64,000 bases of DNA, from the NCBI GenBank assembly GCA_004431415.1, contig QPMI01000685.1:1-64000 (forward strand), given 5' to 3'. How positions within the stretch are numbered: the stretch's first letter is position 1; every line of letters begins with the position of its first letter. The stretch is from Cyanophora paradoxa CCMP329 (taxonomy: Eukaryota > Plantae > Glaucophyta). Shown here piece after piece: positions 1-64,000 of the stretch. The notes beneath the pieces are model-generated. The model was not told where the DNA came from. It saw only the letters and a list, made by a program, of their open reading frames with translations, and did no database searches. The translations under genes were made by a program, and so were the position numbers.

Positions 1-2898
1 AATTGCAACCTCTTACCAAAACGTTTAAGAGACAGTCTAGATCAATTCAGGGCAATCAAAGTTCGCTTATCGTTTTCTGCAAGTTCGTAAAGTCAGCAAT
101 CCACAGGTTTGGATATCGAAATACATTTACAGCGATTATTTTGTATTAACCAAATCGAGAAAATATTCGAACTGAGCTGAATAAAGCAGCCCAAATGTGT
201 CAGGAGCAGATGAATGTTGTTGATAGCTATCGATTGGAGAGAATCGAAATGCTCAGAGTATTATAGTTATGCCCCAACTGGTGGTTGCTATGTTTAAAAC
301 ACCTGATTCAATTGCAGCCAAGAGAGCCACAGTGAATATTCGAATATTGAATGATTCTTGCTTCGAAAATGCAGTTTGGCATGGATCCATAGGAAAGATG
401 TGAATTCCCACAAGAGAATGAGCTAACACAATATCGCAAATGGAATACTCACAACTACATACAATCTCTGGCTCTCAATTTCGATAACATCCATTCCTGT
501 TCCTGTGATGCTGAAATCATTGATAAATTCGAATCTCAAAATGCAGGCATCAGCATAAACATATTTGGAATGGGATCGAGATGTATATATCCCCTACATC
601 AATCCAGCAACCCAGGCAGAAAGCAAAAGATTAATCTCATGCTCATTCATGATGATGAAGGGAATGGTCACTATATTACAATCATGTCCCTTTCAAGACT
701 TCTCAGAGTTGCCCTTGATAAAACCAAGGATCAAAAGTTACACTACTGTGACACATTGCTTATCTCGATTCAGGTCTGAGGCTAAACTCACTGCTCATGC
801 GGACTCAACAGATGCATTGATTGGAGACTCTCAAAGGGAATCACTCCTAAGCCTGAGACCACCATAGAGTTTGGACTGAAAAACCTAGAAACTGTGTGGC
901 TTCCTGTTGTGGTATACTGCAAGATTGAACATAGAAGCATCCCCATTGATGCATCAAAATCCAAGAGAGAAGTCTCAGCAGTCAACATAAGAATAGTCAC
1001 TGGGGCAGATGTTCAAGATTTTCGATTTGAGGGGCAGGATCCAATGGGAGGTCTGTTTGAATGCTTGGAGTCCAAAGCAAGAGAACTAATCGATTTCCTG
1101 TTTACCAATATTCCCATGAATGAACTCACAGATGAGCAGAAAGCAATTTACAAGGCTACTAAACACTGTTACTTTGCAGTGAGAGGTTCACTAAGGAAAA
1201 CTTCAAATGCAGGGATCATGATCATCACACAGGCAATTATATTGCTCCTGCAGCAGAAACTGTAATCTACATAGGAGAATCTCAAAGCAAACCAAAGTTG
1301 CAGTTGTTGTTGACCAAATGGATGAATGTGGGACATTCATTTTCAGAAAAATAGCAGGCATGGGTGATAAAAAGCGAATCGAAATCCTTTCGAAAAACTT
1401 TGATCAATACCTTTCATTGCAATGGGTCTTTACAAGTTCATTGATGCAAGTAATTTTATGGACTTTGGGGCTGCTGATGTAGATGACTTAATGGACAAAT
1501 TCCAAGCCTTCAGAAGGCTTTCACACTCAGTATATGGATTGGACCCAGTTCATTATGTATCTGCACCTGGGTTATCTTGGATGCTATGCTTAGGACCACC
1601 AAGGCAAAAATAGAGCTTATAAGTGATGTAGAGCAATACGAATTTGTTGAGAGGGGAATCAGGGTGGCTTTGCAACAATGCCTTGTAGGTATGCTGAGGC
1701 TGATGGTGAGAACTCCCATATTATGCTGTTTGATGCTAACAACTTGTATGGCTACTGCTTGAGTCAGCCTATTCCAGTTGGTGATTTTAGATGGGAGACC
1801 GAATTCAACCCACAAGATAACAGATCCAGTTTCCTGGAAGTTGATCTGGATTACCCAATTAGGCTGTTTCTAGATCACAGTGATTTCCCCCTAATTATAA
1901 ACAAGAAAATAGTAGAATATGCAGAATTATCACAATATCAAAAGAGCCTATTGGATCTCTCAGGAGAAGAGCTTGATAAGACCCCTAAGCTAACTGCAAC
2001 CTTTGGTTCTGTGACAAACTATGTGATTTCTGAGCCTCTTCTACAGTATATTCTGACCAAAGGTGTGAAACTAAAGAAGGTTCACAGGGTCCTATCATTT
2101 ACTGTGGCTCCTGTAATGAAACCCTACATTGAGCTGAACACTGATATGAGAAGGAAAGCAGTGAATAAATTCGAGGCTGATTTCTATAAACTCATGAATA
2201 ACTCAATCTATGGGAAATGCATTGAATCATGTAGAGGTAGATCTGTGGTTAAGATTGCCAACAGTGAGAAACTGTTTATGAAATATGCAGCCTCTCCTTT
2301 AGTGAAATCAACAAGTCCCATAAGTGAAAGGGCAGTTGCCTTTGAGTTTTACACAAAGCATGTGAAGCTAGATAAGCCTGTTGCAATTGGGGCTTATGTT
2401 TTGGATGCAGCCAAACTGCATAATTACAAGTTCTTCTATGATACTGTGAGGTCCCAGTGGTCCAAAGCCAAGTTACTATTCCATGATACTGATTCCTTTT
2501 GTCTATACATCGAATCTAAGACCCTTGAAACAGATATAGAGAATATATCCTATGCATTAGACCTTGGAGGTGATTCAAGAATGACCCCAGGTAAATACAA
2601 AAATGAGATGCCAGGTTCTGCTATATTGGAGTATGTAGGTCTGAGAGCCAAAGTTTACAGTTTCAGAACTGCTGAGATTGAGAGAAGTAAGCTATCTGGG
2701 ACTTCCACTGAGGAACTCCAATTCAATGATTTTAAGGAGTGTTTATTTGCAGGTATCAGCAAGACTGTGACTGCAAAGCAGAAAAGAAGGGCAGATCACA
2801 CAATAATAGATACTGTGAGTAGAAGGGTTGCCCTAAACTGCTTTGATGCAAAGAGATACATCTTACCAGATGGTATTAATTCTGTTCCTTTTAATTAA
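1..2898 (+). CDS. polB: Protein-primed family B DNA polymerase (5'-partial; 5' half frameshifted, polymerase domain open at 1678-2898)
   Basis: Polymerase motifs FDANNLYG (A), KLMNNSIYGK (B) and FHDTDSF (C), plus YVGLRAKVYS. Upstream fragments read GHY..I.SLSRLL..HYCD.CL, KCRDHDHHTG (EndoVII-like insert) and YGLDPVHYVSAPGLSWDAML, all typical of Polinton pPolB. Confidence 0.93.
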
Positions 2899-2901
2899 GA
2901 G

Positions 2902-4188
2902 ATGCCAGCAACTGGAAGAATAGTAAGGAGAACCACTGAGCAACTGCAAGGTAACCTACTGCCTATCACAGTTCCAAAGGAGGAAAAAGGGGAATCTCGA
3001 ATTGTCAAAAAGTCTGAGATGAAAGAGCTTGTCCCAGTAGAGATCCCAGTTGCTATTGCAGTGAAAGAAACTAGCAAGATTGCCAAGAGATTCTATGATG
3101 TGAGAACTGGTTACAAAGGGCTTCAAGCTATGAGGGCTGAGTTACCAGATGAATCCTATAAGCAGTTGCAAGAGTTCTATAAAAAACAGGAAGTTGTTCA
3201 GATCAATGCACCTGCTATATCTAGGAAGAGAGATCCCATGGTTCCAATAAGGCAACCCCTTGATACCTATGTGATTGATTTGCTCTTTTTCCCAGCTTAT
3301 AAGAAACAAAACAATGGCTATGATACCTTTATGACTGCAATGGAATCAACACTGAGAACTGGGTATATCATACCAATAAGAGATAAATCAGCTCTCACTA
3401 CATTGGCTGCATTTAAACAGCTTGAGATGAGAGTAGCAAGACCCATAGTAAAGGTTCAATCAGATGCTGGGAGTGAATTCCAAAATCGAATATTCCAGGA
3501 GTATTTATCTAGTAAATACATAGAACACCAAGTGAGTGGAACTGCAGACCATAGGAGCCAAGGTCGAATTGAAGCCTTTAACAAGCAGATTAAGAGATTG
3601 ATCACAAACTACTGCATTGCCAATAATACAGCTAGATTCTTTGATGTGTTAGGTGATATTGAGTATAATTACAATAATACAGTTCACTCAGCTACTAAGA
3701 TGAAGCCAGGTGAAACTACAGAGGAGCATTATAGGTATATAGTAGGATTAGAAGATGAAAGATTCAAGAAATCAATAGCTTATCTTGATACCATGCAGCC
3801 TGGCATGTTTGTTAGAGTGAAAGTGGAGAAGAATCCCTTTGCTAAACAGGGTAACAATTGGTCTAGGATGGTTTACACTGTTGATAGTAGAGAAGGCTTT
3901 AAGTTTAAGCTAAAGAGTCCCACTGGAGAGATCATAGATAACAGGTTTGCTTTCCATGAGCTGTTGCCTGTGAATGCAGTTGAGTATCTGGAAACCCCTA
4001 CAGTAGATGCCTTAGAGCAAGCTAAAGAGGAAGCTAGGGTTGATGCTGCTATAAGAAGAGAGGGCATAGAAGCTGCTAATGAAGTCCCAGATAAGCCTTT
4101 GATAGAGGCTAGAAAGGAGAAGGCTGGCAAAGTTAACAGGGAACTCAAAAAGCTCACTATAGCAGGAACACAGAAACTTCAGAAGTGA
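2902..4188 (+). CDS. Retroviral-type (rve) DDE integrase, Polinton-like, 428 aa
   Basis: Catalytic triad in YVIDLL / VQSDAGSEF / GRIEAFNKQIK. Followed by YNNTVHSATKMKP and a C-terminal SH3-like G.FVRV...NWS..VYTV. ATG lies 3 bp after the polB stop. Confidence 0.95.
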   Translation: MPATGRIVRRTTEQLQGNLLPITVPKEEKGESRIVKKSEMKELVPVEIPVAIAVKETSKIAKRFYDVRTGYKGLQAMRAELPDESYKQLQEFYKKQEVVQINAPAISRKRDPMVPIRQPLDTYVIDLLFFPAYKKQNNGYDTFMTAMESTLRTGYIIPIRDKSALTTLAAFKQLEMRVARPIVKVQSDAGSEFQNRIFQEYLSSKYIEHQVSGTADHRSQGRIEAFNKQIKRLITNYCIANNTARFFDVLGDIEYNYNNTVHSATKMKPGETTEEHYRYIVGLEDERFKKSIAYLDTMQPGMFVRVKVEKNPFAKQGNNWSRMVYTVDSREGFKFKLKSPTGEIIDNRFAFHELLPVNAVEYLETPTVDALEQAKEEARVDAAIRREGIEAANEVPDKPLIEARKEKAGKVNRELKKLTIAGTQKLQK

Positions 4189-4769
4189 ATAGCCAGAGAT
4201 GGTATAATGACTTTCAGACTACTAAGGAGTCATATACAGCCCCTAAACCTCAAAGAACACTAAGAGAAAGGACCAAAACTAGCTAGTTTGCTAGGCGAAA
4301 ACTCGTTTTTTCCAAATATATGTATGACTGATATACATATATGCATATGATATACACATTGTCTTGTAGATCTTTTCAAGCGCTTCACAGCGATATGCAG
4401 AACGTTGCGATTTGATAATCTGGTGATGAGATACAAGCGTTTGAAGATGCCGATTATCGATTTTTCGAGATTTCGGAATGATGCATCATAATGATGTAAT
4501 AATGATGTATCATAAACACATAACATATATATATCGCCGTGATCGTCATGATCTCCCGAGTTCGATGGTGTGTCATATATATCATATACATATGCATCGT
4601 CATTATGACATCATTTCGTAACATAACACGTCCGTCATCGTCTTTTTTCCGCAGCGAACAGATAAGTGAACAGTTAACGAGACAACTATTGTAATAGTGT
4701 ACTGCAACAACAATTGAAACAAGATATGCGGGAAAGCTATTGAAAGACAATGAAGCAAATTGCGAACAA

Positions 4770-4858
4770 TTAAGTGAACAGTTAAGTGGACACCTGTTGG
4801 GAGTAGGCAGTGTCTACTCGTTTATCGTGAAACGGTGTCCACTTAACTGTTCATTTAA
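4770..4858. repeat. Inverted repeat (25-bp arms, 1 mismatch) with a nested small hairpin
   Basis: TTAAGTGAACAGTTAAGTGGACACC (4770-4794) pairs with GGTGTCCACTTAACTGTTCATTTAA (4834-4858). Inner GAGTAGGCA/TGTCTACTC at 4801-4819. Confidence 0.9.
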
Positions 4859-5243
4859 CTGTTGACGAAAACCCATGCATTATGACATCATATCATTAAA
4901 CCACATACAAAACACTAAAATGCATGTATCTCTTCACCAACTCATCATGTGACAAAACCAAAAACAGATTCGGAATCCTCTTAACGAGGCCTGCCTGACG
5001 ATGTAAGTATCATAGGCTCAATAATTCATATGTTTATAAGCATCTCCCCTTGATTCCCCCTATTATATAATATTTATATTAAAGTGGACTCAAGGTTGAC
5101 TCATATTAATCGATAGTATATGGATTTTGTTACGAATTCAATGCAAGGGTTGACTAAGTGGGTTGAGTTGACTCAAATTTCACAGGAAATAACAATGAAT
5201 CAGAGTATAAAATGCATTTTTTGAATCAACTACACCAACTAAC

Positions 5244-5561
5244 ACTGAGATTTTCACAATATAAGAGGTCCTTACTGAATATGGTATGTGTCACAGGTGT
5301 CACAGGTTTATCCAAAGTTTCTCCTATAAAGAGTGAATTTTCAAAAGTTTGGGATGGACCTGTGACACCTGTGACACTCGATTAAATCATTTATTCATTT
5401 AATTAGAAATACATAGATAAGATTATTACTGAGTTTTTCATTATAAAAGAGATCCTTACTAAATATGGTATGTGTCACAGGTGTCACAGGTTTATCCAAA
5501 GTTTCTCCTATAAAGAGTGAATTTTCAAAAGTTTGGGATGGACCTGTGACACCTGTGACAC
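5244..5561. repeat. Two ~134-bp direct repeats (184-bp period), each containing a 20-bp-arm palindrome built from tandem GTGTCACAG 9-mers
   Basis: GTGTCACAGGTGTCACAGGT...ACCTGTGACACCTGTGACAC at 5288-5377 and 5472-5561. Confidence 0.95.
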
Positions 5562-5814
5562 CCAATTATTTCAAAAATCCTAAGGGTCCCCCCTTAGACT
5601 CAATAAAACAATGATAAAATCATATAAGTTTCATGTATAATTACGATTGGATTCAATAAGAGATCTATTTGTTTTATTAAACAAATGAATCATTTATGGA
5701 TCTTAATCGAGTTAAGCGATATATTTCCGATTAAATGAATTAAATTTAATTAAATTTAATCGAGAAAGTACATGAATATAATATCGATTAAATCAATTAA
5801 CTTTTAGACCAATC

Positions 5815-6097
5815 ACACATAGTAAAATGCGGAGTTTTAACCAGAGGCAAGATCTAATTGAGATTCAGTTATATTATCGGAAATATATACAGATTATCGA
5901 TAGACTCAGTAAGACTAATCGGAAAATAAGAGAAATTTACGATAAAATATCGAAAAGAATACAAAATAATCGAAATAAATGAATATTCGATAAGATATAC
6001 ACAGATTATCGATTGATTGAAATAGAATATACGAGATATATCAACAAAATCAATTAAGATTAAGCCGAGGGTTAAAACTCCGCATTTTACTATGTGT
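5815..6097. repeat. Terminal 283-bp segment bounded by a perfect 28-bp inverted repeat
   Basis: ACACATAGTAAAATGCGGAGTTTTAACC (5815-5842) and its reverse complement (6070-6097). The outer copy coincides with the AT/GC junction. Confidence 0.93.
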
Positions 6098-6099
6098 CG

Positions 6100-8231
6100 G
6101 GGCCGAGCGCTGGGCGGCTGGAGCTGGGGGGCCTGGCGCCGCTCCCTCAGTCGGGCGGGTTCCAGGAGATGCGCTCGGGGCAGAGCACGCCCTCCGACCT
6201 CTCCAGCGCAGCCTCCCTCGCCGTCCGCCCGCAACCCGCCCGCCCAGGCCCCTCTCAGGCCTCACGCGCCGTCCGGCGCAGGACGGCGAGTCGGGCTCGT
6301 GCTCGGGGGACGACGCGAGCCCGCGGCCGCGCGCCGGCGCGCTAGTAGTCGCCTCCGCCTCCACCGGAGGCGCCCTCGTCGCCCCCGGCTTCGACCCGAG
6401 GCGCGCCCGCCCCGCGCCGCCCGGCCGCCCGCCCCGTCCCGCCTGATGCGGGCTCCTGGTCCGCAGCCTCCACCCCTGGGCCCTTCCCGCGTTCTGCGTG
6501 CGCTCCCTTGGCTTTCCCCCCGCGCCGCGTCGCCTGACCGGGGCCCGACCGACCGGGGCGCGGGCCGGCAGACGGCGCCGGCCCCGGCGAGGACGACCTC
6601 TCCTGGATTTCGGCCGAGTGCGCCGCGCGGCCTCCGCCCCGCGGGAGAGCCGGCGCCGCTGACGCCGGAATGCGGCAGGGAGGCGCGCGGGCTCGTCGCG
6701 CGGTGCTCCACGCGGCCCCGCCGCTGCTCCTGCGGGCCTCGGAGGACGCCGAGGCGCGCCGCCTCCCCCCGGCCTCGCACCGTCCTCCCTCGCCCTCCTC
6801 ACGGCCCCGGCCGCGGCGGCGCAGCTGTGTGGCGCGTTCCGGCGGCTGGCGGAGCCGGCGGCGCTCCTCGCGTCGCGCGCCGCTGTCTGTGACCTCGTCG
6901 CCGTGCGCTCTGCCCCGCCCCGCCCGCCCCGCCCTCTGTGCCGGGGGCCCCGGGCTGAGGCGGGTGCGTGGGGCGCAGCTGCTGCTCGACCCGCGCCTCC
7001 TCGCCTCGTCCGTGTACGCCACCCTCGAGGGCCGCTGCGCCCTCCGCCGCGCCCTCGCCGCCCTCCGCGCCGCCGGCGCCGCCCCGCCGTGCGCCCGCCC
7101 CACCTCGCGCCCCTTGGCGACCGCCCCGCGCCGACCGGCGCCGGCCCCGCCAGGTGGGGGCGATCCTGGAGGCCGCCGTCGATGCCGTCTGCGCCCTAGA
7201 CCTCTCCGCCGCCTACGCCGACCCGTCCGCCCCAGCCCCGCCCTCTCACGCAGGCCGCCCTCGCGCCGACGCCAGCCGCTTGGCCGTTGCAGGGCTAACG
7301 CGACACTGATGCTCGACCGCTGCCACGGCCTCCTGCTCGCCGGTGCCCCCGCCGCGGCGGCCGCCCCGCCCCGCCCCGCGCGGCCTCACCGTCGCCGGCG
7401 CGCGCGGGGCAGGCACGTCGGAGGTGGCGCTGTGCCCGCCGGGCTGCGCCGCCCTCCCCTGGGCCTCCGCCAAGCGGGCGAGCCGCCCCCGCCCCGCCGG
7501 CCCCGCCGGCCGCGCCCGCGGGAGCTCGGGGCTGACGGGGGCGCGGGGGCGCGGGGGCAGCTGGTGGACTTTGGGGAGGCGGTGGCGGGACGTGGCGGGG
7601 GCGCGACCGCGTCCTCCACTGCCGCGCCCTCCACCGCCGCGCCCTCGCCCTCTTCCACGTCCGCCCCGCCCCGCCCCGCCCCGCGCCGCCCCGCGGACGC
7701 CGGGGCGCAGTTCGGCTTCGTGGAGGCCGCCCTCGAGCTCGCCTTCGAGTCCTGGAGCGGCGCGCCCGCCCGCCCCCGCCGCCGCCCCCGCCCCGCTGAG
7801 GGCCCCCGCCCGCAGAGCTGCTCCGCATCCAGCACACGCCCTCCCGCCTCGAGGCCGCCGTCCTCCGCGACCTCGTCGAGATGCACCGTGCGCGCCCCCT
7901 CCGCCCCGCCCGCCCTGCGGGCGGCGCCCGAGGGCGGGGCCTGGCAGTGGAGGCGGGGCGGGGCGGGGAGGCGGGGCGGGGCCTGGCGGAGCGGCTCTAC
8001 TACTTCCCGGGGGAGGTGGGGGCGCCCCCGAGGACGCCTTCCACGCCGCCCACGTTCTCCGCCTCCTCGGTCCGCCCCGCCCCCGCCCCACCCCGCCCCG
8101 CCCACTCCCACGCCTCACCGTCGCACTCGCGCACCCCGCCCGCCGCAGCCGCCGTCGGGGGCGCCGGCGCCGAGCTCGGCCACGGGCGCGCGTGCGGCAA
8201 GCGCCGGCGGCTCGAGCACGGCATCTGCTAG
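6100..8231 (+). CDS. Hypothetical multi-exon host protein, possibly 5'-truncated by the element
   Basis: Exon-like blocks between C-rich introns (LLLDPRLLASSVYATLEGR, VGAILEAAVDAVCALDL, FGFVEAALELAFESW, GLAERLYYFPGE). No family recognised and no clear start. Confidence 0.4.
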
Positions 8232-9180
8232 CGCCGGGCCCGGCCCGCCCGCGCCCCCGGAGGCCCGACATTCCTCTCGAACCTCGCGGCTCTGGTCCCC
8301 TCCTGCGCGCCGGCCGGACAGTCCGGCCGCACGCGCTCACGTGCTTTCGAACTCGAAACTCTTTAGGTGCCTAGTTTCCCATAGATTAGTTGTCCGGGTC
8401 CCCCGCCAGCGCGGCGGTGAGCTGTAGGGGACTCCGCGCAGCAATTTACGGAGACATGCAGCATTTCATGGTGACTTTTTGTAATATTCCTGATTGTATA
8501 CTAAGGATTCCGGGCCTGCCAGTTTGACGGCCCCCGTGTACATTCGATTTCTCTTTCATTTTTTAGATGCGCACTACGGTTTCACGTATCAGTAATTCGA
8601 CAGTACGGAAACAACATTCGCGACCTTTGCCAGTTCTTCGGCGCACGCGGTGACACGATACGGTATAACGCGTTAAAAACACGTTCCTATCGATATCGTA
8701 GCTATAGCCTGAATTTCGAACTCGGTAGGTGCGACAACGACCGATAGTCACATAGCCGAAGCTTAAGCATCGTATTGTTGTGTCACAGTGTGCTTGAACT
8801 ATAACTTCGTGCAACTTTTTCTTCGCGGTGCTGATGATGTACTTATAGCCAGTGCAGTACTAGTTGAATTTACTTTTTTTTCGGTTACGAGCTTTACAGC
8901 TTCTACTAGGTTGAATTAATCTACTCGATCGTTTATCAAAGAAATTAATATCCGCATCACTGACTCACGCGTTGAACGAGATATATGCATGAGCCCCGAC
9001 CCTCGGAGATCGGTTGAGCTGCTTGTGCGCGCGGCGCCCGGCGAATCACAATTGCAATTGCAATGGCCAGCGCCTGCAATGCCCTGCATGCGCACTGCAT
9101 GCGCAGCATTGCATGCAGATCAACGGGCTCCAACTCTTCAGCACGCGCGTACGCTTCGCGGCTCCGCGGCTAGGCCGGGG

Positions 9181-11147
9181 CTAGGGGGCGGGAGCGCGGG
9201 GGCCCGGGCGGGGGCCGGGGGCCGCGGGGAGGCGGCCGAGGGCCTGGCCGACGCGGAGGCGCTGGCCGGGGGCGAGGGCGAACTCGAAGTCGTGGGGGGC
9301 CTGGAAGACCAGCACGACGGTGGAGCCCATGTGGAAGACCACCAGCTCCTCCCCGCGCCCCGCCCCGACCCCCGGCCGGTACCGCCGCTCGTGCGCCGGG
9401 CCCCCGAACGGCGGCGGCGGGTACTCGGGGAGCAGGTCCCCCAGCTTCTTCACCCGGATCGTCTGCGGGGGGGTGCACGGGAGGGGGGGTCAACCCGGAC
9501 GGGGGTGGAGGATTCGCTGCGTGGGCCGGGGGAGTACGGGGTCGAAGGTGGCGGTGATGTGGCCGACGTCGAGCGACCCGACGGCGGCGAGCGCGATACC
9601 CCCGTACCGCCAGTCGCCGACCACCACGAGGCGCTCGTTCATCTGCGCGTTTCTCCGCATGTGAGGGGGTACCGCCTTCGAGCGAAAGGCGCGAGGGCAA
9701 ACCGCGAAGATGTGTGGTATGTAGCGCGAGAAGAAGGGGTGGAGGGGGAAGAGGTACCCTGCCGGCAGGGTGAGGGGGTACCCCGGGCGCCGGAAGGGGC
9801 GGGGCGGGAAGGCACCGGGGAAGTGCCTGGACTTGGTGATCTGCATGTCTGCGGGCGCGTGCACGCGGTGGTAGTCCCCCGGCCCCAGGAAAATTGTAAT
9901 AGAGTACCTGCCGCCGAGCACGTCAGCGAGCGGCGAGGGCGCAAGTGGGGGAGGGGGCGGAGGGGCGGGCCAGGGGAGGGTGTCGCCGGCCTCGCGGGCG
10001 CGGAGGCGCTCGATGCTGTCGGCGACGCCGCCGCCGAAGAGGGCCGAGCGCTGGTAGCTGAGGCCCTTGACCTGCTCAATCTGCCCCGCCCCGGCCCGGG
10101 GGCGAGGCTCGAGGGGGCGCGGGGGGCGGGGCCGGGGCCGGGGCCGGGGCCGGGGCCGGGGCGGCACCTCCTCGTCGTTGAGGGCGCGCCCGAAGTGCAT
10201 CACCTGCCCGTCCACCGGGCACACCTGCAGCCCGGCCGCCCGCCCGGCGTGGGCCGGGGGCGACGATGCGGGGGGCTGGGAGCGGCAGCACCAGCTCCTC
10301 GGGGGCGACGGGGCGGGCGCCGGGGCGCAGGGGCCGCGCGTAGAACTCGTTGATCGTCGCGAACGACTCCAGTGGCGCGGCGACCTCCGACAGGTCCGCC
10401 CCTGCCGCCCCGCGCCTCAGCGGCGCCCGCGCGGAGGAGGCGGGGACGGCGGGGGGCGCGGCGCGCCGAAGAGGGCTGCGAAGCCTCTGTAGAGGTGCGG
10501 GCGGAGGCTGCGCGGCACCTCCGTCGACGCCAGCCGGCCCCAGACCGCCCCGCCAGCCGCAGCGGCAGCAGGCTCAGCGCCTGGATCTGCGCGCCGCGAG
10601 GCCGCTGAGGCGCGCCGGGGCCGCGGCGGGGCGGGGCGGGGCGGGGCGCGCGGGCCTCCCACGGCTCGGGCATCGCCAGCATGCCCTTCTGCTTGGCCGC
10701 CTCGTCCTTGTACTCCCGGTACGCCACGTACGCCCCTGCCCGCCCGCCCGTCAGCGGTCGCCTTAAAAGTCGGCCGGCCGGGCGAGGCGCGGGCGCGCCC
10801 ACGCCGGCGACGACGGCGAGCCCGCCGGCGAGCGCCGCGCGCAGCAGCAGCCGGAAGAGGCGCCGCGCGGAGGAGTCCCCGGTCGGCGATGCCGTGCCGT
10901 GGTCGTCGCCGTCTGGTTCGTGCCTCGCCCGCCGGTGCTCCGACGTGCTGCTGCGTCCCGCCGAGCGCTCCGACGAGCTCCAGAAGGCTCGCAGTGATCG
11001 GCCTGCCGCCGCCGGTGCCGCGGCGGCCGGCTTCGGGATCCGGAGGGCTATGTCATGGCCACGACCAACGAGGACGGGCGGACGGAGGGCGGCGAGCGAC
11101 GACGCCCCGGCCCGGGCACGTGTACGCTGAATGCCGTACACGTACAT
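9181..11147 (-). CDS. PSD1: Phosphatidylserine decarboxylase proenzyme, probably mitochondrial (multi-exon)
   Basis: CPVDG, IEQVKG, IFLGPGDYHRVHAP, NERLV, AAVGSLDVGHI and the autocleavage motif FHMGSTVVLVF. Arg/Ser-rich N-terminus followed by a hydrophobic anchor. Confidence 0.92.
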
Positions 11148-11481
11148 GCCGCGCCCGGGACGTCGACGACCGTACCGGGCGGCTGCGGAGTCCCGGGTCC
11201 GCTGGGGGGTAGACCCAACTAGCGCAAATTTGATCCGGCCAGCTGCATGCATGCGCAGCTGCTTGCGCAGACAGAATTGATCGCATGCCGCGAGTGCACT
11301 TCTAGCGAGCAAGCAACGCATGCAATCGATAACTGCAGCTGACATACAATGACCGTGATTGCGTGAGCCTCAGCTACGACTGCGAGGCTCGGATGCGACT
11401 GGCGGTCCCCGGTCCGCTGGAGCGTCGCGCGCCCCGGCGGGGAGTCCCCCGCCACCGCCCGCCACACCGCCCGCCACGGGG

Positions 11482-12729
11482 TTACAGGAGGGACACCTCC
11501 GCGTCCGCCGCCGCCGCCTCGAACTGCGCGCCGCGTCAGCGTTCGCGGGGGGCGGGGCGGGGGTGCGGGGCGGGCCTCGAGGGCGTCGTCGGCCTCCTCG
11601 GCGCCGCGGCAGCCGCACAGGGCCACCTCCTCCGCCCCCTCCTCGCCGAACAGCGGCGCCTCCTCGTCAACCTGCGCCCACGGCGCCTGCGGGGCGAGCG
11701 CGCCGGCTCGGACCGGCGGCGGAGGGCGGGTCGCGAGGGCGGGGGGGGGGGGAGTCGACGCACGGGGCCCTGGGCGCCGAAGCCCGAGGCGCCGGCGGGG
11801 GCGGCCCCGTACTGAGGCGCTGGGGGTACCCGGCCCCCGGCGCGGCGGCGGGCGGCTTGGCGCCGTAGCCGGCGTTGGAGCCGCCGCCCATGAGGCTGTT
11901 GGCGGCGGTGCCGAGGAGGGCGGAGCCGAGGATGCCGGTGAGGCCGCCGCCGCTCGAGGGGCGCCGTAGCTCGAGTTGCCGCCGCCGCCGAAGAGGCCGC
12001 CGAGCATGCCGCCGGCGCCGCCGCCCGAGCCGCCGCCGAGGAGGCCCCCGAGGAAGGACGAGGCCGCCCCGCCCGTCGGGGCCTTGCCGCCGTAGCCGCC
12101 CTGGGGCGCGTAGCCGCCCTGGGCCCCGCCGTAGCCGCCCATGCCGCCGTAGCCGGGGGCCGGGGTGCCGCCGCCCATGAGGCCGCCGAGGACGCTGGCA
12201 CCCATGGAGCCGAGGAGGCTCTGGCCGGCGCCGCCGGCGGCGCTGCCGCCCATCATGCTGCTCATCGCCCCGCCCAGCAGCGCCGAGCCGAGCATGCCCC
12301 CGAGGCTCGGGCCGCCGCCGCCCTGCGGCGCCCCGTAGCCGCCGCTGCCGTAGCTCTGGCCGCCCCCGAACATGTTCCCCATGAACTGCCCCGCCCGCCG
12401 CCCCGGGTCAGGGCCGGGGCTCGAGCGGGCCGGGCGCGGCACGCGGGAGGGCGCGCCTTGGACGCGGTGCCGCTGATGATGTCCGAGAAGCCGCCACCGC
12501 CGCCGCCCATGAACTGTCGAGCGTCCGGCCGTCAGCGGGGTCGCTCGAAGGCTAGGAGGCGGGCCGGGGTGGCCCACGTTGCGAACGGCGGCGTCCGCCT
12601 TGTCGGTCGGCACGTCCCACGCTTGCTGCGCTCGGATTGAATCAGCCCAGACGCGGTGCGGTGGCTGCAACCGTGCCGCGTGCACGCCTCGAGCGAGTGG
12701 TCCTCATCGCTGCCGTCGACGTCCGTCAT
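11482..12729 (-). CDS. Gly/Met-rich protein with acidic CGC C-terminal module (family member 1)
   Basis: Spliced by eye: MTDVDGSDEDHSLE|QAWDVPTDKADAAVRN|FMGGGGGGFSDIISGTASK|FMGNMFGGG... ending VDEEAPLFGEEGAEEVALCGCRGAEEADDALE|FEAAAADAEVSLL*. Confidence 0.75.
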
Positions 12730-13387
12730 GGTGAACTGCCGCCCCCGCGTGAGACTCGTTCGCCGATTTGAGCTCTAAAGGCTTCTAAAAAGGGGGGAAG
12801 AGGCGCCGCTGGAGCGGGCTGCGGCGGAGACGAGTCATTCGCGGTGCGTGCGTTACTTCCGATACGACCGATTCAGTCGCCGCTGCCGGCCCCGAAGCGC
12901 GCCAATGCTACCGCAATAAGTTAGGCATATATATCGAACCTGTTACGAAGGCCGAACGTTAACTTCGGAACCCGGGATCCCGATTGCAGTCGTGCAAGGG
13001 GGGTACGTAAGGTCAGTCGTAAGGTCAGCTGCAGTGCGCACATGTACATGCAGCTGCAGGTTGCAAGCAGCGCCACCGTCGCACGTGTACCAACCCTCTA
13101 GCTATACTATGCTAGGCCGCAAATGCTCGAGCTAAGCTTAAGCCTACAAGGCTACCGGCCTAGTACGCCTCGAGGACAGCAACTCCAATGCCGCAGTACT
13201 AGTGCGCCCATATGCATGCAATCAAAAAGAGCTAGCGCTCGGGCGTAGAGTCGCCGTAGACGTCCCGGGCTGCCGGGCTGCCTGAGGCACGAATTTGAAC
13301 GAATTCGAACGAGTCGATTGATTTGCATAAAATAGAATTAATTTAGATTCGCCGCAGAAGGGCAGTGCGACCGGCGGCCGCGGCTCT

Positions 13388-14199
13388 CTACAGAAGGGCG
13401 AGGTCGATCTCCTCAGAGACGTCAGCCTGTGCGACGCGTCAGGGCCGGCCACGGGGGGCGGGGGCGGCGGGGCGGGGGTGCGGGGCGGGCCTCGAAAACG
13501 TCGTCGGCCTCCTCGGCTCCGCGGCAGCCGCAGAGGGCGATCACCTCCGCTCCCTCCTCGCCGAACAGGCCGACCTCCTGGTCCAGCTGCGGGCCCCCGA
13601 GGCGGCGATCGGGTCAGCTCGCGCCCCCGAGCCCCCTCGCGGCGGGTGCCGGGGGTCGCCCACCTCGGCGACGACGTTGGCCGCGCCCTGAATGGCGCCC
13701 CCGGCGGCCTGCGGCGCGGCGCGGCGTGAGCGGCCCGGGCGGGGCGGGGCGGGGCGGCGGCGGGGCGCGCCGAGTTGAGCGACTGGGTCATCGCGTTCAG
13801 CTTCTGGCCCACGAACTGCAGCGCGCGCCGAGGGGGCGTCCCCGGATCAGAGGTGCGGGGCGCCGGCGGCCGGGGCCCCGGCCCCGGGGCGGGCCCGGCG
13901 GGGCGGCGCACGGCGGAGGCCTTGTTGGCGAGGGTCTGGCCCAGGTTCACGTCGCGGCCCTGGATCACGTTCGTGGCGACCTGCCCGGCCCGGAGCCCGT
14001 GAGCGCCGCGCGCTGACGTGCGCGTGCGCGCCGGCGGAGCCGGGGCTCGCGGTGGCCCGCTGCGCGCAGTCACCTCCGAAATCGTCGACTTGAGCGACTG
14101 AGGCAGCAGATCGAACTGCGGGGTGACGGGCGGTCACAATCGGAGGGAGGCCAGGCTGCAATTGAAGAGAGCGGGAGGGGGGGGGCGCACGAGGCCCAT
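13388..14199 (-). CDS. Small amphipathic protein with acidic CGC C-terminal module (family member 2)
   Basis: MGL|FDLLPQSLKSTISE|VATNVIQGRDVNLGQTLANKASA|FVGQKLNAMTQSLNS...LDQEVGLFGEEGAEVIALCGCRGAEEADDVFE|ADVSEEIDLALL*. Start context CAGTTCACCATG is the same as member 1. Confidence 0.78.
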
Positions 14200-14903
14200 G
14201 GTGAACTGTCGAACTGAGGGAGGCGGAACACCTGTGTGGAATCCGACGGTTACAACCCGGCGCGGCGGGGAAAGACGATCTAGTCAATGATACGAGCTTT
14301 GATGTGCCGGCGGAAGCTCAAAAGACGGTGACTGTCCGCTGCAGCTGGCTGCGTGCCCGAATGCAACGCCAACCGCGAGCTTACGTACGGGCGCGCACCC
14401 CCGCGTTCTGATTACCAATAAACCACTGATATTAAAGCTCGTAATCGTTTCTAGAGAAAACGGAAACGGCCAGAAACCATGGGCGTGCAACGGCGAAAGC
14501 CGTCGACGGCACAGGCCTAGGAGAGCGCATGCCCCGGGCCCTCGTGATCCCGCGGCGGCCGTCCTAGAGCAACGTGCTCACCGGAGAAGCTGCTCAGCGG
14601 TTCTGGTAGGGGTACGACGTCGAAGCTGTTGAAACCTCCTTTTCTCTGCGCAGCTAGCGCTGCGCACGCGTACGCGGATGCGCGCCGCTCCGGATCCGAG
14701 GCTCCCAGCTTGCAATTGCAGCTCCATAGCAGCACGCGCCGGCGCCGGCGCCAACGTGCGCGCGCATGAATGGGCCGGCATGCGCAGGCCTCGCTAGCGC
14801 TGTAAATATTTCGAATTCCCGTGCTTGACATCCGCATCGATGCATATGAGCACTCTTAAAGCTTTGACAAGGGTCACGAGGCCGGCGCGCGCGCGGGCTA
14901 GCG

Positions 14904-17900
14904 CTAGTGGCCGCGGCGGGACTCGCCGGTGCTGAAGGGGAAGCGCGCGCCGTCGACGGCGAGCTGCAGGGCGCCCATCCTCTCCGCCACCAGCCGCGTG
15001 CCCCCGCGCCCCTCCGGGTCCCTGTTCTCGTCCCCGTACCCCTCCCCCGCGTCCTCCTCCAGCTCGGCCCCCTCCCCCCCGGGGGGCGCCGGCTTGGCCC
15101 AGGCCGGCTTGGGCCCCTTCCCGCGGCCGCCGCCCCGGCCGGCGGCGGGGCGGGCGCGCGGGGCCGACGCGGGGCGGACGGGCGGGCGAGGCGGGTCGTC
15201 GCTGGGCCGGTCGCTCACGAGGAGCGTCTCGTGGCCGCCGGCCTCCTTGCCGGCCTCGTCCCCCGAGCGGGCCGCCACCTCCGCCGCCGCTGCGCGCTTC
15301 GCCTTCTCGCGCATCGCGCGCGCCGCGAGGAAGGCCGCCCGCCGGCTCGTCGGGTCCCCCGTCGCGAACTTCGGCGCCTTCGCCCCCGGCCGCACCACCG
15401 CGTCTGGAGCACCGGCCCGTAAACGGAGGGGAGGGTACAAGGAAGGGGGGCTGCGGACCGTCCGGGTTGTAGGCCGGGCCCGGGCCGTTCTGCGGGGCGG
15501 CGGGGGTCGGCGGGCGGGGTACAGAGCGTTGCAGTGCAGGGGGACGCGGGCGGACGTTCGGAGCGAGGAGGCCGTACTCCCTCGCGAGGCCGGAGAAGCG
15601 GTCCTCCCGGCCCATGCGCTCGTTCTTCAGGAGGCGGTCCGCTGGCGCCCGCCGCCGCTCCGGCTGCACCCGGAACGCCCCGTCCTGCCGCGCGCGCCGT
15701 CGGCTCGAATCCGGCTGGGACCGGCGCCCGGCCCCGCGCGGCGCACCGGACGCGCGTACATCGGCCCCGGGCTCGGGTTGTTGCGGATCTGCGCTCGATT
15801 CAGAGAGGGGGGGGAAGGGGGAGGGGTACGGCACGGTGTGGTAGAGCCACTGGAGGCGCTCGTCCTCGGGCTGGAGGAGCTCCCGCCGGCGCTCCCCGCC
15901 CCGCGGCGTCGCCCCGCCCCCGTCCCCGGCCCCGCGCCCCCAGCGTCGCCACCCGCGGCAGCGGCCGCGGCCCTGCCCGCCCCTCCTCAGCGGAGTGGAC
16001 GGTGCGGGCGGGGAGGGAGGGCGGAGGGGCACCGGGGGCCTGCGGGGCGTGCCGGTGCTGCTGCTTCCGCCGTCGCCGCGCCCGCGCCCGCGCCCGCGCG
16101 GGGAGCGGGAGCGCGGGGAGCCCTGGCGGGAGAGCGGGAGCGCGGGGAGCCGGCGCGCGGGATCCCTGGCGCGGGGAGCGCTGCCGGGGCGAGCTCTTCC
16201 GCCGCGTCCGCCACGCCCGCGCCGGCGCCGTCCGGTTGCTGCCGCCGTACGCGCTCGGGTCGTGGAACCTGCGGCGCGCGCCCCCGCCTCAGAGGGCGCG
16301 GCGCGGCGGGGTAGGGGAGGGGAGGTCCCGCACGGGTCGTGGTAGCCCGGCGCGGTCCGCCCCGTGGACCCCCCGCGGCCCGTCCGCGCGGTCGTCTCCC
16401 CTCCACTGAGCGCGGCGTGAGCGACGGGCACCCGCCGCCGCCCCGCGCCCGCCCCCGCCCGCTCGCGCACCCCTCTCCCTCGTCCACCCAGGCCCGCCCC
16501 ACCTGGTGGCTGCCCGCACCAGTCGGCGCGCGGCGGGGCGGGCGCGGCGGGGCACAGGCGCGGGCGCAGACGCACATCCAGTGCAGGGGCTGCATCATCG
16601 GGTCTGTCGCGTGCGGCCTGCGGCGGCGGCGGCGGCGGCGGCTCGGGGCGGGGCGACGGGGGCGCGTGCGGCGAGGAGGGGTGCGGGATCGCACGGGAGC
16701 CCGTCACGGTGCGAGTTCGAGGACGAGTAGGCCTGCCGGTAAGGGCGTCGGGCGCCGGCCTCGCAGCGAGTGCCGGCGGGCGGGCGGGCGGGCCCGGCGC
16801 GCACGGAGGCGGTCACGTCCTCGTGCTCGTGCCCGGGGGCGGCGTTGGGGTCAACCCCTGCGCGCCGGTGAGGCGCGGCGGCCGGGGGGCCCGCCGGGGG
16901 GGGGGGGGGTACGCGGGCGGACGGGAGAGGAGGACTGTGGCGGAGAGGGCGCCGAGGGCGTACTCCTCCTCGTCCGCCCGCGTGAAGGCCGCCAGGCGGA
17001 ACGGGCGCGTGCGGTCCAGGTCCACCGGCACCTGTACCCCCGGAATCGGGCGCCGAACGGGCAGCGGGTGCACCGAAAAGATGGCCGCACCTCGGTGTAC
17101 CCCAGCGTGGGGACGCCGGCCGCGAAAGCCTGCAGGGGATTCAATGGTACCGAAGAGCGAAGATCGAAGAGTAGTGGAGTACCCCAACTCGAGCTAGCCC
17201 GGAGACTCTAACGTCGTCCGAGAGCCAAATCTCGATCTGGAATTTCTCCGGGACGCCGTCGTTGTAGCCTGCTCGGCGGTGGGCGGCGGGTCGCCCTGGG
17301 CGGGGCGGCAGGGGCGGAGCACCGTCCATGGGCTGGTAGGTGGAGAAGTCCTCGACGTCCACGAGCTCGTCGCCAGAGACGTGGGCGGAGTAGACCCAGC
17401 CGAGGACGCCGTTGAAGGTCCCGCCCCGCTGGAAGCCGATGAACTCGTTCCCGTCCGTCACGCCCACGATGAGCGAGTTCAGGTCGCGCAGGTTCAGCGC
17501 CCCCTCCACGGTGATCAAGAACCCCGTGACGCCCACCGCGGGGACCGCTGCCCGGCCGGCGCTCAGCGGGCCACGGGGCGCGAAGCGGGGCCACCGAGCG
17601 CACGGCCGAGCGGAATGTCAAGGACCAGCTCGTGGCGGACGCGCTCGGACGCGTAGCGGCCGCCCTGCGCCGGCGGCGGAGGCGACCGCTCGGCGAACCA
17701 CAGGATGCGGTCGCGGCGATCCGGAAGGAGGCCGGCAAGGCGGCGGTCGTTGACCCAGACGCTGCGCGCGAGGCGGGTGAGGGGCGACGGGGCCGGTGGC
17801 GGGGACAGCTCAAGAGCTCACTCCTCGCGTCTGTATGCAGCGACCTCCGCCGCGTCGCATCGCACGTCGCAGACGCGCTCGTATTCGGATTCTAAGTACA
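14904..17900 (-). CDS. Hypothetical protein with SHIPPO/ODF3-like PGP motifs (may be two genes; start uncertain)
   Basis: PSPGPMY and NGPGPAYNP motifs near the C-terminus. A globular-looking exon upstream (GFLITVEGALNL...FQIEIWLSDD). Splice signals appear to link the two parts at ~16.8 kb. Confidence 0.45.
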
Positions 17901-18568
17901 TCGTGTGATCCTTCATTGCGCAGACTCGCTCGCCGCTCGAACTATCCGCCGGGCAATGCCAGGGCGGAGGAGTCCCTACAGCTGGCCCGCAACTGATCTC
18001 GCACTGCTGTGAGCTGCTGCGCAGGCGGCGCACTGCTCAAGCCAGACCGCTTTGACGCGTTTGGAAGACCCGGAGGTCGCGGACGCGGCCGGTCGATCTA
18101 GATAGCCGAAAGATACGCGAGACACGCTTCGAGACCCTCGGCAGCAGGCTGGGTCTCGCGTTCTGCTTTTTCAAACGCGGGGGGTACGGTGCCTTAAAGG
18201 GGCGGGCGTACCCCCCTCTCAGTGCTCGGGGCCGATCACGACAAGGTGCGGCAACACCGCCGGGTAGCAGGAGAGCCGCAGCGCGCCGTATTGGCTTTGT
18301 AGACGCCTGAGGGACAGCTCTAGAGCCGCGGCTTCCGCCTTCCGATCGCCGGATCGCTGTGGCACGCTTCGGCCGCCTGCGCTAGCTGGACTGTGTCCTG
18401 TCGGTCCCTTCGTTAGCGCGTCTCTAGCTGAGGCTCTGCCGATTCGCACATCGCCCCCTGAGGCCGCCCGATCACCCGCTTCGCTCTAGGGCGCCCACAA
18501 TCCAACAGCCAGTGCACTGTGACATCGTGCGAGGGCTATTGCTCACACTCTCATCGGTCTGTACGCAG

Positions 18569-19038
18569 ATGCCGAAGGAGATCAAGGACATCAAGGTTCG
18601 CGCTTGCCGACGTGCTGCGCTCTCGCCAGCACGGGCCGCGAAGCTTAGGAGCCGGACCCTAGACTGTTCTCTGGCGAGGATGTGTCCTGACTGTGATGCG
18701 CAGGACTTCCTCCTGACGGCGCGCCGCAAGGACGCCAAGTGTACGCACATCGCTCGCGCCGGCCGCCTATGCAGCGCGCGGAGGCCATCGCTAACGCTGC
18801 GCAGCGGTCAAGATCAAGAAGACCAATGGCGTGACCAAGTTCAAGGTCCGCTGCAGCCGGTACCTCTACACCCTCCGCGTCACGGACTCCGAGAAGGCCG
18901 ACAAGCTGAAGCAGTCCCTTCCCCCGGGTGCGCTCGATCCTGCCGGAACATGCACGTTTCTCGTCCTTCCTCCTAAACCTAGCTAACTCGTTTCCCACCC
19001 TTTTTCACCACACAGGTCTCGCGGTCAAGGACATCTAA
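18569..19038 (+). CDS. RPL38: 60S ribosomal protein L38 (eL38), 4 coding exons
   Basis: MPKEIKDIK|[12 protein letters not shown]|[41 protein letters not shown]|GLAVKDI*. Confidence 0.98.
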
Positions 19039-20197
19039 GCGCGCTGCTAGCCCCTCTCATGCATCGGCCCACGAGAGCCGGTCAAGATGCCTCAGCTCAC
19101 AGATAGCGTGCCTCCCCGGCGCGGGCTGTGCCTGCTCTGAAGCATCGAAGCTGGTTTGCTCACATTCCTGCATCTGCCATATGGCCAGCGGCGTGGTAGA
19201 CGGAAAGAAGCGAGCGCTAGCGGGATATCGATCTTGGTCGCTGGGCATGATCTTTAAGCTAACGAGCCCAGGCAGGCGTGAGCCTCCTCGCGGAACTAGA
19301 GCATTAACCCTGATTCTTCAACACTGCAATTGCCAGACGAAGCATGCAATTAAAACACGCACGCCTCCTTTTCCTTACTACATTATTCCTTCGAAATGCA
19401 CGCAATGAAGGAAAGACGTCAACGACACCTTCCTCGGGTGCATGCGAGAAAGGAAAGGAAAGAACATGCTGCGGCGAATTCACTTCCTAAAGAGCACTAC
19501 GTATAAGGGGCATATCTAAATCGCGCTACCAGTGAATGAAAGCCGGCGCTATGTTCCGTCGTCTGGGCGGAGGGAGTCAGGGCCAAAGCGCACAGAGTGG
19601 GTGGCGCGTCGCACCACGTACCATCCCCGTTGGGCAGAGCTGTTGCTAGAACGCTCGATGCCATCGAAACTATCGCGCGAACGATTGTCCTGCGGCGAGT
19701 CGGCGTGAGGGTTCCTTGCGCGGAGAACAGGGCGGAGGCTTGCGGCGCTAGCTATGGACCTTGCGTTCGCGTTATCGCCTGTCTCTCCCCCACGAGAGCC
19801 GCCCCCGCTCCATGCGGACGCCGTTGCCATCAACGGAGAGGCGCTGGCGGCCGGGACCAGGGCCGCTGTGGAGCGCTGGCGGACGGCGAGCGCCGACGGA
19901 CCGGCACCGTGCCGTGCGGGAGATGCTACTGTTGCGACTGCGCGAGATCGTTCAGGCGGCTTCTTCGCAGCGCAACAGGCCGCGCGGACGGCACAGGTCA
20001 TAGTCGAAGCTCACCCGCAACGGCGGAGCCTGTTGTTATCGATCTTGACGCTGTCCTGTGCGCGGAAGCATGCGCTGCGGCCCTCAGGCCTGCCCGCACG
20101 GCCGATCTCAACATCTTTGCTTTGGCCCTCTACCCCTAAACCAAGTTGCACTGTTGCAGTGTTGCACCAACTGGGCGCCGGGCGGGCGCCGCGGAGG

Positions 20198-22310
20198 ATG
20201 GAGCTGCTCGGGGAGTCGAGCTGGCTCGCTGGGGAATCAGACGACCTCGGTCTCCTCGATTTTCAGCTCGCCGATGCCGCGTTCGACTCCCCGGCCGCGT
20301 CCGAAGAGGGCCACGAGCTCGCGTCGATCTCCAACGAGGACGGAGCGACATGGCTCCTGACCATCAAGGAATCCAACGGCCCAAGCGCTCTCGATGATCC
20401 CGTCGCGGTCGTCGCAGACGACTCCTTCGTGCTGCAGCCCGGAGACGATGGGCCGCCAGCGCCGTCTCAAACCGGCTGGGGCCGTTTCACCGGCCCCGAT
20501 CCTGGCGAGAGTGCGCCTCGCTTTTTCCCGGCGCACTCGCTCGCGCACTTGTTTGAGCGCTGCGGCAGACGAGGACGACTACATCATGCGGGTCGCCCGC
20601 GAGCTGGCCCCCAAAGTCTACCTGCACAGCAGGGAGGCGAGCGAGCGCGGGCGCTCACCAACCGATCCCTCCCTTCTGACTTACCGGAGCGCAGGAGTTC
20701 TTCCCCTCTTCCGTGGAGCACTTCCTGAAGCACACGTACTTGGACAAGGGCGACGGCCGCCGCGTCGTGCGCCCCCCTGCCCGTCCTCCCCTCTCCTTCT
20801 GATCGTGCCCCCGCAGGACGCCGAGCGCGCGCTGTTGAAGGAGGGCTACAGCGGCAAGGGCTCCCTCGTGACCCTGGAGGGCCTCGGCTGCCACAGCTGC
20901 TACAAGCCCCATTTCTTGAAGGGCCAGGTGAGCGCTAGCCCGGGGGTACATCGTGAGGTCAGCTAGCACGTCAGGGGTGCGCGCCGGTGAAGAGACAACT
21001 TTATTTTGCACGTCAGTCAGAGCGGCCCCTCGGGCCCCTGTTGACCACCTTCGTTCCAATGCTCGAGGCCGCGTCCGAGTGATTCTAGTTGTACTATGTG
21101 CGACGGCGTGATGAGATATCTTATTTGCACGTCAGTCTGCGCCCTTCGGGGCTCTGATGATCGAAAAGATACCGTTCCAATTGCTGATCCCGTCGCTCTC
21201 CCGCCCCTCCCCCTTTCGGGCGCCGCATCCCCGCCCCGCCCCTCACCGCCCCCGCGCAGAGCCTGGAGGAGGCGCCGGCGTACGCGATCATAACGAAGAA
21301 GGGCGATGTCACGGGTGCGCCAGCAGCCGCCCCACCCCGCCCCCCGCCCCTCTGAGCGCCTCCGATTCTCTCCTACGGCAGACATTTCCTACCAGTTCTT
21401 CTACCCCTTCAACTACGGCAAGAACTTCTGCATCGGCGCCAAGCTCTGGGGCCGCTGTATAGGCGGCAAGCAGGTCGGCACCGGCGCGCGCCCCGCGCAT
21501 CGAGTCCCGGGCCGAATCTTTCGCCGCAGCTCTTCGGCAACCACGTGGGCGATTGGGAGCACGTGGTGCGCCCCCCCCCCCCCCCCCCCCCCCCATCCCG
21601 CCCGGCGTCGGCCCTCGTTTTTGACGCCTCGGGCCGGCCCCGCGCAGACTCTGCGGCTGGTGCGGGGGGTGCCGGACTCGATGTACGTGGGGGCGCACAA
21701 CTTCGGCGGGGTCGTCCACGAGCCCCAGGTTCGGACCCCGCTGGGCCCCGTTCTCCTCCCCGCCTCGTGCCGAGCGGGCGCGCAGCTGCGGTTCGAGGAG
21801 GGCCACCCCGTCGTGTACAGCGCCCGCGGGAGCCACGGCTCCTGGGCCACCCCGGGGTGCCCCGCCCCCCGCCCCCCGCCCCGCCCGGCGCGCCTCACCT
21901 TGGGGGCGTGCAGGGAGCACGTGTACAAGAAGATTTTCAACGGGGAGCGCCTGGTGGACGAGGCGGACGCGGGGAAGGCCTGGCGGACCTGGGAGAACCT
22001 CCAGGCCCGCCCCGCGCGCCCCGCCGCCCCGGCACCCGCTCCCGCCGAGCCGGGCGGGTGCGCAGATCATCAAGAACGGGGGCGCGCAGCGCGAGCACCC
22101 GTGGCTCCATTTCAAGGGCGAGTGGGGCAACCCGGCGAGCGGCTGCCTGCCCTTCTCCCAGAAGGCGCGCCGGCCCCGGCCCCGGGCCCCCGCCCGCCCC
22201 GAGCCCTCGCCCCTGACGCCTGCCTCGCGCAGCTGGGGATCCCGTGCGTGAACACGGGCGGGCCGGCGGGGCCCCTGCGCGACGACCTCCTCCTCCCCGA
22301 GCTCAGGTAG
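20198..22310 (+). CDS. Vps62-domain-like protein (start may be further upstream)
   Basis: ELAPKVYLHSRE.FFPSSVEHFL, YQFFYPFNYG, GNHVGDWEHV, PVVYSARGSHG, FKGEWGN and GPAGP motifs. Confidence 0.85.
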
Positions 22311-22756
22311 CCGGGGGCCGCCCCGGCCCCCGCCCCGCCCCCGCCCCGCGTCCCCGGCCGCGGCCCTTTCTTCCACTCCTCTGTGCAATTATGTTGTACT
22401 CATGGAGCTATTGTCTTATTATTCTAGTTAGGCTGCATTGCCTTATTATTCTAGTTAGGCTGCCGCAGCGGCGCGTGTACGTAGTACTCGAGGATTTCAT
22501 GTACAGTGCTATGTTGAGATTAAGATGCAGGATTTCCGATGATCCCGGGGCCCGCATGCTCGAGCTCGCGTGCGGGGCTCGAGAGAAACGCTTCGAAAAA
22601 TTCAAATTTACGTAGTGCTTTACAAGGTGTACAGAACTACGTATACACAAGGCGCAGATCGATGCCGGACGGCCGGGCGCCGGGCACGGACTGGCACGCG
22701 CGCAGGCATGGCACATGTACAGGCGGGCGGGACCGGAGGCCGCGCGGGCGTCAGAT

Positions 22757-23529
22757 CTAGAGAGTCTCGATCTCGTCGAAGGACTGCTCGGCGGAGACCT
22801 GCTCGCGGTGGGCCGTGGGGCGCGCGGGGTGAGCGCTCAAGATCAGGCGGGGGCGGAGGGGGCGGCGCACCTCGAAGACCTCCTGGTCGTCGGCCTCGGC
22901 GCGCCCGCAGCCGCAGAACGAGAGCTCCTCCTGCGCGCCCCGCCGGCCGCCGCTCAGATTGGGCGGGGCCTGCCGGGCAGGATCGATATCGAAGTATCGT
23001 CGGACCTGGTTGGACTCGGAGAAGGTGACGCGGCCGGTGATCTCAACCGCCTCCTCATCCTCCTCCTCCTCCGGGCTCTGATCCTCCTCCTCCTCCTCTC
23101 CCTCGTCCGCGACGGTCTCGTCCTCCTCCTCCTCCTCGTCGGACTTCAGCTTATCCAGAGCCGCCTGCGCCTTCTGCGCTCGCCCAAGGACACGGGTAAG
23201 ATGTCTTTCTGCGTTCCGTGTGCAGAGGAGCCGACGGAGATCGAAATCCGCGGCCGAATAATCGCAGGATACTATGGAAAGTGCCAGTGCTTTTTCGGGC
23301 CGGGTCGCGGGCGGGCGACCCCGGCCCCCCGGAACAGAGCGCAGCGCGTAGTCACCGTTGCGAGATTGTCGAGAGACTGGGCCGCGGCAGAAACTTGATC
23401 GAGGAACTGCGCGGGCGGCGGTTGGCCTCCGAAGATCATCGGATAAGACTCGGAGGTACGGTTGCACAAAGCTGCCCGGCGTGGGCAGCCTCAAGCTAGT
23501 CGGGACTCGGGAAAGGAACGCACGCCCAT
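22757..23529 (-). CDS. Small acidic protein with CGC C-terminal module (family member 3)
   Basis: MG|FLDQVSAAAQSLDNLAT|KAQAALDKLKSDEEEEED...EELSFCGCGRAEADDQEVFE|...SFDEIETL*. Confidence 0.68.
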
Positions 23530-23647
23530 GTTTGAACGGTAAAAGTTGCGGGAGGTGAAGATAGAAACAACGGACTAACGGTTGCTCGATGCTTTTTGCC
23601 CAGCGCTCGGGGTACAGCCTTCTATACCTGAGCGCTGCTTCCGGCCC
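23530..23647. promoter_or_regulatory. Putative bidirectional promoter
   Basis: Only ~118 bp of lower-GC DNA separates the divergent ATGs of CGC member 3 and HAT1. Confidence 0.45.
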
Positions 23648-25559
23648 ATGGCGGAGGGCCCCGAGGGCGACGGCGAGGTACCGCAGGCGGCACAGTGCAT
23701 CTCGATCCGGCTAGTGGGCACGGAGCGCGATCTGGACGTCAACACGGCAGGAAAGCGTGCGACGACCTGGACACCGAAGTGCGTCCGTGCACGCGAGCGG
23801 ATCCGCAACTGCAATGCGGCGCACGCTCAGGCGTGCTGCGGCCGGGCGGCGTGCCGCCGGGCTGGCCGCATCGAATTCGAATTCCGGCGCAGGTTCGTGC
23901 ACCAGCTTGTGGGCGAGGGCGAGCGGTTCGAAGGCTACGAGGGCCTGCGCGTGGAACTCCTCTTCGACGCGAACGCGCGTCTGTACCTCTCCGCGCGCTA
24001 CGAGTCGCGGGCGGCGGGGGCGCGGCCGGCCGACGTCGCGGCGGCCTTCGCGGAGCACCTCCCGCTCGGCTTCGAGCGCTCGCGCGACGAGTTCTCCAGG
24101 GCGCGTCCTCTCCCGCCCCGCCCTTCGCCCCGCGCGGCCGACGGGACGGGCCCGGGGCGCGCAGCGGGCGGCGGAGCCGTGGGCGCCGGTGGGCGCCAAG
24201 CAGCACGAGTACGAGCTGCCGGGCGGGGAGCGCTTCGAGGTGTGGAAGGCGGAGACGCTGCTGGCGGGGCCGGGCCGCGCCCTCGCGCAGCGGCTCCAGC
24301 TGCTCGGCCTCCTTCTCATCGAGAGCTGGTCCCACCTCGAGCTCGACGACGACCGCTGGAGCCTCTTCCTCCTGTGCCCGCCTTCACCCGCCCGCCCCGA
24401 GCTCTGCGAGCTGAGCCGGCGTCCGCAGAGTCAACCGCGGCGGGCGGAGCAGCGGCGGGGGGGTAGCCCCGGGGCCCGGACCCGACTACATCGCAGGCGA
24501 GCGTACCCCCCTTCGATTCCTCGCGTACCCCCCTCCGAGCCTCCATCACCCGCAGGCTTTGCGACGGCGTACAAGTTCTTCGCGTACCCCGACAGCTGGA
24601 AGCTTCGCGTGAGGTCTGCCGTACCCCCGTCCCTCCGGATGTACCCGGCCCGCCGAATTCCATCGCCGCAGCCAAGTCGTGGTCCTCCCGCCTTTCCAGA
24701 GGGAAGGGCACGGCGGTGCGCGGGTGGTGGCCATCCGACCGCGTACCCCCCATCCGCACCGACGTACCACCCTCCCCCGCAGGCCGGCTCCTGCAGTGCA
24801 TGTACGACGACGCGAGGGCCCTCCAGGTGCCCCCCTTTTCCTTCGATCGCGTACCCCGCCGACCGGGGTACAGCACTCGGAGGTGGTGGTGGAGGACCCT
24901 TGCCCCGAGTTCCAGCGGGTGCGCGACCGCGTCGACCTCCGCAACGTCCTCGGGGACGACGACGGGGTACGCCGCGCTCTCCCGGCGGGCCCGTCCTCGG
25001 AGCCTTACGAGCGGGGGGCGGCCAGCGCGCGTTCTTCCCCGAGGAGGGGCCCGAGCGGCTGGAGGAGGGGGCGGCCGCCCGCCTGCGCGAGGAGCTCCTC
25101 CTCACGCGGGTGCGGCCCAGGCCACCCCCCCCCCCCCTCCTTCGCTCCCTTCCGAGCCCCCCGACGCTGCCCCCCCCGGCGGTCGCGCAGAAGCAGGCGG
25201 TGCGGGTGTTCGAGATGGTGCGGCTGCGGCGGACCAACCTCGCCGACCCCGACGCCTACAAGAGGCCCCGCCCCGCCCCGCCCCCTCCTCCCTCGCCGGC
25301 TCGCCCTGCTGAGGCGCGCCGCAGGTACAGGCTGCTGGTGAAGCGGCGGCTCGACGCGGAGACGCGCGCCACCGTCGCCGGCGGGCCCGCCATGGGGTGC
25401 ACCCTCCCCCGCCTCCTCTCACACCCCGCCTCCCTCCGACGCGCCGCCGGGGCCCGGGGCAGGGGGGAGGAGCGGAAGGCGCTGCTGGAGGGGCTGTACC
25501 GGGAGCTGGAGGGGGAGTACAGGGCCGTGCTCGCCTCCCTGGACAAGGCGCGCAGGTAG
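23648..25559 (+). CDS. HAT1: Histone acetyltransferase type B catalytic subunit
   Basis: FVHQLVGEGERFEGYEGL, LLIESWSHLELDDDRW, GFATAYKFFAYPD..KLRVSQVVVLPPFQREGHG and EVVVEDPCPEFQRVRD. Confidence 0.95.
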
Positions 25560-26288
25560 CGCGGGGCCCGTGTGTCGAAGTGTAGCCAGGATGTGCACGG
25601 GTCGGGCGGGGCCTCGCCACGGCCCACGATGCCACAAGGCCATGAGTGCAGTGGGGCCGTACATCAAGTTCCTGCCTCAGTGCTCGAGCTCATCGTGGCA
25701 TATCATGCACCATTACTCTACTTTCTAATTCGGTCATAGGCATGTTCGGTTTCGAACCCGTGCATGGCTTGTTTGGAACCTCGAGGCGAGTTTCGAGTTT
25801 CCAAGTTCAAACTCAGATCTAGAGGATCCCCGCTGGCCGCGACCGGGCCATCACGAAATCGTGAATTATCAGGGGCTGAATAATCATGATCTTGGCTGGT
25901 TGGAGCCTCGATCGGAGCTCGAGCGAGTTTCGAGTTTCGAATTCCAAGTCCAAACTCAGTAGTTGGGTTCCAATTCCCCGCGACGGCGACTGAGGATCCG
26001 GATGTCGATGCATATGCACATGCATATGCCATGATGATGCAGTGCACGTGACCGTCGACGTCGTATCCGTCGACATGAACATACAATTTACCGAAGCCTT
26101 CATGAACCGATCAGCACTTGTTGATCATGATATCTCTCTGGGCCCCGGCCGGAGTTCCGAAGTTCTTGAGGCCCGGAGTTTAATTTCTCATAGCTATAGA
26201 CTCTGAGAGACTGTGGGACATACAAGGGCAGCCTACACCGGTACAGACGCGAAAAGAAACAGATCTAGAGGCTCTCGGAGCGGGGACC

Positions 26289-29200
26289 TCAGCGGGGCCG
26301 GAAGAGCCAGAGGAGGAGGAGGAGGACGGGGGCCGCCACGGGCGCCGCCCGCACCGCCGCCGACGCCACCGCGCTCTGCTCGCCCCGAGCCGCGTGAGTA
26401 GAGAGCAGAGAGCGGAGAAGAGGGAGGGGATGGGAGGTTCTGGAAGGCAAGGGGCGGGGGGGCGGACATGGAAGACGGCCCAGGCGACGCGGTCCTTGAG
26501 CGCCGCGTCCAGCTCCGTCGACCTGCGCCCCGGCCCCGGCCCCCTCGCCTCGGCGCGGGGCGGGCGGGGGCAGGGGGGCTCCAGCGGCTCGGAGGGGGCG
26601 GACCAGGCGGCGGCGACTCCGGAGGAGAAGGCGCGGGTGCCGTCCCGCGAGAGCGCCCGCCCGATCGCCTCCACCACGGGGCCCACCTGCGCCCCCGCGC
26701 CGGTTGAGACCGGTCAAAGAAGGCTGCGGCAGCGCCTGGGGCCTAGCGCCTCGAAGCTTTCGAGAGCCGACTCGAGCGCCTCGCCCCCCGCGCCTGGCCT
26801 CCCTGGCGGCGGGGCGCACGTCGGCGGGGCGGCCGTTGATCTCCTCCGAGTTGACGCGGACCCACTCGTCGGGGCGCACCTGCCGCCCCCGCGTGAGGGC
26901 CCCGCAGGGCGCAGGGCAGCGAGCGAGCGGGGGAGGGCACCCCGAGGTGGCGCTCGAGGGCGTGCAGCTTCACGGGGAGGCCCGCCCTGCGCCCCGCCCC
27001 CGCCCCTCAGAATTGTCTCGTTTTGGCCCCCGCCGCTCGGCCGGAGAGCTTGGGAAGGCGCGCCTCTGGTCGACGGAGAAGACGTTGGTGAGGACGGGGA
27101 GGACGGGGACTCCGGCCGCCCGCAGCTCCGCCAGCAGGCCCCGCACCTGCCGCCCCGCGTTGGACGGGGCGGGGCCGGCGGCGGGGGCCCGGGCGGGGCG
27201 GGGCGGACGGCGGGGGCCTGTCGGGCCCGTCTCCGGCGGGGAGGAGGGAGGAGAGGGGCGAGACGCAGAAGAGCGCGAGATCCGGCCTGCCCCCGCCCCC
27301 GCCGCGGTCAGAGAGGGGGAGAACAAGGGCGGGGCGGGGCGGGGCGGGGCGGGCCGGCGGTAGCCCGGGGCGGCGGCGTCGTCGGGCCCGGCGAGGAAGT
27401 CGCGCCGGAAGGCCGCCACCTCCTCCGCAGTGTACCGCTCCTGCCCCGCACCGCCAGGCCCGGCCCGGCGTTGGGAGGGGCGGGGCACCCGGGGCGGGGC
27501 GGGGCGGGGCGGGGCGGGCGGACGAGGCCGTTGCGGTCGAGGAGCTCGAGGAAGCCGAAGCGCACGACGCCCTCCCCGCTCCTGCCCGGAGGAGAAGTTA
27601 GAGGGGGGAGGCGGGCCAGGCGGGGAGGGGGCGGGGGGGGGGGGGGGGGGGGGGGGCGGGGGCGGGCGCCTGCGGTTGGGCACGAGGTGCGTCTGCTCGG
27701 GGAGCGCCGCCGCCGCCGCCGCCGCCAAGGAGCCGGGCGGCGACCCCGCCTTCCCCTGCTGCAGCACCCGCTGCCCGAGGGCGTCAGGCCCGTCCCGGGC
27801 GAGGGAGGGGGAGGGGCCGGGGCGCGCCTGGGCGACGGCGCGGACGAGGGTGGTCTTGCCGCTGCCCGTCGGCCCGAGGAGGAGCACGCGCGCGAAGAGC
27901 ACCACCGCGGGGGCCTGCGCCGGCGAGGCTGAGGCTGAGGGGCGGGGGAGGGAGGGAGGGAGCGGGGCGGGCCTCGACGCAGTAGAAGTCGGAGAAGAGG
28001 CGGAGCTCGGCGTGCGTCTCCCCGCACCGCGTCCCCGGCCGCTCGAACGCAGCCGCCAGCGTCCCCTGCCCGCGCCTCAGCGCCAGGCGGCGGGGAGGGT
28101 GGGGAAGCGCCGCACCGGGGCCTGATCGGGGGGCGCCGGCCTCCCCTTCGGCTTGGCCGCGGGGGGATCCTTCGGCAAAGGGGCGCGCAGCGGCGCCCAC
28201 GAGAGCTCCTTCGCCGTGTACGTCACCTGCTCGTACCTGTACCCCCCGTCGGATGGCGGCCGAGAAGAAGCGCAACGCGGGGGGTACCGGAGCTCGGCGG
28301 CGGTGACGGTGTAGAGATTCGGGCCGCTGGCCTTGAAGACGAGCTGGGGTACAACGATTCGGGGGGGGAAGAGGGGAGGGGTACGGGGGGCCTGCGGGGG
28401 GCGGACCTGGCCGGTGAGGCCCTCGACGGCGCCGAAGCAGCCGGGGGGCGAGTCGGAGGGGGGGGAGAAGCCGTGGGGCGAGGCGTCGCGGTCGGCGAGG
28501 GCGGGCCGCGGGGCGTGGGGCGAGGCGGGGGAGACGGCGGGCCGCGGGGCGATGTCCGAGGGCGCGTTGAACGTCGAGTAGGGCGGGGCCGGCCACGCGT
28601 ACGAGTACCCCGCCGTGAGACTGCCCGCCCCGTCGGCCCCGAGCCGCTTTTCTTCGAATTGGGCAGGGGGGTACGGCGGCACCGGTGGAGGAGGAGCACG
28701 TAGTTGTCGACGGAGTGGCGGGCGTACAGCTCCCCAAAGGGCGCGAGCTGCGGAAAGGCTGATGGGGGGGGGAAGGGGAGGACGGGGGTACGCCGCCGCG
28801 CACGTGGTGCCCGCGGATTTTAGAGTCGAAGTGCGCCGCGTCGACGACACGCAGCTCGACGGGTACGTTCGCCCGCGCCTGCGGCGGCGGAAAAAATGAG
28901 CGGGGTATCAGTTGGCGGGGGTCGGGGTAAGCGTCTACCGCGTTGGCCGCGGCGCTTGCGGCGGCGGGCCTGCGCGAGGCCGGTCAGACAGGGGGGTGCC
29001 GGCTGCCTCGGGTGGGGGCGGGGGTACGGTTTCTCTGGCGTAGGGCTGGCGCTCTTGCTGTCCTCAATGACCTGCAGGGGGAAGCCCTGAGATCTCCTGG
29101 CCCTTGGGCGGGCGAGCGCGCCGGGGGCTACGTGCGCGCCCACATGCGGGAGAGGGGCCGGTAGGAGAGGTCGTCGGGGCGGAGGAAGCCGAGCAGCAGC

Positions 29201-30766
29201 TTGTCCGCCGGCCGGGGCGCCCACCCCGCGACGCCGCCCGGCCCCGACCCCGCCTGCGCGGCGCGCCTCGTCGGCGGCGCGCGGAGCGAATCCCACTCGG
29301 CAGCTTGCTTCGGGGCACCTGGTGGGGCGGGGAGTGGGAGACGGGGTGGGCGGGGTGGGCCCCCCCGAAGGCCCCCTTGATCAGCATCTGCACGAAGGGC
29401 ACGATGTCGTTGTCCGCCACGAAGGGGTACACGTGCTGCACGGCGAAATCAGGGGGGAGGGGGGGGGGGGGGCGAGGGGTGGGGAAGGCGGGCCTGGTGC
29501 CAGGGGAAGCGGGCGGCGAGGTGGGCCCCGCGAACTGCGGCTGCCCGAAGGTGAAGCAGCGTGCCGTCCCGCCACCGTCCGCCACGGCCCGCCCTCCTGC
29601 GACCCGCGGGGCTCGGAGGGGGGGGCGGGGTCCGGGGGGGCGGGCGGGCTGCCTCGGGCTCCCGCTCGGCGGTGAGGAGGATGCGGGCGAGGACGAGGCA
29701 CGCCACCGCCCCGCCCATCGAGTGCCCTGCGGCCCCGCCGCCCGCCGCCCCGCCGCCCCGCCCGCTCAGCGCCCTCGCCGAAGAGAAGGGGCGGGGGCGC
29801 GGGGCGGGACCGCAGAGGACGAGGCGCTTGCAGAGGCGGGCGGCGGTCTCCACGATCGCCCGCACCGGCACCCGCTGCGCCCGCGACAGGAACCCTGCCC
29901 CGCGTGAGGCCCCTCCCGCCCCGCCCCGCTTGGAGGGCCCCCGGCGGACCCTGCGGCGGCCCGTCAGGGGCGGGCGGGGCGCCGCGGGGCGGGGGGCGGG
30001 GGCGCCCCCGGGGCGGACCTTGTGGACGACGCCCAAGTCGGGGTCGCTGACGGCGTCCGCGGTGAAGTTCACCGCCCAGTCCCGCGGCTCCTGGCTCCCC
30101 CTGCGCCACGCCCCGGCTCGGGGGCGAGGGCGCGAGCGCCGGCGGCCGGCGCCGCGCACCGGAAGGCGACGTAGAGGGTCGACTCGTCCTCCGCCCTGCG
30201 CCCGCCCCCGGCGTCACGGCGCCCGCGATCCGCCCGGCGCGGAGCAGGGCGCGCCAGAGGGACGGCTGGAACGCGTGCGGCAGCGTCCTCTGGATCCGCG
30301 CGAAGGGGACGGGCTCGCCCCGCTCCATCACCCGCCCCTGCGCCGCCGGCGCCGCGCCCCCGCGTCAGCGAGCGCCGCACGCCGAGTACGCTCCCGTCGC
30401 GGCGGCCGGCGGCGGCGGCGGCAGCAGGCGGCGGCGGAGGACCTCCAAGATGCGGAGCGCATCCGCGCAGGCTCGATCGTCGTCAAAGTAGACCGCTGAG
30501 CTGAGGTGGATCGAGCCGTAGAGCTGACGAAGAAGCTCCGCGTCGACCGGGATGCGCAAGTGGACGCACAGCGCCTCGAGCGCGTTGGCTTGCGCATCTG
30601 CGGTCGCTCGCTCGGCTCGTGGCGGCGTTGGAGCGCGCCAGCCTCGCGCACCTCTGCTCGGCCCACCTCCCATCCTCGGCGGCCAGCGCGAGCTCCGGCG
30701 CGAGATGGTCGGTCGGGGTACGCCGAAGCGGCGCAAGTTGGCAAGTGAGGACGATGTCGACGGCAT
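26289..30766 (-). CDS. Class 3 lipase fused to a C-terminal P-loop NTPase domain, with a hydrophobic C-terminal tail
   Basis: LYVAFRGS, VHKGFLSRA, LCGHSMGGAVA (GxSxG), CFTFGQP and DIVP. Downstream VLLLGPTGSGKTTLV (Walker A) and PVLPVLTN. Same strand, linked by introns, no intervening intergenic DNA seen. Confidence 0.8.
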
Positions 30767-30901
30767 TTTTGAGTGTCGCGCCGACGTCGACGGCCCAGCG
30801 CCGCGCCCCGGCATGCTCCTCCGCCGTGGCCCGCCCTGCGACCCTCGGCGCGTCTCGGCGTTCGGCGCGGTGCGGCGCGGCCTCGTCATCCGTCTTCGGC
30901 T

Positions 30902-32310
30902 ATGAATCTACCTGCAATATGCGGTCTTTCGAACCTGCCAGACCGGCGGCGAGGGCGCCGCCGTCCTGGGCGGCGCGCGCGGACGCGTCGCCAGGCCTCG
31001 CCGTGCGCGAATGCACGTCGCCCGACTGCAAGCATCGCTCGTGACCTGGCGCCCCTGCAGGTGGACAATGCGATGGAGGCGGTGCGCAAGGAGCGGAAGC
31101 TGAAGCTGCTGCTCGCCGTTAGCGCCTCGAACCGCGGCCAGCTGACGACGCCCGAGGAGCGGTGCGCCACCGCGTTCGGCCGCCCGGGGCAGCGCTTCCG
31201 CGCGCGGCCCACCGCCGCCGCCGCCAGCGCGCAGATCGAGGCGCTCATCGGGTCGCTGGAGGAGGCCACGCCGCACCCCGCGCCCCTCACCACGGGGCTC
31301 GGCGACCTCAGTGCGCCCCGCAGCTTCCACGGAACGATGAGGGGGGCGCTGATGGCCGGCGCAGACGGCAGCTGGCGCCTCCTGTGGAGCACGGCGGGGG
31401 AGATCCGCCGTGCGGCCGTACCCCCTCCCCACTCCGCAGGCCTCCCCGACCCCTTGGACACCAACCGTCCCCTCCATCCCGCCGCGCAGGACTTCTCTCC
31501 CTCCCCCTCACCCTCGGCTCCGTGTACCAGGTCCGCGTACCCCCCCCCCCCGGGCCCTCTTCTGCCCCGCCGTCCTGTACCCCTGAGGGCAGCCATACCC
31601 CCTCCAGAACGTGAACGTGTCGTCGGGCTCCTTCGAGAACGTGGCGTACCTGTCGGTGCGGATGTACCCGCGCGCCCCGGATCCGGTACCCCCGACCGCT
31701 TCCGATTCCGTTGCGACCCCTGGCAGGCGGGACCCCTCGCCCGCGGCTTCGTTCGCGTCAAAGCGACCTTCTCGGCGGAGACCGACGTGCGCCCTGTAAC
31801 CCTCCAGAAAGTGCGGGCGTCCCTCAGAACCGCACGTACCCCCGCAGAGGATCATTCGCGTGAAGTTCACGGAGCGCCAGTACATCGCCGAGAGCTTCCT
31901 CGGTGCCCCCTCTCCTCGCTTCCTTCGTTCGCTTCTCTGCGCCGCGAACGCACGGCGGGGCCAGGGCTGCCGGCGCCGGCGGGCAGCGACGGGGGCGAGT
32001 TCATGCTGGGGAGCCAGGTGGGTGGGGGGAGCAGGCGGGGCGCCGGCCGCTGGGCGGGGGCGCCCTGGGGCTCAGCCTAGCCTGGGCGCGCAGGCCAACC
32101 CCGGCGGGGGCACCCTGGAGGTGACCTACCTCGACGCCGACATGCGCATCGGTGCCCGCGCCCGCCGGCGCCCCTCCTCGTCCCCGCGCGCAGTGCCTTT
32201 CGGCCCCTCGCCGGCCGCTGACGCGGGCCCCGGGCGCCACAGGGCGGGGGGGCGAGGGGAGCCTCTTCGTGCTCACCAAGGCGGGCGCCCAGCAGCCCCC
32301 GGAGCCTTAG
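30902..32310 (+). CDS. Plastid lipid-associated protein / fibrillin (start uncertain)
   Basis: KLKLLLAVSASNRG...IEALIGSLE, DGSWRLLWST, LGSVYQ and LEVTYLDADMRIGRGGRGSLFVL. Confidence 0.9.
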
Positions 32311-33383
32311 CAAGGCCTCCGACCAGCGACTGTGCCGCCGCCACCCGCTTCCGGAGCGCCCGGCGGCCGCGCGTCGGCCCCCGCGCCCCGGGCCGGCCTC
32401 CGACATGGTCCATAGGCTACAGCTGCTGCCCGGGGCGCGGCCCTAGGGGCCTAGGGCCTATTTAGCTAGGCCCCTGGGGCCTTAGCTAGCCTCTCAGGCT
32501 ATGCCTAGCCGCCTATAGCCAGAGGCGGCTTAGGCAGGCTAAGGCAGCTGGGCCGCCTGCCAGGCTGGGACAGCCTGGGACTCAGGCTGGGAGCCGCTGA
32601 GCCTGCAGCTGGGAATCGAACAGCCTAACAGGGCCTCTCATCTGAAGATTTAGATCTACCTGGGTAAACCGATATCGATCGCGGCGTCGATCATCGCGCT
32701 GCGTGATCGACTACTAGTAGACTATAGCTAGTAGCAGACTATACTAGCAGTCTAGCACTGCGTCACGGCGTCACATATCCATGCAGATTCGCTGCAAGCT
32801 CACCCTGAGCTTACCAAGTTGGGGCTCGGAGCCTGGAGGGCCAGTGGAGGCCCTGGATGGCCGGAAAAAAACTGCAAGTAGGGAATCTAGGGATCGCGGC
32901 GGGTTACCGCGGGTATATGCGTCTTGCCGCCGTCGTCTGCCGTCGTCCGCGCGTCCATGATCCGGATCCATCCCGCGCGCGCGCCGCGCGGCCGAGCTCC
33001 CTGAAGCTATGAGCCTATGACACGTACTTTCTACACATACGCACACTCGACGCATCGCTGAGCGCACGCGTCCAGCGCTTCATGCAAGCCTTGAAGAGGC
33101 GCTTGCGATTTCAACCTCCGGCGGTTGCTTGCGTACGGTGCGGTCCACGCGTCGCATTATCTCCATCAGTTTCAACGCCGTCTTTCTTGCAGATGATGCG
33201 ATAGCACCGGATCTGGGCGCGCTCGGAGCGGGGATCTGGGCCAGAACTACAGTTCTCTACCCAGTGAATCGGCGTCTGTGAGGGCCCCGCTTTGCGAGAA
33301 CTCGCTGAGGAGGCGGGAGACTCGCTCGAGTTCCTTATCGTCGATCGGCGAGCTCGTCGCGCTGCCAGCAGGCGGCCGCCCGT

Positions 33384-35539
33384 ATGGATTCGGCTCCCGT
33401 GCGCGGATCTTCAAGCGTGGGTCACGCGCGAACCTCACGCCTCGCGCTGCAGCACTCCGAGGCGCCGATGGATGCGGATGGGCTGGAGGCGCTCGCTCGG
33501 ACGCTGTCCGACAAGAAGGTCTGCCGGCAGCGCGCCCCTTCACCCACGCCGCCCCCGCTCACGCGCAGCAGGCGGACTGGGAGAGGAGGAGGGACGCCTG
33601 CCGGGCGCTGTCGCATCTGTCGGCGTCGGGCGCGCCGTCTGACCAGCAGCTGCTCTCGGAGAACGCGCGGGCGGTCGGATCGGCGCTGGCGGTCGCTCTG
33701 GCGGACCTCCGCTCGTCGGTCGTGCTCGAGGCTGCTCAGAGTGCGCCCCTCCGCCCTCGAATCGCGCTGCCGACCGCCGCCGACGATCGCGGCGCGCAGC
33801 GGTCGCCGCCGTCTTCCGGGGGCCGGAGGGCGAGCCCGGGGGCCGCCTGGCGCCGGCCCTCGTGCGCACGGCCGCCGACGTCGTCATCCCCGCCCTCCTC
33901 AAGCAGGCACGCCCGCCCCGCCGCCGGCCGCCCCGGCGTGTCGCTCACCGGCGCCCCGGGGCGGCAGGCCTGCTCGGGGAACAGCGTCATCGCCGGCATC
34001 TGCACCCGCGCCCTCGAGAGCCTCATCAGCCGCTGCCACGACTGCCGCCTCCTCAGCCGCCTCTGCGACTCGGGCGGGGACGGGGTGCGCGGGAGCGAGC
34101 CGCCTCCGCCGGCGGCCGCGGCGTAACCCCGGCCCCGCAGAGGAGCGACATCCTGCAGCTCTGCATCGTCGAGAACGTCGTCGTCGCCCTCCGCTGCTTC
34201 CCACAGACCGGTGCCCCCCGCGAGCCGCCCCCCGCAGCCCCCGCGCCCTCGCTGACCGGGGGGCGGCGGGGGGGCAGAGCTGGTGAAGGCGGGGGACGTG
34301 CTCGAGGCGGCGGTGCGGCGGGCGCTCGGCGACCCGTCGGCGCCCGTCCGCACCACCGCCCGCGTCGCCTACGGCTACCTCCTCAAGCACCTCCCCGAGC
34401 GCGCCAGGAGGCACGCACGACCCCCCGCCCGCCCCCGAGCCCCGCCGGCCCCGTCCCCGTCCCCGCTGACGTGCGCGCAGGGTCTTCGGCTCGTCGGACG
34501 CGCCGCTGCAGAAGCTGCTGGCGGCGGTGCGGCCCGGGGATTTGCCGGACGGGCTCGCGGCGGCCGGCCCGGGCCTCCCCGCCGCGAGCCTCGCCCTCTC
34601 GGGGGTCTCCCTGGGCTCGCCCCTCGCCTCCACCCGCCGCCGCCGCGCCCCCGTCTGCCTCTCGCCGACCCCCGAGGCTGCCCCCGAGCCCGTCCCCTCC
34701 CTCTCCAGCCCCTCCCGCTCCCGCACCCTCCGCCGCGGCCCCGGCGCCGGGGTCGAGCGGCCGACGACGGACCGGCCGGGGCCGCACCAGCGGGGGGAGC
34801 CGCCCGTGGTGCGCGACCGTGGGGCCGTCCGCTCGGACCCGGGCCTGCTCTCCCGCGCCCGCCGCGGCGTCCTCGAGGGGGTCGCCATCCCCGCCGAGCA
34901 CCGTGCGCGCCCTGCCTGCCCCGCACGCTTCCTCGCCCTCCGCCGTGCCCCCTGACGGCGTGGCCTCTCAGGGAGCGACGCGTTCCCGCCCCTCGTCACC
35001 CCCCGCTGGGAGGCCCCCGCCCCGCTCGCCCCGCACGCCCCCTCCGAGCCCTTCTCGCCCCCCCGGCCCTCTCCGCGCGCCGCCGCGCCGACGCGAGGGC
35101 GTACCCCGAGCCGCTGGGCCCGCCCTCGCCCAAGGAGGAGTCCCCCGCGCCGACGCCGGCGCGCATGGCCGGCGCCAACCGCGCCCGCCGCCGCGTCGGC
35201 GAGCCCGAGTGGACGTCGACACCGGGGTGCGCTTGGGCCCGGCCCCCGCCTGCTGCTCTTGTGCGCCCCGATGCTGACCCGGGGGCGGCGCAGCTCGCGC
35301 GCCGGCTCGGCGTGGTGGGAGAGCCCGGCGGGCACGCCGGCGGCGGCCGCGGCGCAGGGCGCGGGAGGCCGCGGGAGCTGGCGCCCGTGCCCCTCCCCAT
35401 GCCCTGGGACGCCGACTGGCCCGAGGCGAGCCCGGCGAGGGCCCGGGAGGCGCCCGGCGGCTGGCGCCTGGTGCCCCACCCGCCGCCGCCCGGCCCGCCC
35501 CGCACGCACACCCTCGTCGCCATCGGCATCGCAAGCTGA
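33384..35539 (+). CDS. CLASP_N/TOG (HEAT) domain protein with low-complexity tail
   Basis: DWERR.DA, LADLRSSVV.EA, VIPALLK..SGNSVIA and ALGDPSAPVRTTAR.AY. Confidence 0.85.
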
Positions 35540-36450
35540 CGCCTCGGACGCGCTTCGTCCCTCTTCTTTGAATTCCTGCGTTTGCTTCTTGGAGTCTCCA
35601 TTTTTGCAGGACGATCCGGGTTTCTTTTTGTTCTTGGGGTTTTTCTATGCTCGATATGAGTGTTTGTGAGTGACATATCGCAGACTTATTAGTATGCAGT
35701 GCGGACACGCGGACACTGACTCTCATATGCAGTTCTAGTCTATCTTTTTCATCCATGTCACATACTATAAATACCTACGGGCCCCAGGGCTTTATTCAAT
35801 AATTAAGTGCTATCGATTCAGATGCATATGTGCTCGCTGAGTCATTTATCAACAAGGAAGTAGGATCTGCCGACGATATCAGTGGTACTGGTAGTACTAG
35901 TGTACATAAAAACATAAAAATCCTTTTGGTAACGACTTCGAAGAATTGGCAGCATGCCGACGTCGACGACCGCAAGGCCTACTAGGCTAGGCCGCGCCTA
36001 GCTAAAGGAAATGATCATGAATATTCGAATTTGACGACTCCGGACAGATCCAGATTTGAGCTCGAGTTTGATCGAGCCTCGGAGGCTCTCTCGAGCTCTA
36101 GATCTGATCATGATCATGAGAGGGGCCGCGGTCGCGGGCCCGGCCCGGGCCGCCCGGCCCCGGAATTCGAACGTTATATATAATTAACGTTAACGCAAAC
36201 GCATTCGAATTCGAACGCGAGCCGGCGCCGCCAGCTGCAGGCCGGCCGCGGTCGCGCCGCGCCGTGCGCATGCCGGAAGCCCGCGCGCGGCCGCGCGCGC
36301 CGGTGCCGGCCGTGGCCGGCGCCATGGGGCGGTAGTGCACGTGCTTGCAGGGAGGTTGGGAGGGGTGGGGGGGGGGGGCGCTTGGGCGGGTACGTAGTGA
36401 AATTAAGCGAAGGCTGGCTCGATGAGTTTCCTGGATACCTGGCTGGTTCG

Positions 36451-37671
36451 ATGTCGACGCGCGTGCACTGCTCTCTCTCCACTGAGACGAGTTGCGTAGA
36501 ACCAGGCGTCGACCCAGATCTGGCTCCTCGTCGCATTAGCGTTCCTGGTTCGAAAGTGCTTCCAGAGGAGGCGGCGCGTGAATGCAGCCGAGGAGGCAGA
36601 GAAGCTGCTGGCGGCGCTGACGGCGAGCGGCAAATCTGAGGAGATCCAAGGCGCCATCGACGCGCTCGAGCAGTCCGACGACTTTGACGGCGTGGAGCAG
36701 GCACGCGAGTTTGCTTTAGCTATTGTAGACGCTGTTCATCGCTAGCAGGTTTGTGCCCGCGTCGGAGAGCGGCTGGAGGACGTGACGCGGAAGCTCGACG
36801 GCGACGATGCTGACAAGTGCGTTTTGCGTCATTCGATGCCGCTGGCGTTGATCGCGGCGCGCCCGACCGACAGAATGGACGCCTGCCACACCCTAGCCTT
36901 CATTCTGCAGCTCCGCCGCGTGCAGAAGCGCCTGCTGGCGGTGCGCGCTCGAAAGCAACCCCCAGCGCGCTTAGCTTCACGTCACGCGCTCCCGGAGCTC
37001 AAGTGTAGAGCTCTAGCCGGAGGCTTAGATGGCACTCTAGACTAAAAAAAGTGCGGGCCTGGCCCTCCGGATACCGCCCTCACGCCGCGCCGCAGATGCC
37101 CTCTGCGATCGCAAAGGTCTCCGAGCTGCTCGAGAAGGAATCTCCGCCCGGCATCCAGGAGCGCGCCATGGCCGTGCTGGTGCGTACCCTCCGGCGCCCC
37201 TCGTACGTATACCCCGACCGCTTATGCGGTACCCCAGAACGCGGTGCTGGACGCGGCGAAGTTTGAGGACGTCACGCGGATGCGAGAGGCCGGAGTGGAC
37301 AAGCGCGTCGCCCGGCTCGCCCTCAGCGTTCAGGCGCGCTGTACCCCCCAGGGCTTGCGTGTACCCCCTCACGCCCCTCGCAGGAGGTCCGCGGCAAGTC
37401 GGAGCTGCGCAAGCTCACGGAGCGGTGCGCGGCGCTCGCGATTCCATCGCATCCGCCCAGGCCGGAGCCGAGCCCGCCCGGCAGGTACATGACCACCCTT
37501 CTGGACATTATGGAAGAGGAGAAGCAGAAGGGGGAGAAGAAGGCGCGGAGGCGGGCCGGCGCGGCGGGGGCCGGCGCGGATGGCGCGGCGGACGCCATCA
37601 AGGAGGGGCAGGCGCCGGCGGCGAAGGCCGAGGACGACGTCGACGTGGCCGGCAAGGAGAAAGGCCAGTAG
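36451..37671 (+). CDS. Hypothetical helical (ARM-like) protein
   Basis: Spliced helical exons RMDACHTLAFIL, AIAKVSELLEKESPPGIQERAMAVL and YMTTLLDIMEEEKQK. Confidence 0.55.
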
Positions 37672-37811
37672 GGTTAGAATTCGAAGGACCTGATCCTCTT
37701 AGAGTCTTGAAGACTGCGCCCGTGTGTGCGCAAGCAAAACGTTGACGTGCGCGCGTTCCCTCGTCTTCAGAGGCTGGCCGAGGGAGGGCGGCCGCGGGCG
37801 CCGTGCTCGCG

Positions 37812-38734
37812 CTAGGACGGGGGCGGCGGGGCGATGCCCAGGAGGGCGAGGGTGCGCTCGTGGCGGCGCCCCTTGAAGAACTTCTCCAGCGCCGCCGCGA
37901 ACGGCTCCTCCCCTGGGGGCCTCATCGTGAGGCGCGCCGAGTGTCGCGCGCGGGGGCGGGAGGGCCGGGCGCGGACCGGAGGCGGGGGCGGCGGCGAGGT
38001 CGAAGAGGGTCATGCAGGCGGAGAACTTGAGGTCGTCGGGGGGCCCGAAGAGCAGCACGGCGCTCGCCGTCTTCGCCTCCAGCGCCAGCGCCGTCACCTG
38101 CGCGCCCGCCGGCATCGGCGGCCGCCTCGCAAATTGAAGAATGAAATTTGATCGGACCTCGCGGAGGCGGGGTCCGAGGAGCGGGTGCGCGAGGTACGCG
38201 CGGGCCTCGTCCAGCGACGCGATGCCGAAGTGGCGCGACTTGGCGCTCGTGCCCAGGCTGCGCAGCTGCGGGAAGATAAACCTGCCGCCGCCCGCGCGCC
38301 CGGGTCGAATGTTAACGTCCGAGGGGAGCGGCTCGGGTAGGCGGGCGGATCGCGACGAACCACATCCAGTGCGATGTCTTCTTGCCCGCGCGCATCTCAC
38401 GGAGAACACGGGGCCATGCCGGCTCCTGAGCCTGCACGAAGCGCCGCAGCTGGAAGGGGTCGCTGCCCGCAGCCGCAGCCGGAGTCGATGTTGCTGTCCC
38501 TCCAGAGTTCACGTGCGGCGGAATGCCGTCCTCCTCGTCGGAGGGATGCGCTGCTGCTGACGCGGCGGCCGCGGCAGGCCGTACGCGTGTGATCGTCCGA
38601 CCCGCGGGCGCGGCTGGACGCGCAGTGCCAGCTGCGGCCGGAAGTGCTGCAAACCTGGATGCTGGAGCTGCCGGTCTGCTTGGCTTGGCTGCCAGCGGCG
38701 GTGGCGCCGCGAACGCGGGCCGGGTCGAGGTCAT
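37812..38734 (-). CDS. DUF1810 (Rv1873-like) family protein with putative organellar transit peptide
   Basis: LRRFVQAQ..W.RVLREMRAGKKTSHWMWF|IFPQ..LG.S.KS..FGI.SLDEARAYLAHPLLGPRL...FGPPDDLKF.ACMTLF. Ala/Pro/Arg-rich leader begins MTSTRPAFAAP. Confidence 0.92.
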
Positions 38735-39549
38735 ATGCGCCTGCCGCGGCCCTCCAACGTTCATCCGCAGCTGCAGTGACGTGCGCAGCTAACGATGCCA
38801 ATGGTCTTGAAAGTTTGAGCGGCTCGCTGACGGGCGGAGGTGTGATTGAGCAGGTCTGATCGCTCGGATCGGCCGCTCCTGGGCCTGCAAGCTCTTCCGA
38901 TCCTGGCTAGCGTGTTGCAGGTTCTGTGCTGAGCTTGCGATGCCTTCTGCGGGCTGTGAGCGAGGCTGTGAGCGAGGGGGAGCTGCGAGCTGCGAGCGGA
39001 GGTGAGCGCTCCTGCGCCGCGTACGCATGCACATTGCACCTGGATCGCGCTACAGTTGCAGATCGTGCCAGGGAAGTCAGCTGCAGGGGCTTTGGGGTGG
39101 GCAGTCAGCGGCGTTGGGTTGTACCCCCGGCCCAGCTCATGAGCCTCATGTCAGCCTCGTACGCGTGAATCTCGACAATTACGGCGGAGCGCCGACGTCG
39201 ACGCGTACGTATATACGGCGCCTCCGGCCCTGCAGCTGCCGAGTTCGGGCCATGGCCAGCCCCGCGCGCCCGCGCGCATGCGCAGTATACGTCGACGTCC
39301 CTCGAGCTCATGATCAATTGCAAATTATTAAAGCCCCGAAATTAATTAAAGACGCTCGAGGCCGTCCTTCCAGTCTAGTTTTGCATGGCGCGATAGTCCC
39401 GGAGTCCAGGCCAGCCCTTCAAGGCTTCAATTTGCGGCCTGCCTGATAAAGGCGGGGGCTTTTGTTCGCAGCCTGAAGAAGCATCCGCGGCCGGAGGATA
39501 GTATTCGAGGCTAGCGACAGCATACATGTACATAAGCATGCCTAGCGCT

Positions 39550-41345
39550 TCAAGGCCAGGAGGACTGCGGCGGCGGCTCTTCGCGATCCGCGCCATCGCC
39601 GGCGCCGACCGCCCCGTCGGCCTCCGCGCCTGCCGCCGCCGGCGCCGTGGACGGGGCCGGCGCGTCCCACTGAGCGGGCGGGGCCGGCGCGTCCCACTGC
39701 GCGGGCGGGGCCGGCACATCCCACTGCGCGGGTGGCTGCCCGAGCGGTGCCGCCAGAGGCATAGTAGCGGGCCACGAGGGGGGTGGAGGGTAGCCTGGGT
39801 AGGGGTACGCGTAGAACGGGACCTGCGAGCAGTCGACGGCCCCGCAGCAGTGGGGGCAGAGGCCGACCTGCGGAGCAAGGGGCCGGGCCGCGTCTCGCAC
39901 AGATCTGGAGGGGTACGAGGAAGGGAAGAGGCCGCGCACCCCGGGCTGGCTGGAGGGGAGGAGCGGAGGCGGCCGGCTCGCGGGGCCCCTGACGGCGAGG
40001 GGCAGCCCGGGGGGTCGGTAGGGCCCCGTCGGCTGCCCTCGCGCCTCCCGCTCGGCCGGCGGCGGCGGCGGAGCCAGCTGCAGGCCCGGGGGACGGTACG
40101 GGCGCGCGGGTCGCGCGGGGGCAGAAGCCGGGGCGGGAGCAGGGGCGGGGGCGCCTGCAGGCGGCTCCAGAGCATCGCCGGCTGGAGGAGCGGCCTCCTC
40201 GGGGGGCGCAGGCCAGCCGGCGGAAGGGGCTGGGCCGCCTCCAGGGGGTGGGGCGTACGGCCGGGGCGCAGCGAGCGCGGGGAAACCCGAAAGGTGCGAT
40301 GGGGCCGGCAGGCTGTACCCGGGAGGCAAGTCGTGCGGGTGTACGGCCGAAGGCTGGTCGACAGCGACGGGGGGCGAATCGGAGGGGAGGAGGGTAGTAG
40401 TGCGGGACGATGAGGGGGGGGCAAAGTTGTCAGACTCCGCGGGTGGGGCGGGAGGGGCGCGGGCAAGGGATCCGGACTGTGACGGAAGGGGCGGGAAAGC
40501 GCTCGAGCTCGAGGCGCCGGGTGCCGCTGCGGAGCCGTCAGCTCGTCCCGCGCCGGACGACAGGGCGCAGGGGGCGGCGCCGGCACCGTACCAGTTCCGG
40601 GGCCCGTGGCGGCCTGCAGCTGGCCCCAGGCCGGGAGCGGGAGGGCGGCGGCGGGGGCGGAGAAGACGGGCAGAGGGGCGGGGGCCGCGGGCTGCGGGGC
40701 GGGCTTGCTGGCCGAGCGGCCGCCCTGCTTGGCGGAGGCGGCCGGCTTGGGCTTTGGCTTCGCCGCCTCCAGCGCCCTCCTGCGGCCCCGGCCCCGACCT
40801 CAGCGGCGCAGAAGACAGTTCAGTGAGGAATAAACATCGGAGCGCGCCTCTGCGCCTCCGCGCGCTGCTTGTGCGCCTCGCTCTGAATGTGCTGCCGCGC
40901 CGTGCATGTGATTAGCTGTCGAGAAAAGGATCTTGTGGAAGATTTAAAAAGAGAGAAGAGCACCTGCTCGAGCTGCTGGGCGCTGTTGAACTGCTTCGAG
41001 CAGAGCTCGCAGCGGCCGCGGATGGGCAGCGCGCGGGCGGGCTCGGCGGCAGGGGCGGCGGGGCGGGCGGGCGGCGGACGGCCGCGGGAGCGGTCGCGAT
41101 CGGCGCGCGGGCGGCTCGAGCTCAGCGGGCTCCTCGGGCTCCTCGGGCGGGGCGCTGGGGGCGAGGGCGCGGCGGGGGCGGGCTTGGCGTCGCCGGCTAT
41201 CGCCGCATCGCCCGGCTTCGCGTGCTCGGAGCGCGGCGGGCGGCGGGTCTCCTTGCCGGGCCGGCAGACCGTGTGGCCCCGCACGGCCCCTCCGCACTGC
41301 GGGCACAGCACGCCCCCCACGCGCCGCCCGGCCTCCCGCTTCATC
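39550..41345 (-). CDS. Proline-rich protein with a matrin/U1-type C2H2 zinc finger
   Basis: CELCSKQFNSAQQLEQ|HIQSEAHK. The P/Y-rich C-terminus has three PAQWD(V/A)PAP repeats. Confidence 0.65.
39652..39732 (-). repeat. 27-bp coding tandem repeat x3 (PAQWDxPAP)
   Basis: CGGGGCCGGC(GCG/ACA)TCCCACTG recurs at 27-bp spacing. Confidence 0.85.
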
Positions 41346-41549
41346 TTGTTCCTGCGCCCAAAACCCAAAGGTCGTGCTTCAGCTAAAGTAGGTTATGTAA
41401 GAGAGAGCCAAAAAAGGATCCTTCAGAATTCACCAACAAGTCTTGTGCAAAGCCGCGCTGCAATCGCCCGAGCAGTCGACCTCGACGAACCTGCACGAGT
41501 GAGTTAATATTCATGGCGAACGGCATCTCACGAACGCTGGCTCACTCCT

Positions 41550-44500
41550 CGTTCGGCTTGATCGTTTCGCGGCAGCCGACTGCGAGACACGGGCGGCACG
41601 CAGGGTCCGCTGGAGCTGGCTGAACCGCCGGTGCGCTCGAAGACGGCGTCACAAGGGCAGCGCGTTCTGCCGCCCCGAGGGCGCTGCCCGCGGCCGCCGC
41701 CGGATTCGACCACGAGCGGTTAGGGGCCGCGTGTACTTCGACTGCAGCTGGATTGATATCACCCTGCACGTGAGGACGCCCGGTAACCTGTACCGATGCG
41801 TCTGATGCCTGCTGCCCTCCTCGTGATTGTCCTCGCTGCCCTCCGGTACCGGTATCCCTCCCGTCTGCCAGAGGACGCTGCAATCAGCTGCGCCCTCGCG
41901 ATCGCCGCGCTCGATGCGTGATGCTCTGATCATGACAGTCACGCACCCGACGGCGACGCCGATCGAACCATTTCTGGAGGGGGGCTGGCCGCCGCACAGC
42001 AGGGTGGAGCGCCGCCGCTCACCACCGGGTCGGTTGGAGCTTTTGCAGCCTGGGCCGAGCGCGAGACCTTCCAGAAGAGAAATCAGAGCAGATAGACGGT
42101 CGCAGCAGCGTTCTGGAACTTTAGACCTGATCATTTGACGCCCCGCGAGTGACGCCTTCCGCGGAACTGTCGATTTGGCCTCCAGATGTTTCTCCCGCAC
42201 AAGGCTTCGACCTCTGCGTTTTTGTCAGTACTGCGCATCGGCAGATTATATATAAGAGCAAGCGGTCGCGGGCGACGCGCCTGCTTGCAATTGCTCTCCG
42301 TATGCTCCAAAGCTGGCACTGCTCTAGATCTTGACTTCTGAAGCTGGCGGGCCTTCGCATTTGAAACGTTAACTTGCTGGCCCGAACTCACACTCGAGCT
42401 CACGATCGTCTTTGGTGCTGAAGCAGTTGTCGATGTCGAATCTGCGGCCTGGATCCGGAAGCCCAACAGGTGAGCGAGATTCTGCAATAGTGGCGGCAAC
42501 CGCACCTGTGGAGATACCGATGCGGCAGCAGAAGTCGATGTCGACTGCCGAATGCTGGACGACCCCGATGCTGCTGCCGTCTTGACTAGCTTCTGCTGCT
42601 GCGATTGCCGATCCTTCACATGTACAGAGGCACGCGGCTCCGATCGCTTATCTGATTTGTTGCTCGCCGACACTGGGACAGCGGGAGGGCGACGCCGGTA
42701 TCCGCAGAAGTAGAGCGCGTTGGGGTCCATGCAATACGAACACAGGCTGTGGTACTCCTCGCGACCGGGCTTGAACCACCGGCTGCATTTCAAACAGAAG
42801 ATCCGGTTAGCGAGCTTGTAGAGCTTCTTCAGCAGCTGTCGCGGGGTCGAAGAAGAGGGTACATCGGGCTTCACGATTTTGGCCTTGCCGCAAAAAATCC
42901 TCGCGCTGCAAGACGGGCACTGTTCGAAGAACTTGCGGGCGGTGAACGTTGCTTTGCACGCAAGGCAGCAGTTGTTGGATCTAAGTGTGAAGGCTTCTTC
43001 GATATCCTGCTGCGAGTCTTCTGGCTGCGGGGAGGTTTCGACGGGTGCGCATTCCTCCATGACCGACGCCACCAGCTTTTCAGAGACTTCGGGGGGAACA
43101 GGGGGGACTTGATGGCCCTCCACGGCAAGGCTGCTTGCACAGTAACACCGCCAAAGAAGAGCCCTGGCGGTGTGGTCATGAGACAGTTCGAGCTCGCGCT
43201 ACATGACATAATCACGTGCACCTTCGAAGAAATTCAGCCATAATCCTCGAAGACCCGACGGAGTGCCGGAGGCGCATAATGCGAGGGATGATCTCGGAGT
43301 CGACTTCTCGCACAACATCTTCATAAATATCGCAGATGCCCCAACAAACTGCAAATATCGCGAAGGTCGATACAAATCCAGCGTCACCAATGCATGCACA
43401 TGCATATGCATGAAAAGCAGCATCGAACCGACTCGCTCGTAGCGGGACCGGATGCAGTCGGGGTGACGAAGAATGACATGCTCAAGCGCATACATGGCCC
43501 AGTCATAGAAGCGTTGTTTCAAGCACCACGATGCAACCACCTGCAAAACAAGATGCAAAAACGGATGTTACAATAATGATCAATGGAAATGGTAGCTATA
43601 TGTATGCGAGTACTGCTAAGAGGCCACGCATACACACCCTGTCTTCGTCGTCTTCCAGCGCAACGTCACTGATCGTGATGGGGTCGAATGCTCGCAGCAG
43701 GGCTTCGTCGGACACAGACGGTTTTCGAATGCCGACAAATAGTCGCGCTGAGCTCAAGCACATTGGGCAGGATGCAAAGAACGACTTCGGCGGGAAATCA
43801 GCTCTGCACACAATGCACGAGCTCGTCTCCGGCAGGCTGAACATGCTTTCAATCGAATCTCGTGGTACTTCCTTTCCAGGAATGACCGGAAGTCCTTGGT
43901 AGTGGTCGACGACCGGCACTTGCGTCGCTCGATCAAGCATCGATTTCAACGCCGACGCGTCTTCACGGTGCAGCCTTGTCGAGAGGGGCTGCTGCAACAT
44001 TCGTTGAACGGAAGCTGCTTTCTCCTCGTTGAGGCGAAGCAACGAGGGCGGCGGAGAATCGCTGCACTTCGCATCTCCACAGAAAAGAAGACACCAGCAG
44101 CCGGGACACCTCGCGTAGAAGTTGCTAGCATTCACTGCCGTGAGACATTCAGGACATCTCAACCGCTGCAAGAGCGTGAAGTCTTCTTCAAGCTCCTTTT
44201 TCGACACCTTGAGCTCCGTGACCGACATGCCCCGAATAAACGGAAGGGGTAGCTGTTCTGGCTCTGCGGCTGCTGCAGCTGCCTGCGAGATTTGCGATTG
44301 CAATCGACCAAAATTTACTTGCATTGTCTGTGAATGTGCATTTATATATGCTCGAACATGTGTCAGCCTGCGGAATCAACTTTAATGATCAGCTTCATGA
44401 AAATGATTTTCTTTGTTAGAATATACGTATACATGATGCGAACTCACACTGAATCGAAAAACGTCACCACGCGGTCTGTTAGCAGATCGGGTTCCATCGA

Positions 44501-47500
44501 CCTTAGATGGACTGCGAGCGACAGCGAGTTTGGAATGATCGCCACGCCAAAAGCGTCGTGTTCGGCTATGCTCTTCCCTGACGGCATCCAAGCTCAAGGC
44601 ATTAGTACGCATACTCGGGGGTTTCACGTGCAGGAGGAAGGAAGCTGTAACGCACGAAGCGAGTCGAATTGGCCGCAAAACGTCATGTGAAAAGGAGATC
44701 CGCCACTGACAGCACGCTTCGCCGATTTATACGCCAACGAACACGCATGGTTGAGAAGCTTAAGAACTTCAATCTAGAGGAGGCGCAAATCATGGTCAGC
44801 AAAATTCGCTTAAAATTCGGAGAAGAAACCGTGAACCTTATTCAAATTGGCATCGGATCGCAATATCTCTGAAACGCATGAGTTCGAAAATTCGCATTCT
44901 GGATTCTGACTTGCATATGCATCGATGTCGAATTCGAAATCAAGAGCACCCTGAACCCGATTATTATTGTGCGTATGCGAGAGCAGAGACCAAGGTTATT
45001 GATGACATGCATTGTGTTACCTCGCCCTCTGCCATGTGCGTTAAATTCATCCGCATGGTTTCTGCAGTCGCCCCCATCGATTGCAATTCAAATCCTTGCG
45101 ATTCTGAACAGAAAGCTTGGCTTAATCCAACAGAAATTGATATGAGAATCAATATTCAGATCCCATAGAGCACCTTCAGAGCGAGAAGAATCGTCGACGT
45201 CATCATGTGAAGTCGAAATTCCACACGCAGGTATGCATGTCTCGTTCATATTCACGCGCGGTAGAGACACCTCACAGCTCTTACTGCTCAATCTTGCAAT
45301 CGAAATGTCAGCATTCGATGGCGATCAGAAGTCCAATTACAGCTTACCCGATGTGATCGATGCCGGCCGCAGATTCTACAGCTGCAGTCTGGCCATGGAT
45401 ATCAGACGCCTTAAATAGTTCTGGGTCCGATGGAGCCTTGAGCGCTAGCTTGGGTCCAAAGCAAGCCTCGCTGGTGCCGCATGGCACCGTGGCCGTTTCC
45501 GCCGTGCACGCATATGCATGCGCCATCGATATCCGACCATGACTCGAGCTTGCTTCAGGTCCGCCGTCTGCTTGCAAGTCGTTGGCCTGCAGCCGCTTCG
45601 AATTCTCAAGAGCCTTTTTCCGCACACTGTGGATACCGTGATTAAAAGCTTTGCACATGTCGTTGTCGTAGGGATCGCGCACGTTTCGAGGAGTTTCTTG
45701 CTCTCGTCATCAGTGCAAGTGGAAGCTTTTGCGGCGAGTTCTGCTGCGACTCGATCGGCCTCTTCAATCACGTCTTCAAAGAGCCCAAGCCCCATCCAGC
45801 AGCCTGTGCATGCTCTTCGTTAAGACAGCTTGGAAGTTTGCGCACGTATACGTGGACGGTCGAGCGGAAGACGCGGCAGTATGGAAGTTTGCGCACGCAG
45901 ACGGTCGAGCCGAGTCGTTATGCAGGAGGGATCCCGGGCGATCAGGGCATTTAGGATGGGTCGCGCCTTTGACCACTGCGACTGCTTGAGGAGCCGCGCA
46001 ACAGCAACCTGCGCATGGACAGCACCAGACAGCAATTCAAACAAAATTAAATCAAGCTCGAAAATCAGGTCTAGCTATCGCTTTTGTCTGACCTTCTGAG
46101 TCTGGATCTCTTTTCCAGCAATGTGAATGCCTGCAGCTGCAGCTGGTCGCGATGGCTGTTCAACAGCTCCAGGCTGCTGTCTCAATCGCTGCTTTTCAGA
46201 TACGGCTGTGTCCGGCTGCCCGGCTGATGTATTGACTTCTGGTTTTCTGAGGTACGCGCAGAAGATGGCCTTCGAATCGGGAGGGCAGCCAGGACACCTC
46301 GTGAAATAATCGGACGCTTGGATTCGCTGCTTGCACATGAAGCAAACACTCTCGTGCGCCTTTTTGTACATCTTCTTGAGCGTGTGGCGTGGAGTACTTG
46401 CTGGAGGGGGCGCTTCCATGGTGAGATTACATAAAGGTCGTCCATGGAAACATTCTATGTCGCAGTGTCGGCAGTGCGTGTAGAAGTTGTTGACAGTCAG
46501 AGGTTGTGTACAGTACTTGCAATACACTGTAGTATTGGTTGGGATTGTGAACGACTTGGCAAGCTCTTCGTCAGGCATTCGAGTGCGAGGTGCGATCCCC
46601 GCTGGCAGACCAACGTCGGACTCATGACCGAGTCGATGTGCGAACAACTTGGATATGGTGAAGCTTATCTCAGAAGAAAGTGATACCGGCTGGCCCGTTT
46701 GAAGAGCAATTTGACTGCTTGCAAACATGCGCCACTGAAGAGCACTGCGCAAATAATTGGCCATGAGTTTAATAATTTGATACAGCTGGCAATCCGTTGA
46801 ATTCGCGATTAATGGTCCGCAATCAGTTAACGTTATTATTGCAAGTCCCGCACCGGTCTAGCCAAGAATACAAGTTCAAGCTAGCACCGAAGCGCTCAAG
46901 CAGTGATAAAGCCCGTGGAAGAATCTCGGTATCGATTTCTTTGATGATTTCAGCAGAGAATCCAGCAAATATAACACCCCAGCACACTGCGTGAACAATT
47001 ACCATATGCATATACATCGATTGAAAGCAAGAAAAGCATTGGAATGGATGTGCAGAATCACACCTAGGCGTTCAACTCGCGACCGGATGCAGTCAGGCTC
47101 ACGGTGGATAGCGTTTGACAACGCGAGCATGGCCGAAGTGTACTCTCGCTTCTCAAGGTACCAGGTTGCGCACAACTGCGAATGAACATGCGTGAGCCAC
47201 ATAGGCTTTACTAAGGGCATCTGTGCAACCGCAAACCCGGTCTTCATCGTCTTTCAAGGCCATGTCGCAGATGGTGATTGGATCAAACGCTCGCATCAAG
47301 TCGCCCTCTGATACTGACGACCTCGTTTGCCCGACAAACACATCCTGGCCGCAAGTGGAGCAACGAACAGTAAATGATCCTGCAGAGAGTCCACGGCCAG
47401 AGGCTGGCAGCTGAATTTCTGCGGTACACATGTAGCAGTTGAAGGGAGACGATCTCGGCAGTTCGAAGAAGCGCTCCAGGGTCTTCACAGGCACACTTGA

Positions 47501-48940
47501 GCTTGGAAACACTTTAGGCCCGCCGGCAGCAGGGGCCGTGGGCCCCTGCTGCAGCTGCAGTTCGGAAGCGTATGGGCATTTACCCCGCTGCGTCCACACA
47601 TTCTCCCGCAGATCGACAGGATACGCTCCACAGAAGTAAACCTGGTCACATCCAGGACAGCGCGAGAAAAATTCGAGCTCGATAGGCCTGAACGCCGACT
47701 TGCAGGTGAAGCAATAAAAAACGTGTAAGAAACAAAAGTTCTGCCGCAAGTTTTCCGCTGGTGTGTCTGGGGGAGGCGGATCCGGAAGGGCTCGAGTTGC
47801 ATGAGCATAGAACTCCTCGTCAGCGCACATTGCAAGAATGTGATTGCGAGCCTGATTGAGCCTAAATTACAAAGAGTGCGCAAGAAATGCGCGCACAGGA
47901 AAGTTAGACAGAGAGCAAAATAAAATGACGGCATTTCATAAATTTAATAGCGCACATGTACAAAGCTGGCGAACGTTGCAATGCGGGTCGCAGCTTTTCA
48001 ATCATATCGAGTGCATCAAGAAGATGCCCAGTATCAATAAATCGATCTGCAGGCGTTCATGAGCTGCTGATCATGATCATGATCATGCGCGTGACAGTTC
48101 GAGCTGATCATAATGTTATATCCGGTCGAACGCACACAAGAGTGTAAGTCCGAAATGGGGGGTGCGAAGGTACGCGTCCCAGGGGAGATTTTGTAGGTTT
48201 CGCACCCAAGACACGTTGAGAGCATTTTCGATCAATTGCAAACACAGCACCATTTCCTGGATTTCGAAATAATTAAAGAGGTGGACTCGGAAGTCAACTA
48301 AAGCCTATAAATAGAGCTTGAGAAATCAAAGCGGATATTCAATCGCTGACCTTGAACTTCGCTGGTAGCTCGCTGATAGATCGCACTTGGCTGCATACAT
48401 TTTCGTTGTCTGCGGCAGGAGCCATTTGGATATTCTGTAGCAGATCGAGAGTCGAGAACCGAGAGTAAGTATACGTGGGAGAAGTTGAGCATGCACACGC
48501 GCGCACCACAGGGCCTTGACGTGTATGACGCTCAGATGCAGTGGACGATGACGGCTTCGACGTCGAAATCGCTGTGAAGTGCCCAGACAGTCTGGTGGAT
48601 GAGGTGAGCCCATAACCATGTTCAGCCCGCGCCGTGTGCAGCAACTTGGAGATATTCGACAAAGCCTGCAGCTGATCAAAAAAAGAGACGTTCATTGAGC
48701 GCATCCGTGACCATGAGCTGGGCACCTCCTGCAAATCTAGCCAGTGGACTTGGGCTGGAGATGGGGGAGCTGTTGTACCACTCCTCGATTCGACATGGGC
48801 TTTATTTCTTCCGTGTGATGAGATATCAGAGCTGGGATCCGGAGTTGACATAGCAGCAAACAGCTGCGCCGGATGGCCCTTCTAGCTGAAGAACTCGCGA
48901 TCGATCCGGATTTGCTGTGCGGTGCGCGCGCCCTCATGAA
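41550..48940 (-). CDS. Large unrecognised protein: eight Cys4 zinc-ribbon-like repeats plus TPR-like helices, with an internal ~3.6-kb duplication (ends uncertain; could be two tandem genes)
   Basis: ORFs 47153-47830, 46075-46764, 43596-44324 and 42131-43123 each carry two CxxC..CxxC..F(C/V/H)(G/A) units. RAFDPITI.D.AL.DDEDR and PDCIRSR.ER each occur twice. Confidence 0.7.
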
Positions 48941-50039
48941 CGCGTCAGGATCAGGCTGGTCGGCATGTAAAGCTCAGCGGCAATTGAAGGCGACTCAGGA
49001 GCGCATGCACGTGGCGCGCCGGTTGGATGCGGTTGCTGCGGGCCGGGCACGTGACTGCGGCCTCCTCTAGATCTACGTACACCTTTAATTTACGTATACT
49101 GGCTAAAAATGGCGCCAAGCCTGCTGCAGCTGCAGCTGCAGCTGCGCCGCGCGCGGTACGTCGGAAGCTTGCGCGTGCGGCCGCGCACAGCACTAGTACT
49201 TGATCCGGATCCCGGAGGTGGAATTCAAAGCTGCAGCTGGAGCCTGGAACTGCCTGGCAAGCAGACGCTGCCGATAAGCTTCTGAGCCCTATGGATGTGC
49301 CTTGATGGCATCAAGCGCGTCCGCGCCGGTCGCGCGCGGCCCGAGCTCGAGCGAGTTTGGAATTCACGAATCGAAACCTGCGCGGCCGCGGCCTTGATGA
49401 GCGCGAGCGACGGCGTGCGGGGCGACGAGGTGGTTCTCTTTGCTCTATGCATCGAGTGGGTGCTCCTAAGATCGCCAGCGAGCCCGCTTTACTCCCTGCC
49501 CGCTCTCTCGCGCCAACCCGGCCCGTCTCGCACGCTGCGCCCTTGAGCTCGGAAGGCGAAACCTCTATGCATCAATAGGTGGATCTATAGGAACGCGCTC
49601 TTGGCGGTGGTTGGGTGCCGGCGGGTCTCTCGCTTGCGCCAACCGAGCTCGCACGCAGCACCCTAGGACTGAGCGCGGAAAGGGAGAACAGCGGACCCTC
49701 GATCGATTTCCGCCACCCGGTTCGTCGACGCTGCGCCACGGGCGGGCAGCTTACTTGGCATGCGCAGCTGCAGCTTGCTACAATTGTGCTGTATCCCCCG
49801 GCCGGGTTGGCCGCTGGCCGCTGGCACCAGTGCTGGGTTGGCCGTACGCGTGAGCGACTTTTTTGCCGAATCCGAAGTGCGCAAGCGGCCCGGCGGTACG
49901 GATCGCACCCGGAGATCGTGCGCGCCCGACATCCAGCCAGCGCCACGTAGAAGTCAGCGACCGACCAACCGTAGCACACGTTTCGCGCGGTGCTCGGGTG
50001 CGCCGACCGGCGGCGCGCAGGCCTTGCGAGATCGGTGGG

Positions 50040-52930
50040 ATGGTTGCGTCCGCCGCCGAAGGCCATGCAGCTGCAGCGCCGGCCGCCGCGCCGGCCAACA
50101 TGGCGTGGGTGTGGCCGCAAGAGGCGGGGCTGCGTGCGGAGGACGGCAGGCACGTGCGCGCCTTCGTAATCGTCGATCCCACCGACAACTTCGGTCCGCC
50201 GCATGCTTGCGCACGCCCTGCCGAGTGCGGCGCCACGCGACCTTAGCTACGGGCGCAGAGCATATTGGGAAGCGCTTACGTGACAACGGAATCATGCCCG
50301 GTGCTCAAGATACCGCGCCCCGCCACCAGCCCGCCGCCGCGGCCGGCCATTCGTCCTGACGCCAGCCGACCGCGCTTCGCGCAGTGCTTATATTCACGAA
50401 CATGATGCGCTACGCGTCGAAAGAGCGCGCCGAGGCGAACAAGGTCCGCCGCGGCTCGCAGGCCCTGCCCTGCCGCTCCTCCCGTCAAGAAAATTCGATC
50501 CGCAGATCGTGGGGATGATGGACAGCATCCCGCACTCGATCGCCACCGGACTGGTCTTTGGGCGCGGCTTCAGCGTATTCGCCGCCCGCCGCAACATGCT
50601 CTCGATCTTGGAGGCGCCCCCCTCCCCACCCGTGCCCCGCCCCGGGGCCCCGCGCCGACGTACCCCGGGCCAGGTGCTCGCCAACGCGCGGTACGCCTTC
50701 GCCGAGGAGGGGTACGAGCTCGAGTTCGTGGGCCTCGGCGCCGACAACGAGATGGGAGTTGACCATTCGGACTGGCCCGTGTGCTCACGTACCCGTCCTC
50801 GGAGCCTCGGGCTCAGCGGGGTACGCGCGCAGGCTCGCGGCGTCCCTCGGGCTCCCGTGCAACCCTGTAGCCAGCGCCCGCGCGCGCCGCGACAAGGTGC
50901 CGCGCCAATCCCGCACGTGTACCCTGGCTCATGACAAGCTACCGTACCCCCCTCCAGGCGGAGATGAAGGAGGCCGTGGAGCGGGCCGGGCTCGTTTACG
51001 CGCGCTACGCGCGCGTCTCCGAAGCCGCCGACGTGGTCCGGACCCCGTACCCCCGTCCTCGGTGCGGCGTACCCCCGAGGCAGTCGCCCGCTCCCGCAGT
51101 CCCCGGCGCTGGCGAAGACCGGCCTGCCCGCGGTCGTCAAAACCCCCGGTACCCCCCTCCGCGCCCGCTCCGCGCCCGCTCCGCATTCGCGTCGCCTGAT
51201 GGCTCTGCAGCCGGCGCGGGAACCAACATGGTACCCATCCTTGCTGGTATCCCTGTACCCCCACCGCGGACCGCCTCGCCGCAGGTGTCCGTCGCGAGAT
51301 CGGAGGCTGAGGTGGCGGCCGCGGCCCGTGCGCCCTTTCCCGCTCCGACGTACCCCTCCCCCGCTCTCCCCGACCCCCTCGCCCCAGAGCGCGTGATAAG
51401 CACGCCGGACCTGTTCGGGCGGCTGCCCACCTTCGCCCTCGTGGAGGTCCGCCCTCGTACCCCCCTCGACCCCCGCCCCGCCGAGCGCCCCGCCCCAGGA
51501 GTACGTCGAGGGGCCGGAGTACGCCGTCAACATGATCGCGAGCCCGGTACCCCGCCCCGCCGCCGCCTCGCCTCTGGCCCGCGAGCGGGCGGCAGGAGCG
51601 GGTGGCGACGACGGACGTGTGGCGGTACGAGAAGCACACCGACGCCGCCACCGGCGCCGTCCTGGTGCACCGGGCACCCCGCACCCAGTACCCCGCCCCT
51701 GAGCGCGGCGGCAGTACGACGAGGCGACGCTGGAGACGGACGTGGGGGCGCCCCTCTGGCGCCGCCTCTCCGCGTACGGCGCCGCCGTCGCCCGCGCCGT
51801 CGGCATCGAGCGCGGGCCCTGCCACCTCGAGGCGCCCCTGCCCCCCCTCGGGGCCGGCCCGCGTGCGCCTGAGCGAGGCGCAGGTGCGGGTGCGGGGGGA
51901 CGGGGAGCCGGTGATGATGGAGATCGCCGCGCGCTTCTCGGGCGGCTACAAGCCCGACATGGCCGCCCGCCTCATCCCGGGGTCCCCGCGCCCCGCCGCC
52001 CCTGCCCCTCGCCCCCGTCCGAGGGGCGGCGTCGGGCAGGTGGGACCCGTGGCGCGCCTTCGTCGAGAGCCGCCTCCGCGGGTTCGAGCCCCCGCCCCGC
52101 CCTCGCCCTCGGGCGGCCGAGCTGAGGGGCGGCGATGGCCGGGGCAGGACGGGGTGGGGCTCGTGGCCGGCGGAGGGCGCCTTCCGGCCCCGCGGCGCCG
52201 CCAAGCACCTCTTCTTCCACCTCGACCGGTGCCCCGCCCCCGCCCTGCCCGAGCCGAAGGAGCGCCCCGGAGGGATCCGAGCCCGGGCCGGGGCGCAGCG
52301 AGGGCGAGGTGGCCGCCGTGCACGGCGTACCCGAGATCGAGGCCCTCCCCACCTACTGGCGGTACCCCCCGGGCCTCTCCGTTTCCCCTGCGCCCTCCCC
52401 GCCCCCTCACCCCGGCGCCCAGGCACGACCTGCACAAGGCGTGCCGCCCCGGAAGCTTCATGCCCCGCACCACGGTACCCGGCTTGCCCCTCGTCTCCCG
52501 GCGTACCGCCCCTAATCCTTCCCCCCGCTTCTCAGTCTTACCTGGACTACCCCCTGCACGTCTACCTCGTGAGCGAGACGCCGGTGCGCCCCCTCGCACA
52601 ATCCCCCCTTCATCGACTCGTGCCGACGGGACGGGCCGGGGCCAGGACGCGGCGGAGGCGCTGCGGGAGGTGGAGCGGGACGCGGCGGCCGCGCGGCGCC
52701 TCTTCCGCGTCGAGTTCGCCGCCGCCGCGCAGCAGCAGCCGCCGCCGCGGGCCGGCGTCGTGCCGAGCGCCTGGGAGGCGAGGAGGGAGGATGCCGGCCA
52801 CGGCGCGGCGAAGGCGGCGGCGGCGGCCGGCTGCGCCCTCGCGGGGCTCGGGCTCCTCCTGCGCAGGCGGCCCGTCGCCGCCGCGGCCGCGGGGGCCGCC
52901 GCCTGGACCCGAGCCTGGCGGAGGCCTTAG
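50040..52930 (+). CDS. Bacterial-type ATP-grasp (L-amino-acid/peptide ligase-like) protein (start uncertain)
   Basis: FVIVDP, NPVASARARRDK.EMK.A..RAGL, LVEEYVEGPEYAVN, TDVWRYEK, GIERGPCHLE and MMEIAARFSGG. Confidence 0.85.
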
Positions 52931-53138
52931 CACTAGCGTGCCATAGCTAGTTGGTTCGGCGGGACTGGCCGTGAAGCCCGCGGTCCTGCTTTGACCGCGA
53001 GCATCGAAGCTCGAGCATAAAAGGGCAGAAGGATGTATTCAAAACGCAGTGGACACATGGGGGAAAGCGGGAAGTGCATGCAGCGCTGCGCCGCTGCACG
53101 CAGCTGAAGCCCACTCCGGGTACACTATTTCTGCAGCG

Positions 53139-56100
53139 ATGGGCGGCGACGACGACGACGCCCCCGGGCCGCCCCGGAGCATGATGGCGGAGGCACAGGA
53201 AGACAGCGGAGACGATGTGGGCCCTCCCAAGCCGAAGCGGAAGAAGGGTGCGCCGCTCGCGCCCGGCGCGTGGCGCAGGCCTCACGGGGCGGCTTTCGTG
53301 CGCGAGCGCAGTGCTGGAGTTCGAGCAGCTGTACGCGGACCACATGCCGAACGCCCAGATGTACGAGAAGAGCTGGATGCACCGCGACACGGTCACGCAC
53401 GTCGCGTGGACGAAGTCGCACTTCCTCGTTACCGCTAGCGTCGATGGGCACGTGAAGTTCTGGAAGAAGCAGAGCACACTCGTCGAGTTCGTGAAGCACT
53501 TCCGCGCCCATCTGGGTGCGCGACCCGGGCGGCCGCCCCGCCGTCGCCGCGGCTCACCGCGCCGGCCTCGCAGCGCCCATCACGTGCATGGCTGTGAGCG
53601 CGGACGGGGCGTACCTCTGCACGGGCTCCGCGGACCAGGCGCTCAAGATCTTCGACGTCGTCAACTTCGGTGCGCCGCCGCCGGCCGCCCCCGCTAGCTT
53701 CCGCGCCCGAGACGCGCGGGGCAGACATGATCAACCTCATCAAGCTCTCCTTCACCCCCTCCGCCGTCGAATGGATCCACAAGCCGAACGCCCCGAAGCC
53801 CCGCATCGCAGTGTCCGCCCCGCCGCCTCCGCGCCCCGGCTCTCGCCCCGCCGCCGCCCCTGACGGCGCCGCGCGCGCAGAGCGGACAGCGAGTCGCCGC
53901 GGATACTGATCCTGGACTCGCGCGGGGAGGGCGAGCCGCTCGCGGAGCTCAAGTTCCACGCCGCGCCCGTGACCCTCATGAAGGCGCGCCGCGCCCCGCG
54001 CCCCGCGGCCGGCCCGCTCCGCCGCCTGAGGCGCCCCGCAGTTCAACGAGAAGAAGGGCGTGGTCGTGTCGGCGGACCAGAAGGGCCTCGTCGAGTACTG
54101 GAGCGGCGAGGAGCCGTACGCCGCCCCCGCGCCCCCCGCCGTCGCCTTCAAGTTCAAGTCCGACACCGACCTCTACGAGTTCGCCAAGGCGCGTGTACCC
54201 CTCCGGCGCCGGCCAGTGCTGGACGGTCAGCTGATCATCGCTGTACCCCGCAGGCGAAGACGCGCCCGACGAGCCTGGCGTTCAGCCCCGACGGGGAGAA
54301 GTTCGTCACGATGAGCAAGGACCGCTTCGTTCGCGTCTTCTCCTTCGCCAAGGTGTCGGGGGCGGCGTACCCCGCGCCCCGCGCCCGGCGCTCACGTACC
54401 CCCTACCGCAGGCGAAGCTGCTTCGGAAGTACGACGAGACGCTCGCCGTGTATCACGAGTACCAGAAGGCCCGCCCGCCGCCCCGTTCCCCTCCCCTCGT
54501 CCGCGCCCGGCTGACCCTCTCGGGGCTGCAGAGCGAGAACCCGACGTACAAGCTCGAGTCGATCGACTTCGGGCGGCGCATGGCCGTCGAGAAAGCCCGC
54601 CTCGCACCGCGCCGGCCGCCCCCCGCCTTCTCGCTGACGGCGCGACAGGAGCTGGAGAAGACGGAGGGGGCGCCGGCCTCGAGCGCCGTCTTCGACGAGT
54701 CGGGCCACTTCATCCTGTACCCCACCATGCTCGGCGTCAAGGGTGCCGCCCCCCGCCCGCGCGCCCCGGGGCGGGGCGGCTGGTGAGAGGGCGGGGCGGG
54801 GGCAGTGGTGAACATCGAGACGAACCGGCTGCTGCGGATCCTCGGCAAGGTCGAGAACGGCGAGCGCTTCCTCCAGCTCGCCCTCTACCAGGCCCGGCCC
54901 CCGCCCCCACGCCTTGCGCCCTCCCTCCCGGGCCCTTTCCTCACGCGCGCGGGCGCGCAGGACAAGCCGAAGCTCGCCGCCGCCTTCGTCGCGGGCCAGG
55001 GCAAGGTCCGGAGCGCCCCTGTCCCCCACCCCCCTCCTCTCTCTCCTTCTCCCCTCGCCGACGCGTACCCCCCGCAGCTGGTGCACCAGACGGACCCGAC
55101 GCTGGTCTGCACCGCCTTCAAGAAGCAGGTGCCGCGGGCCCCCGCCCCCCGCCTCCTGGCCGCCGCCACCGCCGCTAGGGCCAGGCCCCGCCTGTTCAGC
55201 TTCAGCCGCCGCCCCGCATTACAGCTGCAGCGGCTGCTCGGCTGCGCGCGCCGGCGGGGCCTCACGGGGGCGGGGGCCCCGCCGCAGCGCTTCTACCTCT
55301 TCACGCGGCGCGAGCCCGACGACAACGAGTGCGCCGCCGCCCTCCCAGGGCCTCCCCCGCCCCTCCCCTCCCCTGCCCCGGCCGAGCCTGCTCGCCTGGC
55401 AGCACGCCGGAGGGGGGGCGGGACGTCTTCAACGAGAAGCCGACGAAGGAGATGGCGGCGCTCGCCCCGCAGCCCTCGGGGCCCCTCAGGCCCGCCCCCG
55501 CCCCCCGCCCCGCCGCAGGCGAGAGGCCCGCGGCGCTCACGGCAGGCGGGGCGCAGCACGAACGTGTGCCTGCACACGACGCTGGGCGACATCTTCATCA
55601 AGCTCTTCGCCCAGGAGTGCGCCCCGCCCGCCCCTCCCCTCCCCTCCCCCCCCACCCCCCCCCCCACCCCGCCCCCGCCCCCTCTCCTTCTCCTCTCGCC
55701 CTCCAAGGCGGCGCTCGCCGGGCCCCGGCGCCCCCTCTAGGCCCCTGCTGCACATCGAGCCACGGGGCCGCTCTCCCGCTCCCTCGCCGCCCCGGGGCCT
55801 CACGCCGGCCCTTCCCCCCCGCCCGCCCCCCCGTGCAGGTGCCCGAAGACGATCGAGAACTTCGTGACCCACGCCCGCAACGGGTGCACCTCGCGTACCC
55901 CGCGCGGAAGTACCCCTCTCACGGGGGTACAGGTACTTCAACGGCCTGATCTTCCACCGCGTGATCAAGGGGTTCATGATCCAGACCGGAGACCCCATCG
56001 GTGCGCCAGCTGCGTTCGCCGGGGTGCGCCCCTCTCCGGGGGGACGGCCCCGAATTTCTCGCCCCCCCTCGCGCAGGCGACGGCACGGGCGGCGCGTCCA

Positions 56101-56708
56101 TCTGGGTGAGCCCTACCCCCTGCCTACCCCGCCCCCCCGCCCTCCTCCCCCACCGAGCGAACCACCGACCGACGTACCCCCAGGGCCACGACTTTGAGGA
56201 CGAGTTCCACAGAAATCTGCGGCATGGTGCGGGCGCCCCGTTCGGCTCGCGCACCCTCTTTTAACGCTTCTCTTCCCCTTCTCAAGACCGGCCCTTCACC
56301 GTGTCCATGGCCAACGCCGGCCCCAACACGAACGGTGCGGCGGCGTATACGTACCCCTCGTGCCCCCCGGCTTTGCCCCCTCTCACGCCTCGTCCCCCGC
56401 AGGGAGCCAGTTCTTCATCACGGTTCGCCTGCCGGCCCGCCCCGCCCTCCTCCGCCGGCGTCGCGCGAGCCCCTCTGGCCCGCGCAGACGGTGCCGACGC
56501 CGTGGCTGGACAACAAGCACACGGTCTTCGGGCGGGTCGTCAAGGGGATGGAGAACTGCCTGGTGCCCGCGTCGTCCCGGCCCCCGCCCGCCGCCCGCCG
56601 CCTCCGCCTGACGCCCCTGGCGGGCAGCTGATCGAGAAGGTGAAGACGGACAAGCACGACAAGCCCGTCGAGGACGTCAAGATCGTCTCCGTCTCCCTCG
56701 GCTCCTGA
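53139..56708 (+). CDS. PPWD1: WD40-repeat cyclophilin (PPWD1/CYP71), about 24 exons
   Basis: [87 protein letters not shown] and [12 protein letters not shown]. Confidence 0.98.
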
Positions 56709-56831
56709 CCGCGGCCCTCACCCTGCCCGCCGCCCCCGCCTTGCCGCCCTGGCCCCTCGTTTCTGGTGTGTGCAATGGACGCTTGCGGGGGAGGCCCGGG
56801 AGCCCGCCGTGCCACGAACCGCGCTGGGCCC

Positions 56832-57480
56832 TCACGCATGAACGCCGCTGGGCCGATGGCGAGGTTGAAGCGCTGCTTGAGCATGTAGGCGATGGGGTAG
56901 AAAGTGCCAGCCTCCGAGGCTCCTCGGCGACCGCGGCTGCAGCTGGGCTCCGCGGCCGGGGAGCGGGCTTGCCGCCAGCTGCAGCTTGATCCGCCCGGCC
57001 GCGGCGCTCCTCCTCCGACCTCCTGCTGCGTTTCGTCGAACTCCGGTCCTGCTCCGCTTGTTCCATGCCGTGGAAATAGAACTGGACGCCATGTCAGGGG
57101 GAGAGAGGGGCGGGGGCGGAGGGCGGGGGGGGGGGGGGGGGGGGGAGAGACGGGGCGGGGGTACATTGAGCTCTTCTTCCTCGGCGCCTTCGGCCTGCGC
57201 CAACTCAAGCGCCTCCCTGCATTCCTGCAAGGCTGCCGCCTTCTGGTCACGTTGCTTCTCCACCTGCAAGCGACGTGCCGCTGCCGGCGACAAGGCAGGC
57301 GGCTCCACCGGCGCCTCCTCCGCTGCCCCGCGCCCCGCCTCCGGCGCCCCCGCCGCCCCGCCGCCCCGCCGCCCCGCCGCCCCGCCGCCCCCGCCGCCCC
57401 CGCCGCCTCCCTGTGGAAGGCGGCGTGAGCCAGGAGCCGGGATCGAGGATCGGAGGGAGGGCGGGCGAGGGCACACGTTC
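56832..57480 (-). other. Possible orphan coding fragment
   Basis: Coiled-coil-like exon VEKQRDQKAAALQECREALELAQAEGAEEEELN flanked by splice-like sites. No clear start or family. Confidence 0.3.
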
Positions 57481-57499
57481 CTCTAGGAGGGCGGCGAGC

Positions 57500-58790
57500 C
57501 GTTTTATAATTATGATCAGTTAGATCGGTTCGGACCCCGTTTTAATTATAATACCGGTACTGTACATGTGGCCATGCCATGATGGGGCCAGTACTAGTGT
57601 GTGCGTAGTTAACTTAGTACTAGTGTGTGCGTAGTGTTAATTATAAGTCAACTTACCGAGTTAAGTGGGCCGCCGGCTCCGCCGCCGCTGTACATGTGGA
57701 CGTTGGCGGACTAATTTTCGACAGGATTTTCGGGTTTTGGCGAAAGACTCTGAGAAACGCTACGAGTTATGGCCCTTATGGCCCATTGGCCCAAGTTATG
57801 GGCCTCAGGCGGAGTTTCCTGGGCGAACTTGCCAGCCGGCGCCAGACTGCCGCCAGTCTAGGGTTGCCGCTCCGTACGGAGTTCCGGGCAGACCACCCGG
57901 AACCGGAACTCACCCGGAGCTCCGCACGTTCCGCACGGAGTTCCGCAGGTACTGGAGAACCCTAACAAAATGACAGAAAGGAGGCGCCCCCCTGCACGTA
58001 AGAGGCCTAGGGCCCCCAAATGACTAAGATACATCCTATTCGTCATCGATATCCTCCTCCTCCTCGACCTCCTTCTCGTCGTCCTCCTGCACATGCACAG
58101 GTACCCCCCCTGGCCGTGCATGTTTCGCAGCCTCTCGCCGTCTGGCAACTCGATCGGATCGCTCCTGCTGCTCGGCGCTAATTGTAGCGCTCGGATTGCT
58201 GACTCTCCGGCCTTCTGGGCGACTGGCGCTGCAGGGTTCGAACCCGGGTTTTTGTATGGAGGCCTCCGCTCCGTACGGAGTTCCGCCCACCCACCCGGAT
58301 CCGGATCCGGAACTCCGCACTCCGTACGGAGTTTCAGTGCCCCGGAACTCCGGGCCGGCAACCCTACGCCAGTCCGAGAACTCTAGATCTAGGCGCCGGA
58401 TGCATATGCGACTGGCAGATGTTGTCCTTATATTCGTACGGATATGGTGGCGGATGGCGGATTGGCGGATTGAAAGTGCTGGCGGATATTCGTACGTTTA
58501 CAGTATACTAGTATTATAGTAGTATATAGCTAAACAGCGCGCCGTGCACGTGTAATTATAATTACATAAATGACAGAGCTCGAGAGTCGAGACTCGCCAT
58601 AGAGCAGAATCTATATTCGGCAATTTATGATTTATCGCCACGGCAATTCCGGTTTTGGGCGAATTCGGCAATTTGACAACGCGGCAATTAAAGCCGTCCT
58701 ACAGTAGTAAGTACTAGTAATTATAAGTTAGTAGTAACCAGCGCACCGTGCACGTGTAATTATATAAATGACAGAGACTCACACGTCACA
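57500..58790. repeat. Cluster of short dispersed and direct repeats (probable TE/MITE debris)
   Basis: AGTACTAGTGTGTGCGTAGT x2 (~57590, ~57617). CTCCGTACGGAG palindrome x3 (~57870, ~58270, ~58320). CCGTGCACGTGTAATTATA...ATAAATGACAGAG x2 (~58540, ~58745). Confidence 0.7.
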
Positions 58791-59889
58791 GAGTGACCCT
58801 TGGCCAATCAGAAAGATTATAGCTACGTCAACGCTCAACATTTAGTTTTTTTAGAAAAGAATACAAAAAATGTTCACGTAGGTAGTGCGCTCCCCATTGG
58901 TGGGCTGCCGTGGGCATGCGCAGGCTTTACTAGTATTCAAGTCCGTCGGCGCCGCTCCCCGGCGGGACCCGGGAAATTGGAGGGAATCCGGATCCGGGAT
59001 TCCGGGGCCTTCCGGGCCGGGAATCCCGGGATTAGAGCTGTACATGTGCGCAATGCGCATGCTCGCCGATCTCGCGAGTCGCTCGGGCTGGCCGGCCGAG
59101 CGTCGACGATCGACTCCGCCGGGCCGCGGGGCGCCCGGGCCCGCCCGGCCCCGCCGCGCCCGCGGCCGAGCCGCCGGATCCGGAGACGGCCCTGCCCGGC
59201 GGATCGAGTCCGGGCCCCGGGGAGATCATCGCCGAGTCGGATCCGGCCATCATCATCATGACATCATGGCATCCGGGCATGATCCGGCCCGCGGCGGGAG
59301 GACCAGAAACTGGCAGAAAGCGAATTCGAACTTGGGAAGCTCCGGCACTGCAGGCTGGCACCGCAGTACTAGTGGCACGTACCGACGTCAACCAGCAGCA
59401 ATATCGCAGGATTCGCAGCTACCCGGGTGACCGCGCGCAGGCTCCGCAGCACTGCGGCAGCAGCCTGCATGAGGCTGCATCGATATCATGGCATGACGGC
59501 AGCATGCCATGATGAGTACCGGCCGCGGGCCTACCGGTACCGCAGTACCGTTGTACGTATCATAGTATACACTGCCCTACGTACGCGTATACCGTAGCAC
59601 ACTCAGTGTGTGACTAGTACAGCTGCACTGCAGTCGCCGCGCCTGCTCAGTGACTACCGGCTATTGTGCTTACAACAGCAGTATCGCAACCATACATAGC
59701 TACAGGCTACGTATACAGCCGCGCAGCCTGTAGCGCGTAGACGGTCGCAGTGTTGCGCGCACGTGCACGTACGCGTTCCCGGCGGCCTCGAGCTCCGGAT
59801 CCTATAGCCACTAGGCTATGGTAACGTTAGCGATCGACAAGCTTAAGAGTCTTGCACGCCGGCGCCCGCGGAGTCGTGCACGTGCACAC

Positions 59890-62800
59890 ATGTACATGGG
59901 ACAGGCTAGCGCTGAGGCTGCGCGGCTGCTGGCGGCGATCGCTCTGTGCCTCCAGCTTTTGGGACTCGGCTTGCCGGTTTCGGCAGCAGAGCCCAACTAC
60001 GCAGCGTACGGGACTGTCGTCGTGCCATCGGGTCCGTTCGTTTTGCAGAGCCGGTGGGACCCATGCCAGTGCGTCCGTCCTGGTCACGGTATCGCGAACG
60101 ATAACAAGCAGTGGGTGATTGCTGGATGCGACAACGTTTTTAACTGTGAGCTCATGATCAATTGCCTCCCGCATTGATTGCCTCCCCCATTAATCCGCTA
60201 ACGACGCGTATACGTATGCGGATGTATTTGCAGCGACCTCGGGATCCGGGCCATTCTGGTTCAATTGGAACGCAACGGCAAACAACTACGGCCGTCTGAC
60301 CGGCTACGGCGGTAAGGTGTTGAAGATCACAGATCCCGGCGCAGCCACCACGACTGAGTTTAGCGTTTCTCTGGGTGGCGTGCGTGGTCTTTTTAACTTG
60401 TCACAATCTCATCTTTCTGAAGCTTTGAGCTTAAAATTGATCGTCTTTTGTGTGTTTGCCCCCCCCCCCCCCCCCCCCCCCCTGTTTGGCATCGCAGCCC
60501 AAAGACATCTCGAATGCAGCAAGCTTTACGTACACAGGCATGGACTCCCAAGTGAAGTTTCTGAATGATTCGACGGGATGCGTGCGAATCGTGTCAAGGC
60601 TGGCAAGCAACGTCATATTATTCACTGGCCATGTCGGACTGAAGAGGGGCGCTGGCCAATATTCGACCTTTATGCTCGACAACAGAAACCTTGCTGGTCA
60701 ATGACACATTTATGTTTTCATTCGATCAGAAGTTTGGGCTCTAGGGCTGATTTGTAATCTCTCGCTGACCATATGCATGTATTACGTATGCATCGACAGA
60801 TACTAGCTCGACGTGCTGGAACCTCCTCCAAGAACCCCCAGCTCTGCCAGCGGTCATTCCTGTTTATAATTATGTTTTCATCATCCCAGATCGCTTTGTA
60901 TATTAAATGCGCGCGCTTTGACTTTCCTTCATGCAGACTTGCCGGCCGAGAGAGCCATTCCGGCTCAAGAGCGTGGCGGACACGAGCAAGTGCATCACAG
61001 TTGACAGTGCAAGCAGGAACTGGACGCTCACGCCGTGCGGTACGCCGACAACTTTCTATCACTCTCCAATCTTGAAGTCGGCCCTCGAGATCTGATCCGA
61101 AAATTCAGAGTCCCCGTGCACTCCTGAATCGAACCAACAGTGGTGGTCTGTTGAGCCAGTCAGCAATCCAGACCTCAACTACGGATTCCGGATCGCGGAC
61201 TTCCGCGGAGACATAGGGGACCCCATTCCCTCCCCAGACCCTCGGAGTGCGTATCAGAAGACTCTCGCTGGATCCGCCGAGTCGCTTGCCGCGGTGCGAG
61301 CACATGTTTGTGATAGCAATTAACGTATATATTCGCGAATTAATGCTCTCTCGCTTTTGCGAGTAGCACCGAGGTGGTAGGTTTCTTCCGCTCACCAATA
61401 ACCGGCCAATGAAGTCCAGCTCGACGAGGGACGCGGTACTCGACCAGTTCCTCCGTTTCACTACCTACCACTTCAATGCGACCTTCAACGCGCACCTCGT
61501 GCGTGAACGACGCGCCATCGCCAGCGCTTCCTGTTCTTTTCCAAATTAAATCCCTCATCAGGTTGCCATCATGTCGATAAACTCGTACATGTCGTACCTG
61601 ACCGCACCACTGAGCACTACCGGAGCCATGCGGGAGGTTCTGGAGTGGGACGACGGGTACTCTTTGCCAGGCGAGTTTATCACGGCATCGAATCCGAATC
61701 CGGGCTACCCGGCCGGCGCGACTTTTGCGGACATGGCCGCGCATAATGGCTGCCCCAGCTGCCTCTACTGGCACTGGGGAGCCTTCAAAAGCATGAAACC
61801 CAATGTAGAAAAGTATGACCCCGAAGCGGCCGACGATTGGAACGTCCCAGAGCAACTATGGATCGTTCAGGAAAAGAGCGAGGCCTGCCCCATAGCCACA
61901 CCATCGCCCACGGCTACACCGTCGCCTACGGCCTCTCCTTCGCCAATGGCTACACCGTTAACGCTGCCCGTGGATACGGCCACTCCGTCGCCCATGGCCA
62001 CTCCGTCGCCCATGGCTACTCCGGATCCGTCATCAGTTAATGACCCGCAGCCGGGCAAGCTCCTGCCAGTTGTGAAGATCGATGTGAGTCGCGATCGTAT
62101 CTTTGAGCAGCAACCCTTGAGCTTATTTTTTTTATTTTGAGCTCGTGATGATCATCCCCCGCCCACGTGCATGCTGCATGCGCAGCTCGAAACATCACCG
62201 ACGAAGGACCCCACCGCTCTTGTTCCGTCGAAGACCCTCCTGATGCGCTGCCGGTCGAACGTCACCCGCGATCCGAACTTCCCAAACATCGCAGTGCAAG
62301 GATGGATGGCGCCGAATAACGAGTCCGAGCTGGCAGACCTCCTGAGGTAAGACATTTTTAGTAATACTTATTAACCAAGTTAATTAAGAAGCTTTGAATA
62401 ATGGCAGCCTTAAGCTGCAGCTGATCACGCGCGTTACTTTCATTTCTCAGTTATCTGACCGCGGGCGCAACGAAAGCCGAGAACATGCTAGCCTTCCGAC
62501 CCAGCAGCAGGCCCGCCCTTGTGTACGGTTCGCGATATCGATGTTATATAATTATGTACATGCGTATGCATGCGCACATGTAAATGTGCGGCCTCGAACT
62601 TACATCGCCGCGTGCACGGATCGAACAGATAAGGAGTACATCTTGCGCTGCTACGCGAGCTACCCTGGGGCTCCGCCCGAGGAGGTCGTCTACGACGAGA
62701 TCCGCGTTCGGCTTCTCAGCCCGCCGACGCCCGGCACATGCACGGTGGCGCCGCCGGAGGGAATCGCCCTCCAGGATACGTTCACGGTCACGTGCTCGAG

Positions 62801-64000
62801 CTGGACGTCCCCGCGCATCCCATTGAACTACGCGCTGCGGGTGCGTGCCTCGAGCTCCAGTCGATCTAGATCTGATCTCGCGATTGCATGTCTCTGAATT
62901 GGCCAACGCGGCTTCGCAGCTGCCCTCTGCAACGGGCAGCACGCTCCTCGTCCCCTCTCAGGAAAGCCCCGTGATGTCCAACCTCGTCCTCCCGGTCGGC
63001 AACCCCGTCCGGCTGATCGCAACCGTCTGTGACCGAAACGGTGGATGCTCGGGTCTGCTGCCCCGAACAAAACGATTTACATATCAATTTCCAATCGCTT
63101 TCACCTCGTCTGAACGTGAAACGTTGACGGAGCAGAACTTCCACTCAGTGTTATTGTCCGGGCTCCGCCGGACGTCTGTGACTCGTACAACACGCGCAAG
63201 GCAGCGCTCGATGCTTCCGCGGCACAAATGTCCAGGCGGGATTACGACGCCAGCGTTCTTCGGTCCGTTATCGCGACGGCAAAGCAGCTTCAGGCCGAAA
63301 CCGTCGGTGAGTATCCGCTCAAGTACTTAGCGCTAGCAGAAGCACATACGTACGCGTATACGCATGAGCCCGAAATTTAATGCAAATGAACGTGCACGTG
63401 CATATGTACATATATGTGCGCGTCGCGTGCCAATTACTGCAGTTCCGGCGACTAAAGCTTCCTAAATGTGTATATGTTAATGTACTGATCATGAACCTTT
63501 CCACAGCGAAAACCACCACAGAAAGCTGCGTCGGGGGCCTTATCGTGGACACGTGCAGCGCGGCGGGGTCAGCCGCGTCTGTCTCTGACAAGGTGCAGGC
63601 CATCTCGGCCATCACAGATGTTGCTCAAGTCGCTGCGCGGTGCGCGTATCCTGATCGAGATTAAATATGACTCATACTTTCTGTGCCTGGTCCGTTTACC
63701 ATGCATATGCACACAAACCAGGCACACAAACACCACGCAACAAAAACGACTCTTTGCTTGCTATCCCGCGCTTGATGCGTGCGAGGTACCCGAGGACATG
63801 ACTGACGCGATTCTCGATGCGGTGATTGCATTGCAAGAGCTCGAAATCATGTGGATGCATAGCTAATGCACGCCTTCTTTATGCGCTGCGCACCCCGCAG
63901 GCCGACCGGTCCGTATCCGCGGCCATCAGCTCCAAAGACTGGACTCCGAACACGGCGGGTGGTCTCCAGCAGACGCAGAGCGGGCAGCTTACAAGCCCCC
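59890..64000 (+). CDS. Large secreted or membrane REJ-domain (polycystin-1-like) protein, 3'-partial
   Basis: Signal peptide (RLLAAIALCLQLLGLGLPVSA), Cys/Trp-rich exons, ATPSP linker, and REJ-type PPTPGTCTVAPPEGIALQDTFTVTCSSW...PLNY. Confidence 0.8.
61895..62024 (+). repeat. 18-bp coding repeat (ATPSP[T/M]) forming a mucin-like linker
   Basis: GC(C/T)AC(A/T)CC(A/G)TCGCC.A.G units. Confidence 0.85.

What the first reader, a model, noticed from the sequence alone, without database searches (positions are those of the whole stretch)
11482..23529. Unrecognised three-gene family: variable amphipathic cores on a conserved acidic 'CGC' tail
Seen: genes at 11482-12729, 13388-14199 and 22757-23529 have very different bodies (Gly/Met-rich, short helical, poly-Glu). 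Their ends are related: EEVALCGCRGAEEADDALE, EVIALCGCRGAEEADDVFE and EELSFCGCGRAEADDQEVFE. All three have an intron right after that Glu and a last acidic exon ending in Leu (AEVSLL, IDLALL, EIETL). Members 1 and 2 share CAGTTCACCATG and an intron at ASK|FMG / ASA|FVG. Members 2 and 3 begin MGLFD / MGFLD from a micro-exon. Inference: a constant tail on diversifying cores suggests a sorting, lipidation, metal-binding or follower/pro-peptide module on membrane-active peptides or organelle (e.g. extrusome or cell-cover) cargo. No signal peptide is evident.
Basis: partly seen in the sequence, partly recalled or inferred. Interest (0 to 1): 0.8.

Follow-up and report, generated by a model that had tools for sequence, protein, structure and literature searches.

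The report
Orphan algal proteins sharing acidic tail
Three neighbouring genes of the alga Cyanophora paradoxa encode small proteins with unlike bodies but one shared acidic tail holding a Cys-Gly-Cys motif; they are real, have no detectable relatives elsewhere, and probably sit on membranes inside the cell, but their job is untested.

Summary
The window is Cyanophora paradoxa contig tig00021719. Genes 2 and 3 equal public models g23149 and g23155 (114 and 108 aa). RNA-type contigs confirm splicing of genes 1 and 2 and show that gene 1 (about 307 aa) has two one-base frameshifts in the window, probably assembly errors. The tails are homologous (gene 2 vs 3: 0 of 20,000 shuffles) and hold the only two cysteines of each protein. 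A profile search of 1.84 billion proteins found no relative outside this species. Pfam, NCBIfam, PDB and fold searches were blank. One borderline hit to a mycobacteriophage family failed follow-up. Best reading (inferred, 0.4): cytosolic, largely disordered proteins with an N-terminal amphipathic helix for lipid surfaces and a shared tail that docks on a common partner and is probably S-acylated at Cys-Gly-Cys. The main rival is a metal or redox site. Secreted or extrusome cargo, epiplastin, hydrophilin, CaaX, myristoylation and pro-peptide readings failed their sequence tests. This is an undescribed species-level orphan family of unknown function. The scan had not noted it on other DNA.

The parts
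11482..12729 (-). Gene 1 coding span, about 307 aa: acidic N-terminus, short amphipathic helix, Gly/Met/Leu-rich body, CGC tail. Exons 12729-12688, 12625-12578, 12513-12457, 12385-11764, 11686-11576, 11523-11482
   Evidence: Splice joints in RNA-type contigs X1, X3, X12; exon model
11821..11822 (-). One-base frameshift of gene 1 in the window sequence, probably an assembly error
   Evidence: Extra G in contigs of X1 and X3 (table 4); lies at a G run
11957..11958 (-). Second one-base frameshift of gene 1 in the window sequence
   Evidence: Extra G in contigs of X1 and X3; lies at a G run
11576..11686 (-). Gene 1 tail exon (37 codons, phase-0 introns on both sides) with the CGC motif
12736..12939 (-). 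5'-UTR intron of gene 1 (204 nt, GT..AG); its acceptor is the CAG of CAGTTCACCATG
   Evidence: Inferred from the pieces of X12 record 6; ends checked
13388..14199 (-). Gene 2 coding span, 114 aa = tig00021719_g23149. Exons 14199-14191, 14115-14074, 13980-13912, 13815-13771, 13708-13664, 13586-13491, 13426-13388
13491..13586 (-). Gene 2 tail exon (32 codons) with the CGC motif
13301..13387 (-). Gene 2 3' UTR, ending at a poly(A) site at 13301
   Evidence: Adapter-plus-T loose end in X12 (table 7)
14232..14581 (-). 5'-UTR intron of gene 2 (350 nt, GT..AG); upstream non-coding exon at about 14582-14617
   Evidence: The X12 loose end maps to 14583; no upstream ATG
22757..23529 (-). Gene 3 coding span, 108 aa = tig00021719_g23155: amphipathic helix 3-34, poly-Glu tract, CGC tail. 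Exons 23529-23524, 23406-23356, 23173-23006, 22930-22871, 22798-22757
   Evidence: Model equals P0003; helix; not read-checked
22871..22930 (-). Gene 3 CGC exon (20 codons); the first part of the shared tail lies in the preceding exon, across the 75-nt intron 22931-23005

Best explanation
A small, locally duplicated, Cyanophora-restricted family of cytosolic, largely disordered peripheral-membrane proteins. SHOWN: three genes (two confirmed spliced by reads) share a 40-42 residue tail of net charge about -10 with the invariant pattern F-x-E-x3-E-x3-[LF]-C-G-C..G..EADD..[LF]E, which holds the only two cysteines of each protein; each protein has an N-terminal amphipathic helix and no transmembrane or signal segment. 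INFERRED: the neutral amphipathic helix binds a lipid surface reversibly (endomembrane, alveolar sac or lipid droplet). This gives a DHHC acyltransferase access to the Cys-Gly-Cys, whose acylation fixes the anchor, while the conserved Phe/Glu/EADD positions form a short linear motif read by one common partner. The bodies (long helix, Gly-rich low-complexity, poly-Glu) are free to vary as spacers or assembly domains. In outline it works like synuclein, Hsp12 or complexin-type helix-plus-acidic-tail proteins, without being homologous to them.
For: Amphipathic periodicity at 92-102 degrees: gene 3 p 0.0014, gene 2 p 0.03-0.04, gene 1 p 0.05. AlphaFold: gene 3 helix 3-34 at pLDDT 82-88, remainder unstructured; gene 2 helical at pLDDT about 70. 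No hydrophobic segment long enough for a signal peptide or membrane span. Hydrophobic residues directly precede CGC in all three. Tail dN/dS about 0.26-0.33 between genes 1 and 2, on 32 codons. About 11 positions are invariant besides the cysteines' immediate context, more than an acylation site alone needs.
Against: No localisation or modification data. Three or four acidic residues lie within 5 positions of CGC against one basic; from general knowledge this is unfavourable for approach to an anionic cytosolic leaflet. Structure models are single-sequence and low confidence (pTM 0.40, 0.30). The gene 1 helix is short and only marginally significant. The three tail sequences come from one locus, and genes 1 and 2 share 30 identical bases across the exon end, so part of the conservation may be recent copying.
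Confidence: 0.4

Rival explanations
1. The tail is a thiol/carboxylate metal site (Cu, Zn or an inter-chain Fe-S bridge) or a redox switch. Cys-Gly-Cys forms a strained disulfide, so the proteins would dimerise, bind metal or release from membranes according to redox state.
For: The only two Cys are a CXC pair among invariant Glu/Asp. A Cys-Gly-Cys peptide has a disulfide potential of -0.167 V and PDI-like activity (bioRxiv 10.64898/2026.01.27.701630). The best weak library hit is a CxC..HxxxE phage family.
Against: Two Cys and no conserved His; Cys fraction under 2%, unlike metallothioneins. No fold match. From general knowledge, acidic flanks raise thiol pKa and so lower catalytic reactivity.
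Confidence: 0.25
2. The N-terminal parts are targeting or pro-sequences (for example cyanelle transit peptides) that are cut off, and the roughly 45-residue tail is the mature product.
For: A variable N-terminus with a conserved C-terminus is the usual precursor pattern. Genes 2 and 3 have Phe in the first 10 residues, and gene 2's tail starts near residue 66, close to the 63-residue median of cyanelle transit peptides (PMC4510345).
Against: Three acidic residues in the first 30 of genes 2 and 3, nine in gene 1, which has no early Phe; poly-Glu in gene 3; no dibasic site. None of the peptide strings is in the held supplements of the cyanelle N-terminome paper (older gene models, so a weak test).
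Confidence: 0.08
3. Secreted or extrusome (mucocyst) cargo, membrane-active peptides, or epiplast plate proteins, with the tail as sorting or follower module.
For: C. paradoxa has mucocysts, alveoli and an epiplast (PMC6704402; PMC6212826). Gene 2 ends in an acidic DxxLL and gene 1 in ExxLL.
Against: No signal peptide-like stretch. One acid-base dyad per protein, V+I 3-13% and G+A 16-45%, against epiplastin V+I 33% with near exclusion of G and A. Absent from that paper's sequence supplements. Helices not cationic. Dileucine missing in gene 3.
Confidence: 0.07
4. The tail is a decayed relative of a small phage CxC/His zinc-binding module (PHROG 647/14412, mycobacteriophage Cornie gp82 type), acquired laterally.
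For: The gene 2 tail hits phrog_647 at E 0.0011, with 18 of 38 identities to Cornie gp82 and 18.3 bits against a 59-sequence family profile.
Against: The family's invariant His, Trp and second His are absent. Genes 1 and 3 score only 5.2 and 7.4 bits (p 0.08 and 0.03 when CGC is held fixed). Profile-profile probability 8-11%. tblastn E 6-7 in the phage collection. The hit was picked from several libraries and queries, and no such protein appeared in the 1.84-billion search.
Confidence: 0.05
5. The shared tail reflects recent exon duplication or gene conversion among young, weakly constrained orphan genes, and has no specific function.
For: 30 identical bases across the exon end and the most similar intron pair among 205 intron-like stretches. 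All 15 coding introns are phase 0, which eases exon shuffling. No relatives outside the species.
Against: dN/dS about 0.3. Gene 3 keeps the motif with a different intron layout and an unrelated body. The same intron start occurs on other DNA contigs, so it is partly generic (X15 records 10 and 11). Genes 1 and 2 are cleanly spliced, and gene 2 is polyadenylated.
Confidence: 0.12

Closest known systems
Synuclein / yeast Hsp12 / complexin-type proteins (analogy from general knowledge)
   Same: Small, no signal peptide, N-terminal amphipathic helix followed by an acidic disordered tail; genes 2 and 3 fit best.
   Different: No sequence similarity (Pfam blank). No KTKEGV-type repeats seen. Helix neutral rather than Lys-rich. 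Conserved internal CGC, whereas alpha-synuclein has no Cys (PMC11843170). No CaaX.
Hydrophilins / LEA proteins
   Same: Low complexity, Gly-rich (gene 1) or highly charged (gene 3), with helix-forming segments.
   Different: The definition needs Gly above 6% and hydrophilicity above 1.0 (PMC11277543); no member meets both. No dehydrin K-segment, no LEA Pfam hit.
Epiplastins (alveolins, articulins) of glaucophytes
   Same: Same organism; head-body-tail layout.
   Different: No acid-base-dyad, V/I-rich medial domain; not among the published Cyanophora sequences held.
Cys-Gly-Cys / CXC redox motifs (synthetic PDI mimics; Erv2 tail from memory)
   Same: Identical tripeptide in a predicted flexible tail.
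   Different: No ER signal or retention motif, no FAD or thioredoxin domain; activity untested.
PHROG 647/14412 mycobacteriophage proteins; Pfam DUF6506
   Same: Short local similarity around the CxC to the gene 2 tail only (E 0.001; E 0.03).
   Different: Invariant His and Trp absent; genes 1 and 3 do not hit; DUF6506 score 15 bits against a cut-off of 27.

Membership tests
Epiplastins | Medial domain of many acid-base dyads flanked by V/I | tested here: not met
   One dyad per protein, no VxV; criteria
Epiplastins | V+I about 33%, near exclusion of G and A | tested here: not met
   Whole-protein V+I 3-13%, G+A 16-45%
Hydrophilins/LEA | Gly above 6% and hydrophilicity index above 1.0 | tested here: not met
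   GRAVY 0.03, 0.21, -0.92; Gly 30, 11, 5%
Hydrophilins/LEA | Induction by osmotic stress or water loss | not testable with these tools
   Expression tables are not held for the stress papers
Synuclein-like | Family profile match or KTKEGV 11-mer repeats | tested here: not met
   No Pfam hit; no such repeat visible in P0002 or P0003
Synuclein-like | N-terminal amphipathic helix plus acidic disordered tail (architecture) | tested here: met
   clearest for gene 3, marginal for gene 1
S-acylated peripheral membrane proteins | Cytosol-exposed Cys near a membrane-binding element | tested here: inconclusive
   Hydrophobic residues precede CGC, but flanks are acidic
S-acylated peripheral membrane proteins | Thioester-linked fatty acid on Cys | not testable with these tools
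   Needs acyl-RAC or ABE
Prenylated proteins (CaaX, Rab CXC) | Cys motif at the extreme C-terminus | tested here: not met
   CGC lies 23-25 residues from the end; patterns fail
N-myristoylated proteins | PROSITE PS00008 pattern after Met-Gly | tested here: not met
   No match in any member (pattern recalled from memory)
Secreted peptide precursors / extrusome cargo | N-terminal signal peptide | tested here: not met
   Maximum 19-residue hydropathy 1.19, 0.81, 0.42; no dedicated predictor was run
Secreted peptide precursors / extrusome cargo | Dibasic processing site | tested here: not met
   None
Cyanelle-targeted precursors | Phe in the first 10 residues | tested here: inconclusive
   Present in genes 2 and 3, absent in gene 1
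Cyanelle-targeted precursors | Presequence poor in acidic residues | tested here: not met
   9, 3 and 3 acidic residues in the first 30; the criterion is stated for Chloroplastida, with similar architecture reported for cyanelles
Acidic-cluster dileucine (DxxLL) sorting signal | DxxLL near the C-terminus | tested here: inconclusive
   Met in gene 2 only; ExxLL in gene 1; none in gene 3
Metallothioneins | Cys-rich, multiple CxC/CC clusters | tested here: not met
   2 Cys per protein, under 2%
PHROG 647/14412 phage family | Invariant H..CxCGW..HxAxE | tested here: not met
   His and Trp absent; HH probability 11%
Pfam DUF6506 | Score above the gathering cut-off of 27 bits | tested here: not met
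   12-15 bits, gene 2 only

The most novel reading that the evidence does not exclude
The 40-residue CGC tail is a new portable targeting or redox/metal-switch module, moved as a phase-0 exon cassette onto unrelated amphipathic and low-complexity bodies, that addresses proteins to a glaucophyte-specific membrane such as the alveolar sacs or the cyanelle surface.
Probability: 0.15. Interest if true: 0.7.

Novelty: new variant of a known kind. Interest (0 to 1): 0.36.

Why it matters
Glaucophyte cell biology outside the plastid is nearly uncharted, and no targeting signal for its alveoli or other cytosol-facing membranes turned up in the papers searched. If the tail is a portable address or switch, it gives a short, easily tested tag. 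If not, the result is a corrected gene model (gene 1 is broken in the public assembly) and one more orphan family. Species-restricted families with a conserved motif on low-complexity bodies are common in protist genomes, which limits the surprise.

Tried and rejected
Blank or chance results: Pfam, NCBIfam and PHROGs scans; PDB sequence search; Foldseek PDB, none at E 0.001 or below; Atlas shape search, only unrelated generic helical bundles; Atlas feature search; three word searches, which returned only P0001-P0003; profile search of 1.84 billion representatives, only P0002, P0003 and P0004. P0004 is a Lys-rich tandem-repeat protein matching 13 profile positions and was rejected. Metagenome, viral and prokaryote genome scans found nothing. 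No fourth member in the window. Literature and supplement searches for motif strings and gene ids found nothing relevant. The phage family lead was followed with a 59-sequence profile and rejected. FFAT, LIR (gene 3 only), PTS1, KDEL, CaaX and myristoylation patterns are not shared. A CP12-like AWD tripeptide in gene 1 exon 2 was dismissed by eye: no VEE and no Cys pairs. An intron-phase control on RPL38 failed through wrong coordinates and is not used. As the operators required, gene 1 was searched exon by exon by reference and the joined protein was not sent to any search; for composition only it was joined in scripts with X at the two frameshifts.
Full report
Source. The region is about 70% GC with short GT-AG and GC-AG introns. 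Word searches returned only EukProt entries of Cyanophora paradoxa: tig00021719_g23149 (P0002, 114 aa), tig00021717_g23145 (P0001, 127 aa) and tig00021719_g23155 (P0003, 108 aa). My exon models of genes 2 and 3, built before these were fetched, translate exactly to P0002 and P0003. The window is therefore contig tig00021719 of the PacBio assembly (PMC6704402; mean intron 86 bp, gene models said to need curation).

Observation. Contigs of three RNA-type runs from three studies skip the predicted introns of genes 1 and 2, while run X15 covers the region without these joints and behaves as DNA. An adapter-plus-T end at 13301 fixes gene 2's strand and poly(A) site. Both genes have a 5'-UTR intron and no upstream ATG. 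Gene 1 is frameshifted twice in the window; contigs of two studies carry one more G at each place, both in G runs. With these, gene 1 is about 307 aa. The DNA-like run does not cover the two places with long pieces, so assembly error is likely but not proven. Gene 1's tail was not found in the protein collections, which fits a broken public model. Gene 3 rests on the public model and canonical splice sites, not on reads.

Is the tail more than chance? Genes 1 and 2 are 75% identical over the tail exon. Gene 2 against gene 3 gives 43% over 35 residues (E 7e-5), and none of 20,000 composition-preserving shuffles reached the score. A profile of genes 1 and 2 alone ranks gene 3's unspliced frame next in the window, at E 0.067, and no fourth member appears. 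Invariant positions are F, E, E, C, G, C, G, E, A, D, D, E. The two cysteines are the only ones in each protein. Tail dN/dS between genes 1 and 2 is 0.26-0.33 on 32 codons, suggestive of purifying selection. These two genes also share 30 identical bases across the exon end, so recent copying contributes, although the same intron start occurs on other DNA contigs. The N-terminal halves are not significantly alike. All 15 coding introns are phase 0; no genome baseline was measured.

Anatomy. Each protein has an N-terminal amphipathic segment: gene 3 residues 2-30 (p 0.0014), gene 2 residues 2-23 and 27-72 (p 0.04 and 0.03), gene 1 residues 38-56 (p 0.05). These helices are near neutral. AlphaFold on single sequences gives gene 3 a confident helix 3-34 and a disordered remainder, and gene 2 a low-confidence helical hairpin. 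Gene 1 continues as 30% Gly with repeated LGGLLG-type units; gene 3 has a poly-Glu tract. No segment is hydrophobic enough for a signal peptide or membrane span. The tails carry a net charge of -10 to -11, and CGC lies 23-25 residues from the end.

Relatives. Because the claim rests on absence, I ran the large profile search with the three-tail alignment: of 1.84 billion representatives only P0002, P0003 and an unrelated repeat protein passed E 0.001. Scans of metagenome, viral and prokaryote contigs, Pfam, NCBIfam, PDB and Atlas searches were blank. A 49-column profile from three sequences needs about 35 bits to pass, so relatives more distant than gene 3, or ones missing from the collection, would not be seen. 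I could not confirm how well other glaucophytes are represented. Restriction to C. paradoxa is therefore a statement about detection. The one borderline lead, phrog_647 at E 0.0011 for gene 2's tail, traced to mycobacteriophage proteins with an H..CxCGW..H pattern. Gene 2 scores 18 bits on a 59-sequence profile, genes 1 and 3 only 5 and 7, the His and Trp positions are lost, and profile-profile probability is 11%. I treat it as chance.

Mechanism. Shown: expression of genes 1 and 2, architecture, a conserved tail, absence of secretory signals. Inferred: cytosolic location; reversible lipid binding by the helix; S-acylation of CGC, favoured by the hydrophobic residues before it but disfavoured by acidic flanks; and a common binding partner for the conserved acidic and aromatic positions. 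I put this at 0.4. A metal or redox role is the main rival (0.25): Cys-Gly-Cys has a PDI-like disulfide potential of -0.167 V (bioRxiv 10.64898/2026.01.27.701630). Near-neutral exon copying (0.12), a cleaved presequence with the tail as product (0.08), secreted or epiplast cargo (0.07) and phage origin (0.05) are less likely, for the reasons listed under rivals.

Comparison and novelty. It works in outline like synuclein or Hsp12-type helix-plus-acidic-tail proteins (analogy from general knowledge), but it fails membership of these, of hydrophilins, epiplastins, metallothioneins, and prenylated and myristoylated classes. No paper or held supplement mentions the genes or motifs. The scan's own notes list only this same stretch.

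Limits. Contig depth is not used as an expression measure.

Noticed in passing
P0001 (tig00021717_g23145), outside the window: A second copy of gene 2 on another contig, identical wherever the models align but mis-modelled through an intron; either a redundant contig or a very recent duplicate.
   Followed up: partly
window 11309-12804 vs 13301-14232: Contig depth favours gene 1 in runs X1 and X3 (177 and 146 vs 34 and 39) but gene 2 in X12 (4.5-7.5 vs 454). The tool warns that depth cannot rank genes; this is only a lead to differential regulation or library bias.
   Followed up: no
window 23356-23406 and 22757-22798: Gene 3's second exon and last exon resemble each other (VSA..QS.D...T), p about 0.01 in a shuffle test; possibly an old internal repeat.
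   Followed up: partly
window 11482-14199, 22757-23529: All 15 coding introns of the three genes are phase 0, with mixed GT and GC donors; no genome-wide baseline was measured.
   Followed up: partly
window 12807-12969, 13019-13231, 13190-13341: Low-depth RNA-type contigs lie in gene 1's 5'-UTR intron and between genes 2 and 1: intron retention, read-through or DNA carry-over.
   Followed up: no
window 9493-10224 (-): Phosphatidylserine decarboxylase gene next to gene 1 (Pfam PF02666, E 1e-15).
   Followed up: partly
window 23582-24463 (+): Histone acetyltransferase HAT1 gene head-to-head with gene 3, starting about 100 bases from its ATG (Pfam PF10394, E 1e-9); possible shared promoter.
   Followed up: partly
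window 18569-19039 (+): Ribosomal protein L38 gene with three introns, recognised by eye.
   Followed up: no
window 19754-22300 (+): Multi-exon gene with Vps62/NPP1-like motifs by eye; unspliced frames gave no Pfam hit. It may be g23154, whose best published hit is a Branchiostoma hypothetical protein.
   Followed up: partly
window 1-6100: 34-40% GC block with a sharp boundary to the 70-80% GC host DNA; earlier scan notes call it a Polinton-like element.
   Followed up: no
window about 22415-22465: A direct repeat of about 20 AT-rich bases, two copies, in the intergenic stretch below gene 3, seen by eye.
   Followed up: no
L001:632-991 and L002-L077: A widespread mycobacteriophage hypothetical family (Cornie gp82; phrog_647/14412; 465 phage records) has an invariant H..CxCGW..HxAxE pattern that looks like an unannotated zinc-binding module.
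   Followed up: partly
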